IMG/VR virus record: IMGVR_UViG_3300035070_002626
Span: 186,001-250,000 of that record
Reading direction: 5' to 3' (one strand)
Length of the DNA stretch: 64,000 bases
Shown here: one piece after another, positions 1 to 64,000 of the stretch
How the letters are laid out: each line of letters begins with the position of its first letter
Position numbering within the stretch: the first letter of the stretch is position 1
The notes under the pieces: model-generated
Told to the model about the DNA's origin: nothing
Database searches by the model: none
What the model saw: only the letters and a program-made list of their open reading frames with translations
Position numbers and translations under genes: made by a program

Positions 1-2
1 AT

Positions 3-215
3 ATTAAAATTGACTGTGAAGGATATGAGCTATCCATACTACAAGGTGCAGAGCAAACTATTAAACATCATCAACCTGTGATTGTAGTTGAACAAAAACT
101 ACACAAAGATACCGGCATAACCAAAGAAACACAATATGGCAGTGTTGAATTACTAAAAAGTTGGGGCATGATTGAACTGGCCAGAGTGAGAAACGACTGT
201 ATACTAGGCTGGTAA
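3..215 (+). CDS. FkbM-family SAM methyltransferase, C-terminal part (truncated at window edge; absent from ORF track)
   Basis: Manual translation of frame 3: IKIDCEGYELSILQGAEQTIKHHQPVIVVEQ...ILGW*. The KIDxEGxE motif and 'P vivvE' strand are typical of FkbM; stop TAA at 213-215. Confidence 0.8.
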   Translation: MKIDCEGYELSILQGAEQTIKHHQPVIVVEQKLHKDTGITKETQYGSVELLKSWGMIELARVRNDCILGW

Positions 216-1139
216 GTGCGGTTCAAAGTGTCGATATATTTCACCATTTTGACTTTGTGCAATAGTCCAATGTGCTTGACATAAATTATTCAACCACTGT
301 TCTCTGTCCGGCATTTGAGGATTGTTAATATTTCTAGTATTATGATTTGCAACGTCCCAAGTAACTGCACTTTCTTCATTGATAAATGTTGGTACACCTT
401 CCAATACACTCAATACACTGCTCGAGCTGTTGTAAAATACCGCAGCCCTGGCGCCCTTAACATCTTGTTGAAGTGTGCGCTTGGTACTATCAACAATGTC
501 AACGTGTTGTTGTCGGCCGATTAATTCTGCCCATGGTTTGTCCATAGTACCTGGATGTGGGCGTATTTTAATAACAGTGCCAACTTGACTGCGTATAATT
601 TTTAATGTTTTTTGTAGCCAAGCTATTTGGTCAAATCCTTTAGCATTCCAGCCGTTATCACGCTGCAAGCATAATAAAATATGATCACCATAATTTTTCC
701 ACGGCTTTAATTCAAGTCCTAATGTATCACGCACCATATGCCAGTGATTATGATTGCTGTTACTGTTAGCATATTCACCTTCGTTGTAAAACACACTGTC
801 AAGGCTGTAACGCAACCACATGTTTTCGTGCTCATTGTGAAACTTAAAGCAACTTCCATCAATGCTCATAACTCTGCCGCCAATTGCCTTTTGATGATTA
901 ATAATAGCTTCTCTATGATAAATGTGCGGACCACTATAGCTCATACCGACCCACCCAATGATTACTGCTAGTTTTGCACGATGTAATTGCCGATCACGCA
1001 AATTTTCATCAACCAACACACGGGCACCACATTGTCTTGCGCCGTCTGCAAATGCTCGCATGATCTGTACTTTAATATTATGATTGCGAATCTTCGGAAG
1101 ACTGCTCAAGTACACAACAACATCATAATCCCACGTCAT
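204..1139 (-). CDS. Capsule-polysaccharide-synthesis-like (GT-B) glycosyltransferase-domain protein
   Basis: 311 aa; ILLCLQ...IKIRPHP...AAVFYNSSSSVLSVLEGVPTF resembles the KpsS/KpsC-type C-terminal pattern; paralogous to the C-half of 1136..2800. Confidence 0.55.
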   Translation of the reverse strand: MTWDYDVVVYLSSLPKIRNHNIKVQIMRAFADGARQCGARVLVDENLRDRQLHRAKLAVIIGWVGMSYSGPHIYHREAIINHQKAIGGRVMSIDGSCFKFHNEHENMWLRYSLDSVFYNEGEYANSNSNHNHWHMVRDTLGLELKPWKNYGDHILLCLQRDNGWNAKGFDQIAWLQKTLKIIRSQVGTVIKIRPHPGTMDKPWAELIGRQQHVDIVDSTKRTLQQDVKGARAAVFYNSSSSVLSVLEGVPTFINEESAVTWDVANHNTRNINNPQMPDREQWLNNLCQAHWTIAQSQNGEIYRHFEPHLPA

Positions 1140-2800
1140 CTGCTGTAGTTCTCCTGCAAAATATGCCAGGCGGTGCCTTCCTGCATTTCTTTAGGTGTAA
1201 ATTGATTGTATGCTAAATTGCAACAAAGATTTCTAACTTCGGGTATAGACGGCATGTAAGGAGTTGCAATTTTCTTTAAGTCTGTGTTAGCCAATGGCTG
1301 CGCTGCATTTGGTCCCATTGTGAACACAGGCTTTCCAAATATCAATGCTTCTACCGCAGCAATACTGTTGTAAGTTACCAAACAGTGCACATCTTGAGAT
1401 AGTGCCATTTCCATTGTGTCCACATTAACACGAGCATGTCGGCTTTGTTTTTCCCTGACTACAATAGGCCTGTCAGTGTGCTGTTTAATTTCGTTGATTG
1501 TTGTTTCTACCCATTCTGTTAAATCTACACCCCAATAAGACAGTGCTTTTTGACTAGGAGGACACAGCAAGATATTTCTCCCTGGAAGATGTCTGTTAAT
1601 TGTAACACCTGTTTTGAGAAATCTATCATCTTGGCACTGTTGGTATAATGGTGCACTATATTGCAATGCATTTTTAGTAATTCGGTGATATTTTTTATGC
1701 TTGCCGTTGCCAAAATAGCCAGTGTCAATGTAATAAAAATCTCGCTTTTCTTCTAAGCATCTATGTATTACTTTCTTTTTAGCAATACCTCTTACTACAA
1801 CCGGCACTGACAAATCAGTTAATTCTACGTGCTTGCTTGCTCCAAACACTCCGTTGGACCCTAATAAAAAACTCTCTACTATTACATCCAACTTTGATTC
1901 TCCTTTTGGTTGAGTAACGCCAGCATCAACAATGCCCATACAGCCCGGGGTATTATGAGATTGTATTATACGTTCAATGATGTTGTCCATACTGTCTTCG
2001 TTAAATATACCAAAAGGGTCACGGCGTAGTTTTAATAAATCTTTAATATCATTTCTAATGTCTTCGGGCAGTGTTAAATCACTTGCACTAATTGTGGGAT
2101 TGTTTAACGTTTCCAAATATTCGTCATGATAGGCATTCCACACATTAGCATACGCACAATCTTCATAATTTTCAAACCATGGGCCTCCTTCAGTGTAGTG
2201 CAAAAGTTTAGGGCTACCGTCACGAGGTTCTACATACCAGTCAGTTAACCAGTTCCATTCAGGGTTAACTGCGCCAATTTCTCTGTCTTTAAGCCAGCTA
2301 AATCTATGCAAGTATGCACCTGTTATATCTGGGGCGTTAACAACATCAACAGTTATTTTTTTATTGGCCTTGTGTGCGCAATTCCACACAACCATGCTGC
2401 TCCAATTTTTACGTGGATAAACTGTTTGTTGTTGCCCGTCCATCTTTACACCTTCTTTAGGAGTGTAATCATGTTGAACGCAAGTTACTGCTTTTTTAGG
2501 ATCAACTTCCTCAATGAGTTTGGCAATATCGTCCACTAGTATCATATCACTATCCATAAAGATAGCAGTACCTTTATAGTTGTTAAGTACTGGTACTAAA
2601 AAACGAGTGAACGTAAATTCTGTACTTGCAAGTTTATCAACTTCGCGACTATAAAATCCACGCATGCGCAAATCGTCTTGTTTTAGAAAGTGTATGTCCA
2701 CCGGAATAGTTGCATGTTTTAATATGCTGTGGCGGCACACGTCAGCAGCAATAGGTTCGCGACTGTCCCATCCAATGTAAATTGTAAGAATATCTTCCAT
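1136..2800 (-). CDS. Bifunctional glycosyltransferase: N-terminal GT-A (GT8/CDI-like) plus C-terminal capsule-synthesis-like domain
   Basis: IYIGWDSRE...STEFTFTRFLVP...FMDSDM (DxD)...KNWSSMVVWN...HYTEGGPWF; second half REK...HCLVTYNSIAAVEALIFGKPVF. Confidence 0.7.
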   Translation of the reverse strand: MEDILTIYIGWDSREPIAADVCRHSILKHATIPVDIHFLKQDDLRMRGFYSREVDKLASTEFTFTRFLVPVLNNYKGTAIFMDSDMILVDDIAKLIEEVDPKKAVTCVQHDYTPKEGVKMDGQQQTVYPRKNWSSMVVWNCAHKANKKITVDVVNAPDITGAYLHRFSWLKDREIGAVNPEWNWLTDWYVEPRDGSPKLLHYTEGGPWFENYEDCAYANVWNAYHDEYLETLNNPTISASDLTLPEDIRNDIKDLLKLRRDPFGIFNEDSMDNIIERIIQSHNTPGCMGIVDAGVTQPKGESKLDVIVESFLLGSNGVFGASKHVELTDLSVPVVVRGIAKKKVIHRCLEEKRDFYYIDTGYFGNGKHKKYHRITKNALQYSAPLYQQCQDDRFLKTGVTINRHLPGRNILLCPPSQKALSYWGVDLTEWVETTINEIKQHTDRPIVVREKQSRHARVNVDTMEMALSQDVHCLVTYNSIAAVEALIFGKPVFTMGPNAAQPLANTDLKKIATPYMPSIPEVRNLCCNLAYNQFTPKEMQEGTAWHILQENYSR

Positions 2801-3555
2801 TAGTCTCTTCTTTCAATGTCTTCTTCACTGAGTTCGGTACCCATCCAAACTTCAATTACTTTAGCAGTAACATTGCCGACATTAGTTGCTTTGTGCCAAG
2901 TGTGTGCAGGAATATCAATACTTTGTCCCGATGTATATAATATACTTGACTTGTCGCCATTGGCAAACTCTAAATCCATACGGATATCGCCTTCAACTAC
3001 ATGCCAATGTTCACTACGTATAAAATGTCTTTGGTCACTCAGCGGAGTTTCGGTCCCAAATGCAAGTTCCTTTACTGCCCAACCAGGGCCATTATGCAAC
3101 ACTGTGTAACTTCCCCATGCACGGTGCGTTGTAGGTTGACTCCACTCTTTGAGTATCCAACTACTGCTATTCTTTTTATCTTCGCCGCCAACACCAAATG
3201 CAAACTCTACATCCGAATAAATCATTTCTGGAATATTATCTTTAGTTCTGTCACCGCCGTTGGCAAATACAATTTTTGTTTTGTTGCTTGCTGTAGACAG
3301 CAATTGAAAAATTGCACTGCATGCTGTGTCGTCGTTGTCATTGAACCCAATAACTTCATCTACACATGCTAATTCTTTAATAATAGAACAGCGCTCTTCA
3401 AAGGACATAAAAGGGCGACCTTTTTTACGTGCGAGCCATTCATCGCTATTAACTCCTACAACAAGCTTGTCGCCAAGTTCTCTTGCTGCCTTAAAATATG
3501 CTATGTGCCCGCTGTGAAGTGGATCAAACCCCCCTGTAACTAATACTACAATCAT
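2800..3555 (-). CDS. Cytidylyltransferase (TagD/RfaE-II family) fused to cupin (mannose-6-phosphate isomerase type II C-terminal-like)
   Basis: TGGFDPLHSGH (HxGH), GVNSD, KKGRPF, ANGGDR, SSS; C-terminal RAWGSY...QRHFIRSEHWHVVEG...WHKATN cupin motifs. Confidence 0.8.
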   Translation of the reverse strand: MIVVLVTGGFDPLHSGHIAYFKAARELGDKLVVGVNSDEWLARKKGRPFMSFEERCSIIKELACVDEVIGFNDNDDTACSAIFQLLSTASNKTKIVFANGGDRTKDNIPEMIYSDVEFAFGVGGEDKKNSSSWILKEWSQPTTHRAWGSYTVLHNGPGWAVKELAFGTETPLSDQRHFIRSEHWHVVEGDIRMDLEFANGDKSSILYTSGQSIDIPAHTWHKATNVGNVTAKVIEVWMGTELSEEDIERRD

Positions 3556-3609
3556 AGTTGATATCCTTGATTTCTTGTTTTAAATGTGTCTACAGCGTGT
3601 GTTATTAAA

Positions 3610-4428
3610 TTATGCAATCCCATATGTTTCACCTTCGTGTCGCATGCCATTGAACACTGTGGTCTTAAATTTATTATTATCACTGTTTATTGTAGTAAAA
3701 AAATCTAAGTCTAGATCTAATTTTTCTATTAAATTAATTATTGCTCTTGTGTCCTTGGGCAAACACATCCCGCCGTATCCGCGTAGTTCATTGCTTACAT
3801 CAAGATACATATCACCCGCTCTGCCTGTTAGAATATAAGCATCTTTGACTCGTGTATAATCACTGTCTAACTTCTGACAGATTTCATAAAACACGTTAGC
3901 AAATGTAACTCGTGTAGCAGCATACAAATTTAGATAGTATTTGAGTATCTCAGCTTCATTTGGATTTAATTGTACAGTATGCACCGGATAATGCCCGTGT
4001 GCCTTTACAACAGTTTCGTAAACATAATTGTCTTTGGTTCCTACTGCTAGCATTTTATGTTCATTAATAAAGTCGTGTTCTGCACAACGCTCTCTTATAA
4101 ATTCTGGAACAAAACAAATCTGTCTATTTGTATATGTGTCTAGCATACTTTGTGTAAAGCCCGGAACAGTACTACTTCTAATAGCAATTATACCGTTGTA
4201 ATCTATGCTGTCTAACTCTTGTATTACACTCTTGACTATGTCAGTATTGCAGTCACCATTGGGCTTACTAGGTGTAGGCACACAAATAAATGTACACTCT
4301 GTATCTTTTACAATATTAATTGATGTATCAAATTTAGTGTCGTGCACAAATACATTGTGCCCTAGTTGCTCAAAGCCTACTTTGTTTGCTTTGCCTATTA
4401 CACCTAATCCAATAATTCCTAATTTCAT
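3610..4428 (-). CDS. ugd: UDP-glucose/GDP-mannose 6-dehydrogenase family, short form lacking the C-terminal domain
   Basis: GIIGLGVIG Rossmann motif, FICVPTP, RSSTVPG, PEFIRE, EAEILKY..N, GYGGMCLPKD catalytic Cys; only 272 aa. Confidence 0.85.
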   Translation of the reverse strand: MKLGIIGLGVIGKANKVGFEQLGHNVFVHDTKFDTSINIVKDTECTFICVPTPSKPNGDCNTDIVKSVIQELDSIDYNGIIAIRSSTVPGFTQSMLDTYTNRQICFVPEFIRERCAEHDFINEHKMLAVGTKDNYVYETVVKAHGHYPVHTVQLNPNEAEILKYYLNLYAATRVTFANVFYEICQKLDSDYTRVKDAYILTGRAGDMYLDVSNELRGYGGMCLPKDTRAIINLIEKLDLDLDFFTTINSDNNKFKTTVFNGMRHEGETYGIA

Positions 4429-5297
4429 TTTAAGTTTGCCTCAACTGTATATTTTAATCCAGCGTGTAGATCTGTAGTGGGCACCCATCCTGTTAGTCGT
4501 TGCACCTTTGTAATGTCCGGCATACGTCTGCGCACACTACCTTCTGGTGCAGGAAACTTTTTAATAGGCTGATCAACTCCCATATTATCTAGTATAATTT
4601 GTGCTAGGGTGAGCACATCAACTTCTTCGTTACTACCAATGTTAACTATTTCTCCACGTGCTGCATCTGTAAACATCAATGCTACTAGTGCATCACAAAA
4701 GTCCTTAACGTACAACCAGCTGCGTGTGTTGTCGTATCCGTATAGTTCTACGACACCTGTTTTCACTCTATCAATAAATTCATCAACAAAGTGATTAATT
4801 TGGCGAGGACCATATATGTTGTTAGGTCGTACTATAATCCAATCTAGTCCGCTTGCAATACATGCTTGCTCACCGAGTGCTTTTGAATTAGCATAGCTCC
4901 ATCGAATATTTGTAACGTCGGACACCACAATAGGACACGCTTCGTCTGTTGGTATCTTGTAGTTAAAGTAGTCAGTTGCTCCTGCAATACTTTCTGGTGT
5001 GCCAGTGTATACTATTAGCGGGCGCAACCCATCTTTGTTTCTGTAGTAGTCTAATATGTTAAGGGTAGGAATAATGTTGTCATTGATAACTTCAAACCCT
5101 TTGGTGTAAAAATCTTTGGTACTGTTGTATGCAGCAAGGTGTACAACGATATCTACTTCTGGAAATACTTTAGTTGTCTTAAGATCACCGGACTCTTTGT
5201 CCCATGCTATAATTTCACACTCTGGATGCTGTAGTGTTAATGTTTCTATAAGGTGACTTCCTATAAATCCTGATGCACCTGTAATTAATATTTTCAT
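4425..5297 (-). CDS. NAD-dependent epimerase/dehydratase (extended SDR), UDP-glucuronate decarboxylase (ArnA/UXS)-like
   Basis: ILITGASGFIGSHL, HLAA, GTPES, RWSYANSK (YxxxK), RPNNIYGP, TRSWLYVKD, RRMPDITK. Confidence 0.75.
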   Translation of the reverse strand: MKILITGASGFIGSHLIETLTLQHPECEIIAWDKESGDLKTTKVFPEVDIVVHLAAYNSTKDFYTKGFEVINDNIIPTLNILDYYRNKDGLRPLIVYTGTPESIAGATDYFNYKIPTDEACPIVVSDVTNIRWSYANSKALGEQACIASGLDWIIVRPNNIYGPRQINHFVDEFIDRVKTGVVELYGYDNTRSWLYVKDFCDALVALMFTDAARGEIVNIGSNEEVDVLTLAQIILDNMGVDQPIKKFPAPEGSVRRRMPDITKVQRLTGWVPTTDLHAGLKYTVEANLK

Positions 5298-5298
5298 T

Positions 5299-6483
5299 TT
5301 ATTGTCCGTTCATTGATACGTTGTCAAATGCTTTAAGCATTTTGTCTATGCCTTCTTTACAGTCAACAGCATGATTGCCTACCCAGAAACCATTTTTATG
5401 AATGTTTTCAGCAGCATCGTAGTTGCCAGTGGCAGTGTGTGGTAGCATTGATATTACAGGTTGAGCAAGGAAGTTTCCACTGGCAAGTGGTCTCGATTCG
5501 ACGCCTAACAATTCAAACTGTTCAACTAACAGATCACGTTTACCTTCCATGCTTCCATTGAGTACACAACCAAAACTAAACCAACTACTGTTGCCTACTT
5601 CTTTTTGTAAAGTTAAGTAACCTTTATCAGCAAACACACTCATAAAGTAATCTTTGTTTTCAATTCTCTTTTTTAAGATGTCTTCCCATTTTTTAATTTG
5701 AATACTTCCTATTGCGCCGCTCATTTCTAAAGGACGTACACTGTATCCAGGGGTTACAAATGTAAAACTGTCTTTGAAAAAGTTACCTGTCTTTTTAAAG
5801 ATACTACTATTGTCTGGCAATTCTCTACACCAACCGTGTGCTCTTAAACTTCTAAGATAATCTGCATCTTCTTGATTTTGTACGCATATCATTCCGCCTT
5901 CCATTGTTTGTAAATGGTGTGAAAAGAAAAAGCTATGACTGCCCATCATTCCGTGTGTACCGCAATATTTGTCGTTGTATGTTGCGCCCATACTTTCACA
6001 GTTGTCTTCTATTAGAACTAAATCATGCTTTTTGCAAATTAAAGTTATTGCATCATAGTCGCATGAATTGCCGCAAAGGTTAACAGGCATAATTGCAACA
6101 GTGCCTCCGTCTATTGCTTGTTCTATTTTGGTTACATCAATATTAAATGTGTTAGGATCAACGTCTACAAAATTTAAAATAAAATCATTTTGTGTTACAG
6201 GAAAATATGTTGTGCTCCATCCCACTGCGGGAACAATAACATTTGCATTAGGTTTTTTATTTAAGTTGTATTTCCATTTTAACAATGATAACATCAATAA
6301 GTTTGCTGTAGAACCGCTGTTTACCATAACAGCATCAGTTGCTCCAAACTTAGTCGCAAATTCTTTTTCAAACGCAAATACCTTGGGACCCATTGTAAAA
6401 CGTCCCGAGTCCATTACTTCTTGTATTGCAATTAGTTCGTCGGTGCCCCATGTGGACGAAGCCAGTGGATACGTTGCCTGCAT
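5299..6483 (-). CDS. colD: DegT/DnrJ-family PLP enzyme, ColD-like GDP-4-keto-6-deoxymannose 3-dehydratase
   Basis: MVNSGSTAN, IEDNCES, SFFFSHHLQTMEGG: His at the position of the Schiff-base Lys, as in ColD; RAHGW, GYSVRPLEM. Confidence 0.7.
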   Translation of the reverse strand: MQATYPLASSTWGTDELIAIQEVMDSGRFTMGPKVFAFEKEFATKFGATDAVMVNSGSTANLLMLSLLKWKYNLNKKPNANVIVPAVGWSTTYFPVTQNDFILNFVDVDPNTFNIDVTKIEQAIDGGTVAIMPVNLCGNSCDYDAITLICKKHDLVLIEDNCESMGATYNDKYCGTHGMMGSHSFFFSHHLQTMEGGMICVQNQEDADYLRSLRAHGWCRELPDNSSIFKKTGNFFKDSFTFVTPGYSVRPLEMSGAIGSIQIKKWEDILKKRIENKDYFMSVFADKGYLTLQKEVGNSSWFSFGCVLNGSMEGKRDLLVEQFELLGVESRPLASGNFLAQPVISMLPHTATGNYDAAENIHKNGFWVGNHAVDCKEGIDKMLKAFDNVSMNGQ

Positions 6484-6510
6484 AGTGAACTCCTGTATTA
6501 CAGTAGTACT

Positions 6511-6516
6511 TATTTA
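6511..6516 (-). promoter_or_regulatory. Late-promoter core TAAATA upstream of the ColD-like/SDR/Ugd genes
   Basis: GTAAATA followed by an AGGAG Shine-Dalgarno before ATG 6483. Confidence 0.5.
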
Positions 6517-6564
6517 CAGCCACTTGGCGTTAGTAAATAAATCAAAGTCTGAAAGTTGCGTTAC

Positions 6565-6912
6565 TCAATACCCGTTATTTCTTTTTACATTCCACGCAAT
6601 TGCTGTTAACAATCCCTCGGGCTTGTCATCGTTAACGACAATACGTTCTCCCATTGGCAAGTTAAACAGTATATGATCATATCGTATTCCGCTTTCCTTG
6701 AGAAAAAGTAGAGTTGCTTCTTTCCACGGATCGCTTCGAGCAGTTGTAATTACAATAACATCATCTCTAGGAATAGTGTCCCACAGTTCAACAACACCGG
6801 GCAGCAATGTATCTTGCCCATCGTCAAACAGCCCGTTGTGTTTAAATATAGTCCCATCTAAGTCAAAGAACCATGTGTGTTTTAAATTGTTACTGAGTTC
6901 AAATGGTATCAT
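6565..6912 (-). CDS. Small capless HAD-superfamily phosphatase
   Basis: FFDLDGT motif I, ITTAR motif II, terminal VNDD motif IV; 115 aa. Confidence 0.75.
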   Translation of the reverse strand: MIPFELSNNLKHTWFFDLDGTIFKHNGLFDDGQDTLLPGVVELWDTIPRDDVIVITTARSDPWKEATLLFLKESGIRYDHILFNLPMGERIVVNDDKPEGLLTAIAWNVKRNNGY

Positions 6913-8435
6913 TGTATTTTTGTTAATCCTTTGTTTAACCAGTAGAGCCCATAATAGAAACTACCAATTACACTGTCAATATCGTCTTTGGCATACCCAC
7001 TAAGTGCTAGCCAAATTAACCCGTGCAGCAATTCAATTTTTGCCACACAATCAGGTAGCAGTTCTTCGAACACACCTTCTGCAACGCCAGCAGTAGGTGC
7101 TGCAGGCATGATGATTTCACAGGTATCTTTGTCAATGTGTAGTTTAAACTTGCGCCGATTAAAGTTATCATATCCCCCAACAGCACTATAGTACACTTTA
7201 GCAAAATCATATATTGGATCGCCGAAAATACCAGGTTTATCAAAATACCCCCTGGGATCAATAAACCAAGCTTTGAGATTATTATCAATAATTGTATTGG
7301 AAAAAGTTGGATCGCCATGTATAGGAGTAAACCATGTTGTTTGTAATGCATTATTGATTTGATTCCACAAGTGCGAATGTGTACTATGAAATATATTAAT
7401 GCATTTTACACCATTGACTGTAAAACTTGCTTTATCAAATCCAGGTATGATCTTACTAACACTGTTTACTCTATTTTGTGTTTTTTCAATGTAAACACGT
7501 TTTATTTGATCATTGTTAGCAGGCTGTTGCCCTTTGCTGTGCAGGTCTTGCAGTGTGTAAATAATGTCTGCCAGCATACTGCGCTGTTCTCTTACAGTAA
7601 GATCCTGCAATTCCCACACATGTTGGCCTTTAACTCTGGACATTGTAAGATGTTGCGAGTCTACTCCCACGCTTGGTATTCTTTTAAAATCCAAATCATT
7701 GATTGCACTGTACCACGCATGCTCTTGTGTTATCAAGTGTGCATAGTCAGAATCGATTGCTTGTTTTACAACAACATCGTCTTGCACATCAACATTATTA
7801 AAGAATCTACAAAATCCTAGTTTGCTGTTGTTTGCTTCTATTGCCCCAAAGTCACCAAGTTCTTCGAGCTGGTGTTCTGTAACTGTATCAAAGTCACTAA
7901 CATTATTACTAAACCACTTAACAAACTCACCGCTAAGTGGTGGTTTTGGAAAATGCTCTTGCGTAGGGAAATAAAATATACCCGGCACACCGTTTGTTTC
8001 ACTGGGTGACTCTACAAGCCCATCTGGTTGCATACTCCAACGACAAGTAAATGCATCAGTTAAGCACACAATAGGACGATCGGCGTTATCCGGAAAAGGT
8101 GCAATATGATTGATGATCAAATCACTCCAAGTTAACAACACTGGTTCATCTTTGGGCACTGCATCTAGTGCTTGAGCAATGCCGGCACAGGTACCTGTTT
8201 CATTTGCACGAATTAATTTGTATTCAACATCAGGGCTATCAACTTGTAAATAGTTTTCTAATTGTTCATACAAGTAATCACCGATAATAATAAAACGTGC
8301 ATTTGGAAATTTGTCAAACAAATGATACAGTAAAGGCTTTCCGTGCACACTAACCAAGCACTTGGGTTTGTTCCATGTGTGATGACGCAGTCTACTTCCT
8401 CGTCCCCCTGCTTGTACTATTATATTCAACGTCAT
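6909..8435 (-). CDS. Nucleotidyltransferase fused to an APH/choline-kinase-like phosphotransferase domain
   Basis: N-terminal QAGGRGSRL...KPKCLV...WSD; C-terminal HGDPTFSN, FIDPRG, DPIYDFAK. Confidence 0.7.
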   Translation of the reverse strand: MTLNIIVQAGGRGSRLRHHTWNKPKCLVSVHGKPLLYHLFDKFPNARFIIIGDYLYEQLENYLQVDSPDVEYKLIRANETGTCAGIAQALDAVPKDEPVLLTWSDLIINHIAPFPDNADRPIVCLTDAFTCRWSMQPDGLVESPSETNGVPGIFYFPTQEHFPKPPLSGEFVKWFSNNVSDFDTVTEHQLEELGDFGAIEANNSKLGFCRFFNNVDVQDDVVVKQAIDSDYAHLITQEHAWYSAINDLDFKRIPSVGVDSQHLTMSRVKGQHVWELQDLTVREQRSMLADIIYTLQDLHSKGQQPANNDQIKRVYIEKTQNRVNSVSKIIPGFDKASFTVNGVKCINIFHSTHSHLWNQINNALQTTWFTPIHGDPTFSNTIIDNNLKAWFIDPRGYFDKPGIFGDPIYDFAKVYYSAVGGYDNFNRRKFKLHIDKDTCEIIMPAAPTAGVAEGVFEELLPDCVAKIELLHGLIWLALSGYAKDDIDSVIGSFYYGLYWLNKGLTKIQ

Positions 8436-9163
8436 ATGCTAACAATTCTTTCAGGTAACGGAATATCCCAAAGTTTGCCTTTGTTCCAGTAGTAAACTCC
8501 GTTGACCATGTCTGGGTAATTGTTGTACACATGTTGAAAACTCATGCCACTAAACACAAAACTTTCCAGCTTCCACAGTTTTCTTTCTCGCATGCAATGG
8601 AATGCAGCATCGATGTTGCGTGGAAACATAAAGTCACGCATTTCGTTGCCTGGAATTTGCGTTAGTTCTGTCCAGTCTAGAGAACTGCGAAACAATGCTA
8701 CACCAAAAGTCCAGCCTGCATTGTGTGTACTGTAAAAGTCTAAACTAAATCCATCCAACTTGTGCTCTACTAGATAGTTTTCGGCACTGTGAATTTTATC
8801 ATTGAGTGCATCCCACCTGTGCGTTAAAAACTGTGTATCGTCAGCGTCAATCATCCAGAAGTTGTCACTGTTGTCTTTGCTTAATTCAAACCCTGTCAGG
8901 TTAGCAGTTGCCATGTTGCGCTTACGGGGTTTGAGTTCTTTAAGATAACTTACTAAACTTCTATCACTAGCAACAAATTTTGTTTGCGGATAATCAATAA
9001 AACAAGTGTCTAATATTTTAGGACGACTTCCATCTTCTTCGGTTCTATCACACAATATCCAAGTTGGGTAGTCTTTAAATGTTTCTAGCCAGAAACGTAA
9101 ACAATGCACAGCATGCATGTCCATTCTGTCAATTTTTAAAAACACATTAGTTTTCATAATCAA
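8432..9163 (-). CDS. Hypothetical protein, possible GT-A glycosyltransferase
   Basis: 243 aa; FWMIDADD DxD-like motif; located in the sugar cluster. Confidence 0.4.
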   Translation of the reverse strand: MIMKTNVFLKIDRMDMHAVHCLRFWLETFKDYPTWILCDRTEEDGSRPKILDTCFIDYPQTKFVASDRSLVSYLKELKPRKRNMATANLTGFELSKDNSDNFWMIDADDTQFLTHRWDALNDKIHSAENYLVEHKLDGFSLDFYSTHNAGWTFGVALFRSSLDWTELTQIPGNEMRDFMFPRNIDAAFHCMRERKLWKLESFVFSGMSFQHVYNNYPDMVNGVYYWNKGKLWDIPLPERIVSI

Positions 9164-9170
9164 TAGTCTT

Positions 9171-9434
9171 TCATTTGTTTTCTTTTACCAAAGTATACAC
9201 TACAATTAACTGGTCAAGAATTTCTTTAATTGCAACATTTGTTAAACTTAGTTTACATATGTCTTGAAAGTCACTGTCACTTATGAATTGACCATTGGCT
9301 CTAGCAATTGCATCCGTATCTCCGCCAATGATCCAACGAGGTATAGTATTGTGCGGCGGATCTCTGTACCTAGCATATGTTATACCAGTAGCATGCTCGT
9401 ATATCAACGGCTCACCTGGAAGAAGATCACCCAC
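9171..9434 (-). CDS. Hypothetical phage protein
   Basis: 87-aa ORF in operon orientation, tightly packed with its neighbours. Confidence 0.55.
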   Translation of the reverse strand: MGDLLPGEPLIYEHATGITYARYRDPPHNTIPRWIIGGDTDAIARANGQFISDSDFQDICKLSLTNVAIKEILDQLIVVYTLVKENK

Positions 9435-9435
9435 G

Positions 9436-9684
9436 TTACTTGTCCATTAACTCTGCTTTGCGCTTTTCAATAGCTGCAAGTCGCTGTGCCTCAGCTTCAA
9501 TATCAGCAGACTCTCTTTCTGCCTTTGCTGTACCATCCCGGCCCATAAACAATAAAACGATTGCTGTGATAAGGGGTGAAATCAATAGTGCAATAAAAAA
9601 CCAAAGCCATCCATTGCGTCCCCAGTTGTTGGCCCAGTAACCTACTAAAGCCGAAAACCCTACTGCGATTAAAATAATATCCAA
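9436..9684 (-). CDS. Small membrane protein (2-3 hydrophobic helices, charged C-terminal tail)
   Basis: IILIAVGFSALVGYW...WLWFFIALLISPLITAIVLLFM followed by an acidic/basic helix. Confidence 0.65.
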   Translation of the reverse strand: MDIILIAVGFSALVGYWANNWGRNGWLWFFIALLISPLITAIVLLFMGRDGTAKAERESADIEAEAQRLAAIEKRKAELMDK

Positions 9685-9685
9685 C

Positions 9686-10048
9686 TTATATGTTTCCTTT
9701 TACTTCAGTGCCACTTGTACGTCTTACAATATCGTCGTGATTAAACTCTGCCCAGTATAGTTCAAATGCTACACCGTCTTCAAGTCCTTCGAACTGATGG
9801 ATCTTGCCTGGCTTGACTTGTGTAAAGTCGCCTGCGTTTAGAATAGTTTCATCAACTAGTCCTTGGTCATCTTGCCACACACGCACAAGCATCTGTCCTG
9901 ACTCTACATAGAAGCCGTTCCATTTAAATTGATGCTCGTGTTCACTGCATTTGTAACCTTTATTAAATTCAATGCGATGGAACTCTAATGCTCCGTTTGC
10001 ATGAATCAACTCTGTGTTACCCCAAATTTTTCCTGCTTTAATTCCCAT
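9686..10048 (-). CDS. Cupin-domain protein (possible sugar isomerase/epimerase)
   Basis: SEHEHQFKWNGFYVESG and KIHQF cupin His motifs. Start reassigned to MGIKAG at 10048, a TAATG overlap with the upstream stop. Confidence 0.7.
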   Translation of the reverse strand: MGIKAGKIWGNTELIHANGALEFHRIEFNKGYKCSEHEHQFKWNGFYVESGQMLVRVWQDDQGLVDETILNAGDFTQVKPGKIHQFEGLEDGVAFELYWAEFNHDDIVRRTSGTEVKGNI

Positions 10049-10806
10049 TACTGTTGTTCCATCCACATGTTGTTCTTGTCTAACCAAGGTAATATTAAAT
10101 CTCGTTGTCGCAGATATCCGTACTTAGATATGCTAGCTTCGGCACTTGCTGGCAACAAATCTGTATCACCAGCAAGTTTGTACAAATTAGTAGTTTTAGG
10201 ATCCATTGGTTCAATATTGCTGCGATATACTAGTGCATACATCCATGGATCATTTATGTCTTTTTTGAAAAACCCACTGCGACAGTCCCACCCACTAACT
10301 GCTAGCATGTATATCAACTGTGGCATAGTATAATGATACTTTTGCTCTAAATGAACATTATACTCAAGTATATTGAATTTTACATTGGTTGTTTGCGGGA
10401 CTGCTACAATTAACATAGCATCTTGTTCAGCAACATGCCACCAATTAGACAATGCTTCGTATGGGTTTATTAAATTTTGCAGTTGATCGTGGCATAGCAA
10501 TATATCAAACGTTTTTTTATTACTATTGAATTTTTCAATATCGTCTACACGCTGGTATGAAATGTTGTCGTGACGAGACAACAACTTATCGTGTGTATTA
10601 ATACCAACACACTTGATGTTCAACGGTTGTTGATTGTCACGGGTAACTTGGTTTGCCCACCAAGTCATAGTGTGTCCGTCAACATCGCAGCCAATGTCAA
10701 GAACTCTATTTACACTTTCCATGAAATCATCATACTCTATCATGTAAGACAGAATATTTTCAAATATATGATTGTGTTTTAACTCAATACTACTAAACGA
10801 GCTCAT
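10048..10806 (-). CDS. Class I SAM-dependent methyltransferase-like protein
   Basis: RVLDIGCD motif I, FDILLCHDQLQ, LIVAVP. Confidence 0.6.
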   Translation of the reverse strand: MSSFSSIELKHNHIFENILSYMIEYDDFMESVNRVLDIGCDVDGHTMTWWANQVTRDNQQPLNIKCVGINTHDKLLSRHDNISYQRVDDIEKFNSNKKTFDILLCHDQLQNLINPYEALSNWWHVAEQDAMLIVAVPQTTNVKFNILEYNVHLEQKYHYTMPQLIYMLAVSGWDCRSGFFKKDINDPWMYALVYRSNIEPMDPKTTNLYKLAGDTDLLPASAEASISKYGYLRQRDLILPWLDKNNMWMEQQ

Positions 10807-10855
10807 TTTCTAATCCTTGTACATATACTATATGTATCTTAACAATCAAGCAGGA

Positions 10856-11308
10856 TTAAATTTCAATGTCTTCCATCCCGGCAGTGCGAAGTCTTACAAT
10901 GTGCCCCATTTGCCATTGCTTGGTATCTAAGCCCTTCATGATTCCTAGATACCTATTGCGCATTAGCGCAACTTCATTGATCAACGTTTCGAAGTCGATT
11001 ACTTCATCTTCGCCGTCAACATATTTTTCAGCATCTCTACTGCTCAATGCACGGCCGTAGTTTTCTAGATATTTTTGAAAATGCTTGCGCCGAATCTTGC
11101 GTAGTTGTATGTTAAGAAAGTTGAGCACCGCTTCAATTTCTTGAAGCTGGTTAAAGCGATGCTCAGTAATGCCCGGTAGGGCACTAATATTCTTTTCGAC
11201 TATACCACTAACTTGGCATTCACGTTTTGCGGCAAGTATTTCTTGCTCAAAATGTGTAATAAACCCTGGAATATTTGCAAGATTTTGAGTAACACGACTA
11301 TACCACAT
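10856..11308 (-). CDS. uvsY: UvsY-like recombination mediator
   Basis: 150-aa helical protein with KYLE, EKYVDGEDEV and GIMKGLDTKQWQ; syntenic with UvsX. Confidence 0.65.
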   Translation of the reverse strand: MWYSRVTQNLANIPGFITHFEQEILAAKRECQVSGIVEKNISALPGITEHRFNQLQEIEAVLNFLNIQLRKIRRKHFQKYLENYGRALSSRDAEKYVDGEDEVIDFETLINEVALMRNRYLGIMKGLDTKQWQMGHIVRLRTAGMEDIEI

Positions 11309-11316
11309 GTGAGTTA

Positions 11317-11607
11317 TTAATACTCATCGTAGTCAAATTCACCATCGTCGTTGATTAAATCAACCATAACATCGTCGTCGATATCATCTTCGATGTCTGA
11401 TTCGTCATGCGAGCCTGTATACTCTCCTACTGCCATCTTGATAGCCCCATCAAATTTAAACGCTTCGCGAATTTCATGTTCGTCGTAGGTTTCCATTAAT
11501 GTTGCTACAACTGTTTCAGCAGCTTCGCGAATATCAGCGTTTTGTAACAAGTGACTTCTGCAATCTCTCCAAACAATTGCAGCTAACTCCAGTGGTGACA
11601 TTGCCAT
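11317..11607 (-). CDS. Acidic hypothetical protein
   Basis: 96-aa ORF with D/E-rich tail, between uvsX and uvsY. Confidence 0.6.
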   Translation of the reverse strand: MAMSPLELAAIVWRDCRSHLLQNADIREAAETVVATLMETYDEHEIREAFKFDGAIKMAVGEYTGSHDESDIEDDIDDDVMVDLINDDGEFDYDEY

Positions 11608-11609
11608 TT

Positions 11610-12704
11610 TTATACTTGTGCCTCTTCGATTGCTTGTGTTAGTTCTTCGTCTACTAGCTCATCTTCAATTACTTCGGCTAGTTCTTCTACTTTGTTAAAG
11701 TCCAACATAACTTTATCTAAACACCCGTCTTCGTTGCGTTCCCATGCCTTACGGAATTGTAGGATTTCTTCGCCGGTGCTTGTTACAAAACGCAGTCTGT
11801 TGCCTTGTTTGGTTAGCAAGCCAGTTGATTCTGCTAAGTCAACAAGTCCACTATATGGATTCATGCCTGTTTCATAAGGAATCTTAACTTGCACACTTTC
11901 AAAAGGTTTAGCATAACGTGTTTTCATAACTTTACATGCTGCACGAATACCTTTTACTTGAGAGATCTTGTTGCCATCTTCATCCTCTTTTAGTTTGAGC
12001 TTGCGCATAGCAACAACAATCGAACTTGCATAGATAAAGCCTTGCCCACCCGAGATCTTATCGTCTGGATCAAACATGTCTTGTGATGCATATGTGTGAT
12101 TGGTACACACCATGCCAACGTTATAGCTACCAAACATGTTAACAGTATTACGAACAAGTGCAGTAAGTGCCTTAGGTTTACGCCCCAAGTCACCTTTCAT
12201 GTCACCAGCTTCAAACTGGTTAACGTCAGTGGGTGTTAGCATCATGCCCAACGAGTCAATGACAAACAACACTTTAGGACGCTCACCGTCAGGCATTGCT
12301 TTATAATCTTTCATGAATGTTGAAATTGTTTTTGCAACATCGTCGATCATGCTCATTGCTAGTTTAAGCAATTTGCTTTCATCTGTGTCAACGCCTAGTG
12401 CTTGCAGCCATGCTTCGTCTAGTGCGTTTTCTGTGTCAACAAGCACAACAAAAATGCCTTGTTGCTGTGCATGTTTTACAATATTACCAGCAGCAAAATA
12501 ACTTTTGCCTGCACCTGATTCACCTGCAAACACTGTAACTTTACCCAGTGGGCAACCTTTGTGAAAGTCTCCCGAGATAAGATAGTTTAGTGCATAGTTA
12601 CCTGTGCTGATCCAATCAGTTGGATCGTTAAAGCCGATTGACAATCCGTCAATGCTTTTTGTAATGTCCTTGCGGAATTTTGAGATATCAAATGGTTTTG
12701 CCAT
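11610..12704 (-). CDS. uvsX: RecA-like recombinase UvsX
   Basis: ISTGNYALN, Walker A GESGAGKS, VDTENALD, Walker B FVIDS, NHTY, SGG, KTRYAKPF. Confidence 0.93.
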   Translation of the reverse strand: MAKPFDISKFRKDITKSIDGLSIGFNDPTDWISTGNYALNYLISGDFHKGCPLGKVTVFAGESGAGKSYFAAGNIVKHAQQQGIFVVLVDTENALDEAWLQALGVDTDESKLLKLAMSMIDDVAKTISTFMKDYKAMPDGERPKVLFVIDSLGMMLTPTDVNQFEAGDMKGDLGRKPKALTALVRNTVNMFGSYNVGMVCTNHTYASQDMFDPDDKISGGQGFIYASSIVVAMRKLKLKEDEDGNKISQVKGIRAACKVMKTRYAKPFESVQVKIPYETGMNPYSGLVDLAESTGLLTKQGNRLRFVTSTGEEILQFRKAWERNEDGCLDKVMLDFNKVEELAEVIEDELVDEELTQAIEEAQV

Positions 12705-12740
12705 ATTTTGTTGTGTCCTTGACTAATATTTCATTATCTA

Positions 12741-12772
12741 AGGGCAAGGAAAAAAGAAATAAACCTTGCCCT
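12741..12772 (-). promoter_or_regulatory. 9-bp stem-loop with U-rich loop between gp32 and uvsX (no U tract)
   Basis: AGGGCAAGG (12741-49) / CCTTGCCCT (12764-72). Confidence 0.55.
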
Positions 12773-12793
12773 CATGTAATTACCACTTAGTAA

Positions 12794-13792
12794 TTAGTTT
12801 GCAGCTTGGCGGCTGCGGATCATAGCCAGAATATCATCTGCTTTACTACTAGGCGCAGCTTCAGCTGATGGTGCCGGAGCTACTGGAGTCTCGGCTGCTG
12901 GTGCAACATCTGTCCAACCACTGTCAGTTGATGTTGATTCTGCCACAGGAGTTGCTGCTGGTGCTGCCACAGGAGTTGCTGCTGGTGCTGCACTTCCTGC
13001 TGGTGCTTGCATGCCCGCTGGGCGGAAGTATTGCCCCCAACGTTCTGCATCGTATGATTGACCGTCAACACTAGCTTCAAACATTTCCTTCATTACTTTG
13101 ATAGCCGTTTCATCTGGGCGTTTTGGTAAGAAGTCAGCCAAGTTGTACAAACCTTGCGATTCGATTGCTTCAGCTTCTGTTGCAGTAAGTGGTGTTTCTT
13201 TACGGGCCCACTTGCTTGTTGAATAGTCAGCATATCCGCCTTTGGCTGTTTTGCTGATACGGAAGTCCAGCCCACGCTCATAGTCAGTTGGAAGTTCTTC
13301 TAGTTCTGGATCCATCAACGCTGATTTAATAGTCTGGAAGATCTGAGGACCAATAATAAAACGTCGAATTGCTTTGTCACTGTTGTCATCAGAGATTGGA
13401 TTCTCACGTACAAAACCTTGCATGATGTACGAACGTTTTTTCCAATACTTACGACCCATGTCTTCAAGACTTTTGTCTTTAAACCACTGACGTACTTCGG
13501 TGAGAATTGGACAAGTTTCGCCCCACATCTCAACACATGGCACTTGTACTATAACATTCTTACTATCCATTTGACCTTTGATGCCATTGAATGGAAGTTT
13601 GATCATTGCACGTTCCATCCAAAAGAACGTATTGCCGTTATCTTCATCAGGAAGGAAGCGAAGCACTGCGCTGTCGCCTTCGTTCATATTCCAATGTGGG
13701 TAAATTGCGCCATCGCCACCGGATGACTGATTGTTGCCTTGCTTGTTGTCTGCCGCTGCAAGACGGGCGCGGATTTCTGCTAATGAAGCCAT
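12794..13792 (-). CDS. gp32: Single-stranded DNA-binding protein, gp32-like
   Basis: AVLRFLP, CVEMWGETCPIL, YWKKRSY, DYERGLDFRISK, GYADYSTSKW; Ala/Pro linker and tail DDILAMIRSRQ; adjacent to uvsX. Confidence 0.85.
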   Translation of the reverse strand: MASLAEIRARLAAADNKQGNNQSSGGDGAIYPHWNMNEGDSAVLRFLPDEDNGNTFFWMERAMIKLPFNGIKGQMDSKNVIVQVPCVEMWGETCPILTEVRQWFKDKSLEDMGRKYWKKRSYIMQGFVRENPISDDNSDKAIRRFIIGPQIFQTIKSALMDPELEELPTDYERGLDFRISKTAKGGYADYSTSKWARKETPLTATEAEAIESQGLYNLADFLPKRPDETAIKVMKEMFEASVDGQSYDAERWGQYFRPAGMQAPAGSAAPAATPVAAPAATPVAESTSTDSGWTDVAPAAETPVAPAPSAEAAPSSKADDILAMIRSRQAAN

Positions 13793-13807
13793 TTGTATTC
13801 TCCTATA

Positions 13808-13884
13808 TGCCTACGAGTAGCAACTACTACTCTTTTCATTTGCCTACGATACGCAACTACGTATCTGTGTATGCCTATATACAC
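13808..13884 (-). promoter_or_regulatory. Structured gp32 mRNA leader: three 6-bp hairpins, two with an identical UAGUUG loop and 3' GUAGGCA tail
   Basis: Stems 13815-20/13827-32, 13848-53/13860-65, 13867-72/13879-84. Confidence 0.7.
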
Positions 13885-13890
13885 CGTACT

Positions 13891-13919
13891 AGTATATACG
13901 CTTTTATTTAGTCCGTCAA
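13891..13919 (-). promoter_or_regulatory. Sigma-70-type promoter for gp32 with an embedded late TAAATA core
   Basis: TTGACG-N17-TATACT; TAAATA at 13905-13910 lies within the spacer. Confidence 0.7.
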
Positions 13920-13976
13920 GCAAAAAGGTTAAACATTGTCGAAAGAATAAACTTTGTTGATCAACTCGGCTTGGAT

Positions 13977-13982
13977 TAAATA
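13977..13982 (+). promoter_or_regulatory. Late-promoter core TAAATA, 5 nt before ATG 13988
   Basis: TTAAATA tacac ATG; no Shine-Dalgarno in between. Confidence 0.6.
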
Positions 13983-13987
13983 TACAC

Positions 13988-14563
13988 ATGACACATAATA
14001 ACATAAGCACAAAAGAAGTCAACTGTTTCGGGCAAGATGCTAAGTTCGAACTTGCTGCACCAAATCTGTGGTGGGTACATAACGCATTTGACGATGGTAC
14101 ACTAAAGTGGATGCAAAGCATCTATGTAAACATGGACAATACATTCGAAGTAACTCGTCCTGACAAACGTTTATTGCTAGCAGACGGTGCTGACAACCGA
14201 ACACTACAAGAAATTGGTCGTATGATGGTTCCAAGTCTTGAAAAAATGCTAGATCTCAAACTAAACTTAATGATTAGTAAATTCTGGCTCGACTTACCAG
14301 ACTTTGGGTGCCAACCGCATGGCGATAGTGCTGAAATTATTGTCACATTGCAAATATATATTGATGTTAAACACATCGAAGATCACCAACTTCGCATGTA
14401 CGGTGCAGAATTTATGCACGTTAATCCATCAGTTGAAGCCCCGATAATTGAAAATTGCGGATATCTCAACTTAAACACTGATCAAAAAGTACATCAAGTT
14501 ATATGCGGATGTGGTACACGACAAAGTGTAACATTCCAATACAACTTAGCTATTGATAATTAA
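13988..14563 (+). CDS. 2OG-Fe(II) oxygenase superfamily protein
   Basis: PHGD (HxD), LQIYI, distal KVH, TRQS (RxS). Confidence 0.65.
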   Translation: MTHNNISTKEVNCFGQDAKFELAAPNLWWVHNAFDDGTLKWMQSIYVNMDNTFEVTRPDKRLLLADGADNRTLQEIGRMMVPSLEKMLDLKLNLMISKFWLDLPDFGCQPHGDSAEIIVTLQIYIDVKHIEDHQLRMYGAEFMHVNPSVEAPIIENCGYLNLNTDQKVHQVICGCGTRQSVTFQYNLAIDN

Positions 14564-15113
14564 GCCACAACGTTTCTCGTATACTGTTTTCTGGTATACT
14601 GTTCATCATACCATTGAAAATACGAGGACTGTTATAATACACAATTGCACACCTGGGTTCATGTGGAACGTAAACACATTCATCAGCAGCAATTGCACGA
14701 CTAGGAGAATGATCATTTTCGCCTATTGCTGTGTTAACATCGTCTGATGTACAAAACGCATATTGGTTTGTATCGGCTGCTATTGTGCATAATGGAATTT
14801 GTACTTGAAGTTTGATATCACGATGTATACGATGCATCATAATTTTTGCATGTGATAATGTAATGTCAACATACCCAACTTGTGGCTTTAAGTTAACACC
14901 GCAAAGATCACTAAAGTACGGCGCCCAATGCGCACATATGTCATTTGGTTCTTTGGTTTCAGCCCAATTAGTAAGCAAACGATTATCATAAACCATTTGC
15001 AATTTATTGTTTTCGGCTTTTCTATACAAGTTGCGAACAAATGCATATTGTTCTTGCGGAAAGAAATCCCTGATCAACCACAACTGATCAGGGATTATTG
15101 TTTCTATGGACAT
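14550..15113 (-). CDS. 2OG-Fe(II) oxygenase-like paralogue, divergent
   Basis: Same layout as its neighbour (LWLIRDFF, IHRD, VQIPL, IRETL), but the distal His position appears to be Asn (IFNGM). Confidence 0.45.
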   Translation of the reverse strand: MSIETIIPDQLWLIRDFFPQEQYAFVRNLYRKAENNKLQMVYDNRLLTNWAETKEPNDICAHWAPYFSDLCGVNLKPQVGYVDITLSHAKIMMHRIHRDIKLQVQIPLCTIAADTNQYAFCTSDDVNTAIGENDHSPSRAIAADECVYVPHEPRCAIVYYNSPRIFNGMMNSIPENSIRETLWLNYQ

Positions 15114-15114
15114 A

Positions 15115-17349
15115 TTATCCTCGAGCTAGTGTTAATAATCTATCTAGCTCTGATTCGATCATTGGGTCACGCTCTGCTTTTAGTGCAGGTTTTCCTGTGT
15201 CAATGTCTGTTACTTCTGTCATATCTTCATCGTCGAGATCTTGTTGATTTGCTTTAGTAAGAGGCTCTTCCTGCGTCGGATCTTCATTTATGGATTCATT
15301 TGCACTAATAAACTTTTCGCCTTGTTTCTCAATCAACTTTTTAAGTGCAACTGCTCCTAGCACGAGTGCAACTGCTGCGCCAATTTCAAATTTGTTGTCG
15401 ATGAGCATTTGTGCATATTCTTCACCAATTGCACTTTTAACCCAATCCCATCCTTGATCCATATAATATGCCCCAGTTGCGCCTGCTGCAATTTTACCAG
15501 CATGTTTTTTTAGTAGCCATTTTAGTACTGGCCATGCACCTCTTGCTGCTACAAATTTAAGAACCCATACTGCTGCTGCTACAAGTGGAGCCATTTCTGT
15601 TAGTTGAGCTTCACTCATAAACGGACGCAATTCTCTTGCGCGGCTTGGGTGCTTTAACATTCTTAAGCCTTTAGATTCACGTTGTCTTATAACTTCCGGA
15701 GTTACGCCCATTGCACTTGCAACCTGTTGCAGTGTGTATTCTTTTTTAAAAGGCCCTATACCAAATCTTGCTTGTATAACTTTTTTAATTTTTACATCAT
15801 CAATTGCATCTAGTTGTGCTGCTAAAACTTTTTTTAATTTTGCACCGTCGACTCCGCTAAAATCAAAATCATCAATGGTGCCGCCAGGCATATCTACTTG
15901 TGTTGCTTTTTTGGTAATATCTTTAGCATCTACTGTATCGTCTGTTGGGATACGTACACCTTTGTATTGAGGACTGTTACCTGCATATGGCATTGCTTCT
16001 CCTAGTGGCTTAAAGCCTCTAGTACTGCCAGTTGGTTCTCCGTTTGGTGCAATTTCTCGTGTGCCACCGAGGTTGCTAAGTGGTCTAGCCTGTGGGCGCA
16101 TGCTACTTGGTCGTGCCATCGGACGCAGGCTAGTCATTGGTGCATTTTCACCAAGCTCGATGTTGAATTCTTTGAGTCTGGCTAGTACCAGTGGTCTACA
16201 ATCGGCATCGGGATTATCCAAACCCATTTCGTAAATGTCATCAAATAGTTCATCGTCGCCAATTAGTCCGTACAGTTGCTCAGTTGCAAATTCTCCAGCT
16301 GGGCCACAATGCAATGGTTCTTTCATAAGTTCAGCTAGTTCTGCCATTTGTTCTGGTGTGCCAGGCAGTGCCCATGTACCTTCGGTAATACTGTCTGCCC
16401 ACTGTTCAAATACGTCAGCTTCTTTCATGTTAGTTTCCTTTATTTTTGCTATTATTGGCAAAGCTTCTTCAATTCGACTATCAAGTGTGTTTGTTGAAAA
16501 CACTTCTCTTACCTTGTCAATGGTTTCATCAAGATCAGTAATTTCCATTGGATCCCATGATGCAAAGATATCTTTATAGCCCTTACGACTAATCATTTTC
16601 TTTGCTTTGCGTTTAAGGTCTTTATAGTGCCTAACTGCATCTTCAGCAATGCTTACTGCATCAACATTTTGACCAAACGATTTACTTTTAGTAGCTCTGA
16701 TAAATTTACTTAATGTTGCTATTTCATTAACTGTGTCACTGATGTGTTGACCAATCTGATCGTATGGATTACCACCTTCAGTTACATGCCTTGCCATTGC
16801 TTTACCGCCGCTTATACTACGGAATGGCATCTTAAATCTTTCGCCTTGACTGTTTTCAACAAACAAACTTTCAATGTTTCTAAAACGTGCTTCGCCTTCG
16901 CCTAGTTTTCTTGAATGTTTGATAATAAGCTTTGCTGGGCCTTGTTTATTATAACTAGTTTTGTTTGTACCGTTCCAGCCTTCAGCTAACTGGGCCATAC
17001 TTTTCATTGAATACTTTAATCTATTCATGTTGTTAAGGCTAAATGTATACAAGTTACGCTTTGCTATATTTCTAATAACTGCAAGAAAATCATACCAATC
17101 ACCGCGGTCATCACGCTCCATTGTGCGTCCGATACTGTCGCCGTAGTATACTTCAATTTTGTCTTCGCCGTCTATTAGAATGACTACTGTCCCGTAATCT
17201 TTGTTTTCAGTTTTAAAATTAAACGAAATCAAGTCAGCATCAGCTGCATTCACAGTAGGCTTGCCCATAGCGTTAAGTGCTTTAGGGTCAAAGTCTCGTG
17301 TTACTATTGTGTCAAAAATTTGTTGTGCTGCGTTGTTATCTTGTGCCAT
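15115..17349 (-). CDS. Large modular probable virion/internal-head protein containing a sigma-70 region 4 domain
   Basis: 744 aa immediately after the terminase; RFGIG...YTLQQVA...VTPEVIRQRESKGLRMLKHPSRARELRPFM aligns by eye to the RpoD C-terminus; modules separated by hydrophobic-x-E motifs. Confidence 0.75.
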   Translation of the reverse strand: MAQDNNAAQQIFDTIVTRDFDPKALNAMGKPTVNAADADLISFNFKTENKDYGTVVILIDGEDKIEVYYGDSIGRTMERDDRGDWYDFLAVIRNIAKRNLYTFSLNNMNRLKYSMKSMAQLAEGWNGTNKTSYNKQGPAKLIIKHSRKLGEGEARFRNIESLFVENSQGERFKMPFRSISGGKAMARHVTEGGNPYDQIGQHISDTVNEIATLSKFIRATKSKSFGQNVDAVSIAEDAVRHYKDLKRKAKKMISRKGYKDIFASWDPMEITDLDETIDKVREVFSTNTLDSRIEEALPIIAKIKETNMKEADVFEQWADSITEGTWALPGTPEQMAELAELMKEPLHCGPAGEFATEQLYGLIGDDELFDDIYEMGLDNPDADCRPLVLARLKEFNIELGENAPMTSLRPMARPSSMRPQARPLSNLGGTREIAPNGEPTGSTRGFKPLGEAMPYAGNSPQYKGVRIPTDDTVDAKDITKKATQVDMPGGTIDDFDFSGVDGAKLKKVLAAQLDAIDDVKIKKVIQARFGIGPFKKEYTLQQVASAMGVTPEVIRQRESKGLRMLKHPSRARELRPFMSEAQLTEMAPLVAAAVWVLKFVAARGAWPVLKWLLKKHAGKIAAGATGAYYMDQGWDWVKSAIGEEYAQMLIDNKFEIGAAVALVLGAVALKKLIEKQGEKFISANESINEDPTQEEPLTKANQQDLDDEDMTEVTDIDTGKPALKAERDPMIESELDRLLTLARG

Positions 17350-17354
17350 AATAC

Positions 17355-17360
17355 TATTTA
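17355..17360 (-). promoter_or_regulatory. Late-promoter core TAAATA, 5 nt before ATG 17349
   Basis: AATAAATA gtatt ATG, overlapping the terminase stop region. Confidence 0.65.
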
Positions 17361-18932
17361 TTAAAACATTGCCACAAACGGCAAAGGTTCAATTTGATCC
17401 TCTCCAAAATCAGTCATGTGTGTATCCAGTTCCTTGTGATACCCTGTTAAAATTTGCAACATACGAATAGCTAATATGGTAGACATAACCAAATCATCTG
17501 TTTCTCCTGGTTTAGCTGCATAGCTAGTGCCATGGGCTACGAAATTTTTAAATTCGCTTATCAAGCTTCTGCTACGAACTGTCATTTTGTCTGTTTCTAC
17601 AAGTGTTTTTAACTTTGCACACGCCGAAACTTTACTCTTATTGGTAGTGTTAAATCCTTTGCGATATCGTCTGCTACTGCCACTAACAACACTGTTGTCG
17701 CTTAGGAAGTAACCAGGTATGTTTTGTTCTCCGTATTGCTCAATAGTAATCAATGCAGCTTCACCTAATGTGTTGTTTTCAACCGAGTAGTATATACTCT
17801 GTGCATCTTGAACCTCATCGTTAATATGTTTAATAATATCAACTAGTATACGAATTTGGTCTGGAATAGGAGTTTTATTGTGTCGCCATTCTGCTATCTG
17901 TTCTGTTGTGTTAGCCTCAAACACTTGGATAGCACTTGGGTCGCCGCCTGTGCCCAGACTTGGATCTAATGCTACTACATAGATTCTATTTTTCTGTGGC
18001 TTTTTATACCAGCGAACTTGTCCAGTTTTGTACAACGGCTCTATACCTTCAAGGTCGATCAGTTTGGTTGGAGCAATAAGTGTTTCGTCGTTAATAATGA
18101 ATTCACAATCCATTTCTCGCCGAAAACGCTCAACTCCTAATATCGCACGTTGCTCATCTGCCCATTCTTCGTCTCTGTCAGGATGCTCGGCCCAATATGC
18201 TCGATATGCTTTAAATCCATTAATACCCAAGTCTTTGGTATTTCCAAACTCGTCTTCGGTTTTGTTTGCACCTTTCCATATGTATGCAAACTGATCCTCA
18301 TCACTATTCGGTGTACTAGTAATAATAGCTCCACCACCTGTACTCAATGTAGGCGATATACTAGTCCAAAATTCTTTAGCAATAGTAGGTCGAACAAATG
18401 CAAACTCGTCACAATATAAAAGTGTAATACTCATACCACGTCCGGTATTTTCAGTTGTTGTTTGTGCTACAATACGACTTCCGTTGTCAAATTCAATACT
18501 GCCTTTATTATAACTTACTACACCGGCTCGTATGTGATTTGGACATGCTTCATATGCATACCTTACACGTTGCATAATCTCCTGAGCACCTGCATACTTG
18601 TGCGCTGCAACAAGAATTGTACTGTCGGGCTTGAACATACCAAACCAAAGAAGATAACCAGCAGCACTTGTGCTCTTACCGGTTTGTCGAGGCATCATTG
18701 ATATTGAAAATCTGTTTTCATGATAGGTTTGAATCAAGCGTTCTTGAAATTCCCATGGATCGTATTGCATTTTTCCTTGCACAGGGTGTTGTATGAAGAA
18801 AAAGTTCTTCATAAAGTATTCAGCACCCTTTACTGGATCAGCACACAACACAAATTCTTGAATTTGCTGCTCGGTGTATTCTTCTTTTTTATGGGGACTT
18901 TTAATTAGTACCCCGTCAAGTGATTTACTCAT
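17361..18932 (-). CDS. gp17: Terminase large subunit
   Basis: MPRQTGKST Walker A, LLYCDEFAF Walker B, ITSTPN, nuclease ALDPSLG, DDLVMS; 523 aa. Confidence 0.95.
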   Translation of the reverse strand: MSKSLDGVLIKSPHKKEEYTEQQIQEFVLCADPVKGAEYFMKNFFFIQHPVQGKMQYDPWEFQERLIQTYHENRFSISMMPRQTGKSTSAAGYLLWFGMFKPDSTILVAAHKYAGAQEIMQRVRYAYEACPNHIRAGVVSYNKGSIEFDNGSRIVAQTTTENTGRGMSITLLYCDEFAFVRPTIAKEFWTSISPTLSTGGGAIITSTPNSDEDQFAYIWKGANKTEDEFGNTKDLGINGFKAYRAYWAEHPDRDEEWADEQRAILGVERFRREMDCEFIINDETLIAPTKLIDLEGIEPLYKTGQVRWYKKPQKNRIYVVALDPSLGTGGDPSAIQVFEANTTEQIAEWRHNKTPIPDQIRILVDIIKHINDEVQDAQSIYYSVENNTLGEAALITIEQYGEQNIPGYFLSDNSVVSGSSRRYRKGFNTTNKSKVSACAKLKTLVETDKMTVRSRSLISEFKNFVAHGTSYAAKPGETDDLVMSTILAIRMLQILTGYHKELDTHMTDFGEDQIEPLPFVAMF

Positions 18933-18937
18933 GTTAA

Positions 18938-18974
18938 TACTTATCTACTGTGTGTGGCCTTATGCAGTTAAATA
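18938..18974. promoter_or_regulatory. Back-to-back late-type promoters (TAAGTA on minus for terminase; TAAATA on plus for HNH)
   Basis: Minus: GATAAGTA ttaac ATG(18932). Plus: TTAAATA at 18968-74, 8 nt before ATG 18983. Confidence 0.5.
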
Positions 18975-18982
18975 CTGTTAGC

Positions 18983-19528
18983 ATGGAAAGTACATTAATA
19001 CTAGCACCCGACTACCAACCAGTAAGTTTCTTGCCACTATCAACAATTAGTTGGCAAACAGCAATTAAGTTGTTTTTCCTCGACAGGGTAACTGTACTGG
19101 AATGGCACGATGACTGGGTGGTACACAGTACAAAGTTGGACATACGAGTACCAGCAGTTGTTGTGTCCAATCGAGGATTTAAACGTTCTAGAAAAAAACC
19201 ACGTTTTACCAGGCAAGGATTGTATCTTAGAGATGTATACACTTGCCAATATTGCGAAGAAGTTGTTGGAAAAAAAGATTTAACGTTGGATCATGTTATA
19301 CCAATTAGCCGAGGTGGCAAAACAACATGGGAAAACAGTGTAACTGCATGTGGATCGTGCAACTCGAGAAAGGGCAGTGCTCTGTGGAAACCAATCAAGC
19401 AACCAGTTGCACCAGATTATTGGGATATTGCAAATCGTATTAGAAATATCCCAATGAAAATACGTCACGAAAGTTGGCAAAAATACATTGGTGCAACAAA
19501 TGTAACTGTTACTCGTCTATCTGCTTAG
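18983..19528 (+). CDS. HNH endonuclease (McrA-like, Zn-binding)
   Basis: TCQYC...LTLDHVIPISRGGKTTWENSVTACGSCNSRKG. Start reassigned to MESTLIL downstream of the promoter. Confidence 0.88.
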   Translation: MESTLILAPDYQPVSFLPLSTISWQTAIKLFFLDRVTVLEWHDDWVVHSTKLDIRVPAVVVSNRGFKRSRKKPRFTRQGLYLRDVYTCQYCEEVVGKKDLTLDHVIPISRGGKTTWENSVTACGSCNSRKGSALWKPIKQPVAPDYWDIANRIRNIPMKIRHESWQKYIGATNVTVTRLSA

Positions 19529-19646
19529 GCTGAACGTTTCTTACAAACTGCTCTGCACTGACTGCGTACTCAACCGGAGCTGGCGCAACCCTAGGAGCAG
19601 GCTTGGGGGCAGGTTGAAGCCCGCCAATTTTAATACTGTTAATCAT
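19509..19646 (-). CDS. 45-aa Pro-rich hypothetical protein (not in ORF track)
   Basis: Manual: MINSIKIGGLQPAPKPAPRVAPAPVEYAVSAEQFVRNVQPKQIDE*; start overlaps the end of the upstream ORF. Confidence 0.4.
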   Translation of the reverse strand: MINSIKIGGLQPAPKPAPRVAPAPVEYAVSAEQFVRNVQPKQIDE

Positions 19647-19794
19647 CTTCTCTCTTTACAAGTTCTATTTTAATGGCATCTTCTGCTCGTAGTATATTAT
19701 AACGCTGTTGCACATCCTGTGTTATATGATACACTAGATCAAGTTTTTGCAACTTTGCTTCAAGAGCAGGTGTTGACACATTTGATAATTGCAT
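19639..19794 (-). CDS. 51-aa hypothetical protein (not in ORF track)
   Basis: Manual: MQLSNVSTPALEAKLQKLDLVYHITQDVQQRYNILRAEDAIKIELVKREDD*; fills the gap after the nuclease gene. Confidence 0.5.
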   Translation of the reverse strand: MQLSNVSTPALEAKLQKLDLVYHITQDVQQRYNILRAEDAIKIELVKREDD

Positions 19795-19802
19795 ACATTG
19801 TC

Positions 19803-20249
19803 CTAAACTTCAACCACGCCTTCGGCAATAAGTTTGGCCCTGTTAGCCATGTGATGTTCTAGTAATTCTTCTTTGCTGCCACCCATGTAAGGAACTGCAT
19901 GTCCTTCTAGCATCATTATCTCTGTAACAGGCATTGTCCTATCCTGTGGTGCATAGTATACACTAAAGTCGCCTAGGATACGTCCAAATTTGCCTTTCAT
20001 GTCTTCGCCGTCTCGTGCTATCTGTGTTTTAAGCACAAGGTTTGGCGCTTCTAGTAGTTCTATCATACGCTTTTTTGCTGCTAATCCAAACTTTTTTTCT
20101 ACTAAATCTCTTGTGCGGCTTTCGGGTGTGTCGATACCCATGATTCTCACACGTTCATCTCTCATCCAAATACCAAAACCCAAGTCAATGTCAACATCAA
20201 CTGTGTCACCGTCAACGACATTTACCAATTTGGCCTTATATTCGTACAT
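19803..20249 (-). CDS. Thermonuclease (staphylococcal nuclease-like)
   Basis: VVDGDTVDV, RVRIMGIDTPES, KGKFGRILG, LEGHAVPY; AGGAG SD. Confidence 0.88.
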   Translation of the reverse strand: MYEYKAKLVNVVDGDTVDVDIDLGFGIWMRDERVRIMGIDTPESRTRDLVEKKFGLAAKKRMIELLEAPNLVLKTQIARDGEDMKGKFGRILGDFSVYYAPQDRTMPVTEIMMLEGHAVPYMGGSKEELLEHHMANRAKLIAEGVVEV

Positions 20250-20276
20250 GTTGTGCTCCTGTTATGGTATTATCTA

Positions 20277-21140
20277 TTAAGAAAGATCGTCGTATAAGAT
20301 GAGGTTAAAAGTGCTACTCACTAAACTGTTGTTTGTAGTACTGTATGCACGAACTTCGATGTCACAACCTGCAACTATTTTTAATGGAATTGTGTAATTT
20401 TTTGAATATGTTGTTGCACTCACTGTGATAATGTCACGAGCATTCCAAGAACCATTTCCTGCTGCATTAGGGTCACGTGTCATAAACATTGCAATTGCAT
20501 CTGTATTTTGCTTACCAGCGCCAACAGTCCATTGTGTTACATATCCGGTTTTGCCTTCAGGTATTGTGTACAATGCCATAAATGTTTGTCCACGTCCGGA
20601 TGCAGTAATGCCTACGCCGTCTAAGCCAATGATTGCTAACACTGTGCTAGTGTCATCACTGGTAATACTGATTGTTCCTTCGTTAACACCTGATGTGCCT
20701 GCTGAAAGAACCTTTACACGAAACACCCGCCTGAACGCAGCAACTGATGTACTACCAAGATTAACTATTTCTTCAATAATTGCACCTGCTTGGCTTAGAC
20801 CTTGAATTTCTACATTTCTTGCGCCTGTACCAGTTGGATTGTCTTGGACTGCACTACTAGTTACTGTTACGGTTTCCGCAGTTTCGATGTATGTGTAAAT
20901 TCCGCCGCCATCCCAGATAGTTTCTTTGTTGCTGTCAACATCTATATTCATACCAAACTTTTCAATGTAGCTTACGCCATCAACATCTCCCGCACTGATA
21001 TTGATTGCCCAACTGAATGTATCACCAGATGTTCGGAGTATAGGTTGCCCGGCGGCATTGTAATCCATTGCCTGGTGTATATCATTTAATTGATAGTTTG
21101 GATGTTGATGTACGTATGATGTAGGACCAATAATTGACAT
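20277..21140 (-). CDS. Hypothetical beta-rich protein, possibly structural
   Basis: 287 aa, G/S/T/V-rich, in a late operon. Confidence 0.5.
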   Translation of the reverse strand: MSIIGPTSYVHQHPNYQLNDIHQAMDYNAAGQPILRTSGDTFSWAINISAGDVDGVSYIEKFGMNIDVDSNKETIWDGGGIYTYIETAETVTVTSSAVQDNPTGTGARNVEIQGLSQAGAIIEEIVNLGSTSVAAFRRVFRVKVLSAGTSGVNEGTISITSDDTSTVLAIIGLDGVGITASGRGQTFMALYTIPEGKTGYVTQWTVGAGKQNTDAIAMFMTRDPNAAGNGSWNARDIITVSATTYSKNYTIPLKIVAGCDIEVRAYSTTNNSLVSSTFNLILYDDLS

Positions 21141-21144
21141 TGTA

Positions 21145-21522
21145 TTACCTCGGATATCCTTTAAATGCTATAACTGGGCTTTCGGTGTGAACACCGTCAG
21201 GTTCTCGACTGCCTGTGTGCGACCCGTCTTCTTTACTAACCATCCCAAGTGCAGCAAACGCTTTCTTTGCCATATCTCTTTCTACATCAGAGAACGGGCT
21301 AATAAGACCATCGCCGCCAATCCAACTTTCTGGATCTGGCATGTTTTCATTGTTTCCTTCAGCGTCCATTCCGGCCATGGCGATAGTAGCACGATACATA
21401 TCGTAGTAGCCTTTGCTTCTCACATGGCCAGGACTTGCTGCTTGATGCACATGGGGCGCTTTGCCTTTCCTGTGCTTAAAACGCAAGCCTCTTTCTTCCT
21501 GTAGGAATTCAATAGCTCTCAT
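21145..21522 (-). CDS. Hypothetical protein with capsid-targeting-like N-terminus
   Basis: Begins MRAIEFLQE/E. Confidence 0.55.
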   Translation of the reverse strand: MRAIEFLQEERGLRFKHRKGKAPHVHQAASPGHVRSKGYYDMYRATIAMAGMDAEGNNENMPDPESWIGGDGLISPFSDVERDMAKKAFAALGMVSKEDGSHTGSREPDGVHTESPVIAFKGYPR

Positions 21523-21812
21523 TAGATATTATAAACTCCGCTGTTTGCACTTGAAGCAGTGCCTACTTCGGCAGCTGTAGAATTACTACCAACAATAGTA
21601 AGCTGATTGCCGACACCTATATACATGTATCTTGTGTTGTTTGCAGGAATAACTATTGGCGCACTATAGATAGTGTCTGCATTTTCATTTGGCTTACCTG
21701 CAAGAATAACTTGTGCTGTTACGCTGTTACTGCCAGTTGAGATCATTGCTTTATCTGTAGCCCAGGCTTGTGCTGAAATTGCACCTGCGTATACTGTTGA
21801 TTGACTAGCCAT
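21522..21812 (-). CDS. Small beta-rich hypothetical protein
   Basis: 96-aa ORF translationally coupled to its neighbours. Confidence 0.55.
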   Translation of the reverse strand: MASQSTVYAGAISAQAWATDKAMISTGSNSVTAQVILAGKPNENADTIYSAPIVIPANNTRYMYIGVGNQLTIVGSNSTAAEVGTASSANSGVYNI

Positions 21813-21822
21813 TTATTTTTCC

Positions 21823-22749
21823 TTATGATGTAATCTTGCTTACTGGTTTTTTACTCCACATACGGCAACTCCAGTAGCCTGCTTTTGTTCTATCTTTTTT
21901 ATCTGAGCAATTGTGTCTGGCACGGAAGTTCTTACGAGCGTCTGGGTTGTCTCTGCGGATTTCCATGTTAGGATCGCCAAAGTTTACTTTTTTAACATTT
22001 CCTGTTTTAGGATCTTTTACATACACTTTAAACTTTTTAACATCGCCCCTTGATGGCTTGCCAAGCTTAACTTCACGTCCTTGGTATTTGGCTTCATTGG
22101 TTTTGCCATACTCCAAGGTTTGCATCACATTGTTAACCATTGCGCTAACATCACTTGAGCCCATTTCTTCATCATCAGCATGAAGTTCAGCTTCTTGTTC
22201 AATTGCGTCAATCATACGGTCAACACCGTACTGTCTCACCAGATCGCTAAATCCCCCCATGGTCATGAGTCTACGCTTGATAATGTCTGCTACATCGTCT
22301 GAATCTTCAACAAGTTCAAAACTTTCAGCAAGTGCAGTGTGATGTTTTTTCATATAGAATGCAGCAGTATCTTTGTTACCCATGCGTTCGTGAAATTTTG
22401 CTTGATCAGAATAGTTAGTTGTAACCTCGGCTGATTCAAAATAATTTGTTGCTGCTTCTCTACCGTGCTTTTTAATGAACTCTGCTTTACTCATGTTTTC
22501 AGCATCGTCAAGTTGAGAATCTTTCATCTTGCCTTCGGATACTTCGTCGTCGTCACTCATTGTGCAGCCGCAGCCTTCGAGCACCGATAGTCCATATTCA
22601 TCTGCTTCAATAACCACACCATCATCGTTGTGACTTGCAACATCAAACTCTAGTGCTAGTTCTTCGTTAACAACAGCGACAAATACATCGCCCTCAATCA
22701 TAAACGACTGTGCTCTTTCGCTTTCGGAGATGTATTTTGTTAAACTCAT
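21823..22749 (-). CDS. Modular hypothetical protein with a basic C-terminal domain (DUF6321-like)
   Basis: N-terminus MSLTKYISE/S; C-terminal KFKVYVKDPK..KVNFGD...FRARHNC...AGYWSCRMW. The DUF label is from memory. Confidence 0.6.
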   Translation of the reverse strand: MSLTKYISESERAQSFMIEGDVFVAVVNEELALEFDVASHNDDGVVIEADEYGLSVLEGCGCTMSDDDEVSEGKMKDSQLDDAENMSKAEFIKKHGREAATNYFESAEVTTNYSDQAKFHERMGNKDTAAFYMKKHHTALAESFELVEDSDDVADIIKRRLMTMGGFSDLVRQYGVDRMIDAIEQEAELHADDEEMGSSDVSAMVNNVMQTLEYGKTNEAKYQGREVKLGKPSRGDVKKFKVYVKDPKTGNVKKVNFGDPNMEIRRDNPDARKNFRARHNCSDKKDRTKAGYWSCRMWSKKPVSKITS

Positions 22750-24170
22750 TTTGTTTTAAACTCTTGATAAAGTGACATTAGGTGACTTTCAGTGATATCT
22801 TCAAGATTGACTGTGTTATTACCCATACCCTGCATAGCCAATGCATTGTCGCCAGGGTTGTTAGGATTAACTTGCTGCTTCTGTCTGTTAAGACCACCAC
22901 TAATTGTATTAACAAGTGTTTCGGTATCAGCTGTTGCAGTATCGTCAGCAGCATTAGCAAAATCTTGATCTTCGGCAACAGCTTCGTGTTGCATACCAAG
23001 CGAACCAAGTCCTGCTAGCTGTAGCAATGAACCAAGTTTGGCTGCATCTTCGTCTGTTGCAGTAACAGTTAGGCTTGGGCCGCTTTGATCATTCATACTA
23101 ACGTTGATATTCATACCTTCCATTAGTCTCATTGCATTTTGAGCAATATCGTTGCCTTCGTACACACTTGCATGTTTGTACAATGATTTACCGTTGCCAC
23201 TTGCATCTGTTGCAACTGCGCCGGCTGTTGTTGTTTCTTCAACTTTTTCTTCCTCGTCGACTTGTACATCATCATCTAATTTGTGTGCTGTGTCTTTACT
23301 CATTGTAGTTTTGTGTGTTTTGCCGCCAAACTCGAAATCTTTTTTACCTGCACGTGCTGCCGCCGCTGCCGCTTGATTAAATGCATTTTCGTCAATGTCA
23401 TCTTCGTTAACTGCATCTTCGTTCATGTCATTGTGTCTACGGAAGTCTGCCACGAAGTCTTGTAGTGTATCGCCATCTAGGTAGCGCACTAATTCGCTGA
23501 AGACTGGGTGAGCTGCACAGTCTAATTCGTCGCATAACTCCCAAATAGACTCAGCACTATCGCCCACTGCTTCTTCAACTGACTCTTCCCATGGTGCTTT
23601 CTTTAGAGATACTTTTTTTCTTTCTTCGCCACGCTCTGGTTCGGATGCTTTTGCTAATGCCTGCATGTGTGCACGTTCATCTTCATCTGATGATTCGCTT
23701 ACTGCATTACAATTGCAATGCTTGCAATCTGGTGGACAGTTACAGTCTTCTGCTTTAACATCACTGCCGCAGCACTTGTCCGAACAATGTGTGTCTTTTG
23801 CTTCCGCAACATCTTCATCATCTAACACTACTTCGCTTGCAATTCTACTAGCAGCAGATTCGGCAGTTTCGCTTTCGCCGGCCGCTTCTTCAATTTCACT
23901 TAGAGGCACACCTGCTAGTTCAGCTAAACGTGACATCATAGCATCTTTAAGCTCAGCTTTGATAGTCCCAGCAGTTTCTTTAACTTCTTTGAGTTTGGCA
24001 AGGTTGTCCATGCTTAGTGCAGTGTCTGCAAAAATACTGTCATCTTCGGATATAGCTTTAGTTGATTCTTTTTTGAGGTTTTCAATATTACCAGCTGTGT
24101 CACTTTCCATGATAGGAGTTTTATTAGCAACGTCTTGTAATTTTGCGAGTGTTGTGTAAATGTTGTCCAT
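22746..24170 (-). CDS. Acidic modular protein (putative internal-head polyprotein) with a Cys-rich module
   Basis: 474 aa, very D/E-rich, many V/L/M-x-E junctions; HCSDKCCGSDVKAEDCNCPPDCKHCNCN. Confidence 0.6.
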   Translation of the reverse strand: MDNIYTTLAKLQDVANKTPIMESDTAGNIENLKKESTKAISEDDSIFADTALSMDNLAKLKEVKETAGTIKAELKDAMMSRLAELAGVPLSEIEEAAGESETAESAASRIASEVVLDDEDVAEAKDTHCSDKCCGSDVKAEDCNCPPDCKHCNCNAVSESSDEDERAHMQALAKASEPERGEERKKVSLKKAPWEESVEEAVGDSAESIWELCDELDCAAHPVFSELVRYLDGDTLQDFVADFRRHNDMNEDAVNEDDIDENAFNQAAAAAARAGKKDFEFGGKTHKTTMSKDTAHKLDDDVQVDEEEKVEETTTAGAVATDASGNGKSLYKHASVYEGNDIAQNAMRLMEGMNINVSMNDQSGPSLTVTATDEDAAKLGSLLQLAGLGSLGMQHEAVAEDQDFANAADDTATADTETLVNTISGGLNRQKQQVNPNNPGDNALAMQGMGNNTVNLEDITESHLMSLYQEFKTK

Positions 24171-24181
24171 GTGTTTGTTCC

Positions 24182-24790
24182 TTAACTATCTGCTTTACCA
24201 GCGGAACTTTTCACCGTTGGAATTTTGTTTTTACCCATAATTGGGCTGTCTTTACCAGCTGGAGTATCGGTGTTGTAAACTGCTGGTGCAGTTTTACCGC
24301 CTGCAATTGTGTAATCACTTGCATACTCGTTGCCTACTACTTCACGCTGATAGGGGTCAGCACTGTAGTATTCGCTAGCTTCTTTAGACTCAGCACTATT
24401 TGGCCCGTATTCAGTACCAAGTAGCGGATTTGTTTGATCGTCATATCCATCACGCTCGTTGTCAACGCTGTCAGCATATCCAGCTTGTTGAATAATCATA
24501 TGGTTTGGATCCATACCCATTAACCTGGCAATCTGCATAATCTGTGGCGGAGTTGCTGGATAGTTAAACGATACGTCAAAGAACGACATGCCTTCGTTTT
24601 CAACACCTGGAAAATCTTGAAGTGTTTTTTGAATTGGTAATCTTTTTACATCGGACATAGTAATAACGTCAAACTGTTGAAGTTTTTCTTCTAGTGCGTT
24701 AATAAACTTTGCATCCGTATCACCGAGTATTTTGATTCTATAATCAAAAGTTTTTTTAGACTCGGTTAGATAGCTTGCGAATGATTTCAT
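24182..24790 (-). CDS. Hypothetical protein with a T4 internal-protein-like N-terminus
   Basis: MKSFASYLTE/S; own TAAATA (24812-17) and AGGGG SD. Confidence 0.6.
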   Translation of the reverse strand: MKSFASYLTESKKTFDYRIKILGDTDAKFINALEEKLQQFDVITMSDVKRLPIQKTLQDFPGVENEGMSFFDVSFNYPATPPQIMQIARLMGMDPNHMIIQQAGYADSVDNERDGYDDQTNPLLGTEYGPNSAESKEASEYYSADPYQREVVGNEYASDYTIAGGKTAPAVYNTDTPAGKDSPIMGKNKIPTVKSSAGKADS

Positions 24791-24827
24791 CTTGTTAATC
24801 CCCTATGACAGTATTTAGCCAAATATG

Positions 24828-25349
24828 TTACTTTTCGTCTTTGTCTGTGTTCAATAAACGATCTAATAGCGCATTGCGGTCCAGTATCATTCCTGTGCCT
24901 GTAGTAGTATCGTTTTCATCGTTGCTGTTAGAAGCCGCTTGGGCCGCTTTAGCATCCAATGCGGCTTTCTTTAGTTGTAAATCAACCATTTTAAGCTTTT
25001 TGTTTAACTTTGCTGTTTTTGCAGTAATAGCATGCCCAAGCATGGTACTTGCTACACTGAACACATCACTAGCCCACCGACTGTCTATGTTCATGCCAAG
25101 ATCCATTAAGTCGTCAAAGCTTTTAGTTGCCTTGTCTGACAACTCATCCATTTCTTGGTCACTAGCATCAAGTCCTCTTACTTGAGGCAGAGCAGCTTGT
25201 ACTTTATCAAGCTCACTAAGTGCATTTTGCATTACCGGCATGTTATCAGGCGTTGGATCTGGAACATTGTCGGGTACTACTTCGTTAGCAAGCCCATCAT
25301 CGGTGTCAGAATCAGGTAGTTCAAATAATTCTTCGAGTTTACGTGTCAT
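24828..25349 (-). CDS. Probable terminase small subunit (gp16-like)
   Basis: 173-aa helical/coiled-coil protein next to gp4; VFSVASTMLGHAITAK...KKLKMVDLQLKK, terminal DRNALLDRL; TAAATA 4 nt before ATG. Confidence 0.5.
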   Translation of the reverse strand: MTRKLEELFELPDSDTDDGLANEVVPDNVPDPTPDNMPVMQNALSELDKVQAALPQVRGLDASDQEMDELSDKATKSFDDLMDLGMNIDSRWASDVFSVASTMLGHAITAKTAKLNKKLKMVDLQLKKAALDAKAAQAASNSNDENDTTTGTGMILDRNALLDRLLNTDKDEK

Positions 25350-25380
25350 GCTGTATTTATAACCTTAAAACTCAGTGTTT

Positions 25381-25821
25381 TTATTTGCGTTTTTTACCTT
25401 GATGGAAAATATCATCCTCTGTAATAACTCTGAAAGTAATACCACTTCGTTTGCACCAAGCTTGTGCCGCTGCCCACTTAGCATAGTTAACAGCAACAAC
25501 AGCTTTTTCTTTATTTGATGCTTTGCTTTCAAGCACACTTTGTTTCTTGGGCTTGATTTCGATTAGTTCAGTAATAACTTTGTTGTGTCGATTTTTATAT
25601 TGTATAAGAAAATCCGGGATGTAGCGTGATTGCTTTCCAGTAAGTGGATTTCTATACGGAATAGCAAGACTTTCGCTTGCCCAACTTACAATGTTGTCAT
25701 TGGTATCGCAGAATCGCATAAATGCTAATTCCCACCCACTGCGATATTTAGGCACGCCTTTGCCTGAATATTTAGATTGATTTAGTACTGTGTAGTAGCC
25801 TTGTTGGTACTTATTGGCCAT
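25381..25821 (-). CDS. gp4: Head completion nuclease (gp4 / TnsA-like PD-(D/E)XK)
   Basis: YRSGWE, WASE, IPYRNP, RYIPDF, IEIKPKKQ, VNYAKWAAA. Confidence 0.85.
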   Translation of the reverse strand: MANKYQQGYYTVLNQSKYSGKGVPKYRSGWELAFMRFCDTNDNIVSWASESLAIPYRNPLTGKQSRYIPDFLIQYKNRHNKVITELIEIKPKKQSVLESKASNKEKAVVAVNYAKWAAAQAWCKRSGITFRVITEDDIFHQGKKRK

Positions 25822-25828
25822 GGCTTAC

Positions 25829-26188
25829 CTATATAACTATGTTGCGAGCGGCGTATTGATTTGGAGTAGCTGTAGTTGAAATACCTAGTAGTGTTGCATT
25901 ACTACGTAGATTGTTAAGATAATATGCTAACGTGGCAGTAATCTGTACTTGATTTTGATTGCTTAGGTCATTAAGAATGGTTTCAACTGGTGTGTTGCTG
26001 TCACGTGCAATTTGAAAAACATTTAGTGTGAAATTTCTAGCGGCCATTTCGTCAGCAAATATAGGAGTAAAAAAACTCAACACGACATCGTAATCGTTGC
26101 TATTAATGTTAAGTTCACGTCCGTAGAAATCGTTAAACACTCTCACAGTTGGATCTGTATTTGGATTTACATAGTTTACAGTTGCCAT
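25829..26188 (-). CDS. Hypothetical protein (tail/baseplate module)
   Basis: 119-aa ORF coupled between the tube-like gene and gp4. Confidence 0.55.
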   Translation of the reverse strand: MATVNYVNPNTDPTVRVFNDFYGRELNINSNDYDVVLSFFTPIFADEMAARNFTLNVFQIARDSNTPVETILNDLSNQNQVQITATLAYYLNNLRSNATLLGISTTATPNQYAARNIVI

Positions 26189-26190
26189 TA

Positions 26191-27405
26191 CTAGTATATT
26201 CCTCCGCCGCCATTGGTCTGTGTTGGAATAGTTGATGGACCGTTTGGGTTTATCGGATCAGCTGGTTTTAATGTTGAAGGACTGTTTTGACTGGTTATTG
26301 CACTCTGTTGACTAGCCTGGTTAGGAAACAAAACGCCTCGTGTTATGCCTGGTAGTTGAGATTTGATTGTGCTTGTTAGCATATCAATTGATTCTGTTTT
26401 GAGTATACTCACTAAATCTTTACCTTTAAATGTTTGATATGCGGTGCCGGCTCCTTGTATTGCTCCAACAACACCAGCAAGATTACCTGCACTTAAATCA
26501 GTCATAATACCCGATGCTGCATCAATAAGTCCACCGTTACCTAGTATGTTTGACGTACTACCTGTGCGAGCTAGCGGGCTTGTAACTGCATCATAATTTC
26601 CTGGATTTGCAAATGATGGTATGCCACCATCTGGTTTACTGCCTGTTAGTGCTCCGTTGTAATATTTAACTGTTTCATACTCAAAAGTAAAAGTATTTTG
26701 CATAATACCGGCATCGTCAGCATAACTGTACGTGTCATGATCAAATGAAGTAATAATTGGATTAATAAGGGTGTAGGCTGCCCATTTGTGCTGATCAAAA
26801 CCAAACACAGTGATATCACGAAAAAACGGTGGTTTGCCGCCTCTGGTGCCATCAGTGTAACTTTCGCCTATGTATCCCCAGTCGTTAATTTCTCTGTCTT
26901 GTGTGTAAATATCTCGATAGTTGTAAGGATATGCTGCACCAGGATCGACCCCTTGTGCATTTTGTCCCAAACTGCCATTGGTAACAGAGGCATCAAAATA
27001 TTTCTGGCTAGCATCTTTGTAATAGTATGCATAATAGTTGTACCACAATGCACGAGATAGGTCGCTGGCATCATCGTGCATTGTACAAACAATAGGATCA
27101 TATTCAATTTGAGTCTGAACCTTGCGTTTTCTATTGTATTGATTCATAGTTTCAACACTAAATTTATAGCTAGGAAGCTTAACTTCTTTGACTAGCAAAC
27201 TTAGGTTGTTTAAATCTTGTGTTTGGAAAACATTTCGTAGTTGAGGTATTTGCTGCACATTCAAATTGAATACAACATGATATAGGAACTTACGCCGCGG
27301 TGCAAGAGCATAACCATCGCTACGAAATGTCTTGCTTGCGTGTGTATAGTCCTTAAGGAAATCGTTACCGAAAAATCCTTTTAAGAAATCTTCACCAAAG
27401 GCCAT
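26191..27405 (-). CDS. Tail-tube-fold protein (baseplate-tube junction/initiator, gp48/gp54-like)
   Basis: LVKEVKLPSYKF, QYNRKR, YDPIVCTMHDD, LINPIITSF, FTFEYE; directly after the tail tube gene. Confidence 0.6.
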   Translation of the reverse strand: MAFGEDFLKGFFGNDFLKDYTHASKTFRSDGYALAPRRKFLYHVVFNLNVQQIPQLRNVFQTQDLNNLSLLVKEVKLPSYKFSVETMNQYNRKRKVQTQIEYDPIVCTMHDDASDLSRALWYNYYAYYYKDASQKYFDASVTNGSLGQNAQGVDPGAAYPYNYRDIYTQDREINDWGYIGESYTDGTRGGKPPFFRDITVFGFDQHKWAAYTLINPIITSFDHDTYSYADDAGIMQNTFTFEYETVKYYNGALTGSKPDGGIPSFANPGNYDAVTSPLARTGSTSNILGNGGLIDAASGIMTDLSAGNLAGVVGAIQGAGTAYQTFKGKDLVSILKTESIDMLTSTIKSQLPGITRGVLFPNQASQQSAITSQNSPSTLKPADPINPNGPSTIPTQTNGGGGIY

Positions 27406-27418
27406 AAGTTACTCCTTA

Positions 27419-28036
27419 TTAGCCGGAAACTACATCACCTAGTGTTCTACCTACGGCTGCACCTACACCGGATCCAATTGGTGTTTGTATAGCATTGTCG
27501 AAACGCATTGTCATACCAATAGTTACTGGCTCATTTGAACCATAGTTTAGATCACCATAGTTTGCTTCAGTAATAAAGCAACCATACATTTCCCATGTTT
27601 CTAGTACAACTGGTTCGCTTGTGCCGTTGCCACCATCGAGAATTTCACAACGTGTAGTGAATTTATAATCAATGCCAGAACTTGCAGAAGCTTGTTCCAT
27701 AAAGTCTAGTTGTTTCTGTAGCTGTTCGCCAATTAGTTTGCTTACGTTTCCGCCAGCATCGTCACGGAAGTTAGCACTTGTTGTAGCCCAAGTATGCTTG
27801 CCAGCTAGGTACATTCTACTGTTGTAGATCTCAATTGGAATTTCTTCAAAAGACACACTAGGACGAGTGAAATCCATTACTTGCTTGGTTAGCTCTGTTC
27901 TTGGGGTTGATACACCTAAGTTTTCAAATACCACTCTAAATCGGTATTTTAGTTTAGGCATTAACAGTCCCTGTGTCGGACTACTCTGGTCACTAGCCAA
28001 AGGCACTGTCATTCTTGATAGCGATGATACGGCCAT
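27419..28036 (-). CDS. gp19: Tail tube protein
   Basis: KYRFRV, RPSVSFEEI, YLAGKHTW, WEMYGCF, YGDLNY, MRFDNA; follows the sheath; own TAAATA (28060-65) and AGGAG. Confidence 0.85.
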   Translation of the reverse strand: MAVSSLSRMTVPLASDQSSPTQGLLMPKLKYRFRVVFENLGVSTPRTELTKQVMDFTRPSVSFEEIPIEIYNSRMYLAGKHTWATTSANFRDDAGGNVSKLIGEQLQKQLDFMEQASASSGIDYKFTTRCEILDGGNGTSEPVVLETWEMYGCFITEANYGDLNYGSNEPVTIGMTMRFDNAIQTPIGSGVGAAVGRTLGDVVSG

Positions 28037-28124
28037 TCTTTATTCTCCTATTACGTACTTATTTATCTTAATTATGTCACAAGAAAATGGAACCGAGGCT
28101 CCATTTTCATGTATTTTAATAGTA

Positions 28125-31100
28125 TTAAACAGCCGATGAAGATGCTACATTACCAGCAGCAATCTCGCCTGTGTTCTTGATTCTAACCGGAATGTAGATA
28201 AACTCAACAGCTTTAACCGGCTCAATTGCAACATCAACGTATAGTTCGTTTCTGTCAATTCTAGCTGGCGTGTTGTTTGATTCATCACAAACTACCAAGT
28301 AATCATAAAGACCACGTTTTGCAACCAAGTCGATCATCAAGCTTTCAATTGAGTTCTTGATTTCGTCTCTTGTGAGTTTATCATTTGGTTCAAACACAAA
28401 GCCTTTAGCAATAACTTCAAGTCTACCACGGATAAACGCTACTAGTCTTGCAACGTTAATTCTATCTAGTGCAGTCTCACTAGATGTTGTCTTGTTACCA
28501 TAGTTAAGTATCCCGCTACCCGGAATGAACGTAATTGGGTTAATGTTGTTCTCGTATAGTGTATCACGTAATCCTTGGCGAATTGCTGTTTGTGTAAATG
28601 CGCCTGTTTGTGCATTTACATAACCAAGTGCATTAGCGTTATCAACTGTGCCTCTACGAGTGCCAGCTGGTGCTAACCAAGGATATGCAACATCATCGCT
28701 GCGAACAACTGTGCGTAACATCATGTGCGACGAAGGAGCAACTACTACTTGACCGCTTAGGTCAGTTGTTTGACAACTTGGATAAAACACACCGTAATAT
28801 GGATCTGCTACAGACAACCCGTCGCCATTTGCATTAGTTGCCCAATTAACAATATCTGTACTATTATCTGCTAGACGCATCGGAGTGTCGCCAATGACAA
28901 ATGCTGTGTTGTTACGCTCGTTGTTTAGTGCAATCATATTGCTTGCAAGTTCTTCGTAGTTTGGACATGCAATCAAATTATACTGTCTTTGCTCTTCACG
29001 AAGTTCTTGTGCACCATCAATGCTAGATTTTAATGCAGCAACAACCATTGCTCTTACTGCTTTGCGACCTGCATACATAGAACCATCTGATTGGTTACCA
29101 CTGGCTGTTACCCAAGCGGCTGTCTCAGTTGGTAGTACATCATTTGGGAAATCAGAGTAATTAAAGTAATTAACTTCGTAGCTCTTAACATTAAAGCCAC
29201 TACGTCTGGTATTCCAAAGCAACATGCCTTCCGGATATAGTGTAGCATCCGGTGCATCAATGTCAAGATAGTCGCTTGTTAGCAAGCTCTTGATTGTTGG
29301 GATAGCATCTGTGATTGGATCAGTTGTGCCATTTGTTGCCCAACGTGCGTCCAAGAATGCAATACCATTTTGTGTTGTTTGGTCAGTGTTATCAAGTAGT
29401 ACCCACTGATCCACAGCGTTAACTGACTGCCAACGATATATTGTTGGGTAGTTGTCTAGGTCTGCGGTCGAAACCCACAAGTCACCATATACTAATGCAC
29501 TGTCGTCACTTTGTTTTGTTGGTGCAGTTACAGAAACAATTGGACCGTTTGGCGAACATGCACTTAGGTTGTAACCACGTTGATCGCTTGAAACATTTTG
29601 ATAACCTTTCCAAGCGCCGCCACTGTTAACTAGGATGTCAACTTGGTCTATTGCGCTGTAATACCAGTTTGTACCATCTACTGGATCAGTGCTTGGCGGT
29701 GTTGCATTTGCTGTATAGCTGTTAACACTTCCACCAAGTGGTTCCCATCCGCTTAGTAAAATGTCACTGTTGTTGCCAGCAGTTACACCTTGTACAGTAG
29801 TAATAAAGCCGGCATTATTTACCGGAGTACCTGTTGTATCTTTAAGAGTGATATTTCCGCCCAATGTATGTTCAATTTGAACTGCGCCAGTTGACAATAC
29901 TCTTGCAGTGGTGTTTGGAACATTGGCTGCAAGGAATGCTGTTACAAAATCTGTTGCAGTAGTACCACCTAGTGTTGCTGTTACTGCGGTAGTCATTGTT
30001 GTACTATTAGCAGCACTGGCTTGAATAGTAAACTGATCTGCACTAATAAAAAATGGAGATGTGTCATCACCAGTAATCAATGTTGCACCAGTGGAATAAC
30101 GTTCAAACACTTTGTAAGTAAATGTATTGTTTTCTTGTACATCATTTCTTACATATAGTGCGCCGATTGCAATATTTTTTCCGCCGCCTGATGGGTCAAG
30201 AGCTTTTTGTGCTGCTTGATCACTTGCATACACCGGAGTGTTTTGTGTAATAAATGTATCTGTTGCAATGTCGTATTTTCTAACAACAATATTAGCGCCA
30301 GCATTAACGTTTGTCGTTTTTGCCCAGACACTTCCTGTTGGGTGTGGTTCTGCACCTGTTGCAGCCCAGCTTGGGTTTTGATAGTGCGGCGACATTTGTA
30401 GCACAGGAGCATAATACTGGCGGGCTGTGATGCCTAGCTCAGTAAGCAACGTTGTGCTATTGCCATTTTCCACCATACAGATACCGTTGCCGTCATCTGT
30501 AGATCCGTCATTGGAGCCGTTACTGTCAATGTAAATATTTAACTTACCATTGGATACGTTGGCACTAATACCTGCAATGGCTGCGTTATTGATATCGGTT
30601 GCTAATTGGGCAACAGTTGTGCCACTTAGCGTAACTTGAACATCGTTAAGATAAATGCTTTGGGCAGTTGTAAGTGTTGGGTTAGTTGTTGTGCTTGTAA
30701 TTGAAGGCCAACTGTTTTTCCAGTCATCACTGCCGACTAGCACCCAAGTGTTAGCTACTACTGCTGGGCTACTGTCTGCGTTGCCGGCAGTTTTATAATA
30801 CACTGGGTTGTTTTTATTAGTTGCTACAACTGCATAATCTCCGATGCTGCCAATTGAATCAAGAGGTATACCGGCTGCAAGGTCGCTTGTGTTAGTAATA
30901 ACAATCGGAGTTTTAGCTGTAAATGTTTCAGTAGATTCGCTCCACTGGAATGCACCCCATGCTGTTGTGCCAGTGTCTAGCCAATATGCACCATCTGATG
31001 GATCACCTGTTGGGCGTGTTGTTGTTGCTGTTAATGCAGCCAGGTCAATGTCTGCTCTTTGTACATACGCTCTATTACTGATACCCAAAACTGAGTATGC

Positions 31101-31388
31101 AGCAAGCAATCCATATTCGTTAAGTTCGTATCCGTTAATACTTGTTCCAGCACTTGTGCTGTAGAAAAACGGTGTACCAAATGTTGCTGCTAGATCTCGT
31201 TGTGAAGTGATCAAGTAAGGTTTGTTTGCATTTGCTGCTGTGGTGCCGGCTGCTACGCCAACACCTGCTCCGCTTACTTTATTCTGTGCTGTTGCAACAA
31301 GAATAAACGGAACTGAATTAGTTGGGGCTGGAAGATAGTTACTTTCGTCGATGATTGTAACTTCTACGCCTGGAGATGTTAGTGCCAT
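28125..31388 (-). CDS. gp18: Contractile tail sheath protein (1087 aa, with large insertion)
   Basis: MALTSPGVEVTIIDES, FGTP, AYPWLAPAGTRRG, LYENNINPI, LDRINVARL, FEPND, IYIP. Confidence 0.93.
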   Translation of the reverse strand: MALTSPGVEVTIIDESNYLPAPTNSVPFILVATAQNKVSGAGVGVAAGTTAANANKPYLITSQRDLAATFGTPFFYSTSAGTSINGYELNEYGLLAAYSVLGISNRAYVQRADIDLAALTATTTRPTGDPSDGAYWLDTGTTAWGAFQWSESTETFTAKTPIVITNTSDLAAGIPLDSIGSIGDYAVVATNKNNPVYYKTAGNADSSPAVVANTWVLVGSDDWKNSWPSITSTTTNPTLTTAQSIYLNDVQVTLSGTTVAQLATDINNAAIAGISANVSNGKLNIYIDSNGSNDGSTDDGNGICMVENGNSTTLLTELGITARQYYAPVLQMSPHYQNPSWAATGAEPHPTGSVWAKTTNVNAGANIVVRKYDIATDTFITQNTPVYASDQAAQKALDPSGGGKNIAIGALYVRNDVQENNTFTYKVFERYSTGATLITGDDTSPFFISADQFTIQASAANSTTMTTAVTATLGGTTATDFVTAFLAANVPNTTARVLSTGAVQIEHTLGGNITLKDTTGTPVNNAGFITTVQGVTAGNNSDILLSGWEPLGGSVNSYTANATPPSTDPVDGTNWYYSAIDQVDILVNSGGAWKGYQNVSSDQRGYNLSACSPNGPIVSVTAPTKQSDDSALVYGDLWVSTADLDNYPTIYRWQSVNAVDQWVLLDNTDQTTQNGIAFLDARWATNGTTDPITDAIPTIKSLLTSDYLDIDAPDATLYPEGMLLWNTRRSGFNVKSYEVNYFNYSDFPNDVLPTETAAWVTASGNQSDGSMYAGRKAVRAMVVAALKSSIDGAQELREEQRQYNLIACPNYEELASNMIALNNERNNTAFVIGDTPMRLADNSTDIVNWATNANGDGLSVADPYYGVFYPSCQTTDLSGQVVVAPSSHMMLRTVVRSDDVAYPWLAPAGTRRGTVDNANALGYVNAQTGAFTQTAIRQGLRDTLYENNINPITFIPGSGILNYGNKTTSSETALDRINVARLVAFIRGRLEVIAKGFVFEPNDKLTRDEIKNSIESLMIDLVAKRGLYDYLVVCDESNNTPARIDRNELYVDVAIEPVKAVEFIYIPVRIKNTGEIAAGNVASSSAV

Positions 31389-31424
31389 GTTAATTGCTTC
31401 CTTTGTAAAAGTATTCGCTAATGA

Positions 31425-31489
31425 TATTTATAAAAATATACGAATTCCAGCTCCTTAGAGTGCCCTTTGCAAAGGTTTTAATATAAATA
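31425..31489. promoter_or_regulatory. Divergent late promoters (sheath on minus; TATAAATA on plus for 31495)
   Basis: Minus TAAATA at 31425-30; plus perfect T4 late consensus TATAAATA at 31482-89, 5 nt before ATG. Confidence 0.7.
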
Positions 31490-31494
31490 ATTGC

Positions 31495-31839
31495 ATGAAT
31501 AGACCTATATGCGCCGCATGCAACCGACGATTAGTTGCTGTTAACTATAAAAAAGAAGGCAAAACACATTATCGCACAAGATGCGATAATTGCACAAGAA
31601 GAAATCGTCGCAAAAAAACGCCTGTGCCCAGGTGGCAACAGAACGGATTTAAAAAAAGTACAACATGTGATCGTTGTGGATTTAATGCTGTTAGTGGAGC
31701 ACAGATTCTAGTATATCATATGGATGGTAATCTAAACAATAGCAACCTTGCTAATTTGAGATGTGTTTGTTTAAACTGCACAGTTGAAATTAATAGATTA
31801 GATTTACCATGGAAGGTTGGAGATCTAGTAGCAGATTAA
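31495..31839 (+). CDS. Zinc-binding HNH-like protein
   Basis: Four CxxC pairs; YHMDGNLNNSNLANLRCVCLNC resembles an HNH core whose last His is absent. Confidence 0.6.
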   Translation: MNRPICAACNRRLVAVNYKKEGKTHYRTRCDNCTRRNRRKKTPVPRWQQNGFKKSTTCDRCGFNAVSGAQILVYHMDGNLNNSNLANLRCVCLNCTVEINRLDLPWKVGDLVAD

Positions 31840-31840
31840 A

Positions 31841-32347
31841 TCACTGACTCATTAAGTGCAACATTAACTGATCTAGATTAAACTTTAAATCTTCTAGTGT
31901 GCCATTATTATCGATTGTAAAGTCAGCCATCCATTGTTCTAAACTCATTGAGTCTCTTGATTCAGGCATTAGGTATTTGCTACGATCAACCCAAATACAG
32001 TAATCAAACACACCAGTGTTTTTCATTGCAAAGAATTCACGTTTGTTGCGTAGCCCACAATAGATATCATACGCAGCAAACATTTCTCTTCCTAGAGTCG
32101 CTGCATCAGGAACATTATAATTGCAGATAGCATCATACCATTCTGCTCTGTGATTATGCCTGTCAGCATAGCACTCTTCTTCATCAGCATATCCATACTT
32201 GTCCTTTAGATCATTGTATATAAAATGTTTACTACAAAATTTCGAGCTCGATTCAAATGTATATCCATAATCGTCGCGAAGAATTTCGCATACAGTATCT
32301 TTACCGTGTCTACCGTGACCTATTACTAATAGTTTAAACTTGCTCAT
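31841..32347 (-). CDS. Deoxynucleoside monophosphate kinase-like P-loop protein
   Basis: VIGHGRHGKDT, GLRNKREF, ADFTIDNNGTLEDL. Confidence 0.7.
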   Translation of the reverse strand: MSKFKLLVIGHGRHGKDTVCEILRDDYGYTFESSSKFCSKHFIYNDLKDKYGYADEEECYADRHNHRAEWYDAICNYNVPDAATLGREMFAAYDIYCGLRNKREFFAMKNTGVFDYCIWVDRSKYLMPESRDSMSLEQWMADFTIDNNGTLEDLKFNLDQLMLHLMSQ

Positions 32348-32949
32348 ATTAACTTTAATTCCACTGTCCTATGTTTTTTACTTTGTGCAATTACATCAAC
32401 AATTTCATAATCTATCCCAATGCTGTTAAACGTATCTTGCCCGTTGCGCAAATCAAAAATTAATCTTGTGTTTTTGTTGCTGTGCTTGCGAATAAAGTTA
32501 GTGTAGGTACTCATTGGATAGTGTGCACCACAACTTTTAAAACTAAAGATTAAATCAAATATTGTAGACTTCTTTAGTTTACTACAGTTTTCAGGAGTAA
32601 GGTGTGTTCTTTGTAACTCTAGTCTATCCCATTCGGCATTTAGTTCAGCTTTGCTATGATAGTAAACAAAATTATCAGCTTGTCCAAACTTTGCGTCCCG
32701 AGATTGTTCTTTGTTGTTTTTCTCACTAACACCTTCGATTAGATAAACTTCAGTTCCGTATGCTTGTTGAAACCAAAAACTGTCGTATGCTTGGCCACAA
32801 CCAATTTCGCAACTAATATCAACTGCCTGATTGAGATATTGATCAACTATGTTCCATTGCAAACGTTTACTGTCGTTGTATTCTTTGGTTTCCCAGAGTT
32901 CCATCCAAGATTGATCGTTGGTTCCGTTTACAATTGGTATCTGTGTCAT
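32344..32949 (-). CDS. Class I SAM-dependent methyltransferase
   Basis: SCEIGCGQ motif I, YLIEG, FDLIFSFKSCGAH. Confidence 0.6.
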   Translation of the reverse strand: MTQIPIVNGTNDQSWMELWETKEYNDSKRLQWNIVDQYLNQAVDISCEIGCGQAYDSFWFQQAYGTEVYLIEGVSEKNNKEQSRDAKFGQADNFVYYHSKAELNAEWDRLELQRTHLTPENCSKLKKSTIFDLIFSFKSCGAHYPMSTYTNFIRKHSNKNTRLIFDLRNGQDTFNSIGIDYEIVDVIAQSKKHRTVELKLI

Positions 32950-33470
32950 CGTAATTTTTTAACTCCAAGGTGTGCTAGTGTTTGCTGTAGTAAATCAATT
33001 TGCCGTTTGCAATCTTCTAGTGCATGATGGCTTGCTTTAGGTTTAGGCAAGTCTGGATACAAACTATATACCGTTCTTGCATCACGAACACGCCAAAACT
33101 GCCACGGGAGTTGCATGCCATAGCTCTTGTATGCATGTTCTAGTATGTTCATATCAAACGTTGGTCCGTTTGCCCATATAAGATTACAATGAAAAATAAT
33201 TTTACTCAACTCTTCTAGTGACTGTTTAAGAGGGATGCGGCCTTCTTCACCGAATGCTTCTGCTTGTGCTTCGGCTGGCTGAGTTGCCCACCAAGCAACT
33301 GTAGCATCATCAACATCTCTGTCAGGCTGACTGTCGACATCAATCCTTGCATAATAATCTTGTGGGAGATACCCTGACCCAGCTGGATCAAATGTTTGGG
33401 CTGCGATTGTAAGCACACAGGCGTTAGGGCCTGTACCTACAGTTTCAATATCAATCATTATATCTGTCAT
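32946..33470 (-). CDS. DEDDh 3'-5' exonuclease (Rv2179c-like exoribonuclease family)
   Basis: MIDIET, TVAWW, WANGPTFD, RVRDART, HHALED. Confidence 0.85.
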   Translation of the reverse strand: MTDIMIDIETVGTGPNACVLTIAAQTFDPAGSGYLPQDYYARIDVDSQPDRDVDDATVAWWATQPAEAQAEAFGEEGRIPLKQSLEELSKIIFHCNLIWANGPTFDMNILEHAYKSYGMQLPWQFWRVRDARTVYSLYPDLPKPKASHHALEDCKRQIDLLQQTLAHLGVKKLR

Positions 33471-33476
33471 AATTTT

Positions 33477-33504
33477 AGTATAACAGATTTAACACTGTTG
33501 TCAA
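33477..33504 (-). promoter_or_regulatory. Sigma-70 promoter with extended -10, probably producing a leaderless mRNA
   Basis: TTGACA-N16-TATACT preceded by TGt; ATG 33470 starts 6 nt after the -10 box. Confidence 0.7.
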
Positions 33505-33882
33505 CTATTTTTTTGGTTTAACTGTTTTTTTAGTTCCAGTTGTGCCTTTAAGGCTACTCTTAGGCGGCTTGTATGCTTTTTGAACTTTGCCGCCGCTAGT
33601 AACACTAGACTTGCGCATCTTGTTGAGCATGCTTAATAACTTGCTTGCCGGATTTACACGTTTAGTCTTCTTGGCTTTGCGAGCTGCTTGAGCACTCTTG
33701 GTCTTGCGAGTCTTCTTCATTTGAGCTCGCTTGGCTTGATCAATCGGAGCATCGCAATCTTTTGCATTGCTAACAACACGACCGTTTCGTGGGCCGCTAG
33801 TACAACGCCATTTGGTTTTCAGTTTGTTACCTGTACGACTAAAAACCATTTCGTGTTCGGTGATAAATTCTTCTGCTCTCAT
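33505..33882 (-). CDS. Highly basic Lys/Arg-rich protein with capsid-targeting-like N-terminus
   Basis: Start reassigned to MRAEEFITE/H (TAATG overlap with the gp13 stop); K-rich tail. Confidence 0.65.
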   Translation of the reverse strand: MRAEEFITEHEMVFSRTGNKLKTKWRCTSGPRNGRVVSNAKDCDAPIDQAKRAQMKKTRKTKSAQAARKAKKTKRVNPASKLLSMLNKMRKSSVTSGGKVQKAYKPPKSSLKGTTGTKKTVKPKK

Positions 33883-34655
33883 TATCCAATTACCCAAGTA
33901 AGAGGCTGTGAGCCGTCAACATAGTTTTTAAGCTCTTCAATTTTTTCAGCCATGATAGCAGATCCCTCGGCTTTCATCTGTGCACCGTTTAGTGCAGTGC
34001 CGCCTTGTGGACCTGCAATAGTAGCAAACTTTTCTCTAGCTTCGCCGATCATTAATTTACAATTGCCAATCATATAATCCTTTATCCATTGCGAGATAGA
34101 AAAATCACTGAGTAGTTGTGCTTCGGGACGCAGATTGTAACACCAAAGTAATACAACTTCTCCACTGCCTTTGATATCACGCATTAGTGTTATCTCTTTA
34201 GATGCACTATTGTAAGTGTAATTCAAAAATCCACCAAACATCTTAGCAGTAAGCTCAACATACTGGCTATAAAAATCATAGGTAGCAAGTCCGCCCATGG
34301 TGTTACCATTTAACAAATATGTGTTAAGTGCAGCTGAACTAAATGGTTCGAACGCACTGCCTTCTCCGCCGTTGTCCCAACCAATGGTTCTTCTGAACAC
34401 TTGTCTAACAGTTTGTATTTCGCTGGGCAAGGTATAAACATTTACACCATCCTGTAATTTTAGAAAGTTGTAGCTTTCCTCAAACGCATTTTCGGCTCGT
34501 TGGCGATATGTGCCGATAGCTCGCTGATACGATGCTTCGTAGTGCTCTGCATCAAGTTCTAAGTCAATCATCCCGTCGCCAAGTTGAAGCTTTACATAGT
34601 CAATTGTTTGCTGCTTGAGCGTTTCAAGAGTTTGATTAAGTGTTACTGTTGCCAT
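33882..34655 (-). CDS. gp13: Neck protein (gp13-like)
   Basis: YVKLQLG, IDLELD, GLATY, WIKDY, GEAREKFATIAGPQGGTALNG, ending W.IG; TAAATA at 34678-83. Confidence 0.8.
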   Translation of the reverse strand: MATVTLNQTLETLKQQTIDYVKLQLGDGMIDLELDAEHYEASYQRAIGTYRQRAENAFEESYNFLKLQDGVNVYTLPSEIQTVRQVFRRTIGWDNGGEGSAFEPFSSAALNTYLLNGNTMGGLATYDFYSQYVELTAKMFGGFLNYTYNSASKEITLMRDIKGSGEVVLLWCYNLRPEAQLLSDFSISQWIKDYMIGNCKLMIGEAREKFATIAGPQGGTALNGAQMKAEGSAIMAEKIEELKNYVDGSQPLTWVIG

Positions 34656-34689
34656 TTATACTGCCGTCCTTATACAGTATTTAGCATTA

Positions 34690-35946
34690 TCACCAAGCCT
34701 TGAGTATTACTACATGATCATTTCCTCGACCGTTGTACTTTACTTCAGTAGCTTTGATGTCTTGAAAAATCTTACGACAAGCAGGTTTACCGCCCTTTAA
34801 GAATGCTTTAAGTTGTTCTGCTGGTTTGCGCAACGTTTTACTCACACTCTTACTAGGATCATACCCAATAACTGTATTGCTCTTAATAGTATACGTTTGA
34901 GTCATATCGTCTGCAATAAGATGTATCAACTTTCGTGTTGATGTATTGTACAGCCAAGCTTCGCTACCATTTACTAGTTTTTCTGCACTAACACTGGTTA
35001 ACTTTAGATCTGCAAACTCTTTAAGATACTTGAACTTGCGTACAATTTGTGCTGGCGTCTTTTGCTTGATTGCACGTGGCTTGCGTTCTACTTTTTTAAC
35101 TTGTACATAACTTGCACAGTCGGCAATTGCTTTTTCAAGAAACTTGTGTATTGCACGAATTTGTAGTTTTCCTAAATGTGCATATCCTTCTTTGAGCTGT
35201 TCGTGCATGTCTTTTTCGTGTTCGCTCATTTTCTTTAGTTTTGCAGGTGTAGGTGTATTCATCAACTCTGTTAACTCAGATAGCTGATTTTTAAGTGGCT
35301 CCGAAATTATATCAATTGTCTGCGGTGGGCAACTTTTGCTTCTTAGCAAACTCATAACTGAGAACTTTTCAGGATTTTTGTATTCACTAGCAGCAAATTC
35401 ATCAAAAAGTTCATCAATTTCTCCACCAATTTCCATGGTTTTATCTCGCATGTTTTCTTGTACCGTGCGGCGGGCAGTTTCTGGTTTAACAACTTCGTCC
35501 TCTTCGTCCAGGCCCGATGTATCAATTTTAGAAAGTGCTTCGTCAATTTTTTTGCGTATAAAAATCGAGATTGGTTGCAGGTCTCCAACAGTCCCGGGTA
35601 ACGTTTGCCAATATGCATTGTGTTCTGGATGCAAATCAGGCATACCGTTACGCAAACATCTTGTGTAGATTCCAATTAGCACAAGACCAACAGAACCGTG
35701 TTTGCGCATACGTTTAATATCGTTGTTGTTGTAGCCAGAATCTTTCATCCATTCAATTAGGTCAGGAAAAACATCTGCTGCTTTTTTATCTGCATAGTAA
35801 GAATCAAACACACGACGGCGATATTTGTGATATGCAGCACCGCTCATTTTTAGTGCATCATCCCATGCTGCATCTACTTTGCTACGCTTTCTACGAGCCA
35901 CTGGTGCTTTCTTTGGAGGAAGTTTAATACCTGCTACTTTTGCCAT
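34690..35946 (-). CDS. Large hypothetical early protein
   Basis: 418 aa; C-terminal GSEAWLYNTSTRKL...SKTLRKP resembles a conserved uncharacterised family of T4-like phages (from memory); strong promoter and AGGAG SD. Confidence 0.7.
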   Translation of the reverse strand: MAKVAGIKLPPKKAPVARRKRSKVDAAWDDALKMSGAAYHKYRRRVFDSYYADKKAADVFPDLIEWMKDSGYNNNDIKRMRKHGSVGLVLIGIYTRCLRNGMPDLHPEHNAYWQTLPGTVGDLQPISIFIRKKIDEALSKIDTSGLDEEDEVVKPETARRTVQENMRDKTMEIGGEIDELFDEFAASEYKNPEKFSVMSLLRSKSCPPQTIDIISEPLKNQLSELTELMNTPTPAKLKKMSEHEKDMHEQLKEGYAHLGKLQIRAIHKFLEKAIADCASYVQVKKVERKPRAIKQKTPAQIVRKFKYLKEFADLKLTSVSAEKLVNGSEAWLYNTSTRKLIHLIADDMTQTYTIKSNTVIGYDPSKSVSKTLRKPAEQLKAFLKGGKPACRKIFQDIKATEVKYNGRGNDHVVILKAW

Positions 35947-35970
35947 TGTTTATCTCCTATCAACAATTTT

Positions 35971-35998
35971 ATTATAGCACAACTAGTCTACGTGTCAA
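35971..35998 (-). promoter_or_regulatory. Consensus sigma-70 early promoter
   Basis: TTGACA-N16-TATAAT with TGc extension. Confidence 0.85.
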
Positions 35999-36032
35999 CC
36001 TAATCTTTTTTTGTTCTAATACAAGAAAACGG

Positions 36033-36061
36033 TTGACATTGTGATATGTTAATGCTATATT
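36033..36061 (+). promoter_or_regulatory. Sigma-70 early promoter
   Basis: TTGACA-N17-TATATT with TGc extension; A/T-rich UP-like tract upstream. Confidence 0.8.
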
Positions 36062-36079
36062 ATATATAAGTTAGCAAGC

Positions 36080-36343
36080 ATGGAGCATACAATGTTTAGA
36101 ATTCCTAGTTTTTATAAGTTTGATACTTCCTTTGAAGATGCTAAAACAACAATCTCCTGTTACGGACGTGGTGATTTACTCGAAGGAATGCAAGCAATGA
36201 ATCGTGTGTGGGACGAACATTGCGCTAGTTACACAAGTGACAATGCTCGATTTGATGATGATTCAGATTTTTACGAATTCTACGAAGCAGAAGTAAATGC
36301 TTACAACAAAGTTTACGAAACAATGCAACCACTTTTTGCGTAA
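36080..36343 (+). CDS. Small early hypothetical protein
   Basis: ORF after the early promoter; the true start may be the second Met (MFRIP), which follows GGAG. Confidence 0.65.
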   Translation: MEHTMFRIPSFYKFDTSFEDAKTTISCYGRGDLLEGMQAMNRVWDEHCASYTSDNARFDDDSDFYEFYEAEVNAYNKVYETMQPLFA

Positions 36344-36354
36344 GGAGATATAAA

Positions 36355-36759
36355 ATGGAAACTTTTACATACAGCGATGATGGTTTCTCAGACCTTCACA
36401 AAGATGTTTACGGATTTCGCCCACGTGGCATTATCCTTAGCAACTGGAACATTCTGCCACCTGCTGAAAAGAAAGTTCGTTGGGATCAACTTTGTGAAGA
36501 GCTTGAAGCAAATACTAAGTTTAAAAACGAACAAGAAGTTAAGGCAGTAGCTCGGTTTGAAGATCGGATTCAAGATGCAATTAGTCTTGGTGCTAGTAAC
36601 CGTGTTGAGGCTCTTCGCTGGATTACTGGCTCTGAAACTTTTTATCACGGACAAGATGTAGAGCATTTTGTTTGGGAGCAAGGTATTTTATTTACTAAGT
36701 ATGGTAAGCAATTAGTAAAAGATCTTTTACTAGTTGTTGAATATAAGGAGTGTGCATAA
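36355..36759 (+). CDS. Early hypothetical protein
   Basis: 134 aa; AAGGAG SD; SDLHKDVYGFRPRG motif. Confidence 0.7.
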   Translation: METFTYSDDGFSDLHKDVYGFRPRGIILSNWNILPPAEKKVRWDQLCEELEANTKFKNEQEVKAVARFEDRIQDAISLGASNRVEALRWITGSETFYHGQDVEHFVWEQGILFTKYGKQLVKDLLLVVEYKECA

Positions 36760-36948
36760 ATGAGCATGAATCACGATGCAAAGCCTATAGACGAAGAACT
36801 AGAACGTATGAAGGCCGAGTTTCTTGCTAAAGGCGGCGAAGTTACCAAAGGAAAAACCAAAGCTATGGCAAGTGAACTTGGCATCAGCAACAATACATGG
36901 AATAACAAACTGACCAAAGCTGAAAAAGATGCAAAGGCAGGTAAATGA
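36760..36948 (+). CDS. Small early hypothetical protein
   Basis: 62 aa, AAGGAG upstream; EFLAKGGEV motif. Confidence 0.6.
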   Translation: MSMNHDAKPIDEELERMKAEFLAKGGEVTKGKTKAMASELGISNNTWNNKLTKAEKDAKAGK

Positions 36949-37229
36949 TCAAGAGTTTGTTATTAATAGGAATGTTAGGATCAGCAGCTGATGCCAGAGA
37001 AGCAATAGTTATCGGTAGTGGTGTTGATGATAAAGGATTTAGGTGGTCTACTGGATACACCGATGAGTATAGTTCATGTGGTGATGTACTTGAAAAATTA
37101 AATAAAGATTTCTCAAATTTTCAAATCGAATACACTTATAATTATCGCACATACGATCAAGGATTTGTGGTATATTATACTGACAATGGTGGTACCACAC
37201 TCTGGATGTGCCATCACAATTCGTTTTAA
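36945..37229 (+). CDS. Small protein with signal-peptide-like N-terminus
   Basis: MIKSLLLIGMLGSAADA/R; ATGA overlap with the upstream stop. Confidence 0.55.
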   Translation: MIKSLLLIGMLGSAADAREAIVIGSGVDDKGFRWSTGYTDEYSSCGDVLEKLNKDFSNFQIEYTYNYRTYDQGFVVYYTDNGGTTLWMCHHNSF

Positions 37230-37271
37230 TCAATAGCATGCAAGCGATAAATACATGCAGAGGAATACTGT

Positions 37272-38597
37272 ATGCCACGCTTGAGTTTATATCGACCAAA
37301 TCGCCAAAACGATTACAAATTTATTGACCGTACTATATCTGAAATGTATCAGGTTGGCGGAGTTGATATGTTTGTCCACAAATACCTTGGGCCACAACCG
37401 CACGGCGATGATAGCTCAAGTGTTAGCGGTGGTACACAAGATGCTACACAACCGGCATACAGCACTGAATCGCCACTGTTTATCGAAGATTTATTCCTGC
37501 TTGAAAACAGAGATCGCAAATACGACGATGATGTTTACGAGATGCGGGGCGTTTACAATTCACAAGATGTTGATTTTGACTTGAGCCAATTCGGTTTGTT
37601 TTTAAACAATGACACATTGTTCATTACATTCCATTATAACTTTATGATCGACACGCTGGGACGCAAACTGATGAACGGTGACGTTCTTGAGCTGCCTAAC
37701 CTTAAGGATTTTCATCCTCTTGACAGTGGCATTGCTAAAGCAATACCCAAGTATTATGTAATACAAGATGCTTCGTTTGCCAGTGAAGGGTTTAGTCAAA
37801 CTTGGCTACCTCACTTGTGGCGTGTTAAAGCAACTCCTCTAGTTGGCGCACAAGAATACAACGATATTCTCAAAAAGCCATTTGAAGTTGACAATATTTG
37901 GGACAATGGAAATTATTACCCAAGTGGTAGTATTGTGTTGTTTGGCAATCAGTATTACCAAGCAAAGATTGACACACCAGTTGGTACCGAAATTACCAAT
38001 ACTGTGCATTGGAAAGAGATTGAGCCTAAGAGTGAACTCGCAACATTTGGTACAGTTACTAAAGATCTCGAAATCAACAATGCTATTCTTACACAAGCAG
38101 AGTACGAAGTTCCACTAAGCGGATACGACACTGTAGAGTTTTATATTGTACCTACAAACGAAGATGGTACACCTGCTGACCCTGATAGCTACACAGTTGA
38201 CGAAACTGGTATCACAGTCGACACAACAGATGTTAATGTCGACGGGCAACCCCAGTCCCCGAGAGCCAATGGATACACGCTAGGATATCTAACCGGTGAC
38301 GGTATTGCACCAAACGGATTACCAGTTACACCTGGTATCAGCTTTCCTCCTGGGCCACACGAAGGAGACTTTGCTTTGAGACTTGATTACTTTCCTAATA
38401 GACTTTTTCGCTACAACGGCACACGCTGGGTTAAGTACGAAGACAATGTAAGAACTGATCTTACTCCAGGTGCGTCAAACCAGACACTTCGTAGTAGTTT
38501 TGTTAACAATACAAACGAAACGCAAACATTGGATCGCGGAGAAATACCAGAGCGCCAGGGTCTTAACCACTTACTAAAACCACAGGCTGATAATTAA
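37272..38597 (+). CDS. Neck/head-closure protein (gp14-like) with an inserted CBM5/12-like module
   Basis: GGVDMFVHKYLG, DLFLLENRDRKY, LSQFG, GDVLELP, HLWRVK; TAAATA at 37248-53 plus AGGA SD. Confidence 0.65.
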   Translation: MPRLSLYRPNRQNDYKFIDRTISEMYQVGGVDMFVHKYLGPQPHGDDSSSVSGGTQDATQPAYSTESPLFIEDLFLLENRDRKYDDDVYEMRGVYNSQDVDFDLSQFGLFLNNDTLFITFHYNFMIDTLGRKLMNGDVLELPNLKDFHPLDSGIAKAIPKYYVIQDASFASEGFSQTWLPHLWRVKATPLVGAQEYNDILKKPFEVDNIWDNGNYYPSGSIVLFGNQYYQAKIDTPVGTEITNTVHWKEIEPKSELATFGTVTKDLEINNAILTQAEYEVPLSGYDTVEFYIVPTNEDGTPADPDSYTVDETGITVDTTDVNVDGQPQSPRANGYTLGYLTGDGIAPNGLPVTPGISFPPGPHEGDFALRLDYFPNRLFRYNGTRWVKYEDNVRTDLTPGASNQTLRSSFVNNTNETQTLDRGEIPERQGLNHLLKPQADN

Positions 38598-39985
38598 TGC
38601 AACAGTTTTTTTATGACGAGCAAATACGAAGATTTTTACTTCAAGTTACAAGAGTTTTCAGTAACTTCCAAGTTGAATACGGGCGTGACGAGTCAACAAA
38701 TGCAGCCAGCTTGTATCGAGTACCTGTGCGCTATGGCGATGCAAGTCGAAATGCAGCAACTATTATGCAGCAAAACAGTGCCAATTCTTTACCAAGCACC
38801 CCTTTAATTACATTCCATGTTACCAATTTAAACTATGCTCGTGACCGCATGCAAGAACCTTATTTTGTTGAAAAGCAAAATGTAAGGCAACGCTATTGGG
38901 ATACAGACACTGAATCATACGAAACAACCCAGGGCACAGCTTTTACTGTTGAAAAACTCATGCCTGTGCCGTACGATCTTGAAATTAATGTAGATATATG
39001 GACGTCTAATACCAATCAAAAATTGCAGTTGCTAGAACAAATACTAACACTGTTTAATCCAAGTTTGGAAATTCAAAGCACAGATAATTTTATTGACTGG
39101 ACGAGCCTTAGCGTAATGTATCTTGAGCAGGTTTCGTGGAGTTCTCGATCGGTCCCGCAGGGCACAGACAACCCAATTGATATAGCAACTCTTAGATTTA
39201 AGATGCCTATTTGGATTAGTCCACCAGCTAAAGTTAAAAAACTTGGTGTTGTTCAAAAAATTATTGCTAGTGTACTTGATGCAAATGGCGATTATGCAGA
39301 AGCAATACACAACAACGATTTGCTATTAGGAACAAGACAAAAGTTTACTCCTTACAATTATCAAGTGTTGTTATTAGGAAACCAGTTACAAGTGCTAGAA
39401 ACCAAAGCAGTAGTAACCAACAACGACGGAACAGAAGTTCCAACATCACCACCAAGTAATCTTATGTGGCACACTGTAGTTGACTTGTACGGTTCTTTAC
39501 GCAACGGCATCAGTCAAGTCCGCATCGACAATCCATACGACGATACTGTTATTGTTGGCACAGTAGCATATCATCCATCTGACGATAGATTTTTGTTGTT
39601 TACTGTAGACACTGACACTATCCCACAGAACACATTAGATGCAGTTTCATCTATAGTTGATCCTCAACGAAACGGACCAGGTGCAGGACTTGATGCTGCC
39701 GCAACTGGACAAAGATACTTGTTTATTAATAACGCAACTGGTAGTTCTAAAGGCAACGCTGCGGCATGGAGAGGAACCGATGGTGCCCCACTGGTAGCTG
39801 TTGCAAATGATATTGTTGAGTACGATGGCACACGCTGGAATGTTGTGTTTGATAGTTCAAACCCAAGCGGAGTGCAATACACAACAAACATAACCACTGG
39901 TATACAATATCGATGGGCTAACAACGAATGGCTCAAGAGTTACGAAGGATTGTACCCAGAAGGTGAATGGAGCTTGGTACTTTGA
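38597..39985 (+). CDS. Tail terminator / sheath stabiliser (gp15-like) with C-terminal extension
   Basis: FFYDEQIRRFL, RVPVRYG, MPVPYDL, LEQILTLFNP, IDWTSL. Confidence 0.7.
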   Translation: MQQFFYDEQIRRFLLQVTRVFSNFQVEYGRDESTNAASLYRVPVRYGDASRNAATIMQQNSANSLPSTPLITFHVTNLNYARDRMQEPYFVEKQNVRQRYWDTDTESYETTQGTAFTVEKLMPVPYDLEINVDIWTSNTNQKLQLLEQILTLFNPSLEIQSTDNFIDWTSLSVMYLEQVSWSSRSVPQGTDNPIDIATLRFKMPIWISPPAKVKKLGVVQKIIASVLDANGDYAEAIHNNDLLLGTRQKFTPYNYQVLLLGNQLQVLETKAVVTNNDGTEVPTSPPSNLMWHTVVDLYGSLRNGISQVRIDNPYDDTVIVGTVAYHPSDDRFLLFTVDTDTIPQNTLDAVSSIVDPQRNGPGAGLDAAATGQRYLFINNATGSSKGNAAAWRGTDGAPLVAVANDIVEYDGTRWNVVFDSSNPSGVQYTTNITTGIQYRWANNEWLKSYEGLYPEGEWSLVL

Positions 39986-40425
39986 TTAGCGCCGTTGGTG
40001 TTTGGTTTTACAGTATACAAACCAATCGGTATCTTTATTTACTACGCAACGATCCTAAAAATCCTGGATGCTGGGGGTTGCCTGGGGGTAAAGTCGAAGC
40101 TGGTGAAAGTTTAAGTAATGCTATTCAGCGAGAATGCCAAGAAGAAATTGGTATGTGGCCAGAGATAGTTAAACTCGTGCCAATTGAACAGTTTACAAGT
40201 GCTGACGAAAATTTTAGTTATCATACATTCTTTTGCTTGATTAATGAAGAATTTGTCCCTGTGCTTAACAACGAGCATCACGGGTATTCGTGGATTGATT
40301 CGGGAGTTAGACCAAGGCCATTGCATCCTGGGTTATGGACTACTATTAAATTTGAAGAAGTATTAGAAAAAATTAATACTGTAAAGAAATTTTATATATC
40401 ACAGAGTGAAACGAACTTAGCATAA
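39967..40425 (+). CDS. Nudix hydrolase
   Basis: Nudix box GGKVEAGESLSNAIQRECQEEIG; LNNEHHGYSW; LHPG. Confidence 0.88.
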   Translation: MELGTLISAVGVWFYSIQTNRYLYLLRNDPKNPGCWGLPGGKVEAGESLSNAIQRECQEEIGMWPEIVKLVPIEQFTSADENFSYHTFFCLINEEFVPVLNNEHHGYSWIDSGVRPRPLHPGLWTTIKFEEVLEKINTVKKFYISQSETNLA

Positions 40426-41081
40426 TCCCATCTTTCCACATTTCTATTATTACGCCACACGTCCGGAGTAGGAATGTTGTCGCTTACGTGCACAAACTTT
40501 ACCGCCGGGTATGTTAGCATAACATTGTTTATTTGTGATATCGAAGTTTCATCTTTTTCAAATTTAGGATTTGTGCCGTCAACACCGATTAGAAATATTT
40601 CTTTATGTCCATCAAAGCATGCTAACCAGATTGCAACCGCAACTGATCGTCCCCTATACCCGTAAGGAACAAGATAAAATTCCCCAGGGGTTGTGATACA
40701 ATTTCGTGCGTTACTGTACACACTGGTTTTTTCAGTGTATTTTTCCTTAACTAATTCATCTAATACCGGAATATCAAAGTCAACATAAAAATCACACTGT
40801 ATCTCTCTCCAAGAGTCCTGGCAACCATAACTCTGCAAACGTTTACGTGATAAGTGGCCGCCGCTATGCCTCTGTATGTGATTTTTTAGATCAAATTTTC
40901 CGCCTGCGCTTGTATAAAAACGGCTTTCGCCGTGTCCAATTACTGCGGCACGACCTGAAATGTGTTGATTTTCAATTGGGTTATCAATCCATTCACGTTC
41001 TTGATGTTTTTTACCATCTTTGATTGTGTTGCTGATAATAACAAATTCCCCATCGTAATCTGTGCGATATCTTTCAGACAT
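40392..41081 (-). CDS. Maf/DUF115 (MptE-like) Rossmann-fold protein
   Basis: AAVIGHGESR, SYGC, ACFDGHKEIFLIGVD; paralogous to 55367..55954. Confidence 0.5.
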   Translation of the reverse strand: MSERYRTDYDGEFVIISNTIKDGKKHQEREWIDNPIENQHISGRAAVIGHGESRFYTSAGGKFDLKNHIQRHSGGHLSRKRLQSYGCQDSWREIQCDFYVDFDIPVLDELVKEKYTEKTSVYSNARNCITTPGEFYLVPYGYRGRSVAVAIWLACFDGHKEIFLIGVDGTNPKFEKDETSISQINNVMLTYPAVKFVHVSDNIPTPDVWRNNRNVERWDYAKFVSLCDI

Positions 41082-41096
41082 TTTTTATTATTACCT

Positions 41097-42722
41097 TTAT
41101 ATTTTTAACACGCACTCGACTAATTTTTCAGCGATGTTTGTATTCGATTCAAGTGCAATACCAACTAAACAGCAACCAGTAAATTCTGCACTTGCGGTAC
41201 CATTGTCGCTGCAATAAACTGCATCACCTTTTTTAACTGCACCAACTACTCTAACCGGAACACGACCTTTAAGTCCAATTGCTTGCCCTTCACTGTCGCT
41301 ATTCATTAAGTATGCTGGTTCAAACGAAATAACACCAATTGCAATACTGTTTAACATAGCTGCATCAGTTTCATAATTATTATGTGTACTTACTTTCATA
41401 ACTGTACCAATTGGATATTCTTGATCAGTTGTGTATTTTTCTGCCAAGTCAGCATACTGTGCTGATGTTGATGTTGCTGTGATTGTGCCGGCACTAAAGT
41501 TGCCACTGCCATCACGTGCAACAATTGTACTTGCTGTGTTAGCACTAGTAGCATTTGATGTAACAGTAAATGTTCCACCTTCACTACTTGAACTACCACT
41601 TAACCCGACACCGCTAACTGCACCTGTTGCAACATAGTTGCCAGTTGTATCTGTTCCAAGGGCAACTGAATTGGACGCAATAGTAGTAGAAATACTAGCA
41701 GTATCTCCTGCGCTAGTAAATGTAGCACTACCTGTTACATCGCCTGTGAGAGAGACTGTAACTGCACTGCTCAAACCGCCAGCAGTACCGGTTGTATTTT
41801 GATTAAGTGTTGCCACACGTGCCGCTGCCACTGTGCCTGTGCTTATATTACTTCCATTCAACGCAGTTAAACTTGCGCCGCTGCCGCTAAATCCAGCCGA
41901 AGTCAACAAACCAGTGCTAGGATTGTATGTTAATCCACTGTCTTGTGTTACTGCACTTAGCGTGCCTGTTGTCGTCGAACCAACATAAATTAATCTTTCT
42001 GCATTAGTAGTTGTGTCACTACTTACGCTTGCGCCTCCACTTATAGAAGAAAAACTTAATGTTCCGCTGCCGTTTGTACTTAAAACTTGGCCACTTGAAC
42101 CATCCGAGGTTGGATAAGCCAACCCTGAAGCAGTTAAGTTACCAGCAATGGTTACATTACCACTTGCAGTAAGTGATGTAACTGCTGGTGTAAGACTTGG
42201 TGTGATAGTAAGTGTGTCAGTACCATCATTAGTTGTGAGTTCAATGTTTGTTCCGGCAACCAGGGTTAACGTGTCGCCGACCGCATCAGCAACAATACTG
42301 TTTTGTCCTGCTACTGCAAAAACTCCGTATGCTGCGGTACCATTCCTTGCAAATGTTAGTGCAGTTGTACCAACTGTAATTGGATCATCTGTTGTTAGTT
42401 TCCACTGAGTATCAGCATAGGTTGTACCTTCGGTGACCATAATAACTGTGCCAGCACTAATTTCACCAGTTGCATTTGCATCTAAGCTACGTGACCAAGT
42501 CCCGTTTGACCCAGATCCTAGTGTGGTTACATAATAAATTCCGTTTTGACTGCCGTCAGTTTGCCCAGTAACTAAAATTCTATCGTTAACTAATAAAGTT
42601 ACACCATCAATTACTACCGGAGTTCCGCCACTAAGTGTAATATTGGAGTTGGTCAGAGCTCTAGCAGTTTGTTTATAATCAATGTCTTGTAATTGGTGTG
42701 CCCGAGGCCTAGTTAATCCCAT
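41097..42722 (-). CDS. Tail fibre/spike protein with a C-terminal intramolecular-chaperone (peptidase G2-like) domain
   Basis: S/T/G-rich; QYADLAEKY...IGVIS..PAYLMN...GRVPVRV...GIALE. Start reassigned to MGLTRP downstream of TAAATA (42751-56). Confidence 0.7.
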   Translation of the reverse strand: MGLTRPRAHQLQDIDYKQTARALTNSNITLSGGTPVVIDGVTLLVNDRILVTGQTDGSQNGIYYVTTLGSGSNGTWSRSLDANATGEISAGTVIMVTEGTTYADTQWKLTTDDPITVGTTALTFARNGTAAYGVFAVAGQNSIVADAVGDTLTLVAGTNIELTTNDGTDTLTITPSLTPAVTSLTASGNVTIAGNLTASGLAYPTSDGSSGQVLSTNGSGTLSFSSISGGASVSSDTTTNAERLIYVGSTTTGTLSAVTQDSGLTYNPSTGLLTSAGFSGSGASLTALNGSNISTGTVAAARVATLNQNTTGTAGGLSSAVTVSLTGDVTGSATFTSAGDTASISTTIASNSVALGTDTTGNYVATGAVSGVGLSGSSSSEGGTFTVTSNATSANTASTIVARDGSGNFSAGTITATSTSAQYADLAEKYTTDQEYPIGTVMKVSTHNNYETDAAMLNSIAIGVISFEPAYLMNSDSEGQAIGLKGRVPVRVVGAVKKGDAVYCSDNGTASAEFTGCCLVGIALESNTNIAEKLVECVLKI

Positions 42723-42786
42723 GTTAGACGCAATCCTTGTTCGTTGCATGTATTTACCTTTGTAGCACACACAAGAGTTTCCAGCC

Positions 42787-42815
42787 AAAAAAATAGCAGG
42801 GCGAACCCTGCTATT
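42787..42815 (-). terminator. Rho-independent terminator with UUCG loop
   Basis: AATAGCAGGG-TTCG-CCCTGCTATT followed by a U run. Confidence 0.9.
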
Positions 42816-42835
42816 CTTAATATTTTAAGTAATGA

Positions 42836-45800
42836 TTACATCATTAGTGCTAGTACTTCGATAACGCCTTCTCCGCCTTCGTGAGCTTCGATTGCTTTAC
42901 CAATTACTGTACCCATTGCTGCATCGTTGTTAGCCATTGCACGACCATTACCAGCTGATACCATCAAGTCACCTGCTGCTACTGGACCTGTTACCTTACA
43001 AGGAACACGACCTGCTAGTGCAAGAGCAACACCTTCTTGTGTGCTGTTCATCAAGTGAGCTGGATCAGTTGAGATAATGCCTGCTACTGCACGACAGTTT
43101 TCACTGTCACATGCTGCAACTTTGCCTTCTCCGCCAAACATTACAACAGTACCTGCTTCAATGTCTGCATCAGCTGCATACATCTCTGCCAAGTCAGCGT
43201 ATTGTGCTGAAGTTGCTGTTGCTGTGATTGTACCGGCACTAAAGTTACCACTACCATCGCGGAATACAATTGTATTAGCTGTGCTTGCGCTTGTAGCGTT
43301 TGATGTAACAGTAAATGTTCCACCTTCACTACTTACACTACCACTAATACCACTACCTGATGTAGCACCTGTACCAACATAGTTACCAGTTGTATCAGTA
43401 CCTAGTGCAACCGAGTTAGCTGCAATAGTTGCTGTTAGTGTAGCATTACCAAGGTTAGTAAGTGTTGCACTACCAGTCAAGTCACCAGCAAGTGTAATTG
43501 TTGGATCAGCAGTATTTGTAGTTGCAATAGTAATACCTGAACTACCATCAAAGTTAGCAGTACCAGTTACAGCGCCACTGAGTGCAATTGCTCTAGGTGT
43601 AGTTAATTTTGCAGCACTACCAGTTGTGTTTTGGTTAAGTGTACCAACTGTTGCTGTTAGTGTAGCATCACCTAGGTTAGTAAGTGTTGCACTACCAGAT
43701 AGATCACCAGCAAGTGTAATTGTTGGATCACTTGTTGCAGTTGTTGCAATAGTAATACCTGAACTACCATCAAAGTTAGCAGTACCAGTTACAGCACCAC
43801 TAAGTGCAATTGCTCTAGCAGTTGAAAGTGTGTCAGCACTACCAGTTACATCACCTACTACGTCACCAGTCATACCAGCCGCAGTAAAGGTTGCACTTAA
43901 TGTGCCGCCTCTTGTAACTGTAACATCGCCATTTAAGGCAGTAGCAACACTAGTTGTGCCATTTTGGATCTGTGTAGCGTCAATGCCGGTTAGCTGACTA
44001 CCGTCACCAATAAAGCTGGTTGCCGCAATGTTACCACTAGCAGTTAAGTTACCAGTTACATTAGCACCGTCTGTTGTAGCAATCATAGATGCTACACCAC
44101 CAGCAGTAATGTTAACGTTACCGTTTGCACCTGCAAAATCAACAAGCGAACTACCACTTTGGATACTATCACCAGCAATTTCAACTGCGTCATCAATTAC
44201 ACCTGGTGTTGTACCATCTGGGCCAAAGAAGCCGATAGCATTACCGCCTGTGTTTTTAATAACAACGTTACCAAGTGTGATTGTACTACCTGCTAGGAAC
44301 AATTCGTTCCAGCGTTTAGTATCACTACCAAGGTTTTGTGCTACGTTTGCTGCTGGCAACAAGTTACCAGTAACTTCAACAGTTGGTGCACCACTTAGTG
44401 CTTCAACTATTGCAGTTGCATCACCGTTTGATAGAGAAACAATACTCGTTGTGGTTGTGATTTCACGAACTTCAATTGTATCGCCTGTTGCCGGAGCTTC
44501 AGTAAATGTCAATGCTGTTCCGCTAACACCGTATGCTGTAGTTGGTAGCTGTACCACACCGTTAATACTAACAATAACACTAGCAGTTGTTTGAGTTGAC
44601 TGTAGCGTAAATGCTACTGTACTATCATCACCTGAGAATGTTTCACTAGCAATAACTGTGAATTCAACACCAGCTGTTGCCCAGCTGTCATTATCGTAGA
44701 ATTCAAACTGATCCAATGAAGTATTGAAACGAATCATACCAGTTGCTGGGGTACCAGGTCGTTGTGCTGTAGAACCAACCGGAATCATCATACTTTCAGT
44801 GCCTGTTACTTTAAGCGTAGCACCTGCGGTTTGAGTAGCGTTTTCACCGATAGCAACTGTTGAAGTACCTGCATCTGCTAGTACATATGCATTACCTGCT
44901 GCGTTCTCAATGAGAACATCAACATCTTGACTGTCAGTGTTTAGTGTAATAGTTTCACCAGCACTATCAATACTATCAGTATTAACGGTAATGTTACCGA
45001 AAGTACCTGCATCTGCAAAGACACCAGTAGTATTGACATTACCTGAGTCAACATTGCCACTGAATGTAGCAGCAACACCACCTGTGATTGTACCAGCTGT
45101 TGAACTCAATGTTCCATCAGTTAGTGTACCACCTGTTACAGTACCACTTGCTGTTAGTGTAGTTGCATCAACCAATGTTGTGTTAACATTACCTGAGTCA
45201 ACATTGCCACTGAATGTAGCAGCAACACCACCTGTTAGTGTACCGGCAGTAATACTTGCAGTACCGTCTGTTAGTGTGCCACCTGTTACAGTGCCACTTG
45301 CAGTTACAGTAGTTGCATCAACCAATGTTGTGTTAACATTACCACTATCAACGTTACCACTGAATGTAGCAGCAACACCACCTGTGATTGTACCACCAGT
45401 TGAACTTAGTGTACCATCAGTTAGTGTACCACCAGTTACAGTACCACTTGCAGTCAATGTAGTTGCATCAACCAATGTTGTGTTAACATTACCTGAATCA
45501 ACATTGCCACTAAATGTAGCAGCAACACCACCTGTAATACTACCAGCATTTAGACTTGCAGTACCATCAGTTAGTGTAGCACCTTCGACAGTACCTGACG
45601 CTGTTACAGAGACAGTTGTTACATCTGCTTGTGATACAATATTACCACCAGTTACATTACCGACTGCTGTTAGTGCCTGTGCTTCAAGTGCACCACCTGT
45701 AATCAAGTTACCAGCAGTTACATTACCACTAAACGTAGCAGCAACACCACCTGTAATACTACCAGCAGTAATACTTGCAGTACCGTCTGTTAGTGTGCCA

Positions 45801-48800
45801 CCTGTTACGGTGCCACTTGCAGTCAATGTAGTTGCATCAACCAATGTTGTGTTAACATTACCTGAATCAACATTGCCGCTGAATGTAGCAGCAACACCAC
45901 CTGTGATTGTACCAGCTGTTGAACTTAGTGTACCATCAGTTAGTGTACCGCCTGTTACAGTGCCACTTGCATCTACAGTAGTTGCATTGACTCTAGTTGT
46001 GTTAACATTGCCCGAGTCGACATTACCACTGAATGTAGCAGTTACGCCACCTGTGATACTACCTGCGTTAAGACTTGCTGTGCCATCAGTTAATGTGCCA
46101 GCTTGTACTTGACCACTGAATGTAGCAGCTACGCCACCAGTTACAGTACCACCAGTTGAACTTAGTGTTCCGTCAGTTAGTGTACCACCTGTTACAGTGC
46201 CACTTGCATCTACAGTAGTTGCAGCAACTCTAGTTGTATTAACGTTACCACTGTCAACATTACCACTAAATGTAGCAGCAACACCACCTGTAATACTACC
46301 AGCATTTAGACTTGCAGTACCATCAGTTAGTGTAGCACCTTCAACTGTGCCTGTTGCAGTTAGACTTGTACCAGTAGCAGCACCAATATCTGGTGTTACA
46401 AACTGTGCACCTGCTTTAACAACAACTGCATCAGCAGTGATTGTAGTTGTAGTTTCGTCAACATTTACAGATAGCTCATTACCTGCTTTAGATAGACCGT
46501 CGCCTGCTACAATCGAACCAGCACCTGAGAACTGACTCCAGGTAATAGCAGTTGTACCCATAGTAACCGGAGCGTTTGTTGTACAAACCCAACCACTATC
46601 AAGGTATACTGTGCCTTCTTCAACAAAAGTAAACGCACCTGGAATTTCACTAGTAGGTGAACCATCCATGTCTTCTGCACGAGTTAGAACGTAGGCAGTG
46701 CCTGCGTCACCTAGTGTAGTAACAACATAGATACCATTGTTTGCGGCAGTAGCTTCGTCTTTAACGAGTAGTCTGTCGCCTTGTGCCATTACAACATCAT
46801 CTTGATCAGCTAGTGCACCGTTTGCATTACCTGTTAGTGTAGCGCCTACACCAGCTGTGCCGTTGTCGTATGTGTTAGCTGGCAGGGCAGAAGCAGTTGC
46901 GGCTCTAGTTGAACCTTTAACGTCAAGACCTTCTGCAACACTGTCAACATAGCCTTTATTGGCTGCGTCACTGTCTTGTACTGGATCTGCAAGAGAAACA
47001 ATTTTTGCACTACTTGCATCAATAACGCCTGTGCCACTTGGAAGAAGAACAATGTCTTCATTTGTGCCAGTTGCAGTAAGAGTTACCGAAGTACCTTTAA
47101 CGTCAGTTGTGTTAACCACACTAGCATTTACGTTGCCAGTTGCAGTTACGTCTAGTCCTTGTACTGTACCAGTAAATGTAGCATCGGTTCCGCCTGTGAT
47201 TGCACCAGAGTTGATACTCAATGTGCCATCAGTTAGTGTACCAGCTTGTACTTGACCACTGAATGTAGCAGCTACGCCGCCTGTTAGTGTACCAGCATTA
47301 AGACTTGCAGTACCATCAGTTAGTGTACCACCAGTTACAGTACCACTTGCTGTTAGTGTAGTTGCATCAACTAGTGTTGTGTTAACATTACCACTGTCAA
47401 CATTACCACTGAATGTAGCAGTTACGCCACCTGTGATACTACCACCAGTTAGTGTAGCAGTGCCATCAGTTAGTGTGTCGCCAGTTATAGTACCACTTGC
47501 ATCCACAGTAGTTGCATTGACTCTAGTTGTGTTAACATTACCCGAATCAACATTACCACTAAATGTAGCAGCAACTCCACCTGTTAGTGTGCCACTAGTA
47601 ATACTTGCGGTGCCATCAGTTAGTGTACCGCCTTCAATTGTGCCGCTTGCGGTTACAGATACTGTTGTTACGTCTGCTTGTGATACAATATTACCACCAG
47701 TTACGTTACCAACGGCTGTTAGTGCTTGTGCTTCAAGTGCGCCACCTGTAATCAAGTTACCGGCAGTTACGTTACCACTGAATGTAGCAGCTACGCCGCC
47801 TGTTAGTGTACCAGCAGTAATACTTGCTGTGCCATCAGTTAGTGTACTACCTGTTACAGTGCCACTTGCATCTACGGTAGTTGCATTGACTCTAGTTGTG
47901 TTAACATTACCACTGTCAACATTACCACTGAATGTAGCAGTTACACCGCCTGTGATACTGCCACTATTAAGACTTGCTGTGCCATCAGTTAGTGTACCAC
48001 CTGTTACAGTGCCACTTGCAGTCAATGTAGTTGCATCAACTAGTGTTGTGTTAACATTACCACTGTCAACATTACCACTGAATGTAGCAGCAACACCACC
48101 TGTTAGTGTGCCACTAGTAATACTTGCAGTGCCATCAGTTAGTGTACCACCTGTTACAGTGCCACTTGCAGTTACGCTAACAGTTGTTACATCTGCTTGT
48201 GATACAATATTGCCACCAGTTACGTTACCAACGGCTGTTAGTGCTTGTGCTTCAAGTGCGCCACCTGTAATCAAATTACCAGCAGTTACGTTACCACTGA
48301 ATGTGGCACTCACGCCACCTGTAATTGCGCCGGCAGTAATACTTGCTGTGCCATCAGTTAGTGTGCCACCTGTTACAGTGCCACTTGCATCTACGGTAGT
48401 TGCATTTAATGTAGTTGCATCAACTAGTGTTGTGTTAACATTACCTGAATCAACATTACCACTGAATGTAGCAGTTACACCACCTGTGATTGCACCCGAG
48501 TTGATACTCATTGTGCCATCTGTTAGTGTCGGTGCTGTAACAGAAGTACCAGCTTCGATTGTAGCATCAACGTTTAGTGCTGTTGTTACGTTACCACTTG
48601 GTGCCATGTTGACCAATGTAAGGTCTGCAACTTGTGCATCAGCATAACTTGATAGCGCAACCACGTTGCCACTTGCATCTGCTGATGTGAACCCTGCTGC
48701 AAATTCACTTGCACTTTCGTCCCAAATCCATGCGATGTTAGTTGAATCCCCACGTTCGCCAACAAAGCCAATGTCAAAAACTGGCGAGCCAGTTTGATCT

Positions 48801-49018
48801 TTAGCTAATAGCAAGATTGGATCTTCAATTAGTGTGTTTACAGTATCAAGTGTTGTACTTGTACCTTGTACTGTTAGATTTCCTGTTACGGTAAGGTTAC
48901 TACCGTAGACCAGATTATCTGCCAGCTTACCTGCACTAATACTATTATCAACTAGTTTAGAACTAGCAACGATAGCACCGTCGGTAATCTGGTTATTCTT
49001 AATTCTGGTTATAGCCAT
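42836..49018 (-). CDS. Very long repetitive fibre/virion appendage protein (2060 aa) with C-terminal chaperone domain
   Basis: About 18 TLTDGT-containing repeats in two arrays; YADLAEMY chaperone motif; GGAG SD. Confidence 0.8.
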   Translation of the reverse strand: MAITRIKNNQITDGAIVASSKLVDNSISAGKLADNLVYGSNLTVTGNLTVQGTSTTLDTVNTLIEDPILLLAKDQTGSPVFDIGFVGERGDSTNIAWIWDESASEFAAGFTSADASGNVVALSSYADAQVADLTLVNMAPSGNVTTALNVDATIEAGTSVTAPTLTDGTMSINSGAITGGVTATFSGNVDSGNVNTTLVDATTLNATTVDASGTVTGGTLTDGTASITAGAITGGVSATFSGNVTAGNLITGGALEAQALTAVGNVTGGNIVSQADVTTVSVTASGTVTGGTLTDGTASITSGTLTGGVAATFSGNVDSGNVNTTLVDATTLTASGTVTGGTLTDGTASLNSGSITGGVTATFSGNVDSGNVNTTRVNATTVDASGTVTGSTLTDGTASITAGTLTGGVAATFSGNVTAGNLITGGALEAQALTAVGNVTGGNIVSQADVTTVSVTASGTIEGGTLTDGTASITSGTLTGGVAATFSGNVDSGNVNTTRVNATTVDASGTITGDTLTDGTATLTGGSITGGVTATFSGNVDSGNVNTTLVDATTLTASGTVTGGTLTDGTASLNAGTLTGGVAATFSGQVQAGTLTDGTLSINSGAITGGTDATFTGTVQGLDVTATGNVNASVVNTTDVKGTSVTLTATGTNEDIVLLPSGTGVIDASSAKIVSLADPVQDSDAANKGYVDSVAEGLDVKGSTRAATASALPANTYDNGTAGVGATLTGNANGALADQDDVVMAQGDRLLVKDEATAANNGIYVVTTLGDAGTAYVLTRAEDMDGSPTSEIPGAFTFVEEGTVYLDSGWVCTTNAPVTMGTTAITWSQFSGAGSIVAGDGLSKAGNELSVNVDETTTTITADAVVVKAGAQFVTPDIGAATGTSLTATGTVEGATLTDGTASLNAGSITGGVAATFSGNVDSGNVNTTRVAATTVDASGTVTGGTLTDGTLSSTGGTVTGGVAATFSGQVQAGTLTDGTASLNAGSITGGVTATFSGNVDSGNVNTTRVNATTVDASGTVTGGTLTDGTLSSTAGTITGGVAATFSGNVDSGNVNTTLVDATTLTASGTVTGGTLTDGTASITAGSITGGVAATFSGNVTAGNLITGGALEAQALTAVGNVTGGNIVSQADVTTVSVTASGTVEGATLTDGTASLNAGSITGGVAATFSGNVDSGNVNTTLVDATTLTASGTVTGGTLTDGTLSSTGGTITGGVAATFSGNVDSGNVNTTLVDATTVTASGTVTGGTLTDGTASITAGTLTGGVAATFSGNVDSGNVNTTLVDATTLTASGTVTGGTLTDGTLSSTAGTITGGVAATFSGNVDSGNVNTTGVFADAGTFGNITVNTDSIDSAGETITLNTDSQDVDVLIENAAGNAYVLADAGTSTVAIGENATQTAGATLKVTGTESMMIPVGSTAQRPGTPATGMIRFNTSLDQFEFYDNDSWATAGVEFTVIASETFSGDDSTVAFTLQSTQTTASVIVSINGVVQLPTTAYGVSGTALTFTEAPATGDTIEVREITTTTSIVSLSNGDATAIVEALSGAPTVEVTGNLLPAANVAQNLGSDTKRWNELFLAGSTITLGNVVIKNTGGNAIGFFGPDGTTPGVIDDAVEIAGDSIQSGSSLVDFAGANGNVNITAGGVASMIATTDGANVTGNLTASGNIAATSFIGDGSQLTGIDATQIQNGTTSVATALNGDVTVTRGGTLSATFTAAGMTGDVVGDVTGSADTLSTARAIALSGAVTGTANFDGSSGITIATTATSDPTITLAGDLSGSATLTNLGDATLTATVGTLNQNTTGSAAKLTTPRAIALSGAVTGTANFDGSSGITIATTNTADPTITLAGDLTGSATLTNLGNATLTATIAANSVALGTDTTGNYVGTGATSGSGISGSVSSEGGTFTVTSNATSASTANTIVFRDGSGNFSAGTITATATSAQYADLAEMYAADADIEAGTVVMFGGEGKVAACDSENCRAVAGIISTDPAHLMNSTQEGVALALAGRVPCKVTGPVAAGDLMVSAGNGRAMANNDAAMGTVIGKAIEAHEGGEGVIEVLALMM
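44990..48530 (-). repeat. Degenerate intragenic tandem repeats (about 50-aa unit) in two blocks
   Basis: Recurring DNA such as aatgtagcagcaacaccacctgt and ccatcagttagtgtacc; blocks at about 44990-46350 and 47170-48530. Confidence 0.9.
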
Positions 49019-49035
49019 ATTTTTTTAATCTCCAA

Positions 49036-49183
49036 ATATTAAACCGGTTTTAATATAAGGGTATCTTCAGCTATGCTACTCACCCGCGGGCTTTCACATC
49101 GCCAGTCACTCTTACTTTAAGTTACTGAGTGTAAAAGATCCAAGCAGCATACATGCACCTGAAACTCTTATCAATGTTATTTA
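49036..49183 (-). promoter_or_regulatory. Late promoter (TAAATA 49178-83) plus a structured 5' leader of about 155 nt
   Basis: Nested complementary pairs 49066-70/49159-63, 49072-77/49146-51, 49078-82/49126-30; 8-bp hairpin 49036-43/49049-56 next to the SD. Confidence 0.5.
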
Positions 49184-49232
49184 TTGGATATTAAAAAAAA
49201 TACAGTTGCACATAAAACTGCTTATAACAGCG

Positions 49233-50510
49233 TTATACGGCGCTAATATTACCGGATAACAAAACTTTTTTCCAGTTATCTACGCTGTATACTGCTAAGC
49301 TTGGACTGCCGCCGTCACCGTCAGTGACATAAATTATCTGCCCGTTTGCAACATTAGCAATGTTCGCCGCTGTAGCTACTGTATAAGTTGGTAATTGTAA
49401 ACTTTGTACAGTGCTTATATCAGCAACACCGTTTGTTAACACTTCGATTCGATTGGTGCCGCTAATATTTGTAATACTAGACACTGTGGTAACAGCACTA
49501 ATGAATCTTACTTCAATTGTGTCCCCTGTAGCAGGAGCTTCTGTGAATGTTAATGTAGTTCCGCTAACACTGTATGCAACTGTGGGTTCTTGAATAGTAC
49601 CATTGATACTAATAATAACACCAGCAGTGCTTGATGAGGCGTTCAGTGTAAATACAGTTGTACTACTATCGCCGTTTAGTATTTGGCTGGTAATATTTCC
49701 AAATTCACTGCCGCCAACATTGTCCCAGGTAGCCCCATCATACACTTCAACAAATCCAGTTGTTGTGTTAAATCGTAAATCGCCAGTCTCTGGCGACCCT
49801 GGACGCTGCGCTGTGTTGCCAACAGCAATGCCAAGGGCGGTTGTTGTATCAATTTGTACTGTACCGTTTCCTGTGACTTCAAGAATAATATCTGCGCCCG
49901 ATGCAGATGTGCCAATAGTAGTATCTGTAATTACAAGATTACCAATTGATCCGTCTGAGCCGACACCAAATGGACCAACATATCTAGCACCTACAATGTA
50001 AATACTTTTACCAGTAACGCCTGTATCAATTTGGCTTGGAATATTTTCGCCATTGAAGTTAAGAACGCCTGCTTGATAATCAAAGAACCAACCGTCTTCG
50101 TTACCAGAGCCACTTTGGAATAATTGAGTTCCTGTACTTTGCGGAGTTGCTGAGCCAGTGGTGTCAACATAAACTTTAACAAGATAGGTTGATCCAAATT
50201 CAGTTGGGATCCAATCTGTTAAGTTGGTTTTCCATGTTTGGTTATCAGGTGCTGTTAAATCCTCAGTGCACTCAACAGTTGCAGTACCACCTGCGGCATC
50301 TTGATACACTTCAACGATACTACTAGTTGCACTTGGTTTAACGCTAGGTATTACGCCCGAGCTCTGCCATACTTTGTCCCCACGCATTAACAAAGGTGAT
50401 GGTATACTTTCGTTAAATGCTTCTTTATTTGAAGGAGGAGCAGTTTTGGCAACACCAAACCCTAGTTTTTTCCAAAGAAAATCAACTTTTGTGCTATCTG
50501 CGAGTGCCAT
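49233..50510 (-). CDS. Virion structural (fibre-associated) protein
   Basis: Contains the GxTAQRP..G.LRFN and GDSSTTVFTL...FTEAPATGDTIEVR modules shared with the 2060-aa protein. Confidence 0.65.
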   Translation of the reverse strand: MALADSTKVDFLWKKLGFGVAKTAPPSNKEAFNESIPSPLLMRGDKVWQSSGVIPSVKPSATSSIVEVYQDAAGGTATVECTEDLTAPDNQTWKTNLTDWIPTEFGSTYLVKVYVDTTGSATPQSTGTQLFQSGSGNEDGWFFDYQAGVLNFNGENIPSQIDTGVTGKSIYIVGARYVGPFGVGSDGSIGNLVITDTTIGTSASGADIILEVTGNGTVQIDTTTALGIAVGNTAQRPGSPETGDLRFNTTTGFVEVYDGATWDNVGGSEFGNITSQILNGDSSTTVFTLNASSSTAGVIISINGTIQEPTVAYSVSGTTLTFTEAPATGDTIEVRFISAVTTVSSITNISGTNRIEVLTNGVADISTVQSLQLPTYTVATAANIANVANGQIIYVTDGDGGSPSLAVYSVDNWKKVLLSGNISAV

Positions 50511-53500
50511 TAGCTTGCTACTCCTACACTAACACTGGTAAGTGATTGTCCGCTTGCTAGTGCAATGCGAACTAATACGTTGTTACCGGTTGAATTTGAA
50601 CTGTTTTCACTACCTAATGTCATAGTGTACGCAGCATTAATTGTACTACCTGTTGGTATTACATCAGCGCCAGTGAGTGCACAGCCCAATGATCCGTTGC
50701 CACCATTGCCGGTGTCGTCCCCGGGCACACCCGAACCTGCATATTGCACAGTACCATCAACCCAGCCGTTTGCAGTGCTTGCATCGTCGATAGTAGTACC
50801 AGGTGCAGCAATCCAAAGTCCAGTAATACCTGTTGAACTGTTTAAACTAATGTCAAAGTTGGCCATTGTTGCTCTACGGAATGCAAATGTAAAATATTGT
50901 GTGCCACTTCGTCCTGTGTTAAGGTCTGGACCAGATGGCAAATAGCCGCTACTAAAGTCTGTAGTAAAGTGATCTAACGTGCCCCAGCGCACAACTGCTT
51001 CTTGTGTTCCGGCAATTGTCTCTGCACCGCTCCAGGCATTGGAAGTATAATAGTTTGTTGCACTATTAAATGCAGGATTGTCTGCTGCACTCCCTAATCC
51101 AGTAATTCGCAACCCGTCGTCGTCGTATACACTTCCTAATGCATCTGCAACAGGAATATTCTGTTCATCAAATCCTGATAAACTTGCACTGTAGATTTGA
51201 ATATATTGATTAGTTATGTTTACTACACTACTAGATCCGTTAACATTGAACATCTGACTATCAACATACCCAACTGCTCTTGCGCTACCGTTTACACTCA
51301 GTGTAATATTACCCATTGGTTGCGGGCTTGCAACACCAACGTCTGCATTAACAATGCCGGCAGTAACAAAACTTGGAGTTCCGTCGATATCACTGTAGGT
51401 TTTTGTTTGTGTGTTGATAATACTGCCGCTCGTGCCCTCAGCTAATGTGCCTGTAGTAAACTGTATAGGCTGACTGGTATTTCTGTATGTCTGTCCTGTT
51501 AGGTTAGATACTTCTAATCCTTGAATTTGAATAGCAGGACTACCTGTATTGTAATACGGTACACCCGAAATGTATCTGTAAGTGCCAGCAGTTTGTTCTA
51601 CAATAACTGCATTGCCTTGCACCACTGTTGGTACATCAAACATGTCATCTTTAACAAAATCAACAAGATTAGTGTCGCCAGTTGTAGTATGACTCAATTT
51701 TGCATCGTTGTAACCTACACTAATGCCACTAAGGGCACGTTGCCACCGTGCATCAAATACTTTAGCAAATCCACTTGGGTAAGTGCTTGCACTAATTTCA
51801 TCGTGCGCATCTCCATCTGCAACAACAATCAAATCTGTGTATGTCCCTGATGCATCACCGCTGCTAGTAAATGTAACATTGCCTGCTGCTGATCCGTTAA
51901 ACTGTGCTGACAGTGTTCCTGATATAGCAGTATTTGCATTTGTAACATTGTTTGTATTAATAGTTGTAGTAGTTGTATAGCGTGTAACACTTGATCCAGC
52001 TGCAACAATGTTGCCGCTACTGTTATCCGTAGCATTGGCTGCCAACAATGGAGACGTCCCTTGACTCGAATCTGCTAAACTCAGTGTCTTGGTACTTAAT
52101 GCACCTGGTTGTGCAGGATTTGCATTAATTTGAATATAATTACTCTTGACTTCGCTATCCGATTGTGCTATAGTAGCAGGAGTTCCGTAAACATCTAGCT
52201 CAACTGTATAGTTGCCTGTGCTCGAATAGGTGTTGGTAATGTTACCATTACCAGGTGTACCAGCTCCGCTGGTAATGTTACCGGTTGTGTTGCCGTCGCC
52301 GAACGCCCAATCAAATATTGTTGCATTTTGACTGGTATTGTCAAATGTAAATAATGCTCTGTCTGCACCGTCACGATAGTCTGTAAACACATAACCATCT
52401 TGTGCATTATCGCCTGTTCTGTCACTGAGTGTAACTGCAGACCCGGTGTAGATTGCTCTCACATCTGGTTCAATTGTAATTGTAGTAGTACCACTTACAA
52501 AAGGTGAATTGGTGCTGCCGTTTCTTACTTGTAAGGTAACATCAAATGTTTGGCTCGTGCCGCTTGCTTGGTTACCCGAGCTAAGAGCAAACGTGTGATT
52601 AATAGTAGATCCTGGATTACCAGCAACTCCACTTTGTATATTAACATTAGCAACTGACCCATCATCCCATGTCCAAAGATATTTTTGCTGACTACCAAAC
52701 ACCGCAGTAGACCCTGGATCAGTGGCAACAGTGTTTGTAAATGTTACCACACCACCGGAGGTTGCTTCTTCGTTGACTAATGTAGTTGCACTAGCAGTAA
52801 ACTGACTAGTGTGATCACTGTACACACTTACTGTCCCTGGCGCACTGTATACTGTAACCGGGGTTGGTCCGGCAGTGCTTGACGTACCGGCTAGTACAAT
52901 TGTGTACTGCTCATCGCCGCCCGAGTTGGTATAGGTATTTGTAAGTGTTGTCCAACCCAATGCTGGGTTTGTATTTGCAACACCATCTCCCCAATCAAGT
53001 TCGTAACTTGATGTTACATTTGTTGATGTGTTATTAATCTCAGCTAATGCACCACTGTCGATGCTGTTGTCTGTTATAGTAAATGCCGGTACAGGATTCG
53101 GAGTGTAAAGTGTAATATAGTTTGTTCTAGTTCTAGTGTCAACTGAACCTTTTGCGCCAAGAGAAACATTTCCTTGGTAAGTGCCATCAGAGTTAAATGC
53201 TGTCAGTGACACAGTAAATTGTCCGCCAGCATCATCGTTGTACGTATGACTAACATTAAGTCCACTGGTTGATGTATTACCGTCGCCAAAGTCCCAGAGA
53301 TAGTTATCAGCAGTGCCCACTAAACTTCCACTAAATGTTACAGTTTGTGGACTTGGACCTGCAAGAGGTGTACCAGTAAATTCAACTTGGCCAACATATG
53401 TACCATTGGCAATGTTTAGTGCAACTTGGTTGAGATCATCAAGACCATCGGTTACAAACGTGTTAGTCGTCCAATCATTGTACGCTACGTTGGTTGTTAG

Positions 53501-53896
53501 ATCCCCGTCAGTTGGTGTGCCAAGGCTAATAACATTACCTGTTAGTCCTCCAACATTACTGATAGGAATAAAACTTAGAACGCCGCTACCGTCAGTGCTC
53601 AACACTGTGCCGCTTGAGCCGCCAGTGATTGTTATATCTTCAACTGCACCTAAGTTAAGCTCTGACCCTGACAGGTCGAGGTTCCCAAGATCGGACGTGA
53701 TACTATTACCGGTGATTACAACATTACCAATTGAGGCATCGTCGGGTGTTGTAATAGCATGAGTAGTCGATGTAGTGTTAACACCAATTCTGCTGTTAGC
53801 CACGTCGATGTACAACGCATCTGTGCTAATTGCTAAATTAGTGCTCCGTTGTAAATCGTTTGCTAATGCATTACCAGAAACCCGTGCAATTGCCAT
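50510..53896 (-). CDS. Large virion structural protein with PKD/Ig-like domains
   Basis: YLWDFGDG, ELDWGDG, WTWDDG, DWAFGDG PKD signatures; TATAAATA at about 53925-32. Confidence 0.75.
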   Translation of the reverse strand: MAIARVSGNALANDLQRSTNLAISTDALYIDVANSRIGVNTTSTTHAITTPDDASIGNVVITGNSITSDLGNLDLSGSELNLGAVEDITITGGSSGTVLSTDGSGVLSFIPISNVGGLTGNVISLGTPTDGDLTTNVAYNDWTTNTFVTDGLDDLNQVALNIANGTYVGQVEFTGTPLAGPSPQTVTFSGSLVGTADNYLWDFGDGNTSTSGLNVSHTYNDDAGGQFTVSLTAFNSDGTYQGNVSLGAKGSVDTRTRTNYITLYTPNPVPAFTITDNSIDSGALAEINNTSTNVTSSYELDWGDGVANTNPALGWTTLTNTYTNSGGDEQYTIVLAGTSSTAGPTPVTVYSAPGTVSVYSDHTSQFTASATTLVNEEATSGGVVTFTNTVATDPGSTAVFGSQQKYLWTWDDGSVANVNIQSGVAGNPGSTINHTFALSSGNQASGTSQTFDVTLQVRNGSTNSPFVSGTTTITIEPDVRAIYTGSAVTLSDRTGDNAQDGYVFTDYRDGADRALFTFDNTSQNATIFDWAFGDGNTTGNITSGAGTPGNGNITNTYSSTGNYTVELDVYGTPATIAQSDSEVKSNYIQINANPAQPGALSTKTLSLADSSQGTSPLLAANATDNSSGNIVAAGSSVTRYTTTTTINTNNVTNANTAISGTLSAQFNGSAAGNVTFTSSGDASGTYTDLIVVADGDAHDEISASTYPSGFAKVFDARWQRALSGISVGYNDAKLSHTTTGDTNLVDFVKDDMFDVPTVVQGNAVIVEQTAGTYRYISGVPYYNTGSPAIQIQGLEVSNLTGQTYRNTSQPIQFTTGTLAEGTSGSIINTQTKTYSDIDGTPSFVTAGIVNADVGVASPQPMGNITLSVNGSARAVGYVDSQMFNVNGSSSVVNITNQYIQIYSASLSGFDEQNIPVADALGSVYDDDGLRITGLGSAADNPAFNSATNYYTSNAWSGAETIAGTQEAVVRWGTLDHFTTDFSSGYLPSGPDLNTGRSGTQYFTFAFRRATMANFDISLNSSTGITGLWIAAPGTTIDDASTANGWVDGTVQYAGSGVPGDDTGNGGNGSLGCALTGADVIPTGSTINAAYTMTLGSENSSNSTGNNVLVRIALASGQSLTSVSVGVAS

Positions 53897-53943
53897 TTAT
53901 AATGCTATCCTCTAAATCTTATTGTATTTATACTAGTTTTGAT

Positions 53944-54378
53944 CTAGGTTCCAGGTACTGTTCCCAGCCCGTGAATTACATGAATTGGCTCAGCATCAAG
54001 CGGTGCTGCACTAAACGTAATGTCATTTCCTCCGCCAGTGATGGTATACACACCCACAGGTTGCTGATAAATGTTTGAAACAAAAGTAATAACTTGATCT
54101 TCGTTACTCACTGATGTACTAAGCGTAAATGAAAGCGTAGACCCATCACCTGTAAATGCATCAACTACTAAATTTGCTTCTCCAGCAACGCCAACTGACT
54201 TGAATACAGTTCCATCAAAATATTCCATACCGCCAGTGCTAGTGTTAAACCTAAAACTACCAAATATCGGAGCAGTAGGTCGATCAGCGGTTGCTCCGCC
54301 CGGAATAATCACACTCGAGGTGCTCGCCGGTATTCTGTGATTTTTTAAAAATTGCCCCGAGCTTGGATTAGCAGCCAT
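53944..54378 (-). CDS. Small virion structural protein
   Basis: GATADRP..GSFRFN and FTGDGSTLSFTL modules. Confidence 0.65.
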   Translation of the reverse strand: MAANPSSGQFLKNHRIPASTSSVIIPGGATADRPTAPIFGSFRFNTSTGGMEYFDGTVFKSVGVAGEANLVVDAFTGDGSTLSFTLSTSVSNEDQVITFVSNIYQQPVGVYTITGGGNDITFSAAPLDAEPIHVIHGLGTVPGT

Positions 54379-54379
54379 A

Positions 54380-54694
54380 TTAGATACCAGTATACGAAAT
54401 TACTGAATTCACTCCTGTTGCAACATTTGCAACAGCACTAATAAAATCATTGTTACCAAGCAATAGTTTTTCACCGCCTGCATATAATTGATATGTGTCA
54501 GTTGCCGTGATTTCTAATGATTTTGTAATACAATTAACATTTCCTACGCTATCTCCACTTGGGACAACATGTATATCTATACTAATAGTAGAACTAGTAT
54601 AATTTGTAAACGCTGCATATGTAATTGCACTGTTATCCGAGCTTGTGTACACTGTGGTATCTGAGTTTACAACTTCGGTTGTTTGAATTGCCAT
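54380..54694 (-). CDS. Small beta-rich structural protein
   Basis: 104-aa ORF, coupled; AAGGA SD. Confidence 0.6.
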   Translation of the reverse strand: MAIQTTEVVNSDTTVYTSSDNSAITYAAFTNYTSSTISIDIHVVPSGDSVGNVNCITKSLEITATDTYQLYAGGEKLLLGNNDFISAVANVATGVNSVISYTGI

Positions 54695-54704
54695 TTTTTA
54701 ATCC

Positions 54705-55370
54705 TTAAAATATAATGCCATAAACGATGGCCTTGCTTTTGCTTACTAGTTCGTCGGATGTGGAGCCATCAACAAAATAAACACCAGTTCCGCCACTGCC
54801 TACTGTGTTTGCATACAAAACTGTGGTATTTGCTACTGAGGCAGGGGCACTACTCTGATCAGAAAGTTGAATTGCGCCGTCAACAGCAACATTGCCAGTG
54901 GCGCTAACAATTCCTGTAATCGAAAGTGTATCAGTGGCTTGATCCCAGGTGAATTCTGCCTCACCGCCGAACGTACCTGCATTATTAAATTGGATAGCAG
55001 TATTAGGACCACCTGGTGAACCAGCTGATGCTGTCCCGATTGCATCCCAAGTGCCAGTTTCTCCGCTTGCACTAGTAGAAGTACTCAATTCCCAGCGGCC
55101 GTTATCAACACTATATCTAATTCCAGCGTAGTTGCTTGCTGTTTTGTGAGTTAATACACCTGCATTAGCAGCATAAGTTGCTGTGTTACTACTGTTTAAA
55201 ACAATAAACGGATCTGATACATTAAGTTCTTCAGTATTAATATACGTTAAGTTGCCGCTAACCACCAAGTTACCGTCAACTTCAAGAGTATCTGTATCAA
55301 TGTATACTCTGTCATCGGCATTTATTGTTTCAATATAGTAATCGCCGTCAATTCTTTTTTTTGTGTTCAT
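54705..55370 (-). CDS. Fibre-like structural protein
   Basis: VDGNLVVSGN, DPFIVLN, GGPNTAIQFNNAGTFGG; shares DP.I.L with the N-terminus of the 2060-aa protein. Confidence 0.6.
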   Translation of the reverse strand: MNTKKRIDGDYYIETINADDRVYIDTDTLEVDGNLVVSGNLTYINTEELNVSDPFIVLNSSNTATYAANAGVLTHKTASNYAGIRYSVDNGRWELSTSTSASGETGTWDAIGTASAGSPGGPNTAIQFNNAGTFGGEAEFTWDQATDTLSITGIVSATGNVAVDGAIQLSDQSSAPASVANTTVLYANTVGSGGTGVYFVDGSTSDELVSKSKAIVYGIIF

Positions 55371-55954
55371 AGTGGACCTCTAGCAGTATTTACCTTCTCT
55401 AGAAACTTGCCCATAGACATTATCCTCATATTTTGTATTTTATTAAACCTAGGCACAAATGCTGATTCTGGACCTTCTATTCTCCAGAATTGCCTGGTGC
55501 TAAAGTCCTCAGTAAGCTTGATGATTTGATTAATCCAGTTACCCGGGTATGTTGGTGGGTCGAGATCTTTTTTGTAAAATTTTGTATTTGTATAGATATT
55601 GTTAACCATACCGTTGGTAGTCCCAAGATCCATGCCAATTAAGTATATGTCACTGTGGCCGTCAATTAACGCTAAACTAGCAGCATTTGGGCCACTGCTA
55701 AATCCTTTGTAGTCTTTAGCAAGAAACCGACCACCTAAATCCACGATAGGTTTTCGGGTGTGGAATCTATGTTTTTTTGCATATCCAGAATTTTGTATTT
55801 CTTCAGCAATTGGCCTATCAGTGGCTACCAAGCAATGAGGTGTGCACTCTTGATACAATCTATTGCATCCAAATACTGTACCAATTTCCATCAATTTACT
55901 AGGATTAACTGCTAGCCTGCTTTTGCCGTTTCCTAGTATAAATGCTGCACTCAT
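55367..55954 (-). CDS. Maf/DUF115 (MptE-like) Rossmann-fold protein
   Basis: AFILGNGKSR, VFGCNRLY, LVATD, SSGPNA, IYLIGMDL. Confidence 0.55.
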   Translation of the reverse strand: MSAAFILGNGKSRLAVNPSKLMEIGTVFGCNRLYQECTPHCLVATDRPIAEEIQNSGYAKKHRFHTRKPIVDLGGRFLAKDYKGFSSGPNAASLALIDGHSDIYLIGMDLGTTNGMVNNIYTNTKFYKKDLDPPTYPGNWINQIIKLTEDFSTRQFWRIEGPESAFVPRFNKIQNMRIMSMGKFLEKVNTARGPL

Positions 55955-55987
55955 AAAAAACCCCCATTGTAGTTATTACAATGAGGG
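55955..55987 (-). terminator. Terminator-like hairpin whose U6 tract abuts the next ATG
   Basis: CCCTCATTGTA-ATAAC-TACAATGGGGG-TTTTTT-ATG (stem contains one G-U pair). Confidence 0.7.
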
Positions 55988-56009
55988 CTAGCAAGTTAAA
56001 AAATTAATC

Positions 56010-56660
56010 TTAACCGTATTGTGGGTTCTCAATCTGTACTAGATTAATAGTTGTTGTTGATCCTTCGGCACCTGATTTTTCAATTGTGTCATCAAGAACA
56101 TTAAAGTAGTTAACCAATACTTTTGCGTTAGCAAAGTTGATTGCATACTTGTTAGTCATACGCTTGATACGCACTAGAGAAGAACCTTCGTCAGCATAAG
56201 TTACTGTCATAGTATTAGCTGTTAATGCTGCATCAGCTAAATCAGCTAGTACACAAACACCGATTGTATCTGCTGTGCCTGTACCTGCACCTACACCGGT
56301 TGCTTTAAATGTACTACCAACGCCTGCATCTGGGCCTGCACCAATTGATTGCCAGTCAGTATTGCCAAGTGCTGTAATGATGTATAGATTGTCAACAATA
56401 AACGAACCAGCTGTAACGCCAGTCGAATCGCCAACTAGGTATTTTGTTGAACCTTTTTGACGAATAATATAGCCGTCTGCTTCAGCAACTGTGCCGATTT
56501 TAACACGACATGTTGTTGTTGGAAACTCTCCACTTGATAGATTTGAATTACCGCCAACTTGACCGAAGTATAGCTCGCCTGCTGGTGTACCATTTCCGTC
56601 TGGATTGTTAAAGCCAGCGTCTCTAGTATCAGAAATTTTAATTTTGAGAGGACGTCCCAT
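56010..56660 (-). CDS. Probable virion structural protein
   Basis: 216 aa, MGRPLKI...; own late promoter (56750-55) and AAGGAG SD; first gene after the capsid gene. Confidence 0.65.
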   Translation of the reverse strand: MGRPLKIKISDTRDAGFNNPDGNGTPAGELYFGQVGGNSNLSSGEFPTTTCRVKIGTVAEADGYIIRQKGSTKYLVGDSTGVTAGSFIVDNLYIITALGNTDWQSIGAGPDAGVGSTFKATGVGAGTGTADTIGVCVLADLADAALTANTMTVTYADEGSSLVRIKRMTNKYAINFANAKVLVNYFNVLDDTIEKSGAEGSTTTINLVQIENPQYG

Positions 56661-56668
56661 GTTGTTTT

Positions 56669-56755
56669 CTCCTTGTAGAAGTCCGATGTAGGTTCTAGCC
56701 TACTACGCGGATGGTGTTCCGCATAAAACGCAGTATTACGTTAGAAAAGTATTTA
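56669..56755 (-). promoter_or_regulatory. Late promoter plus structured leader with a candidate H-type pseudoknot next to the SD
   Basis: Stems 56727-30/56739-42, 56707-11/56718-22, 56688-92/56699-703; loop 56693-97 complementary to 56676-80. Confidence 0.55.
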
Positions 56756-56758
56756 GCC

Positions 56759-56787
56759 AAAAAAACAGCACCCGAAGGTGCTGTTTT
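56759..56787 (-). terminator. Rho-independent terminator of the major capsid gene, cUUCGg loop
   Basis: AAAACAGCACC-TTCG-GGTGCTGTTTT followed by further Us. Confidence 0.92.
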
Positions 56788-56823
56788 CTCTTCCCTGCAT
56801 AATACAGGTTGTAATGATAAAGC

Positions 56824-58035
56824 TTATGAGAACGAAAGGTTCTGTACAGCAATTTCACCAACATAGTCACCGGCGTTGCCGAAGGACGATGCTGTGTTTG
56901 TTAGCTCAATATAGCCATAACGTGTCATAAAGGACACTACTGGCTCAAAGCTGGACGGATCAAGAACAACGCCTGAACTCATTAGCGGTACGTATGGGCA
57001 ATAGAACGCTGGTGCGTCTGTTTCACTTGCGCCTTTGTAGCCAACTAGTACTGGAGTTGTGTCGCCTGCGTATGAGTCACAGAATACACGCATTGTGCCA
57101 TTCAATGTACCAACGAATTTAGTATTTGTTGGTGCTTCAAATGTGCCTTCTGTTGTGCGAGCAAATGCACTTGTTGTTGCACTCTGTAGCACTGTAAGTG
57201 CAGCAGGGGAAACAACAGCATAGTTGCCTGCGCCACGACGTGTACGCTGAGCGATCAAGTTAGCTGTGCGGTTGATTAGAACTGCAAGAGCTGCATGCTC
57301 GTCACCAACAAATGTTGCTGTACCTGATACTGTGGCTTGGTTGTATGTAAACTCAGTTGCTGCTAGCGAACGTAGAGAAAGTAGAATCTCTTGGTCGATT
57401 TCAGCAGTAATCTCTTGAGCAAGTGCTGCCATGATTTCAGCTTCAACGTCAATGCCGTGCATGGCTTGTGCGTCTTGTGCTGCTTCAAAAGTCCAGCGAG
57501 CTTGTAGCTTACGTGTTTTTGCTTCAACAGCTTGCTTGAGGATTTGTACGGAAATCTGACGACCGCCGGAACCTTCAAGTACTGCTGTGTTTGCACCTTG
57601 GTATGTGTTCTGTGCATTTTGTACAACGCCTGCTGTCACTGTGGACGCAGAGGAGTAAGCTTGTGCAATTTTAAATGGTGATAGAGCTTCGTCACCAGCG
57701 GCTGTACTTGTTGCGGCTGCTGAGTTATCTGTCATTGCGTTTGCATAACGAACACGTAGTGTGTGGATTTGGCCAACTGGACCAGTCATTGGCTGAACGC
57801 CGACTAGTTCGTTAGCAATAACAGTTGGCATAACACGTCTGATAACTGGTAGGATAACACGGTTAAGTGTTGCTACGTTACCGGAAGAAGTTGAACCTGC
57901 TGTTGCGTTCTCTGCCAAGTGCTTGCGAGTGTTTTCTAGGATAACACCCATTGTTGAACGGCGTGAACCTTGAAGGCCTTCTAGGAGGGCTTCCTTGGTC
58001 TCACTCCATCTGTTTTCTAGTAGTTCTTGTGACAT
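56824..58035 (-). CDS. gp23: Major capsid protein
   Basis: RRVMP..IA.ELVGVQPMTGP.GQI..LR, VEAKTRKLQARWTFE.AQD, EIDQEI, FYCPYVPL, FMTRYG. Confidence 0.96.
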   Translation of the reverse strand: MSQELLENRWSETKEALLEGLQGSRRSTMGVILENTRKHLAENATAGSTSSGNVATLNRVILPVIRRVMPTVIANELVGVQPMTGPVGQIHTLRVRYANAMTDNSAAATSTAAGDEALSPFKIAQAYSSASTVTAGVVQNAQNTYQGANTAVLEGSGGRQISVQILKQAVEAKTRKLQARWTFEAAQDAQAMHGIDVEAEIMAALAQEITAEIDQEILLSLRSLAATEFTYNQATVSGTATFVGDEHAALAVLINRTANLIAQRTRRGAGNYAVVSPAALTVLQSATTSAFARTTEGTFEAPTNTKFVGTLNGTMRVFCDSYAGDTTPVLVGYKGASETDAPAFYCPYVPLMSSGVVLDPSSFEPVVSFMTRYGYIELTNTASSFGNAGDYVGEIAVQNLSFS

Positions 58036-58056
58036 TTCTGTCTCCTTTTTCTTTTT

Positions 58057-59148
58057 TTAAAGCCCTGCTAGGCGCTTAAGATCGATAACGTTATTAGCGT
58101 CATTTGTTTGTGATCTTTGTTGTTCGGCCTTAACAGTTTTGTTACCAGTAGATTCAACAAGTGCTTCAGCTTTTTTAGTTGCTTTAGCTTCACTGAGTAC
58201 TGCTGGCAAATACTTCTCAAATGCGTTCTTTAGACGAGATGTTTGAACGTTTTCAAGAAGATTAATCATTACTTCTCTCTTTTGATCGTTAAGAGGAGAT
58301 AGTAGTTCGTCTAATGTAGCTTCCCGCTCATTAGCTTCACGAATGATTTTAATTTCATGATTTTTGCTCTCAACAAGCTTTGCGGCTTGTTTTTGAGCAG
58401 TAACGGCTTCTGCCAACTTAATATCTTTATCTTCAATAGTAGCTAATAGCTTGCGTACTTCTGCATTCTCATTGAGATGCGTGGCACCAAACTCTGTAGC
58501 ATATGCTTCAAATATACGGCGACCAAAATTGTTCTCACGAGCAACCTTGATATCCTCTTTAAGTTGACTTAGTTCTTGCGTAAGATGAGTAGCAACAGTT
58601 GTTGACATCTTTTTAGCAGATTCTTTTACAAATTTACTTTTTAGACTATCAAGTTGTCCACGTGCTTCGCTGACAAGTTTTACTTTAGTTTCAACTAAGT
58701 CTTTCTTGTCTGCTGCGAATTCCTTGATTTCTTCGGCCAAAGCACTTACAATAAAAGATTCTAGCTTACCAAAACCTTCTGCTTGTACTTTGCGATCTGT
58801 GCGTAGTTCGCGAAGCTCTTCGGAAAGTTTTGATACCATAAAGTTATTAAATTTATTAGCATTTTCTTTCATTGCTTTTGCGGCTTTTACACGGTCCTCT
58901 GCAAGCGCCTTTTTCTCTTCGTTAAGTTGAGCAATTTCTTCTTGCAGGCCTTCTGTTACCATTTTATCTAGGGCTTCTACCATCACTGTTTTATCATGAT
59001 CATAGCGTTGTGCAAACTCCTCACGAAGTTCTGCACGAACTGTTTCTTTGGTCTCATTCAACTTTGCTGCCCATTGTTCAGCAATAGCATTACGAGTATC
59101 CTCATTAACCAGGTCGCTATCTAGTAGTGGTTTAATAGCATCTAACAT
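58057..59148 (-). CDS. gp22: Prohead core scaffolding protein
   Basis: Long E/K/A-rich coiled coil between protease and capsid genes; ENNFGRRIFEA. Confidence 0.8.
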   Translation of the reverse strand: MLDAIKPLLDSDLVNEDTRNAIAEQWAAKLNETKETVRAELREEFAQRYDHDKTVMVEALDKMVTEGLQEEIAQLNEEKKALAEDRVKAAKAMKENANKFNNFMVSKLSEELRELRTDRKVQAEGFGKLESFIVSALAEEIKEFAADKKDLVETKVKLVSEARGQLDSLKSKFVKESAKKMSTTVATHLTQELSQLKEDIKVARENNFGRRIFEAYATEFGATHLNENAEVRKLLATIEDKDIKLAEAVTAQKQAAKLVESKNHEIKIIREANEREATLDELLSPLNDQKREVMINLLENVQTSRLKNAFEKYLPAVLSEAKATKKAEALVESTGNKTVKAEQQRSQTNDANNVIDLKRLAGL

Positions 59149-59157
59149 GCGATTCTC

Positions 59158-59784
59158 CTAAATCTTTAGGTCCCTAATCAAACGAGATACTTCGTCTGTT
59201 AGGTACTTCTGTATTTTGTCGTTTGACCCTGACTCCCTAGCCATTTCAAGAACCGAATGACCATGTTTCATGTTCAAAAGTCCTTCGTAAATAGCTTTAG
59301 GGTAAGCATTTGGAGCACTGGGCTGTGCGACTACATCGACAGTAACAATTTCAAAGTCACTGACGTGTCCGTTGTGTGGATCTACATTACCTGATCCACG
59401 ACTAGATACTCCCAATCGTACACCTGACTGAAGCATAGTTTTAACTAGCTCACCCATTGGTGTTGGAAGTATTTTTAGTTTTCCGTATCCATTTGGACCG
59501 TCCATCCACATACTAGTAATCATGTGACATACACGGTCTAAATTAATCTTAAGGTCATCCGGGTGATCAACTTCACCAAGGACGCTATTGCCTTCTTTGA
59601 TCTGTTCATTAAGAGTTTTAACTGCGTTAGAAATCTCACTCACAGGGTATATTCGCTCATTAGCGTTCTTAACACCACCTTGTATGCAGATGCCTTCCAT
59701 AAAGAGTTCCTTACCGTCTTTCCCTTCAACAAGTTGAATTTGTGCGGTTTCGAAGGTAAGGTTTTCTCTAAGATAAAGAGCCAT
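59158..59784 (-). CDS. gp21: Prohead core protease
   Basis: NANERIYP, LGEVDHP (catalytic His), TPMG, GVSSRGSG (catalytic Ser), DVVAQPSAPNA. Confidence 0.93.
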   Translation of the reverse strand: MALYLRENLTFETAQIQLVEGKDGKELFMEGICIQGGVKNANERIYPVSEISNAVKTLNEQIKEGNSVLGEVDHPDDLKINLDRVCHMITSMWMDGPNGYGKLKILPTPMGELVKTMLQSGVRLGVSSRGSGNVDPHNGHVSDFEIVTVDVVAQPSAPNAYPKAIYEGLLNMKHGHSVLEMARESGSNDKIQKYLTDEVSRLIRDLKI

Positions 59785-59798
59785 ACTTGGTTATCCTT

Positions 59799-60596
59799 TT
59801 AGTCAATAACGCTTTTGGTATTCACACCAGACGCTTGAGCTAGTTGCGGTTTTGGCGCAGCTTTCATGTCTGGTCTTGTTGTGTTACCTTGGTCTTGTGC
59901 TTTTGGAGCAGGACGACCTTTTTCTGGAGCAGTGTCTGTGTCAACTGGTTTTGCTACAGCACCTTTTGCGCCACTGTTTGCAGCCACAGTACTATGTGTT
60001 TGAGTACCAGCTGGTTCAGTAGTAACAGCTTTAGGAGCAGCAGTTAGGTCAACATTTTCTTCTAGACCTTCCATTTCCATGTCAACTTCGACTGTTTCGT
60101 CGTCCATGTCCATTTCTTCATGGTCATCTTCAACATCGTCGATGTCGTCGGTGTTGTCATCAACTTGACCCATGAGTTCTTCAAACTCGGACATAAGTTC
60201 GTCTAGTTTGTCTTCTAGGCCAACAACACGATCTTCAAGTTCTTCATCGTCGTCATCATCTTCAACGTCGACGTCAACCATTTCGATTTCGTCTTCATCT
60301 TCAAAAGTAACACCTTGCTCTTCGGCTTCAATTTCGTCAATAAGATTATCAACTTGTGATCCGCCAAGTTCTGACTCGTCAATGGACTCGTCCATTTTGT
60401 CATCATACTCGATGTCTTTTTTAACTTCATCACCAGCTTTTTCAGCATGGTCATCTTTTTCTGCGTCTGATTCTTCAGACATAATGTCTTCATAGATTGT
60501 TTTAGATTGCTCTACAACGATCTCATGAAAGAGAGCTTTTGCTTTATCTTCTTCGTCGTTAATAACGAATTCGATAAGTTGTTCAAATTTATTCAT
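59799..60596 (-). CDS. Highly acidic prohead core protein (gp67/68-like position)
   Basis: Start reassigned to MNKFEQLIE (GGAGG SD; TAAATA at 60629-34); AKALFHEIVVE; D/E-rich. Confidence 0.7.
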   Translation of the reverse strand: MNKFEQLIEFVINDEEDKAKALFHEIVVEQSKTIYEDIMSEESDAEKDDHAEKAGDEVKKDIEYDDKMDESIDESELGGSQVDNLIDEIEAEEQGVTFEDEDEIEMVDVDVEDDDDDEELEDRVVGLEDKLDELMSEFEELMGQVDDNTDDIDDVEDDHEEMDMDDETVEVDMEMEGLEENVDLTAAPKAVTTEPAGTQTHSTVAANSGAKGAVAKPVDTDTAPEKGRPAPKAQDQGNTTRPDMKAAPKPQLAQASGVNTKSVID

Positions 60597-60690
60597 ATTG
60601 GTTCCTCCAAAGTATGGGCTCAGTATAATATTTAACATAGAATTAAAAAACTATGCAGTTATAGGAGTAAAATGGGTAGAAAACGATAAA

Positions 60691-60721
60691 TTTATTAGAC
60701 TAAAAGAAAAAGTCTAATAAA
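60691..60721 (-). promoter_or_regulatory. 11-bp stem-loop with U-rich loop
   Basis: TTTATTAGACT / AGTCTAATAAA; loop reads UUUUCUUUU on the mRNA. Confidence 0.55.
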
Positions 60722-60724
60722 GTA

Positions 60725-60940
60725 TCACATTTGTGGCGGCGCTGGTGCATATTGTGCTTGCACCTTTTTCAGCTCTTCCTTTTTTTCATAATTTCGCATG
60801 TCATACATTTTACGCAATTTTGAAATTTGTTTAAGAGTTAGTTTAGTTTTGCGCAGTTCGCCGAGTTGCGGTGTAGAATTGTCATCCTCTACATCTTGGT
60901 ATCCTTCTGGTGCTGCTTCAAAAAATTCAAATAGTTTCAT
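60725..60940 (-). CDS. Small head-module protein
   Basis: MKLFEFFE/A...RKTKLTLKQISKLRKM; TAAATA 5 nt before ATG (60946-51). Confidence 0.7.
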   Translation of the reverse strand: MKLFEFFEAAPEGYQDVEDDNSTPQLGELRKTKLTLKQISKLRKMYDMRNYEKKEELKKVQAQYAPAPPQM

Positions 60941-60948
60941 AATAATAT

Positions 60949-61971
60949 TTATCCAAAATCTATATCTATAGGATCAATCCTTCCTGCACCTAGAACTGAT
61001 CCTTTTGAGCAGTTTCCTATACAAATGTTATGACAGGTTTTTATACTATCAAAACTATTTTTAAGTTTAAATTTGTAAAAATCTGACTGTGCAATATCAC
61101 TTATACTGTGAATATTCAAATTTATATCGTTGAGGTTGCCAATTATTTTTCTAAAAAGCCTATCAGACATTGTGTTTTTCCAAGTTGTTCCGGACGTCAT
61201 ACAGCACGGCAATACATACCCTTCATGATTTATGTACATATCCCCGTGTTGATTCCAGGAGCACTGAGGGCTTGTAAACTCGTTGATACTGTTTGCTACG
61301 CTGTGAGACTTAGTAACAAATTCTATTCCGTCTGCCATTTCTAAATCATACTGAAACTCCCCGTCGATATACACAGGCCAAATAGTAGTTCCAAAGAAAT
61401 TTCTATTAGAGTATTGAACTTGAAAGTCTATAAATCCAAGATCTTTTGCCAATTGTCTAGCTTCCTCAATTTGATGTTGATTGTGTTTGAAAACTATGTA
61501 TTTCCAAGTTGCATTTCCTCCGGCTGAAATAAAACTTTTTGCATTTTCAATAGTTTTTTCCCAGTTAGCATTTATTCTATAGATGTGATTTGTATCTTCT
61601 AATCCATCTAGTGCAAATACAACATGCACATTCTTATAGGCTGCTATCTCTGAAAACCACTTTTTATTGCGTATACTTCCATTAGTATTAATGTCAACCC
61701 GGTTGATGTCTTTAAAAAAGTCAACAAAATTTCCAATTTCAGGATTCATTACTGGATCGCCGTAATCGCCTTCAAACTTCATATATTTTAAGTTAGGCAA
61801 ATACTTTAAATCGAAATTTTTTGAAAAATTATCAAAACTTAAATGCCCCGGAGTAAGATTTTTATCTAAAAATCCATGTTCGTCAAATCTAGGACATTGT
61901 GGGCAGTGCAAGTTGCAAAAACTAGATGATTCGATTGTTAGTTGTTTAATTTTATTTAAATCTAAGAACAT
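60949..61971 (-). CDS. Radical SAM protein with a C-terminal SPASM/twitch-like Cys cluster
   Basis: CNLHCPQC (CxxxCxxC), GDYGDP, NTNGS, ALDG, YRINANW; distal C...PCC...C..C. Confidence 0.88.
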   Translation of the reverse strand: MFLDLNKIKQLTIESSSFCNLHCPQCPRFDEHGFLDKNLTPGHLSFDNFSKNFDLKYLPNLKYMKFEGDYGDPVMNPEIGNFVDFFKDINRVDINTNGSIRNKKWFSEIAAYKNVHVVFALDGLEDTNHIYRINANWEKTIENAKSFISAGGNATWKYIVFKHNQHQIEEARQLAKDLGFIDFQVQYSNRNFFGTTIWPVYIDGEFQYDLEMADGIEFVTKSHSVANSINEFTSPQCSWNQHGDMYINHEGYVLPCCMTSGTTWKNTMSDRLFRKIIGNLNDINLNIHSISDIAQSDFYKFKLKNSFDSIKTCHNICIGNCSKGSVLGAGRIDPIDIDFG

Positions 61972-62408
61972 TTGCTGTTAAACCAGTGCCACATGGGCGT
62001 ATAAAAGTCTATACGCACTTCGCCGTTAAGTCCAATAAAACCGTAAAACTCGTCAGTTAAGGTTGGACCATTTTGATTGTTGTTACTACCCACATGATAA
62101 TAACAGGGATTTCCGTTAACGTATAAATCAGTTACATCAATTTCATCAAGTACAATTTTCTGCACAATTGCATGAACATTGTAAACAATGTTGTCTTGTT
62201 CGTCAACAATTGTGTGTTCTTCAGTTTTTCCCCGCATCACTACCCGAATACATTGTTCAGTGTGCTCGGCGGTATCTTCGTATTCAATAGTATATTGTGT
62301 TACACCTTCATTAAATGAATTACTTGTAACAAGTTTATTGTTTTGGTATACATCAATAAAAATTTCCGGAACAGTTTCACTGCACTCGATATCTATTGTT
62401 GAAATCAT
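61962..62408 (-). CDS. Hypothetical protein associated with the radical SAM gene
   Basis: 148-aa ORF overlapping the radical SAM start. Confidence 0.6.
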   Translation of the reverse strand: MISTIDIECSETVPEIFIDVYQNNKLVTSNSFNEGVTQYTIEYEDTAEHTEQCIRVVMRGKTEEHTIVDEQDNIVYNVHAIVQKIVLDEIDVTDLYVNGNPCYYHVGSNNNQNGPTLTDEFYGFIGLNGEVRIDFYTPMWHWFNSKCS

Positions 62409-62411
62409 TTG

Positions 62412-64000
62412 TTATGCTAGAGGCGTTTCTGCTGCAACTGCACCAGCATCGATGTCCACATCAATTTCCTCACCGCCTGCTTCGATGTCACCGCCGGTTT
62501 CAATATCTGCATCAAAATCAGCAGGACTAACACCAACTGTGCGTAAATCTTTGCCCATTGGTTCAAGTTCACTTGGTTGTCCAGTTTCTTCACTCCACAA
62601 TTTCGAGTTTTCTTGCAACTCGTCGTCAGTGAGACCCAGGTAACGTTTCATAAGAAAACGCTTGCTCATGTAGGGAATTTGCTCTAATGTGCTAAACGCT
62701 TGCATACGAGTTGTATCAAGTTCAGCTTGGCGATAACTAGCAAAATTCTGTGGTGGTGCAAACTTGATGTTAAACAACCCACTGTCAATATTAAAGCCTC
62801 TCCAGCGCAAAAACATTTTAAATTCATCATCAAGTTTTTGACAAATTTGCTTTTGCAGTCTTTCACAATACTGATTAAATCTGTATTCTTGTATAAGTGC
62901 AGTACCAACACGCCCATCGTTCATTGGGCGATCACTGTCGTCTGGGCCAGTTGGAAGGTAACTGCTTGGAACACGAAGTCCTCTGCACATCTTGTTGTTA
63001 AAGTATTTTAAGTCATCAATTTGACCTAAGTTCTCGCCGCCTGGAAGTGTTTCAACTTTAGAACCACGACCTTCTGCTGTTTGTGGGAAGAAGTAGTCTT
63101 CGTTGATTGACAATGGATTGTATGTAGTATCCATTGTAGTACCAGCTTGTCCGCCTTGTTGATTAGGAATACGTCTTTGGTGCACTTCATTTTTAACACG
63201 TTCAACAAACTGCATAGCAAGGTGACTTGGCATGTTGCCTACATCAATATAGAATACTCTGCGCTCTGGTGCACGTTGTACACGATAGATTAGAATCGAG
63301 TCTTCAAGTAGTTCTTTTTGTTTGAATACTTTGAAAATCATTTCAAGTATACTTTGACTAAACGGCCAATAAAAATCCAAGCCTTCACTAAGTCCAAGGT
63401 GAACTATGTTTTTAGCATCAATCACTGTTTCGTTTATAGTGTGTTCAAATCTACTTTGTCCACCAGCAAGAGGCGCATTTGGGATAGTGTAGTTTGAATT
63501 TGATCCACCGCTGCCCCCAATTGACCCTGCATTAGGATTTGATCCATAATCTGTAGTGCTTTTAGGAGCAATGCTTAAATTTTGAAAGTTGGGATTAATA
63601 TCACGAATAACGTATTGTTCGGGTTTCTTGCCTTCGTTTTCGTTAACAATAACTCTTACTACTTTGGTCATGTCGACCCAGTATAGTTCAAAGGTTTCTG
63701 GATCTCTAACAAAAACCTGATCGCCGTACTTCAACGTGTTTCGGAAGAGACGGAATATGCGTTGATCAAACTTGTTGAGTTTAGTCCACTGTTGTAGTTG
63801 TTTTCTAATAATCTCAATTTCGTTGTTTGTAGGAGTGTCAGCGTAATCAACTTCAAACGGTGTGCCGTTGCTTTCATTGGTTTGTGTTGCAAACTCAGCA
63901 ATAATATCTAAACACGCATTGATTTCACTGTCACAATCCATATTTTCATATTGATTATAACGTTCAATTCTGTTTGGATGTCCCGAATACACTTCTGGCA
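62412..64000 (-). CDS. gp20: Portal protein (N-terminus beyond the window edge)
   Basis: LLEDSILIYRVQRAPERRVFYIDVGNMP, EDYFFP, GRGSKVETLPGG, YFNNK, LRVPSS. Confidence 0.95.
   Translation of the reverse strand, partial: PEVYSGHPNRIERYNQYENMDCDSEINACLDIIAEFATQTNESNGTPFEVDYADTPTNNEIEIIRKQLQQWTKLNKFDQRIFRLFRNTLKYGDQVFVRDPETFELYWVDMTKVVRVIVNENEGKKPEQYVIRDINPNFQNLSIAPKSTTDYGSNPNAGSIGGSGGSNSNYTIPNAPLAGGQSRFEHTINETVIDAKNIVHLGLSEGLDFYWPFSQSILEMIFKVFKQKELLEDSILIYRVQRAPERRVFYIDVGNMPSHLAMQFVERVKNEVHQRRIPNQQGGQAGTTMDTTYNPLSINEDYFFPQTAEGRGSKVETLPGGENLGQIDDLKYFNNKMCRGLRVPSSYLPTGPDDSDRPMNDGRVGTALIQEYRFNQYCERLQKQICQKLDDEFKMFLRWRGFNIDSGLFNIKFAPPQNFASYRQAELDTTRMQAFSTLEQIPYMSKRFLMKRYLGLTDDELQENSKLWSEETGQPSELEPMGKDLRTVGVSPADFDADIETGGDIEAGGEEIDVDIDAGAVAAETPLA

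What the first reader, a model, noticed from the sequence alone, without database searches (positions are those of the whole stretch)
3610..6483. Ugd + ArnA/UXS-like SDR + ColD-type (His-for-Lys) dehydratase: possible novel deoxy-sugar pathway
Seen: three adjacent co-oriented genes; the PLP enzyme has FSHHLQTMEGG and the SDR has T-x-E and RWSYxxxK. Established: Ugd-ArnA-ArnB makes UDP-L-Ara4N using a Lys-containing aminotransferase, whereas ColD removes the 3-OH of GDP-4-keto-6-deoxymannose and normally partners with Gmd and ColC, neither of which I see in this window. Inference: either colitose synthesis completed by genes elsewhere, or a hybrid route in which a UDP-4-keto-pentose is 3-deoxygenated to an unusual nucleotide sugar for virion or host-surface glycosylation.
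Basis: partly seen in the sequence, partly recalled or inferred. Interest (0 to 1): 0.62.

Follow-up and report, generated by a model that had tools for sequence, protein, structure and literature searches.

The report
Phage ColD–SDR–mini-dehydrogenase sugar module
A jumbo phage carries a conserved three-gene set (a ColD-type 3-dehydratase, an unusual short-chain dehydrogenase and a shortened UDP-glucose-dehydrogenase-like enzyme) that most likely makes an undescribed 3-deoxy nucleotide sugar without the usual colitose partner enzymes.

Summary
Three minus-strand genes are tightly packed: a 1-nt gap, then an ATGA overlap. They lie in a ~300 kb jumbo myovirus record.

- **P0001 (6483..5299)** is a ColD-type dehydratase with Ser-His in place of the aminotransferase Asn-Lys. 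It matches E. coli ColD at E 1e-109.
- **P0002 (5297..4425)** is a divergent extended SDR with invariant T-x-E and RWSYxxxK.
- **P0003 (4428..3610)** is not a normal Ugd. It belongs to a large family of ~265-aa "mini-UGDH" proteins that keep every catalytic residue and lack the C-terminal nucleotide-sugar-binding domain.

No Gmd, ColC/Fcl or UGDH C-domain is found anywhere in the 300 kb record.

Across IMG/VR phage contigs the SDR sits directly upstream of the mini-DH in 74 of 78 loci, so that pair is the core. A ColD joins it in one lineage only, seen here in eight independent contexts, one with permuted gene order. That ColD lineage is nested inside Gmd/ColC-associated (GDP-type) bacterial ColDs.

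Best reading (about 0.45): C6 oxidation, then C4 oxidation with decarboxylation, then PMP-dependent C3 deoxygenation, giving an NDP-3-deoxy-4-keto-pentose. The nucleotide is probably GDP rather than UDP.

The main rival is a colitose-like route fed by the host's Gmd. No enzyme activity was tested.

The parts
5299..6483 (-). P0001, ColD-type PMP/PLP-dependent NDP-4-keto-sugar 3-dehydratase (394 aa)
   Evidence: Pfam DegT_DnrJ_EryC1 4.8e-71. phmmer to E. coli O55 ColD/WbdK 2gms: E 1.4e-109 over residues 4-382. E1/RfbH 3bcx: only 5e-46. Nested in the ColD tree.
5893..5925 (-). FSHHLQTMEGG motif. S188-H189 aligns with ColD Ser187-His188, the catalytic His that replaces the aminotransferase Lys.
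   Evidence: In the alignments to the ColD mutant chains 3b8x (H188N) and 2r0t (H188K), the mutated residue faces H189. S188, H189 and H190 are invariant in alignment A1.
4425..5297 (-). P0002, divergent extended SDR (290 aa); proposed C4-oxidase/decarboxylase and possibly C4-reductase
   Evidence: Pfam Epimerase 3.4e-32. Best PDB match is human UXS1 4lk3 at 5.5e-21. Every NCBIfam hit is far below its cut-off. The family alignment is A3.
4992..5000 (-). T100-P101-E102 (T-x-E) of the SDR
   Evidence: T100 and E102 are invariant in 16 family members of 45-78% identity. T and E are also kept in 47 of 47 ColD-minus relatives, as T-C-E or T-P-E.
4881..4904 (-). R132-W-S-Y135-A-N-S-K139 (catalytic YxxxK) of the SDR
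   Evidence: R132, W133, Y135 and K139 are invariant.
3610..4428 (-). P0003, 'mini-UGDH': a two-domain nucleotide-sugar-6-dehydrogenase-like protein (272 aa) without the C-terminal nucleotide-sugar-binding domain
   Evidence: Only the Pfam UDPG_MGDP_dh_N and central domains are found. It aligns to residues 93-305 of the 444-residue UGDH 3vtf. The AF2 model has pLDDT 94.4; Foldseek against UGDHs gives TMq 0.84 and TMt 0.54. The family is ~250-290 aa throughout.
3751..3774 (-). GGMCLPKD, the catalytic Cys222/Lys225/Asp226 motif of the mini-UGDH
   Evidence: C222, K225 and D226 are invariant in 29 sequences of 27-72% identity, as are E109, K163 and N167.
2800..3555 (-). P0004, a fusion of a cytidylyl/adenylyl-transferase-like domain with a type-II PMI cupin; a frequent neighbour of the SDR-DH pair
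   Evidence: Pfam CTP_transf_like 1.4e-16 and MannoseP_isomer 7.1e-21. NCBIfam rfaE_dom_II 1.2e-20 and GMP_PMI 6.4e-18. Full-length homologues of 50-69% identity lie just downstream of SDR-DH in about 35 of 80 IMG/VR loci.
1136..2800 (-). P0005, a weak GT8-like N-terminal half joined to a C-terminal half paralogous to P0006
   Evidence: Pfam GT8 at 0.0014, below the cut-off. BLASTP of the C-terminal half to P0006: 28% identity over 137 aa, E 3e-7.
204..1139 (-). P0006, a protein resembling the KpsC/WbbB/KrkA-type retaining beta-Kdo transferases
   Evidence: No Pfam hit. The AF2 model has pLDDT 87. The 15 best Foldseek PDB matches are all Kdo transferases, E 1e-7 to 3e-5, TM about 0.5. Homologues accompany SDR-DH-P0004 in many phage loci and the sister ColD clade in L015.
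6565..6912 (-). P0008, a minimal HAD-like phosphatase (115 aa)
   Evidence: Weak Pfam Acid_phosphat_B hit at 6.6e-4, below the cut-off. A DLDGT motif is visible in the translation.
6909..8435 (-). P0007, a fusion of a nucleotidyltransferase with an APH-fold kinase (508 aa); a possible sugar-1-kinase/pyrophosphorylase
   Evidence: Pfam NTP_transf_3 4.3e-10, NTP_transferase 3.1e-6 and APH 1.6e-5. PDB matches are only weak: RfbF, LicC and HddC-like.
9686..10087 (-). 133-aa cupin, orthologue of the cupin that accompanies SDR-DH in ColD-less phages
   Evidence: Pfam Cupin_2 1e-7. It is 64% identical to the 116-aa cupin of L008. That cupin was detected in about 30 of 80 IMG/VR loci.

Best explanation
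The three genes form one self-contained nucleotide-sugar module.

1. The mini-UGDH (P0003) oxidises C6 of an NDP-hexose to the uronic acid by the usual Cys-thioester chemistry. The substrate is most likely a manno-configured GDP-sugar such as GDP-mannose.
2. The SDR (P0002) oxidises C4. The resulting beta-keto acid loses CO2, giving an NDP-4-keto-pentose, as in ArnA and UXS.
3. The ColD-type enzyme (P0001) forms a PMP ketimine at C4 and expels the 3-OH through His189. This gives an NDP-3-deoxy-4-keto-pentose. PMP is regenerated from glutamate.
4. The keto group is then probably reduced by the NADH left on the SDR (a UXS-like second half-reaction). That would yield an NDP-3-deoxypentose, in effect a colitose-like sugar without C6, which neighbouring glycosyltransferases would use.

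Shown here: the family identities, the conserved catalytic residues, the absence of Gmd and ColC, the conserved linkage, and the descent of the ColD from GDP-type ColDs.

Inferred: every catalytic step, the order of steps, the nucleotide, the final reduction and the fate of the sugar.
For: - P0001 is a true ColD relative: 2gms at E 1.4e-109, with the Ser-His catalytic pair.
- The mini-UGDH keeps the whole UGDH catalytic set. E109, K163, N167, C222, K225 and D226 are invariant down to 27% identity. It also has the UGDH fold. So it most likely performs a primary-alcohol-to-acid oxidation, which is incompatible with a 6-deoxy sugar in the same pathway.
- The SDR lies directly upstream of the mini-DH, with a gap of 0-75 nt, in 74 of 78 IMG/VR loci. 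In the window the two genes overlap by ATGA.
- The ColD-SDR-DH triple is found in L012, L014, L017/L018, L102/L103, a JGI 64.5 kb contig, L114, L119 and L171. In L104 the order is permuted to DH-ColD-SDR.
- ColD-plus rows form one clade in both the SDR and the DH trees.
- The SDR diverged much more than the DH when ColD joined. SDR identity between ColD-plus and ColD-minus rows is 42%, against 67% within ColD-plus; for the DH the figures are 61% and 68%. There are 30 switch positions in the SDR and 7 in the DH. This is as expected if the SDR exchanges intermediates with ColD.
- The SDR keeps T-x-E and YxxxK, the signature of C4-oxidising decarboxylases and dehydratases, not of 4-epimerases. 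Its best solved relative is UXS1.
- No Gmd, Fcl/ColC or other reductase is conserved with the triple, and none is in the 300 kb record.
- For GDP and manno configuration: the module ColD is nested (99*) in Gmd-associated ColDs. It retains 84 of 102 columns that are at least 90% conserved in canonical ColDs. A GT11 follows the triple in one cluster. The cassette's usual neighbour, P0004, carries a ManC/AlgA-type PMI cupin, which parallels AlgA plus AlgD making GDP-mannuronate.
Against: - No activity was tested.
- The SDR is only remotely like UXS/ArnA. Similar E-values go to RmlB-type 4,6-dehydratases, LegB and the GDP-4-keto-6-deoxymannose reductase Rmd. The carboxylate-binding Ser of the ArnA/UXS T-S-E motif is Pro here.
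- The mini-UGDH has no nucleotide-binding domain, so how, or whether, it binds an NDP-sugar is unknown.
- The sister ColD sub-clade in phages (L015/L016) also lacks Gmd and has no mini-DH. So phage ColDs can evidently rely on host-made GDP-4-keto-6-deoxymannose.
- P0004's nucleotidyltransferase domain belongs to a superfamily known for ATP or CTP use, not GTP.
- Neighbouring transferases look like CMP-Kdo users or GT8, not GDP-sugar users.
- The complex prediction for P0002 with P0003 gave no answer.
Confidence: 0.45

Rival explanations
1. A colitose-like 3,6-dideoxyhexose route fed by the host. The host's Gmd supplies GDP-4-keto-6-deoxy-D-mannose. P0001 does the canonical ColD reaction. P0002 is the C4 reductase (Rmd- or ColC-like), giving a GDP-3,6-dideoxyhexose. 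The mini-UGDH serves another sugar of the same glycan, for instance by making a uronic acid.
For: P0001 is 40-56% identical to ColDs flanked by Gmd and/or Fcl, and keeps most of their conserved columns. P0002 aligns over its full length to GDP-6-deoxy-D-mannose reductases: 6x3b at 2.5e-13 and 2pk3 at 9e-8. Its C-terminal domain is 35% identical to the SDR that accompanies the DH-less sister ColD clade. Those sister phages also lack Gmd.
Against: It does not explain why the mini-DH is present with the module ColD in every one of eight contexts, even after the gene order was permuted. It does not explain why SDR and DH are an almost obligate overlapping pair without ColD in most phages. P0002 lacks the S-x-C...H epimerase/reductase signature of Fcl/ColC, and scores 44.8 bits against a 500-bit cut-off. 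The host is unknown, so its Gmd cannot be checked.
Confidence: 0.25
2. P0002 is itself the 4,6-dehydratase, replacing Gmd, and acts on an NDP-hexose or NDP-heptose. ColD then removes the 3-OH. The mini-DH oxidises a remaining primary alcohol, such as C7 of a 6-deoxy-heptose, or works on another substrate.
For: The best NCBIfam hits of P0002 are 4,6-dehydratases: LegB at 2.8e-27 and RmlB at 5.6e-26. T-x-E with YxxxK is also the dehydratase signature. The island holds an RfaE-II-like nucleotidyltransferase, a kinase-nucleotidyltransferase fusion with weak HddC similarity, a HAD phosphatase and an aldose-ketose-isomerase-type cupin. That is the enzyme set of an NDP-heptose route.
Against: All those hits are far below the family cut-offs. 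No separate 4-reductase is conserved with the triple. On a hexose, C6 oxidation and 4,6-dehydration exclude each other. The heptose-type genes are not conserved with the triple in the other contexts.
Confidence: 0.12
3. The cassette works on a substrate that is not an NDP-sugar, for example a CMP-linked or free ulosonic or other acidic sugar related to the phage's Kdo pathway. The loss of the nucleotide-sugar-binding domain in the mini-DH would reflect that.
For: The mini-DH lacks the UDP-binding domain throughout a family with about 9,800 hits. The cassette's regular neighbours are a cytidylyltransferase-like fusion and proteins resembling Kdo transferases. The phage encodes KdsA-like and KdsB-like genes.
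Against: The ColD enzyme is a close relative of GDP-sugar enzymes and keeps most of their conserved positions. The SDR is a typical extended, NDP-sugar type SDR. No chemistry linking Kdo to a 4-keto/3-OH elimination is evident.
Confidence: 0.1

Closest known systems
Colitose pathway: ManC-Gmd-ColD-ColC (E. coli O55, Yersinia, Vibrio)
   Same: P0001 is a close homologue of ColD, with the Ser-His catalytic pair and no E1-type Fe-S motif. The expected chemistry is the same: PMP-dependent loss of the 3-OH from an NDP-4-keto sugar, with PMP regenerated from glutamate.
   Different: No Gmd and no ColC are present. The partners are a mini-UGDH and a T-P-E SDR instead. So the 4-keto substrate is probably a pentose from decarboxylation, not 4-keto-6-deoxymannose. 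The module ColD clade carries its own substitutions (L137C, F183H, F367W) and five clade-specific cysteines.
Ugd-ArnA(decarboxylase domain)-ArnB route to UDP-L-Ara4N, and Ugd-UXS to UDP-xylose
   Same: The logic is the same: a 6-dehydrogenase, then a C4-oxidising decarboxylating SDR, then a DegT-family PLP/PMP enzyme acting on the 4-keto-pentose. The SDR has T-x-E, YxxxK and the Arg of the R-x-P-D/S-I segment.
   Different: The DegT enzyme is a His-type dehydratase, not a Lys-type aminotransferase. The dehydrogenase lacks its nucleotide-binding domain. The SDR is only remotely related to ArnA/UXS and has Pro where they have the carboxylate-binding Ser. The nucleotide is probably not UDP.
AlgA-AlgD (GDP-mannose to GDP-mannuronate)
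   Same: A PMI-cupin/nucleotidyltransferase fusion (P0004) sits next to a UGDH-family dehydrogenase. The ColD ancestry suggests manno-configured, GDP-linked chemistry.
   Different: P0004's transferase domain is of the HIGH-motif cytidylyl/adenylyl-transferase fold, not the ManC fold. The dehydrogenase is truncated. An SDR always accompanies it.
E1/E3 (RfbH/AscC-AscD) CDP-3,6-dideoxyhexose route
   Same: Both are DegT-family His-type 3-dehydrases.
   Different: P0001 is far closer to ColD than to E1 (E 1e-109 against 5e-46). It has only one of the clustered cysteines of E1's C-x-C-x7-C segment.

Membership tests
ColD (GDP-4-keto-6-deoxy-D-mannose 3-dehydratase) | DegT/aspartate-aminotransferase fold with close sequence kinship to characterised ColD | tested here: met
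   PF01041 at 4.8e-71. 2gms/3b8x/2r0t/3gr9 at E about 1e-109 over residues 4-382. Placed inside the ColD tree.
ColD (GDP-4-keto-6-deoxy-D-mannose 3-dehydratase) | Catalytic His in place of the Schiff-base Lys, preceded by Ser (Ser187-His188) | tested here: met
   S188-H189 face the residues mutated in 3b8x (H188N), 2r0t (H188K) and 3gr9 (S187N/H188K). Both are invariant in alignment A1.
ColD (GDP-4-keto-6-deoxy-D-mannose 3-dehydratase) | Works with Gmd upstream and ColC downstream (gene association) | tested here: not met
   No Gmd or Fcl/ColC in the 300 kb record, and none beside the triple in the other contexts. Of 80 bacterial relatives, 45 do have Gmd and/or Fcl nearby.
ColD (GDP-4-keto-6-deoxy-D-mannose 3-dehydratase) | Substrate is GDP-4-keto-6-deoxy-D-mannose (GDP and C6-methyl contacts) | not testable with these tools
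   The ColD structure papers are not held and no ligand coordinates are available. Indirect evidence only: 84 of 102 conserved columns are kept and 7 are switched.
UDP-glucose/GDP-mannose 6-dehydrogenase (UGDH family) | N-terminal NAD-binding Rossmann domain and central helical domain | tested here: met
   PF03721 at 2.1e-13 and PF00984 at 8.4e-18. The AF2 model superposes on UGDHs with TMq 0.84. The N-domain is shortened by about 40 residues.
UDP-glucose/GDP-mannose 6-dehydrogenase (UGDH family) | Catalytic Cys nucleophile with the Lys/Asn/Asp/Glu set | tested here: met
   E109, K163, N167, C222, K225 and D226 are invariant in 29 sequences. They align to the PEFxRE, K..N and GGxCxPKD motifs of solved UGDHs.
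UDP-glucose/GDP-mannose 6-dehydrogenase (UGDH family) | C-terminal nucleotide-sugar-binding domain (PF03720) | tested here: not met
   Absent from P0003 and from the whole genome, where the best hit scores 12.7 bits. Absent across the family, whose members are 250-290 aa. TMt is only 0.54.
UXS/ArnA-type NDP-hexuronate C4-oxidase/decarboxylase | Extended SDR with GxxGxxG, T-x-E and YxxxK | tested here: met
   PF01370. T100, E102, Y135 and K139 are invariant.
UXS/ArnA-type NDP-hexuronate C4-oxidase/decarboxylase | Carboxylate contacts: the Ser of T-S-E and the Arg of the R-x-P-D/S-I segment (ArnA S433 and R619; residue roles recalled from memory) | tested here: inconclusive
   The Arg is kept: R258 in RRMPDI aligns with KRKPDI of UXS1 and is invariant. 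The Ser is Pro, or Cys in ColD-less relatives. The Arg also occurs in dehydratases.
UXS/ArnA-type NDP-hexuronate C4-oxidase/decarboxylase | Significant full-length similarity to characterised members | tested here: inconclusive
   UXS1 is the best PDB hit, but only at 5.5e-21. RmlB, epimerases and Rmd are close behind. The ArnA models score far below cut-off: PRK11908 at 45.9 bits against 294, and the ArnA equivalog at 38.7 against 777.
Gmd / NDP-hexose 4,6-dehydratase | Reaches the family model cut-off | tested here: not met
   P0002 reached no E <= 0.01 against the gmd model TIGR01472. RmlB TIGR01181 scores 91 bits against 365, and LegB 96 against 475.
ColC / GDP-L-fucose synthase | Family model cut-off and the S-x-C...H epimerase-reductase residues (recalled from memory) | tested here: not met
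   NF047922 scores 53 bits or 44.8 bits against a 500-bit cut-off, and covers only the C-terminal half. The motif is T-P-E, not S-x-C.
Arn pathway (Ugd-ArnA-ArnB) | Lys-type DegT aminotransferase acting on the 4-keto-pentose | tested here: not met
   P0001 has His at the Lys position. The ArnB model scores 139 bits against a 631-bit cut-off.
E1 (CDP-6-deoxy-4-hexulose 3-dehydrase) | [2Fe-2S] cysteine motif after the catalytic His | tested here: not met
   In the alignment to 3bcx, only C219 faces one Cys of E1's ..DCYCAPGCDNTC.. segment. RfbH scores 232 bits against a 423-bit cut-off.

The most novel reading that the evidence does not exclude
The mini-UGDH/SDR pair is a widespread viral generator of NDP-4-keto-pentose. 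It works without the canonical nucleotide-binding domain. In the ColD-bearing lineage the SDR acts as a 'bracket' enzyme: it oxidises and decarboxylates the uronate, hands the 4-keto-pentose to a recruited ColD, and then re-reduces the 3-deoxy product with its own NADH. The outcome would be an NDP-3-deoxypentose (colitose without C6), which I found described nowhere in the held papers, made by three enzymes with no net redox cofactor.
Probability: 0.3. Interest if true: 0.75.

Novelty: new variant of a known kind. Interest (0 to 1): 0.6.

Why it matters
If the reading is right, aquatic phages and some bacteria make a deoxy-pentose nucleotide sugar by combining two textbook routes: Ugd with ArnA/UXS, and ColD.

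Two further points stand whatever the pathway turns out to be.
- A very large family of UGDH-like enzymes has dispensed with the domain thought necessary to hold the nucleotide sugar. There are about 9,800 hits at E <= 0.001 in a library clustered at 50% identity, and relatives on 333 IMG/VR contigs.
- The family is almost unrepresented in cultured phages. The best tblastn hit in 50,697 phage records is 29.5% identical.

Together these give enzymologists a compact three-protein system to reconstitute. They also give phage biologists a marker for an unstudied glycan-building island, which here includes a KdsA-like fragment, a KdsB-like gene, proteins resembling Kdo transferases, methyl- and carbamoyl-transferases.

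Tried and rejected
- **Complex prediction.** Complex prediction on P0002 with P0003, testing whether the SDR supplies the missing nucleotide-binding function: no answer, ipSAE 0.00. This is neither for nor against.
- **Promoters and terminators.** The scan of 1-11000 gave counts at or below shuffled expectation.
- **Searches that found little.** Megablast of 3000-7000 against phages found no match. The search for related loci with P0001 alone found only a 100%-identical twin contig. Alignment A2 was too diverse to seed a scan, so A4 was used instead.
- **ColD structure papers.** They were wanted for the GDP and C6 contacts, but are not held. The seven clade-specific switches therefore could not be mapped to the active site.
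- **ESM Atlas look-up of P0002.** Only generic epimerase/dehydratase clusters came back.
- **Rosetta-stone idea.** The DH-SDR fusion P0375 comes from a giant-virus-like contig. Its SDR half is only 21% identical to P0002 and has S-S-S rather than T-x-E, so it is weak support only.
- **E1-type Fe-S cluster in P0001.** Rejected.
- **Membership in Ugd-ArnA-ArnB, canonical Gmd-ColD-ColC, or a 4-epimerase role for the SDR.** Rejected (see the membership table). The invariant Glu of T-x-E argues against an epimerase.
- **Genome behind L014.** It could not be searched for Gmd because it is not held.
- **Literature.** Searches found no description of the module or of a GDP-mannuronate decarboxylase.
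- **Not used.** The reads tools were not used. No alternative genetic code was used.

Full report
**Observation.** The window is positions 186001-250000 of a 299,910-bp linear IMG/VR virus record estimated 86% complete. It is a jumbo myovirus. The window holds a terminase, tail sheath and major head protein. The terminase is 51.6% identical to that of the Pseudomonas PA5oct group. GC content is about 0.40, and nearly all genes lie on the minus strand.

The finding's three genes are real:
- P0001, 6483..5299, 394 aa
- P0002, 5297..4425, 290 aa
- P0003, 4428..3610, 272 aa

The quoted motifs are present: FSHHLQTMEGG at P0001 187-197, T-P-E at P0002 100-102, and RWSYANSK at P0002 132-139. The genes are packed as TAA-a-ATG and then an ATGA overlap, with a Shine-Dalgarno-like ACAGGAG before the first.

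**The three proteins.**

*P0001* is a DegT-family enzyme (PF01041, 4.8e-71). Its closest solved relative is E. coli O55 ColD/WbdK, at E 1.4e-109 over residues 4-382. The Fe-S enzyme E1 reaches only 5e-46. S188-H189 face the residues mutated in the ColD H188N, H188K and S187N/H188K structures, so the His-for-Lys reading is correct. Only one cysteine of E1's cluster segment is matched.

*P0002* is an extended SDR (PF01370, 3.4e-32). It reaches no curated family cut-off. Its best PDB match is human UXS1 at 5.5e-21. An archaeal epimerase/dehydratase, RmlB, UDP-apiose/xylose synthase, a UDP-GlcA epimerase and the GDP-6-deoxymannose reductase Rmd follow closely. In its family, T100, E102, R132, W133, Y135, K139 and R257/R258 are invariant.

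*P0003* has only the N-terminal and central UGDH domains. It aligns to residues 93-305 of a 444-residue UGDH. Its AF2 model (pLDDT 94.4) covers 84% of itself but only 54% of UGDH structures. No PF03720 domain exists anywhere in the record.

This is not a truncation accident:
- More than 1,000 clusters of 264-283 aa proteins are 62-97% identical to P0003.
- An exhaustive profile-free search of a library clustered at 50% identity gives 9,810 hits. The best 150 representatives (28-56% identity) are almost all 250-290 aa.
- Across 29 members down to 27% identity, the UGDH catalytic set is invariant: E109, K163, N167, C222, K225 and D226.

**What is missing.** The whole record has no Gmd (best hit 31 bits, cut-off 415) and no Fcl/ColC (59 bits, cut-off 500). 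Its only other SDRs are a GalE at C1:49102-50067 and an RmlB-like protein at C1:10379-11428, next to a GFO/MocA oxidoreductase and a normal DegT aminotransferase.

**Comparative genomics.** Among 80 IMG/VR loci encoding a P0003 relative (333 contigs matched), the P0002-family SDR lies directly upstream, with a gap of 0-75 nt, in 74 of the 78 loci with room. So SDR plus mini-DH is the core couple.

Typical neighbours are of two kinds:
- a full-length homologue of P0004 (cytidylyl/adenylyl-transferase-like domain plus PMI-type cupin, 50-69% identity) and one to three P0006 homologues, in about 35 loci;
- a 116-aa cupin, in about 30 loci.

The window contains both. P0004, P0005 and P0006 follow the DH in the same order as elsewhere. 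A 133-aa cupin at 9686..10087 is 64% identical to the 116-aa one.

A ColD-like gene of at least 55% identity joins the couple in only 4 of those 80 loci. Five further contexts come from other sources:
- a marine 99 kb phage contig, L012;
- a single-cell-genome contig beside four GT2 genes, L014;
- L017/L018;
- L102/L103;
- a bacterial-looking polysaccharide cluster with a GT11, an ABC transporter and Polysacc_synt_2.

A T4-like cyanophage-type contig, L104, has the order permuted to DH-ColD-SDR.

ColD-plus rows form one clade in both the SDR and DH trees. SDR identity between ColD-plus and ColD-minus rows is 42%, against 67% within ColD-plus. For the DH the figures are 61% and 68%. There are 30 switch positions in the SDR and 7 in the DH.

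No record among 50,697 phage records carries close relatives. The best hits are 33% identical for P0001 and 29.5% for P0003.

**Origin of the ColD.** A scan of one genome per prokaryotic species returned 80 relatives of 39-56% identity. Of these, 45 have a Gmd and/or an Fcl/ColC homologue within 6 kb, and none has the SDR-DH couple.

In an IQ-TREE tree of 104 rows, rooted on the cyanophage S-CAM7 dehydrase, P0001 sits in a 24-row clade (99*) without Gmd or Fcl. The sister group (99*) is made of Gmd-associated ColDs of a Nitrospirales, a Verrucomicrobiales and a Pelagibacteraceae genome. A Pelagibacteraceae ColD-Gmd clade comes next. The module ColD is therefore a derived branch of GDP-type ColDs.

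It retains 84 of the 102 columns that are at least 90% conserved in canonical ColDs. Seven columns are switched: E81N, S88G, L101F, L137C, F183H, I333L and F367W. The clade has also gained five conserved cysteines: C137, C200, C219, C306 and C375.

A 7-row sister sub-clade (Tara phage contigs L015/L016) has other partners. These are two DxD proteins, an SDR of 311 aa without T-x-E, and a P0006 homologue. It too has no Gmd.

**Mechanistic inference.** Three facts constrain the pathway.
- A UGDH-type Cys enzyme oxidises a primary alcohol, so it cannot act on a 6-deoxy sugar.
- An SDR with T-x-E and YxxxK that is obligately coupled to such an enzyme most simply oxidises C4 of the uronate. The beta-keto acid then decarboxylates, as established for ArnA and UXS.
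- ColD chemistry needs exactly a 4-keto sugar with a 3-OH.

The linear order DH, then SDR, then ColD uses all three enzymes and needs no Gmd. Because a pentose has no C5 stereocentre, it also needs no ColC-type epimerase. Only a C4 reduction remains, and a UXS-like SDR holding NADH could do it.

The ColD ancestry, the GT11 neighbour and the AlgA-like PMI-cupin neighbour all point to a GDP-linked, manno-configured substrate. This would parallel AlgA/AlgD making GDP-mannuronate.

All catalytic steps are inferences. I give this reading 0.45.

**Rivals.**
- Host Gmd feeds ColD and P0002 is the reductase (0.25). P0002's similarity to Rmd and the Gmd-less sister clade support this. The invariable presence of the mini-DH weakens it.
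- P0002 is a 4,6-dehydratase, possibly on a heptose (0.12).
- The substrate is not an NDP-sugar and is related to the phage's Kdo genes (0.10).

**Surroundings.** The island runs from about genome position 183137 to window position 10806. It holds:
- a weak GT8-like protein and FkbM-type and other methyltransferases;
- P0006 and the C-terminal half of P0005, which resemble KpsC/WbbB/KrkA retaining beta-Kdo transferases;
- P0004;
- a minimal HAD-like protein;
- a nucleotidyltransferase-kinase fusion.

The left end of the record encodes a KdsA-like fragment, a KdsB-like CMP-sugar synthetase, a carbamoyltransferase and an FkbM methyltransferase. The phage thus appears to build a complex glycan. 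Its target, virion or host surface, is unknown.

**Novelty.** The parts belong to known families. Three things appear undescribed in the literature I could search: the combination, the domain-less dehydrogenase family, and the predicted product. I rate the finding a new variant of a known kind.

**Procedural notes.** No reads tools were used. No alternative genetic code was used.

Noticed in passing
proteins P0257, P0262, P0269, P0306 (relatives of window 3610-4428): Several mini-UGDH relatives of 528-644 aa carry an intein (Hint plus LAGLIDADG homing endonuclease). It starts at about residues 222-238 in the three that start at the N-terminus (P0257, P0262, P0269), where the match to the central UGDH domain breaks off and the GGxC catalytic-Cys motif is expected. 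The exact junction was not checked in an alignment.
   Followed up: partly
genome C1:7-3294 (locus L005 / L193 / L194), outside the window: The left contig end encodes a KdsA-like fragment (cut by the contig end), a KdsB-like CTP_transf_3 cytidylyltransferase, a NodU/CmcH-type carbamoyltransferase and an FkbM methyltransferase. So the phage seems to make CMP-Kdo and to decorate sugars.
   Followed up: partly
window 204-1139 and 1136-2017: P0006 and the C-terminal half of P0005 have no Pfam hit. The model of P0006 resembles the retaining beta-Kdo transferases KpsC, KrkA and WbbB. Homologues sit next to the SDR-DH cassette in many phage contigs and next to the sister ColD clade.
   Followed up: partly
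window 6909-8435 and 6565-6912: An unusual fusion of a nucleotidyltransferase with an APH-fold kinase is followed by a 115-aa minimal HAD-like protein. Together with P0004 they supply four activities in all (isomerase, kinase, phosphatase, nucleotidyltransferase), the steps of an NDP-heptose or NDP-mannose supply route. This idea was not tested.
   Followed up: no
P0001 residues 137, 200, 219, 306, 375 (window 5359-6075): Five cysteines are conserved in 15-16 of 17 module-clade ColDs. They are almost absent from 45 canonical ColDs, which have L/L/T/L/L at these positions. L012 has an IscA/HesB-like gene directly upstream of its ColD. They do not match E1's Fe-S motif, and their meaning is unknown.
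   Followed up: partly
L017:9187-10056 and L017:10056-10421: In a 92%-identical SDR, the catalytic G-T-P-E is replaced locally by P-N-I-K. This could be a compensated frameshift or an assembly error. A 121-aa ORF without Pfam hits is inserted between the SDR and the DH.
   Followed up: no
L101:7001-8767 (protein P0375): A mini-UGDH fused to a different SDR (S-S-S type). The contig has ubiquitin-conjugating enzyme, DnaJ, Cu/Zn-SOD and dCMP deaminase genes, which suggests a giant eukaryotic virus. Other relatives are fused to GT1 (P0292) or GT2 (P0354).
   Followed up: partly
genome C1:8431-12141 and C1:48519-50067, outside the window: There are two more sugar loci. The first has a GFO/MocA UDP-GlcNAc-3-dehydrogenase-like gene, a Lys-type DegT aminotransferase and an RmlB-like SDR, beside ThyX. 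The second has a 215-aa DegT fragment and a GalE, beside GTP cyclohydrolase I.
   Followed up: no
genome C1:273839-287359 and C1:294054-299586, outside the window: A single ORF of about 4,506 aa, and two radical-SAM proteins near the right contig end.
   Followed up: no
L013 / L113 (IMGVR_UViG_3300034407_002547, 106 kb): A second IMG/VR contig carries P0001, P0002 and P0003 at 100% protein identity. It also has matches to P0004, P0006 and P0007, whose identity was not printed. It is probably the same phage or a near twin from another assembly.
   Followed up: partly

What the first reader, a model, noticed from the sequence alone, without database searches (positions are those of the whole stretch)
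13793..13919. gp32 leader built from tandem hairpins with swapped stems but identical loop and tail
Seen on the mRNA: GUGUAU-auaggc-AUACAC, then GAUACG-uaguug-CGUAUC-guaggca, then GAGUAG-uaguug-CUACUC-guaggca-uau-AGGAG-aauacaa-AUG. The last two units differ in stem sequence yet both pair perfectly (within-genome covariation) while the loop and GUAGGCA tail are invariant; UAGGCA occurs three times. A sigma-70 promoter with an embedded TAAATA drives the leader. Established: T4 gp32 autorepresses translation via a pseudoknot plus an unstructured leader. Inference: a different, repeat-based operator for SSB autoregulation or for another RNA-binding protein.
Basis: partly seen in the sequence, partly recalled or inferred. 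Interest (0 to 1): 0.66.

Follow-up and report, generated by a model that had tools for sequence, protein, structure and literature searches.

The report
Conserved AGGCA-repeat leader of phage SSB gene
The untranslated leader of a marine jumbo phage's single-stranded-DNA-binding protein gene has three copies of a short RNA word (AGGCA) separated by small hairpins, and the same word recurs before this kind of gene in well over a hundred environmental phages, so it is probably a new translational control site like the one phage T4 uses for its gene 32.

Summary
On the minus strand, a sigma-70-type promoter (TTGACG-N17-TATACT, with CTAAATA in the spacer) is followed by three 6-7 bp hairpins, three UAGGCA words, the ribosome-binding site AGGAG and the start codon of a gp32-fold SSB gene.

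Comparison changes the emphasis. The widely conserved part is the "tail" word AGGCA:
- In 70 unique leaders of related SSB genes it occurs 2.6 times per 150 nt on the sense strand. The antisense rate is 0.06 and the background 0.16.
- A second gp32 lineage, only 23% identical in protein, carries 2-4 copies in all 54 unique leaders. The last copy sits 11 nt before the AUG.

The hairpin with the invariant U-AGUU-G loop is also real: 8 different stems, 100% paired, and 6 of 7 pairs changed on both sides. It is limited to a subclade.

In this 300-kb genome the SSB leader is the only non-coding AGGCA cluster. In one relative the same module also precedes a DnaE-type polymerase gene. Rfam has no matching family.

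Best reading: a translational operator analogous to T4 gene 32's (structured element, repeated single-stranded words, RBS), most likely bound by the SSB itself. The binder is inferred, not shown.

The parts
13914..13919 (-). -35 hexamer TTGACG of a sigma-70-type promoter
   Evidence: Sequence. The promoter scan scores it 10 of 12 with a 17-nt spacer. TTGAC with TAnAnT recurs in relatives. PA5oct relatives use TTGAC/TATAATA promoters and the host RNA polymerase (PMC7318152).
13905..13911 (-). CTAAATA inside the promoter spacer; likely a T4-type late-promoter element giving a second, slightly longer transcript
   Evidence: Genome-wide, 13 of 41 CTAAATA and 13 of 16 TATAAATA lie in the 7% of the genome that is intergenic, mostly 20-30 nt before start codons. 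TAAATA was present in 79 of 87 related leaders, at varying positions relative to the -35. Its function is inferred.
13891..13896 (-). -10 hexamer TATACT
13873..13901 (-). Alternative hairpin spanning the -10 (10-nt arms, 90% complementary). It can form only in transcripts that start upstream, and it competes with hairpin 1.
   Evidence: the repeat finder I2. Equivalent hairpins, often followed by a U-run, occur in relatives. In the late-start fold of this window it is not part of the predicted optimum.
13867..13884 (-). Hairpin 1 (GUGUAU/AUACAC) at or next to the predicted 5' end of the early transcript. AGGCA copy 1 (13876-13872) lies in its loop.
   Evidence: loop bases unpaired with probability about 1.0. 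Weak stem (-3.8 kcal/mol).
13848..13865 (-). Hairpin 2, stem GAUACG/CGUAUC, loop UAGUUG (U.G-closed AGUU tetraloop)
   Evidence: -6.6 kcal/mol. The stem varies and the loop is fixed across relatives.
13841..13847 (-). Tail GUAGGCA (AGGCA copy 2, 13845-13841)
13833..13840 (-). It can pair with codons 3-5 (UUCAUU) in the predicted optimum.
   Evidence: The pairing is seen only in the nearest relatives and has not been tested further.
13815..13832 (-). Hairpin 3, stem GAGUAG/CUACUC, loop UAGUUG. This is the most conserved hairpin of the subclade.
   Evidence: A GAUGAG/CUCAUC variant occurs at the same position, with two compensatory pairs.
13808..13814 (-). Tail GUAGGCA (AGGCA copy 3, 13812-13808), 3 nt upstream of the Shine-Dalgarno sequence
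13800..13804 (-). Shine-Dalgarno AGGAG
   Evidence: predicted mostly unpaired.
12794..13792 (-). SSB gene (332 aa), gp32 fold
   Evidence: Pfam gp32 26.3 bits. phrog_1192 at 3e-66. 55% identity to the PA5oct SSB. Predicted fold matches 2a1k, 1gpc and 8gme with probability 1.0.

Best explanation
The region is the 5' untranslated leader of the mRNA for a gp32-fold SSB of an uncultured marine jumbo phage. It carries a conserved translational operator.

The operator consists of 2-4 copies of the single-stranded word (A/U)(U>C,A)AGGCA(A). The copies are separated either by short unstructured spacers or by small hairpins. In this subclade the hairpins have an invariant U-AGUU-G loop and free-varying stems. 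The last copy lies on or next to the ribosome-binding site.

Proposed mechanism, by analogy with T4/RB69 gene 32:
1. When SSB exceeds the available single-stranded DNA, it binds the AGGCA words.
2. It spreads cooperatively over the Shine-Dalgarno/AUG region and blocks initiation.
3. Each hairpin holds its two flanking AGGCA copies side by side.
4. The hairpin at the 5' end may also stabilise the mRNA.

Shown here: the anatomy, its conservation, its strand- and gene-specificity, and the stem covariation.
Inferred: that it acts in RNA on translation, and that the binder is the SSB itself.
For: (1) Conservation. In 70 unique leaders of SSB genes 60-99% identical to this one, AGGCA occurs 2.61 times per 150 nt on the sense strand. 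The antisense rate is 0.057 and the background 0.16. 64 of 70 have at least 2 copies, placed at -70 to -10.

(2) Independent lineage. A canonical gp32 lineage (Pfam 76 bits, phrog_224) is only 23% identical to this SSB. It has 2-4 AGGCA copies in all 54 unique leaders, none on the antisense strand, against a background of 0.13. The last copy is 11 nt before the AUG in 52 of 54. The published 462-kb phage LR756500.1 shows the same arrangement.

(3) Gene specificity.
- The SSB leader is the only non-coding AGGCA cluster in the 300-kb genome.
- An IMG/VR-wide scan for three spaced AGGCA words gave 65 non-coding hits with a downstream ORF. 52 of these ORFs are SSB genes.
- AGGCA is rare in the RBS window of neighbouring genes: 6 of 382 in lineage 1 and 0 of 72 in lineage 2.

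(4) Evidence for action in RNA.
- All copies lie downstream of the -10.
- They are tied more tightly to the AUG (sd 7) than to the promoter (sd 14).
- The upstream gene is co-directional in 47 of 57 loci.
- Stems covary: 14 of 15 UAGUUG instances have perfect stems, with 8 different stems. On the 14 aligned instances 100% of cells pair, 6 of 7 pairs change on both sides, and the covariation score is 0.904 against 0.217 for shuffles (0 of 500 shuffles reach it).
- AGGCA pairs 24-36 nt apart enclose a hairpin in 55 of 63 cases. Pairs closer than 24 nt never do (0 of 51).

(5) Precedent.
- The T4 operator is a structured 5' element, then UUAAA/UAAA repeats, then the RBS. RB69's operator has diverged in sequence (PMC535899; PMC3014915).
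- The M13 SSB (gp5) represses another replication gene's mRNA. This matches the identical module found before a DnaE-type polymerase gene, on the same 316-kb contig as an SSB leader.
Against: - No binding or expression data exist.
- T4 gp32 is not known to read a specific word such as AGGCA.
- In one relative the module also precedes a polymerase gene, and a third copy lies in a non-coding site. A separate regulator of replication genes would fit these facts equally well.
- Cultured relatives (PA5oct, Phosso, Atu_ph07, RaK2, XbC2, Vibrio 2.275.O) lack AGGCA. The motif is therefore not a property of the fold as such.
- AGGCA bases are only modestly more unpaired than the rest of the leader (0.56 against 0.48).
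- The transcription start is predicted, not mapped. Metatranscriptome contigs run through the promoter and cannot show a start.
- The sequences are related, so counts overstate the number of independent events. By single linkage at 80% protein identity, lineage 1 falls into 19 clusters. In 13 of them at least one leader has at least 2 copies.
Confidence: 0.5

Rival explanations
1. The AGGCA words and the AGUU-loop hairpin are binding sites for a different trans-acting factor. This could be a phage or host RNA-binding protein (a RegA-like translational repressor, for instance) or a small RNA. The factor would coordinate replication genes; the SSB itself would not be the binder.
For: The identical module precedes a DnaE-type polymerase gene, and a third copy lies in a non-coding site of the same 316-kb relative. 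An invariant loop on variable stems is typical of sites read by a specific protein. The motif is shared by two SSB lineages only 23% identical. A conserved common factor would explain this more easily than parallel specificity evolving in both SSBs.
Against: In this genome the motif serves one gene only, and single-gene operators are usually autogenous. No CsrA is encoded here, with the positive control working. No RegA was found, but that search had no control hit. The word lacks the GGA core of CsrA sites. Across the virus collection the motif follows SSB genes (52 of 65), not phage lineage.
Confidence: 0.22
2. The leader raises output and no repressor is involved. The repeated AGG-containing words would act as ribosome standby or enhancer sites, and the hairpins (one at the 5' end) would protect a very abundant mRNA from decay.
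For: SSB is needed in large amounts, and T4 gene 32 mRNA is the most stable T4 message (PMC3014915). Hairpin 1 sits at the predicted 5' end. In 17 lineage-1 leaders and in lineage 2 the last AGGCA occupies the Shine-Dalgarno position.
Against: Only AGG can pair with the anti-Shine-Dalgarno sequence, yet C, A and the following A are conserved as strongly. Lineage-2 neighbour genes hardly use Shine-Dalgarno motifs (3 of 72) and never AGGCA, so in that lineage the word is not a general ribosome signal. An invariant hairpin loop is not needed for stability.
Confidence: 0.15
3. The repeats act in double-stranded DNA. They would be operator or iteron sites for a transcription factor or a replication-origin protein, or antisense promoter elements resembling MotA boxes (TTGCCTA on the other strand).
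For: Direct repeats with about 33-bp spacing lie next to a promoter, among replication and recombination genes. The antisense word loosely resembles the T4 MotA box (recalled from memory).
Against: Stems change by compensatory pairs, which only a folded single strand requires. The upstream gene is co-directional in 47 of 57 loci, so there is nothing for an antisense promoter to drive. The copies are placed relative to the AUG more tightly than to the promoter. The orientation is always sense.
Confidence: 0.06
4. The hairpin plus linear word is a nut-like (boxB plus boxA) antitermination or pause site acting on transcription.
For: The element is a hairpin with a conserved loop and variable stem, next to a conserved linear word, just downstream of a promoter. 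In many relatives a hairpin with a U-run overlaps the promoter.
Against: In most loci the SSB gene is a single-gene unit followed by its own terminator hairpin, so there is no downstream terminator to override. There is no boxA-like sequence. The last copy is fixed relative to the AUG.
Confidence: 0.04

Closest known systems
T4/T2/RB69 gene 32 translational operator (autogenous repression by gp32)
   Same: It is the leader of a gp32-fold SSB gene. It has structured element(s) followed by repeats of a short single-stranded word that run into the ribosome-binding site. The gene is a single-gene unit with several promoters. The operator sequence diverges between relatives while its role is kept (PMC535899, PMC3014915).
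   Different: No pseudoknot is evident: simple hairpins take its place, and complementarity between loops and downstream sequence was only checked by eye. The word is AGGCA, not UUAAA/UAAA. The leader is not A+U-rich throughout. Hairpins sit between the repeats, not only at the 5' end. Binding by the SSB is untested.
T4/RB69 gene 43 (DNA polymerase) operator
   Same: It is a hairpin whose loop is conserved while other positions vary, placed just upstream of the RBS of a replication gene. In one relative the module described here precedes a polymerase gene.
   Different: The loop sequence differs (AGUU, against UAAC). Here there are several hairpins plus linear repeats. The polymerase in the relative is DnaE-type, not family B.
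M13 gene 5 protein repressing gene 2 mRNA
   Same: An SSB acting as an mRNA-specific repressor of another replication gene. This gives a precedent for the DnaE leader.
   Different: The SSB fold and the target sequence are unrelated.
CsrA/RsmA-type leaders (several GGA words, some in hairpin loops, the last over the Shine-Dalgarno sequence)
   Same: The architecture is similar: repeated short words, partly presented by hairpins, with the last copy on the RBS. Two sites flanking a hairpin would suit a dimeric binder.
   Different: The word is AGGCA (GGC, not GGA). No CsrA gene is present in the phage. The motif is specific to one gene family.
Rfam freshwater-2 RNA (RF02980)
   Same: Three hairpins followed by an unstructured stretch and AGGAGAAnACAAAUG. 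A true copy lies elsewhere in this same window.
   Different: The SSB leader scores 15.8 bits against a gathering score of 49.9. Loops and stems do not correspond, and freshwater-2 has no AGGCA word.

Membership tests
T4-type gene 32 translational operator | Lies in the 5' leader of a gp32-family SSB gene and extends to the ribosome-binding site | tested here: met
   The last AGGCA is 3 nt before AGGAG.
T4-type gene 32 translational operator | 5' H-type pseudoknot of about 28 nt as nucleation site | tested here: not met
   Folds give three plain hairpins. By eye, no loop-to-downstream complementarity was seen. The folding program cannot predict pseudoknots, so this is a weak negative.
T4-type gene 32 translational operator | Unstructured A+U-rich tract with UUAAA/UAAA repeats | tested here: not met
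   The leader has no UUAAA. The repeated word is UAGGCA.
T4-type gene 32 translational operator | Bound by its own gp32, with translational repression | not testable with these tools
   Needs binding and reporter assays.
gp32 SSB protein family (Pfam PF08804) | Score at or above the Pfam gathering threshold | tested here: not met
   26.3 bits against 26.8, a marginal miss.
gp32 SSB protein family (Pfam PF08804) | gp32 core fold / phage SSB family assignment | tested here: met
   phrog_1192 at 3e-66 and phrog_224 at 3e-10. Foldseek top six hits are RB69/T4 gp32 cores, probability 1.0, E about 1e-7, TM by target 0.54-0.63. The model is of moderate quality (pLDDT 65.8).
Rfam freshwater-2 (RF02980) | Covariance-model score at or above 49.9 bits | tested here: not met
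   15.8 bits, E 1.7-3.6.
Any Rfam 15 family | Match at the gathering score in the leader | tested here: not met
   whole window; permissive search.
CsrA/RsmA target leader | Repeated GGA core words and a CsrA-family protein present | tested here: not met
   The word is AGGCA. PF02599 is absent from the genome, with a working control. A host CsrA cannot be excluded.
Sigma-70-type promoter | -35 and -10 hexamers with 16-18 nt spacing | tested here: met
   TTGACG-17-TATACT, 10 of 12. Use in vivo has not been tested.

The most novel reading that the evidence does not exclude
gp32-fold SSBs of large environmental phages recognise a specific RNA word (AGGCA) and use it as an autoregulatory operator. 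This operator class would be shared by two SSB lineages only 23% identical, and in some phages it would extend to the replicative polymerase gene. SSB level would then set the output of a small replication regulon. It would be the first sequence-specific RNA code described for a gp32-type SSB, and a widespread cis-regulatory RNA motif not yet catalogued.
Probability: 0.4. Interest if true: 0.75.

Novelty: new variant of a known kind. Interest (0 to 1): 0.64.

Why it matters
T4 gene 32 is the textbook case of an SSB that measures free single-stranded DNA and sets its own translation. How gp32 picks out its own mRNA is still unclear. The 2010 review notes that RB49 lacks the T4 operator and that diverse phages need study (PMC3014915).

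This leader offers a simple, repeated and strongly conserved RNA word in more than 120 distinct natural leaders from two distant gp32 lineages, with natural variants in copy number, spacing and hairpin context. That makes SSB-RNA specificity directly testable with a purified protein and short RNAs.

It also adds a candidate family to the catalogue of phage cis-regulatory RNAs. It gives annotators a marker for SSB expression units in jumbo-phage metagenomes.

Tried and rejected
- **Rfam.** Nothing reached the gathering score. The weak freshwater-2 hit comes from shared layout and the shared Shine-Dalgarno/start context.
- **Near-DNA search of cultured phages.** No match. Leaders of six cultured relatives have no AGGCA.
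- **Antisense promoter or MotA-box reading.** Rejected, because the upstream gene is co-directional in 47 of 57 loci.
- **Other apparent AGGCA pairs near SSB.** These are conserved UvsX codons, not leaders. The three other AGGCA clusters in the genome are coding.
- **A 7-nt periodicity in AGGCA spacing** (the gp32 site size). Spacings are 10-17 nt without a hairpin and 25-35 nt with one, with no clean period. No claim is made.
- **Transcript start from public RNA runs.** Only assembled contigs were available.
- **DnaE homologue in this genome.** None found; the record is 86% complete.
- **RegA and CsrA genes in this genome.** None found. The RegA search had no positive control.
- **Non-SSB genes downstream of AGGCA repeats elsewhere.** A Cpn10-like protein, an AAA ATPase, a thioredoxin-like protein and several unknowns. 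They are too few and too uncharacterised to define a regulon, and many other hits are plain tandem repeats.
- **The terminator-like call on the plus strand at hairpin 3**. It depends on the AAUGAAAA spacer, which is not conserved.
- **Not used.** The large protein searches were not needed, and no alternative genetic code was used.

Full report
**What the window is.** The window is bases 186001-250000 of a 299,910-bp IMG/VR virus record that is 86% complete by CheckV. Runs holding near-identical DNA are mostly marine or seawater metagenomes. The gene downstream of the finding (12794-13792, minus strand, 332 aa) is an SSB. The evidence:
- Pfam gp32 scores 26.3 bits, just under the 26.8 cut-off.
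- phrog_1192 'single strand DNA binding protein' matches at 3e-66, and phrog_224 at 3e-10.
- It is 55% identical to the SSB of Pseudomonas jumbo phage PA5oct, and 45-54% identical to those of Phosso, Atu_ph07, RaK2 and the 121Q-like coliphages.
- An AlphaFold model (mean pLDDT 65.8) has RB69 and T4 gp32 cores as its six best PDB matches. Probability is 1.0 and E is about 1e-7.

A RecA/UvsX-like gene follows the SSB gene. An unknown ORF diverges upstream.

**The observation.** Full coordinates are in the parts list. There are three corrections:
- An 8-nt spacer AAUGAAAA lies between the second and third units.
- Hairpins 2 and 3 fold as 7-bp stems closed by U.G around an AGUU tetraloop.
- The leader as a whole is not more stable than shuffled sequence (z = -1.27).

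The promoter TTGACG-N17-TATACT is picked up by the scan. The 23-nt direct repeat with 33-nt spacing is found by the repeat finder. The 19-nt word TAGTTG-N6-GTAGGCA occurs nowhere else in the 300-kb genome, even with one mismatch allowed.

**What relatives show: the AGGCA word.** A search of IMG/VR with the SSB protein returned 80 loci 60-99% identical.
- In 70 unique 150-nt leaders, AGGCA occurs 2.61 times on the sense strand. The antisense rate is 0.057, and the rest of the same loci give 0.16 per 150 nt. 64 of 70 leaders have at least two copies.
- The copies lie at -70 to -10. The extended consensus is A-(U>C,A)-AGGCA-A-(C/A).
- The hairpins, by contrast, differ between clades.
- The copies sit downstream of the -10 in all but one case.
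- They are placed more tightly relative to the AUG (sd 7 nt) than relative to the promoter (sd 14 nt).
- The upstream gene runs in the same direction in 47 of 57 loci, so the words cannot be promoter elements for a divergent gene.
- Other AGGCA pairs in these loci turned out to be conserved UvsX codons.
- In this genome only four clusters of three AGGCA within 70 nt exist, and the other three are coding.
- Single AGGCA words near start codons are not enriched: 17 of 348 genes against about 12 expected.

**What relatives show: the hairpin.** A scan of IMG/VR for GTAGTTGC-N5-GTAGGCA gave 117 matches. 71 have a perfect 6-bp stem, one has 5 pairs (in unrelated sequence), and the other 45 have 1-4 pairs, as chance would give.
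- Within SSB leaders, 14 of 15 distinct UAGUUG instances are flanked by perfect stems, and there are eight different stems.
- On their alignment every cell pairs, and 6 of 7 pairs show changes on both sides. The covariation score is 0.904 against 0.217 for shuffles (0 of 500 reach it). Slid controls give 0.01-0.22.
- The instances were collected by loop sequence only, so the pairing was not selected for.
- AGUU is by far the commonest tetraloop in these leaders: 60 hairpins in 36 of 93 unique leaders, against at most 7 for any other loop.
- The core kept across the window's subclade is AGGCA, 8-9 nt, the hairpin, GU, AGGCA.
- More generally, AGGCA pairs 24-36 nt apart enclose a hairpin of at least 5 bp in 55 of 63 cases. 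Pairs closer than 24 nt never do (0 of 51). Each hairpin is therefore an insert between two neighbouring words.

- 98 matches are in non-coding context, and 65 of these have an ORF of at least 90 aa just downstream.
- 45 of those ORFs are SSBs of the window's type.
- 7 are a 301-308-aa protein that is a canonical gp32 (Pfam 76 bits; phrog_224 at 4e-40). It is only 23% identical to the window's SSB.
- Fetching that lineage gave 54 unique leaders (proteins 73-100% identical). All have 2-4 AGGCA copies, with a mean of 3.2 per 200 nt, none antisense, and a background of 0.13.
- The last copy is 11 nt before the AUG in 52 of 54.
- The upstream copies sit in a large loop closed by a helix such as GAUAACAA/UUGUUAUC (read by eye).
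- The nearest public genome, the 462-kb uncultured phage LR756500.1 (56% identity), has three copies in the same arrangement.
- Neighbouring genes in that lineage hardly use Shine-Dalgarno motifs (3 of 72) and never AGGCA. There the word next to the AUG is not a general ribosome signal.

**A second gene with the module.** In three contigs the block AGGCA, hairpin (GAGUAG/CUACUC, loop UAGUUG), GUAGGCA, 11 nt, AGGCA, AAUAA, AUG precedes a 564-aa DnaE-type polymerase. Its Pfam matches are DNA_pol3_alpha at 2.6e-41 and the finger domain at 1e-16. One of these contigs (316 kb) also carries the SSB leader. About 40 nt of the two leaders are identical, so the module was copied as a unit. The same contig has a third AGGCA-hairpin-AGGCA site followed by about 500 nt with no ORF longer than about 50 aa. 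The window's genome has no DnaE homologue.

**Promoters.** PA5oct depends on the host polymerase and has TTGAC/TATAATA promoters (PMC7318152). In this genome 13 of 16 TATAAATA and 13 of 41 CTAAATA lie in the 7% of sequence that is intergenic, typically 20-30 nt before start codons. This matches the pattern of T4-type late promoters. The CTAAATA in the spacer may therefore give a second, late start about 14 nt upstream of the early one. [quoted passage not shown]

A 10-nt inverted repeat spans the -10. In relatives such a hairpin is often followed by a U-run. It probably terminates upstream transcription. How late transcripts would pass it is unexplained.

A further promoter-like site lies at 14022-13995. 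Metatranscriptome contigs cover the leader with 2-8 differences but extend to 13956-14083. Being contigs, they show neither strand nor start.

**Mechanism.** The known T4 operator is a 5' pseudoknot that nucleates gp32, followed by UUAAA/UAAA repeats that carry cooperative binding over the RBS. RB69's operator has diverged in sequence yet works the same way. M13's SSB represses another replication gene's mRNA (PMC535899). RB49 lacks the T4 elements, and the field has asked for study of diverse phages (PMC3014915).

The present leader has the same logic with different parts: small structured elements, a repeated single-stranded word, and the last word on or beside the RBS. It is attached specifically to gp32-fold SSB genes.

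I therefore take it to be a translational operator, most likely autogenous. I give about 0.85 that it is a functional cis-acting mRNA element, and about 0.5 that the SSB itself is the binder.

The rivals are:
- a separate regulator of replication genes (0.22);
- a pure enhancer or stability leader (0.15);
- DNA-level sites (0.06);
- a nut-like transcription signal (0.04).

No CsrA gene is present. No RegA was found, but that search had no positive control.

**Comparison and novelty.** No Rfam family matches. The 15.8-bit hit to freshwater-2 reflects layout only. Full-text searches found no description of such a leader. The kind of system, an SSB leader operator, is known. This word, its hairpin module and its spread over two distant gp32 lineages are not. 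That makes it a new variant of a known kind, with function still to be shown.

**Caveats.**
- The sequences are related, so counts are not independent events. By single linkage, lineage 1 has 52 clusters at 90% protein identity and 19 at 80%. In 43 and 13 of them respectively, at least one leader has at least two copies.
- Some edge clades have one copy or a GGCAC variant.
- Accessibility of the words is only modestly above the leader average (0.56 against 0.48).

Noticed in passing
window 56658-56743 (-): A true copy of the Rfam freshwater-2 RNA (62.3 bits, gathering score 49.9). It follows a terminator-like U-run and a CTAAATA word, and it ends at the start codon of a 216-aa ORF (56010-56660) that has no Pfam or PHROG match. 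This places the 'freshwater' motif in a marine jumbo phage, as a gene leader.
   Followed up: partly
whole genome G000 (e.g. window-equivalent sites listed): TATAAATA (13 of 16) and CTAAATA (13 of 41) are concentrated in the 7% of the genome that is intergenic, mostly 20-30 nt before start codons. This is the pattern of T4-type late promoters. No late sigma factor was looked for.
   Followed up: partly
L136:2697-4391 (-) and leader at about L136:4392-4440; same contig as L097 (IMGVR_UViG_3300021197_001489): The same AGGCA-hairpin-GUAGGCA-AGGCA module precedes a 564-aa DnaE-type polymerase gene in a 316-kb relative. About 40 nt are identical to that phage's SSB leader.
   Followed up: yes
L204:1501-1564 and downstream to about 2060: A third AGGCA-hairpin(GCAUAA/UUAUGC)-AGGCA site in the same 316-kb relative. 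It is followed by about 500 nt with no ORF longer than about 50 aa, no tRNA and no Rfam match. It could be a long leader or a non-coding RNA carrying the same words.
   Followed up: partly
L328-L407 (leaders at 1300-1500 of each locus); L408:270-402: A canonical gp32 lineage (about 305 aa; nearest public genome the 462-kb uncultured phage LR756500.1) has 2-4 AGGCA copies per leader. Three sit in a big loop closed by a GAUAACAA/UUGUUAUC-type helix, and one is fixed 11 nt before the AUG. Neighbouring genes there rarely show Shine-Dalgarno motifs.
   Followed up: partly
L196:300-400 (Agrobacterium phage Atu_ph07 SSB leader): The leader has CACAAUU(U)A three times in tandem just before the RBS. 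The Vibrio phage 2.275.O and XbC2 leaders also show short duplicated words. Different SSB clades may each have their own repeated leader word.
   Followed up: no
window 13873-13901 (-): A 10-nt inverted repeat spans the -10 hexamer. In many relatives the equivalent hairpin is followed by a U-run, so a terminator and the SSB promoter overlap. How transcripts from an upstream or late start would pass it is unexplained.
   Followed up: partly
window 13834-13842 with 13778-13786 (-): The predicted optimum pairs the spacer GCAAAUGAA with codons 3-6 (UUCAUUAGC). This encloses hairpin 3, the third AGGCA, the Shine-Dalgarno sequence and the AUG in one loop. It is seen only in the nearest relatives.
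   Followed up: no
window 15115-17349 (-): A 744-aa protein combines a match to sigma-70 region 4 (Pfam 4e-08; phrog_351 'RNA polymerase sigma factor' 1e-09) with a match to a virion structural protein family (phrog_13484).
   Followed up: no
window 13995-14022 (-): A second sigma-70-like site (TTGACT-16-TATTAT with TG) overlaps the start of the divergent ORF. It would give an SSB leader of about 195 nt. Three metatranscriptome contigs end at 13956-13981, which cannot be interpreted.
   Followed up: no
L213:7335-7430 (-): An unrelated viral contig has six AGGCA(A/U)AAA words directly before a Cpn10/GroES-like gene. Other contigs have three copies before an AAA ATPase (phrog_1250) and a thioredoxin-like gene.
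   Followed up: partly

Follow-up and report, generated by a model that had tools for sequence, protein, structure and literature searches.

The window, the 64,000-nt stretch of viral DNA analysed here, encodes a conserved jumbo-phage protein, probably of the virion, into whose hypervariable middle, as the alignments show, recombination dropped region 4 of a primary-type sigma factor (sigma-4). The inserted cassette belongs to a family of modules borne by phages, and it lies in a genome that also encodes a prohead protease of the T4 gp21 family. We infer that the carrier protein may be packaged in the head and cleaved there, and that the released and injected cassette would act as a sigma-4 mimic whose target is the host polymerase flap and/or -35 DNA, a tentative reading to which we give a probability of about 0.4. 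The features on which the argument draws are collected in Table 1.

Table 1. Features of the window discussed in the text, with window positions and residues of the encoded proteins.
Feature	Position	Strand	Description
Carrier gene, 744 aa	15115..17349	-	N-terminal domain and C-terminal tail conserved, middle variable
N-terminal conserved domain	16150..17349	-	Residues 1-400; 62-100% identical across family; pLDDT ~70-85
Disordered Pro/Arg/Ser/Gly-rich linker	15997..16149	-	Residues 401-451; pLDDT <35
Inserted sigma-4 cassette	15610..15996	-	Residues 452-580: pre-sigma-4 segment, 4.1/4.2, tail; ends M-S-E
Pre-sigma-4 segment	15850..15996	-	Residues 452-500, conserved columns; pLDDT 47-60
Sigma-70 region 4 fold	15613..15846	-	Residues 502-579: two 4.1 helices, helix-turn-helix, tail helix
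Second downstream candidate cleavage motif, L-T-E	15595..15603	-	Residues 583-585
Hydrophobic/amphipathic helical module	15280..15594	-	Residues 586-690; Kyte-Doolittle peaks 1.65, 1.77
Acidic conserved C-terminal tail	15118..15237	-	Residues 705-744; M-T-E and M-I-E; nearly invariant across family
Large terminase	17361..18932	-	phrog_36964, E=1.4e-109; directly upstream of carrier gene
125-aa ORF	21145..21522	-	Targeting-like leader MRAIEFLQE
125-aa ORF	33505..33882	-	Targeting-like leader MRAEEFITE
Major capsid protein, gp23 type	56824..58035	-	phrog_138 E=4.5e-103; 38% identical to T4 gp23
Prohead protease, T4 gp21 family	59158..59784	-	Peptidase_S77 91.7 bits (cut-off 27); phrog_207 E=1.9e-57
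71-aa ORF between portal and protease genes	60725..60940	-	T4 capsid-targeting-like N-terminus MKLFEFFEA

Identity of the sigma-4 domain

An earlier sequence-only reading had picked out positions 15616-15873 as an internal stretch of sigma-70 region 4 in a protein devoid of region 2. This stretch corresponds to residues 493-578 of the 744-aa ORF, and profile and structure searches bear out its identity. The Pfam profile Sigma70_r4 (PF04545), which that reading had proposed as a check, matched residues 522-567 of the whole carrier with 33 bits (E=4.3e-8), above its gathering score of 24.1 bits, and matched the 86-aa piece alone with 37.6 bits (E=1.6e-9). All 58 phmmer matches in the PDB (58/58; best E ~1e-10) were sigma factors, namely the primary factors RpoD, SigA and HrdB except for the weakest match, SigB, and the alignment extended almost to the very end of sigma-70 (residues 532-612 of 613 in E. 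coli). The AlphaFold model has pLDDT 87-96 across the five sigma-4 helices and superposes on region 4 of sigma-70 and SigA with an RMSD of 1.0-1.4 Å over 75 residues; the best 50 Foldseek matches in the PDB were, without exception, region 4 of primary sigma factors. Sigma models of Pfam and NCBIfam matched the carrier by their C-terminal ends only, and neither Sigma70_r2 nor Sigma70_r3 was found anywhere in it, so the missing region 2 is confirmed and the same holds for region 3. Because it lacks region 2, the carrier is not a sigma factor. Sigma70_r4 was the only Pfam domain found in the carrier, and no second sigma-like copy or donor gene was found in the window.

The stretch first noticed lies, on the minus strand, where it was said to lie, but the full unit is longer: the cassette comprises 129 aa (residues 452-580), a disordered lead-in followed by sigma-4. 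The lead-in of ~50 aa, with the motif R-I/L-P...K-D-I-T-K-K...D-M/F-P-D, is conserved yet predicted to be disordered. A MAFFT alignment hinted at a remnant of sigma region 3.2, which we rejected on finding that a profile of the segment gave real sigma factors no higher scores than shuffled ones. An internal translation start was rejected as well. AGGAG lies 5 nt before an ATG (M453) in the window; among three relatives with an MPY/IPY motif (L004, L005 and L006) none keeps AGGAG, and L004 also lacks the ATG, so that we regard the arrangement in the window as a by-product of the L-G-E codons.

The window copy keeps E585, R588, Q589 and K593 (sigma-70 positions, here and below) but carries P at position 584 and V at position 586; the exchange of TRER for TPEV and the intact HPSR..LR.F tail, both read earlier by eye, are indeed seen. 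The two replaced residues, R584 and R586, are what we take to be -35-contacting arginines of sigma-70. Across the module family described below, position 584 is variable and position 586 is R in 16 members and V in 10. On the DNA-reading side the family retains E585 in 20/31 members, R588 in 26/31, Q589 in 28/31 and K/R593 in 30/31; further along, R596 in 30/31, L598 in 31/31 and H600 in 28/31; and at the tail end, L607 in 25/31, R608 in 24/31 and F/Y610 in 26/31. We assume from the sigma-70 literature that the conserved set from E585 to F610 has roles in -35 contact and in flap and tail function, and that the tail H600...L607-R608-x-F610, presumably a hallmark of primary sigma factors, makes contact with the flap and with activators.

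These residues bear on an unlikely alternative, in which the cassette would be only a DNA-binding internal protein, its sequence-reading helix-turn-helix clamping the phage genome inside the capsid or as the DNA enters, with no polymerase contact; possible jobs would be condensation, end protection or the masking of -35-like sites. Such a role would agree with the conservation of contact positions E585, R588, Q589 and K593 in the family, with the ability of sigma-4 alone to bind -35 DNA (entries of isolated region 4 are among the PDB matches), and with the basic, Cys-containing tails in which many module carriers end, as expected for DNA-associated internal proteins. However, the primary-sigma tail is equally conserved, the lead-in, conserved though disordered, points to a protein partner, and of the arginines R584 is variable and R586 half lost in the family.

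Insertion into a probable virion protein

The carrier matches phrog_13484 ('virion structural protein'), and its homologues in metagenomes number more than 1700, lying on contigs of up to 320-539 kb. That it is a virion protein, which the sequence-only reading thought probable, is supported by its homologue in phage PA5oct, gp278, which was detected in virions by ESI-MS/MS and shares the TerL...UvsX synteny. The N-terminal domain is 24-32% identical, at the protein level, to jumbo-phage counterparts; a megablast search of 50,697 phage records for a close cultured relative gave no match at all. No PDB match with E<0.4 was found for the fold of this domain, and its BFVD matches were proteins of uncultured phages, one of them named 'Large polyvalent protein-associated domain-containing protein'. 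Terminase_6N was found at the orthologous locus. Since the gene follows TerL, a small-terminase role was considered; it is unlikely, because orthologues lack sigma-4 and the PA5oct homologue is found in virions.

In the protein alignment the cassette is a clean insertion relative to the relatives P0002-P0006. The DNA of a cassette-free relative (L012) is 98.8% identical to the window up to position 15996, one base past the Glu-451 codon and right after PLGE, and then carries 32 bp where the window has the cassette. Past the cassette, identity is 77% over the module of residues 586-690 and 96% thereafter (flanks overall 96-99%). Judged by these alignments, the hydrophobic module is itself a swapped cassette; it follows the sigma-4 cassette in L004 and L013 too, and also occurs in P0121. 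The linker before the cassette ends in the candidate cleavage motif L-G-E (residues 449-451), and the equivalent of the L-T-E after it is L-N-E or L-D-E in cassette-free relatives. Variable carriage of the module among orthologues, a point raised by the sequence-only reading, is what we find: among the 120 best orthologue clusters only one has it, in this allele alone, and the identical cassette-bearing allele occurs in three contigs, two from IMG/VR and one from ENA. Across homologues, the middle region holds many unrelated inserts.

This distribution might mean that the cassette is a passenger, which landed in a recombination-prone linker, has no role here and may be neither packaged nor cleaved. 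We consider this quite unlikely. Carriage by one allele out of more than 1700 homologues, a middle region that tolerates many unrelated inserts, and a window carrier without the leader typical of other carriers all speak for it. On the other hand, three assemblies show the same uninterrupted reading frame, the copy retains the conserved positions of the module family, and the cassette arrived with the hydrophobic module, as in L004 and L013, so that the two look like a functional two-module unit.

A module family borne by phages

The whole 129-aa unit recurs in ~35 protein clusters (50% identity), with E down to 1e-56. In these clusters the unit is internal, whereas ordinary sigma-4 matches are C-terminal in 86/121. 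Its partners include a cytidylyltransferase-like domain (nucleotidyltransferase), GNAT, a ParB-like nuclease and Pterin_4a (pterin dehydratase), and two carriers (P0137 and P0170) are made of leader and module alone. The phylogeny places the phage modules in an exclusive clade with a support of 0.996. Because the module family is monophyletic, we reject a recent capture from host RpoD, and the cassette offers no clue to the host. The captured RpoD of the sequence-only reading thus gives way to a phage-borne module, and the RpoD phylogeny that it had put forward as a hint to the host says nothing on that question, the module clade being separate. Among the papers searched, none was found to describe such a phage sigma-4 module family.

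The best NCBIfam model for sigma-4 was MzaA, with 59.9 bits versus 51-54 for RpoD models. A specific kinship with this defence sigma factor is weak and unconfirmed: in an all-against-all search, sequences of MzaA-like length were not nearer than RpoD. The match is relevant to a decoy role, in which free sigma-4 would soak up region-4 binders, be they host anti-sigma factors and regulators, AsiA-like proteins of rival phages or partners of defence sigma factors. The nearest solved structures of isolated region 4 are complexes with binders (1tlh with T4 AsiA, 2p7v and 4g6d), and MzaA serves as sigma factor in the MZA system, which defends against phages. We nevertheless regard a decoy as very unlikely, given that the preference for MzaA is small and MzaA is the sole sigma model in PADLOC, that the all-against-all search shows no greater nearness, and that the limited number of injected copies argues against titration. 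A literature search on the mechanism of MZA and MzaA found nothing.

Leader, protease and cleavage motifs

The protease and capsid genes of the window are of the T4 type (Table 1). In the capsid protein, the candidate propeptide end H-L-A-E/N (Glu-42), suggested earlier from the letters, aligns with F-L-T-E/A (Glu-65) of T4; L-A-E sits where T4 gp23 has its L-T-E cut, in keeping with the suggestion. A leader of the form M-K/R-h-x-E/D-h-x-E-A stands at the start of 30/40 module carriers and resembles the N-termini of T4 ipII and ipIII, as compared from the T4 record. To target IPIII to the capsid its first 10 residues are enough, and its residues 8 and 10 direct processing by gp21 (PMC9026906). 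Controls had the leader in 2/121 and 0/120 cases, the latter being the window carrier's own family; this carrier starts with MAQDNNAAQQ and has no targeting-type leader.

The motifs PLGE/A, FMSE/A and QLTE/M, said to bracket the module, are present in the translation. Counted over the module family, whose sequences are related and non-independent, [LIMVF]-x-E occurs within 25 residues before the module in 22/31 carriers (32% expected) and within 12 residues after it in 21/30 (17% expected). Inside the module, with the same non-independence, there are 12 such motifs against 46.7 +/- 5.7 expected from shuffles, a four-fold depletion of a kind that ordinary sigma-4 does not have (152 versus 168.5 expected). 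Also, Glu-575, invariant in bacteria (L-E-E), is Gln in 28/31 module members. The family statistics fit cleavage at the module borders. The window copy alone has 0 internal motifs versus 1.1 expected (P=0.26, not significant). The carrier holds 27 [LIMVF]-x-E motifs, 18 of them inside the folded N-domain, and therefore the motif by itself predicts little.

A proposed sigma-4 mimic, packaged and injected

According to our preferred reading, the carrier would be built into the prohead, where the gp21-type protease would cut after the hydrophobic-x-Glu motifs at the cassette borders, LGE-451 and MSE-580/LTE-585. The cuts would free a fragment of ~14 kDa, with a C-terminus similar to that of native sigma-70, and this fragment would go into the cell along with the DNA. 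There, as free sigma-4, it could dock on the beta-flap tip of the host RNA polymerase and/or on -35-like DNA and compete with region 4 of host sigma-70, and promoter use would shift to the phage from the start of infection. The absence of a targeting-type leader from the window carrier and the loss of two presumed -35-contacting arginines (R584 to P, R586 to V) count against this mimic, as does the F-L-D-E end, which could be plain inheritance from RpoD. Moreover, a virion brings in a limited number of copies, and in large cells a competitor that works by stoichiometry alone may be diluted too far.

The mimic might also be one element of a more general arrangement, in which a leader or a structural carrier brings strings of interchangeable effector cassettes, including a sigma-4 mimic that would seize the flap at the very outset, into the prohead and the protease separates them; we consider this wider system quite improbable. 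As part of it, sigma-4 and the hydrophobic module might stay joined as a pair at the inner membrane, and the joined pair might hold host polymerase at the site of DNA entry, where transcription would help to pull in and express the 300-kb genome.

Similarly improbable is a split sigma factor, in which the cassette would supply region 4 in trans for a gp55-type phage sigma or act as a gp33-like flap co-factor for one class of phage promoters. The fold and the flap-related residues are kept. Group-2 jumbo phages with a gp23-type capsid use host polymerase together with phage sigma factors and gp33 (PMC7824862), and this reliance would suit a split factor. However, the gp55-type partner that the sequence-only reading had entertained did not come to light: the window ORFs that were scanned yielded neither a gp55 nor a gp33 homologue, most of the ~300-kb genome lying outside the window. 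In addition, a virion-delivered part would arrive ahead of the synthesis of its partner, and near-identical phages manage without the cassette.

Comparison with known systems

The cassette is closest to region 4 of RpoD and SigA, with which it shares the fold (~1.1 Å over 75 residues), 35-41% identity, regions 4.1 and 4.2, the primary-sigma tail, and most of the residues presumed to act in -35 contact and in the tail. Unlike these factors, it has no regions 1-3, is internal, and is preceded by a 50-aa lead-in without detectable homology to region 3.2; the module also has A561, P567-F568, Q575 and A577 as residues particular to its family, varies at 584 and forms its own phage clade.

In phages and conjugative elements, polyvalent proteins combine several domains and are believed to enter the cell together with the DNA; a survey of them (Iyer et al. 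2017, PMC5512222) says nothing of sigma domains. Cassette carriers overlap with them in the partner domains GNAT, ParB-like nuclease and nucleotidyltransferase, and the name of one structural neighbour that the carrier has in BFVD refers to a polyvalent-protein domain. They differ in being smaller and leader-bearing, and Pfam finds no LPD domain in the window carrier.

The internal proteins IPI-III and Alt of T4, which are targeted to the capsid, processed by gp21 and injected, offer a further parallel. This phage genome, too, encodes a protease of the gp21 family along with a gp23-type capsid; most cassette carriers have a leader resembling that of ipII/ipIII and stand in runs of such genes, and hydrophobic-x-Glu motifs bracket the cassette cargo. 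What sets the cassettes apart is the sigma-domain cargo, the multi-module carriers that look as if one leader loads several cassettes, and a window carrier without a leader. If our reading is true, capsid targeting of the T4 type would extend far past the classic internal proteins, to modular cargo that the protease separates.

Phages are known to gain control of host polymerase through small proteins made after infection (AsiA, gp33), through injected enzymes (Alt) or by bringing a polymerase of their own. Like gp33 and AsiA, the cassette would act at the interface of sigma-4 and beta-flap and re-program the host polymerase. Those two proteins are small, are expressed on their own and are not part of the virion, and their sequences do not reveal them as sigma-4 homologues, whereas the cassette is unmistakably a sigma-4 of the RpoD type that has been fused into other proteins; the carrier had no gp33 match in PHROG or Pfam. 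With the module family, nature provides a compact ligand for the site at which the polymerase binds sigma-4, and a ready test case for the start of transcription in jumbo phages without a polymerase of their own. If true, the injection of a copy of the domain with which the host sigma factor docks and reads the -35 element would add a fourth route to the three above, namely mimicry delivered by the virion.

Identity of the inserted domain

The sequence-only reading had placed a sigma-70 region 4 inside a 744-aa protein (the carrier), and both stretch and assignment hold: residues 522-567 match Pfam Sigma70_r4 (E=4.3e-8) with a score that exceeds the gathering score. Pfam and NCBIfam searches detected neither region 2, whose absence had been claimed, nor region 3; because region 2 is absent, the cassette (residues 452-580, a lead-in plus region 4) is not a sigma factor. 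The motifs PLGE/A, FMSE/A and QLTE/M, the change of TRER to TPEV and the intact HPSR...LR.F tail had also been called correctly. Across all PDB chains, phmmer matched the module to sigma factors alone, nearly all primary RpoD/SigA (best E ~1e-10), with the alignment extending to the final residues of sigma-70, and only the C-terminal ends of NCBIfam RpoD models match the carrier. In an AlphaFold model computed from module homologues, five helices reach pLDDT 87-96, and the model fits solved region 4 with an RMSD of 1.0-1.4 A over 75 residues. The cassette is homologous to region 4 and may work as region 4 does. Among NCBIfam models the module scores best against MzaA, the MZA anti-phage system's sigma factor, a few bits ahead of RpoD models; this preference is probably non-specific.

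Likely action

Numbered as in E. coli sigma-70 (via phmmer alignment to PDB sigma chains), the family retains R562, E585, R588, Q589, K/R593, R596 and L598, as well as H600, P601, R603, L607, R608, F610 and D612; R584 is variable, R586 is half lost, and residues at 561, 567-568, 575 and 577 are family-specific. We take positions 584-589 and 593 to contact the -35 element, and the 4.1 helices plus tail to form the flap-tip and activator surface. That both surfaces are kept suggests a working sigma-4, which, free or tethered, would act on the polymerase flap and/or -35-like DNA. A polymerase-directed mimic is the most likely reading, at a probability of roughly 40%. That the cassette only binds DNA, with the flap surface retained as well, is unlikely. 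Quite improbable is a split sigma, in which the cassette would supply region 4 in trans to a phage sigma; a jumbo-phage survey reports phage sigma factors and gp33 in the same phage group (PMC7824862).

Recent insertion and older origin

The proposed check for variable carriage among orthologues found PF04545 only in the window's allele among the 120 best clusters. Against the closest relative of the carrier (P0002, locus L012), the DNA breaks one base past the P-L-G-E codons; this and the segment identities (table) therefore indicate a recent cassette swap. Judged from the DNA alignment, the swap brought in sigma-4 and the divergent hydrophobic module together. That hydrophobic/amphipathic module (consensus AP..AAAVWV.KW...GAWPV.KWLLKKHGGK...IGAAVAL.LGAVALKK) is itself a mobile cassette, lying directly after sigma-4 in the window and two other loci, and ~45 residues after it in protein cluster P0121. 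Tandem Arg/Asp/Lys-rich repeats (..DRKAELQKNR..), another variable insert in the carrier, follow it in the cassette-less relatives P0002, P0003 and P0005 and are absent from the window. An AGGAG formed from the L-G-E codons precedes ATG(M453) by 5 nt, so that translation might begin internally at this ATG and yield free sigma-4 plus hydrophobic module; AGGAG is kept in none of three relatives compared (L004, L005, L006), and the ATG is also lost in L004.

Coordinates of features in the window and in compared loci (identities are to L012)
Feature	Sequence	Position	Strand	Remark
Carrier ORF	window	15115..17349	-	744 aa
Region 4 stretch	window	15616-15873	-	residues 493-578
Module matching MzaA	window	15610-16014		protein level
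L-G-E codons with AGGAG, upstream of ATG(M453)	window	15997-16014	-	
Aligned segment	window	19096 to 15996		98.8% identity
Aligned segment	window	15995 to 15583		no counterpart; 32 bp in L012
Aligned segment, hydrophobic module	window	15582 to 15279		77% identity
Aligned segment	window	15285 to 13900		96% identity
Hydrophobic module	window	15280-15594		~105 aa
Range with hydrophobic module directly after sigma-4	L004	504-2138		
Range with hydrophobic module directly after sigma-4	L013	10001-11635		
Arg/Asp/Lys-rich repeats	L012	3631-3806		
Pterin-4a dehydratase with cassette	L005	5698-6492		
Pterin-4a dehydratase with cassette	L006	5698-6492		
Pterin-4a dehydratase with cassette	L009	822-1592		
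HNH endonuclease gene	window	18962-19528	+	opposite strand, adjoins large terminase gene
Sugar-nucleotide gene run	window	2800-6483		
Radical-SAM-domain gene	window	60949-61971		between portal and prohead-core/protease genes
Tail-fibre-region ORF	window	42836-49018		2060 aa

Searched by HMMER with a 135-aa piece, 1.84 billion representative proteins gave 4428 sigma-like matches, the ~35 best covering the whole unit, including ~45 residues before sigma-4 (E down to 1e-56). In these ~35 proteins, of 134 to 965 aa, the unit is internal; in 86 of 121 ordinary sigma-4 matches it is C-terminal. Its partners are cytidylyltransferase-like, GNAT, ParB-like nuclease and Pterin_4a domains, the window's hydrophobic module and short basic Cys-containing tails, while P0137 and P0170 consist of leader and module and nothing else. 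All 29 family members fall in one exclusive split (support 0.996, tree on the sigma-4 part alone), which with the varied carriers argues for one old capture, since shuffled among phage genes. The proposed capture from RpoD thus stands as an ancient event, not as a fresh host fragment. That the cassette is a passenger with no role in its carrier is improbable, though we rank this above the split sigma.

The lead-in is conserved and predicted to be disordered; a profile test did not bear out its suggested kinship with sigma region 3.2. The cassette repeatedly stands behind a Pterin-4a-carbinolamine dehydratase (DCoH-like; also in P0122 and P0134), a family known as a transcription co-factor in eukaryotes. 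Short elements recur in leader-bearing proteins (P0134; neighbours in L005, L006, L013 and L014): P0134 contains E-N-F-A-D-G-K-K-K at three places on domain borders, and several proteins have basic C-terminal tails with Cys (..HWCANMKSGRKK, ..CNNPKGFSQKAHCAGRKK).

Possible packaging and processing

The source is an uncultured jumbo phage; L003, a 299,910-bp IMG/VR contig, is 100% identical to the window over 12.4 kb. The phage's T4-type core comprises a gp23-type capsid protein, a Peptidase_S77 (gp21 family) prohead protease, portal, sheath, tube, TerL, UvsX, UvsY and SSB, and the carrier gene comes after TerL. The carrier's N-terminal 400 residues define a family of >1700 metagenomic members (contigs up to 320-539 kb), aligned as a conserved N-domain, hypervariable middle and conserved 40-residue acidic tail. 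The N-domain, whose fold has no PDB match, shares 24-32% identity with 'virion structural proteins' of jumbo phages, among them PA5oct, RaK2 and GAP32; PA5oct gp278 has an equivalent TerL...UvsX neighbourhood, and its annotation records detection by ESI-MS/MS. Elsewhere in the window, the sugar-nucleotide genes (heptose-phosphate adenylyltransferase-like, UDP-glucose dehydrogenase-like, nucleotide-sugar epimerase, aminotransferase) may serve glycosylation of DNA or virion, and 563-aa and 425-aa ORFs neighbouring the 2060-aa ORF match tail-fibre and decoration families.

The evidence that the cassette is packaged and processed is circumstantial. A leader, M-K/R-h-x-E/D-h-x-E-A, starts 30 of 40 module carriers, 2 of 121 ordinary sigma-4 matches and none of 120 members of the 744-aa family, the window's carrier included. 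Leader-bearing genes stand in runs, with the DNA polymerase gene a few kb downstream (L005, L006, L008, L010, L013, L014), and three small window ORFs have similar leaders, one of the three sitting between the genes for portal and protease. N-termini like this leader are seen for ipII and ipIII in the T4 record; IPIII needs no more than its first 10 residues to be targeted to the capsid, its residues 8 and 10 guide processing by gp21, and trimming affects both ends of Alt (PMC9026906). The window's capsid protein has H-L-A-E/N at the position of T4 gp23 F-L-T-E/A (Glu-65). Of 30 carriers, 21 have the candidate cut motif [LIMVF]-x-E in the 12 residues that follow the module (17% expected), and 22 of 31 have it in the 25 residues that precede the module (32% expected), counts that are not independent because the sequences are related. 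Inside the module, 12 sites were observed against 46.7 +/- 5.7 expected from composition-preserving shuffles; ordinary sigma-4 domains lack this depletion (152 against 168.5), and for the window copy taken alone it is not significant (P=0.26). L-E-E, invariant in bacteria, is L-x-Q in 28 of 31 members, and the F-L-D-E end may go back to RpoD. Least probable is a decoy soaking up region-4 binders: a T4 particle packages 20-200 copies of targeted fusions (PMC9026906), and copy number casts doubt on pure titration, though such numbers could still be relevant where cells are small or, locally, at the site of entry.

Comparison with known systems

The jumbo-phage survey mentions no virion or leader-bearing protein with a sigma-4 cassette (PMC7824862), a polyvalent-protein survey does not mention sigma, and further literature search for such a cassette found nothing. 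In the route presumed for it the cassette is like T4 internal proteins, and in the presumed interface it is like gp33/AsiA. It varies two known kinds, cargo injected for host takeover and factors that act at the sigma-4 interface.
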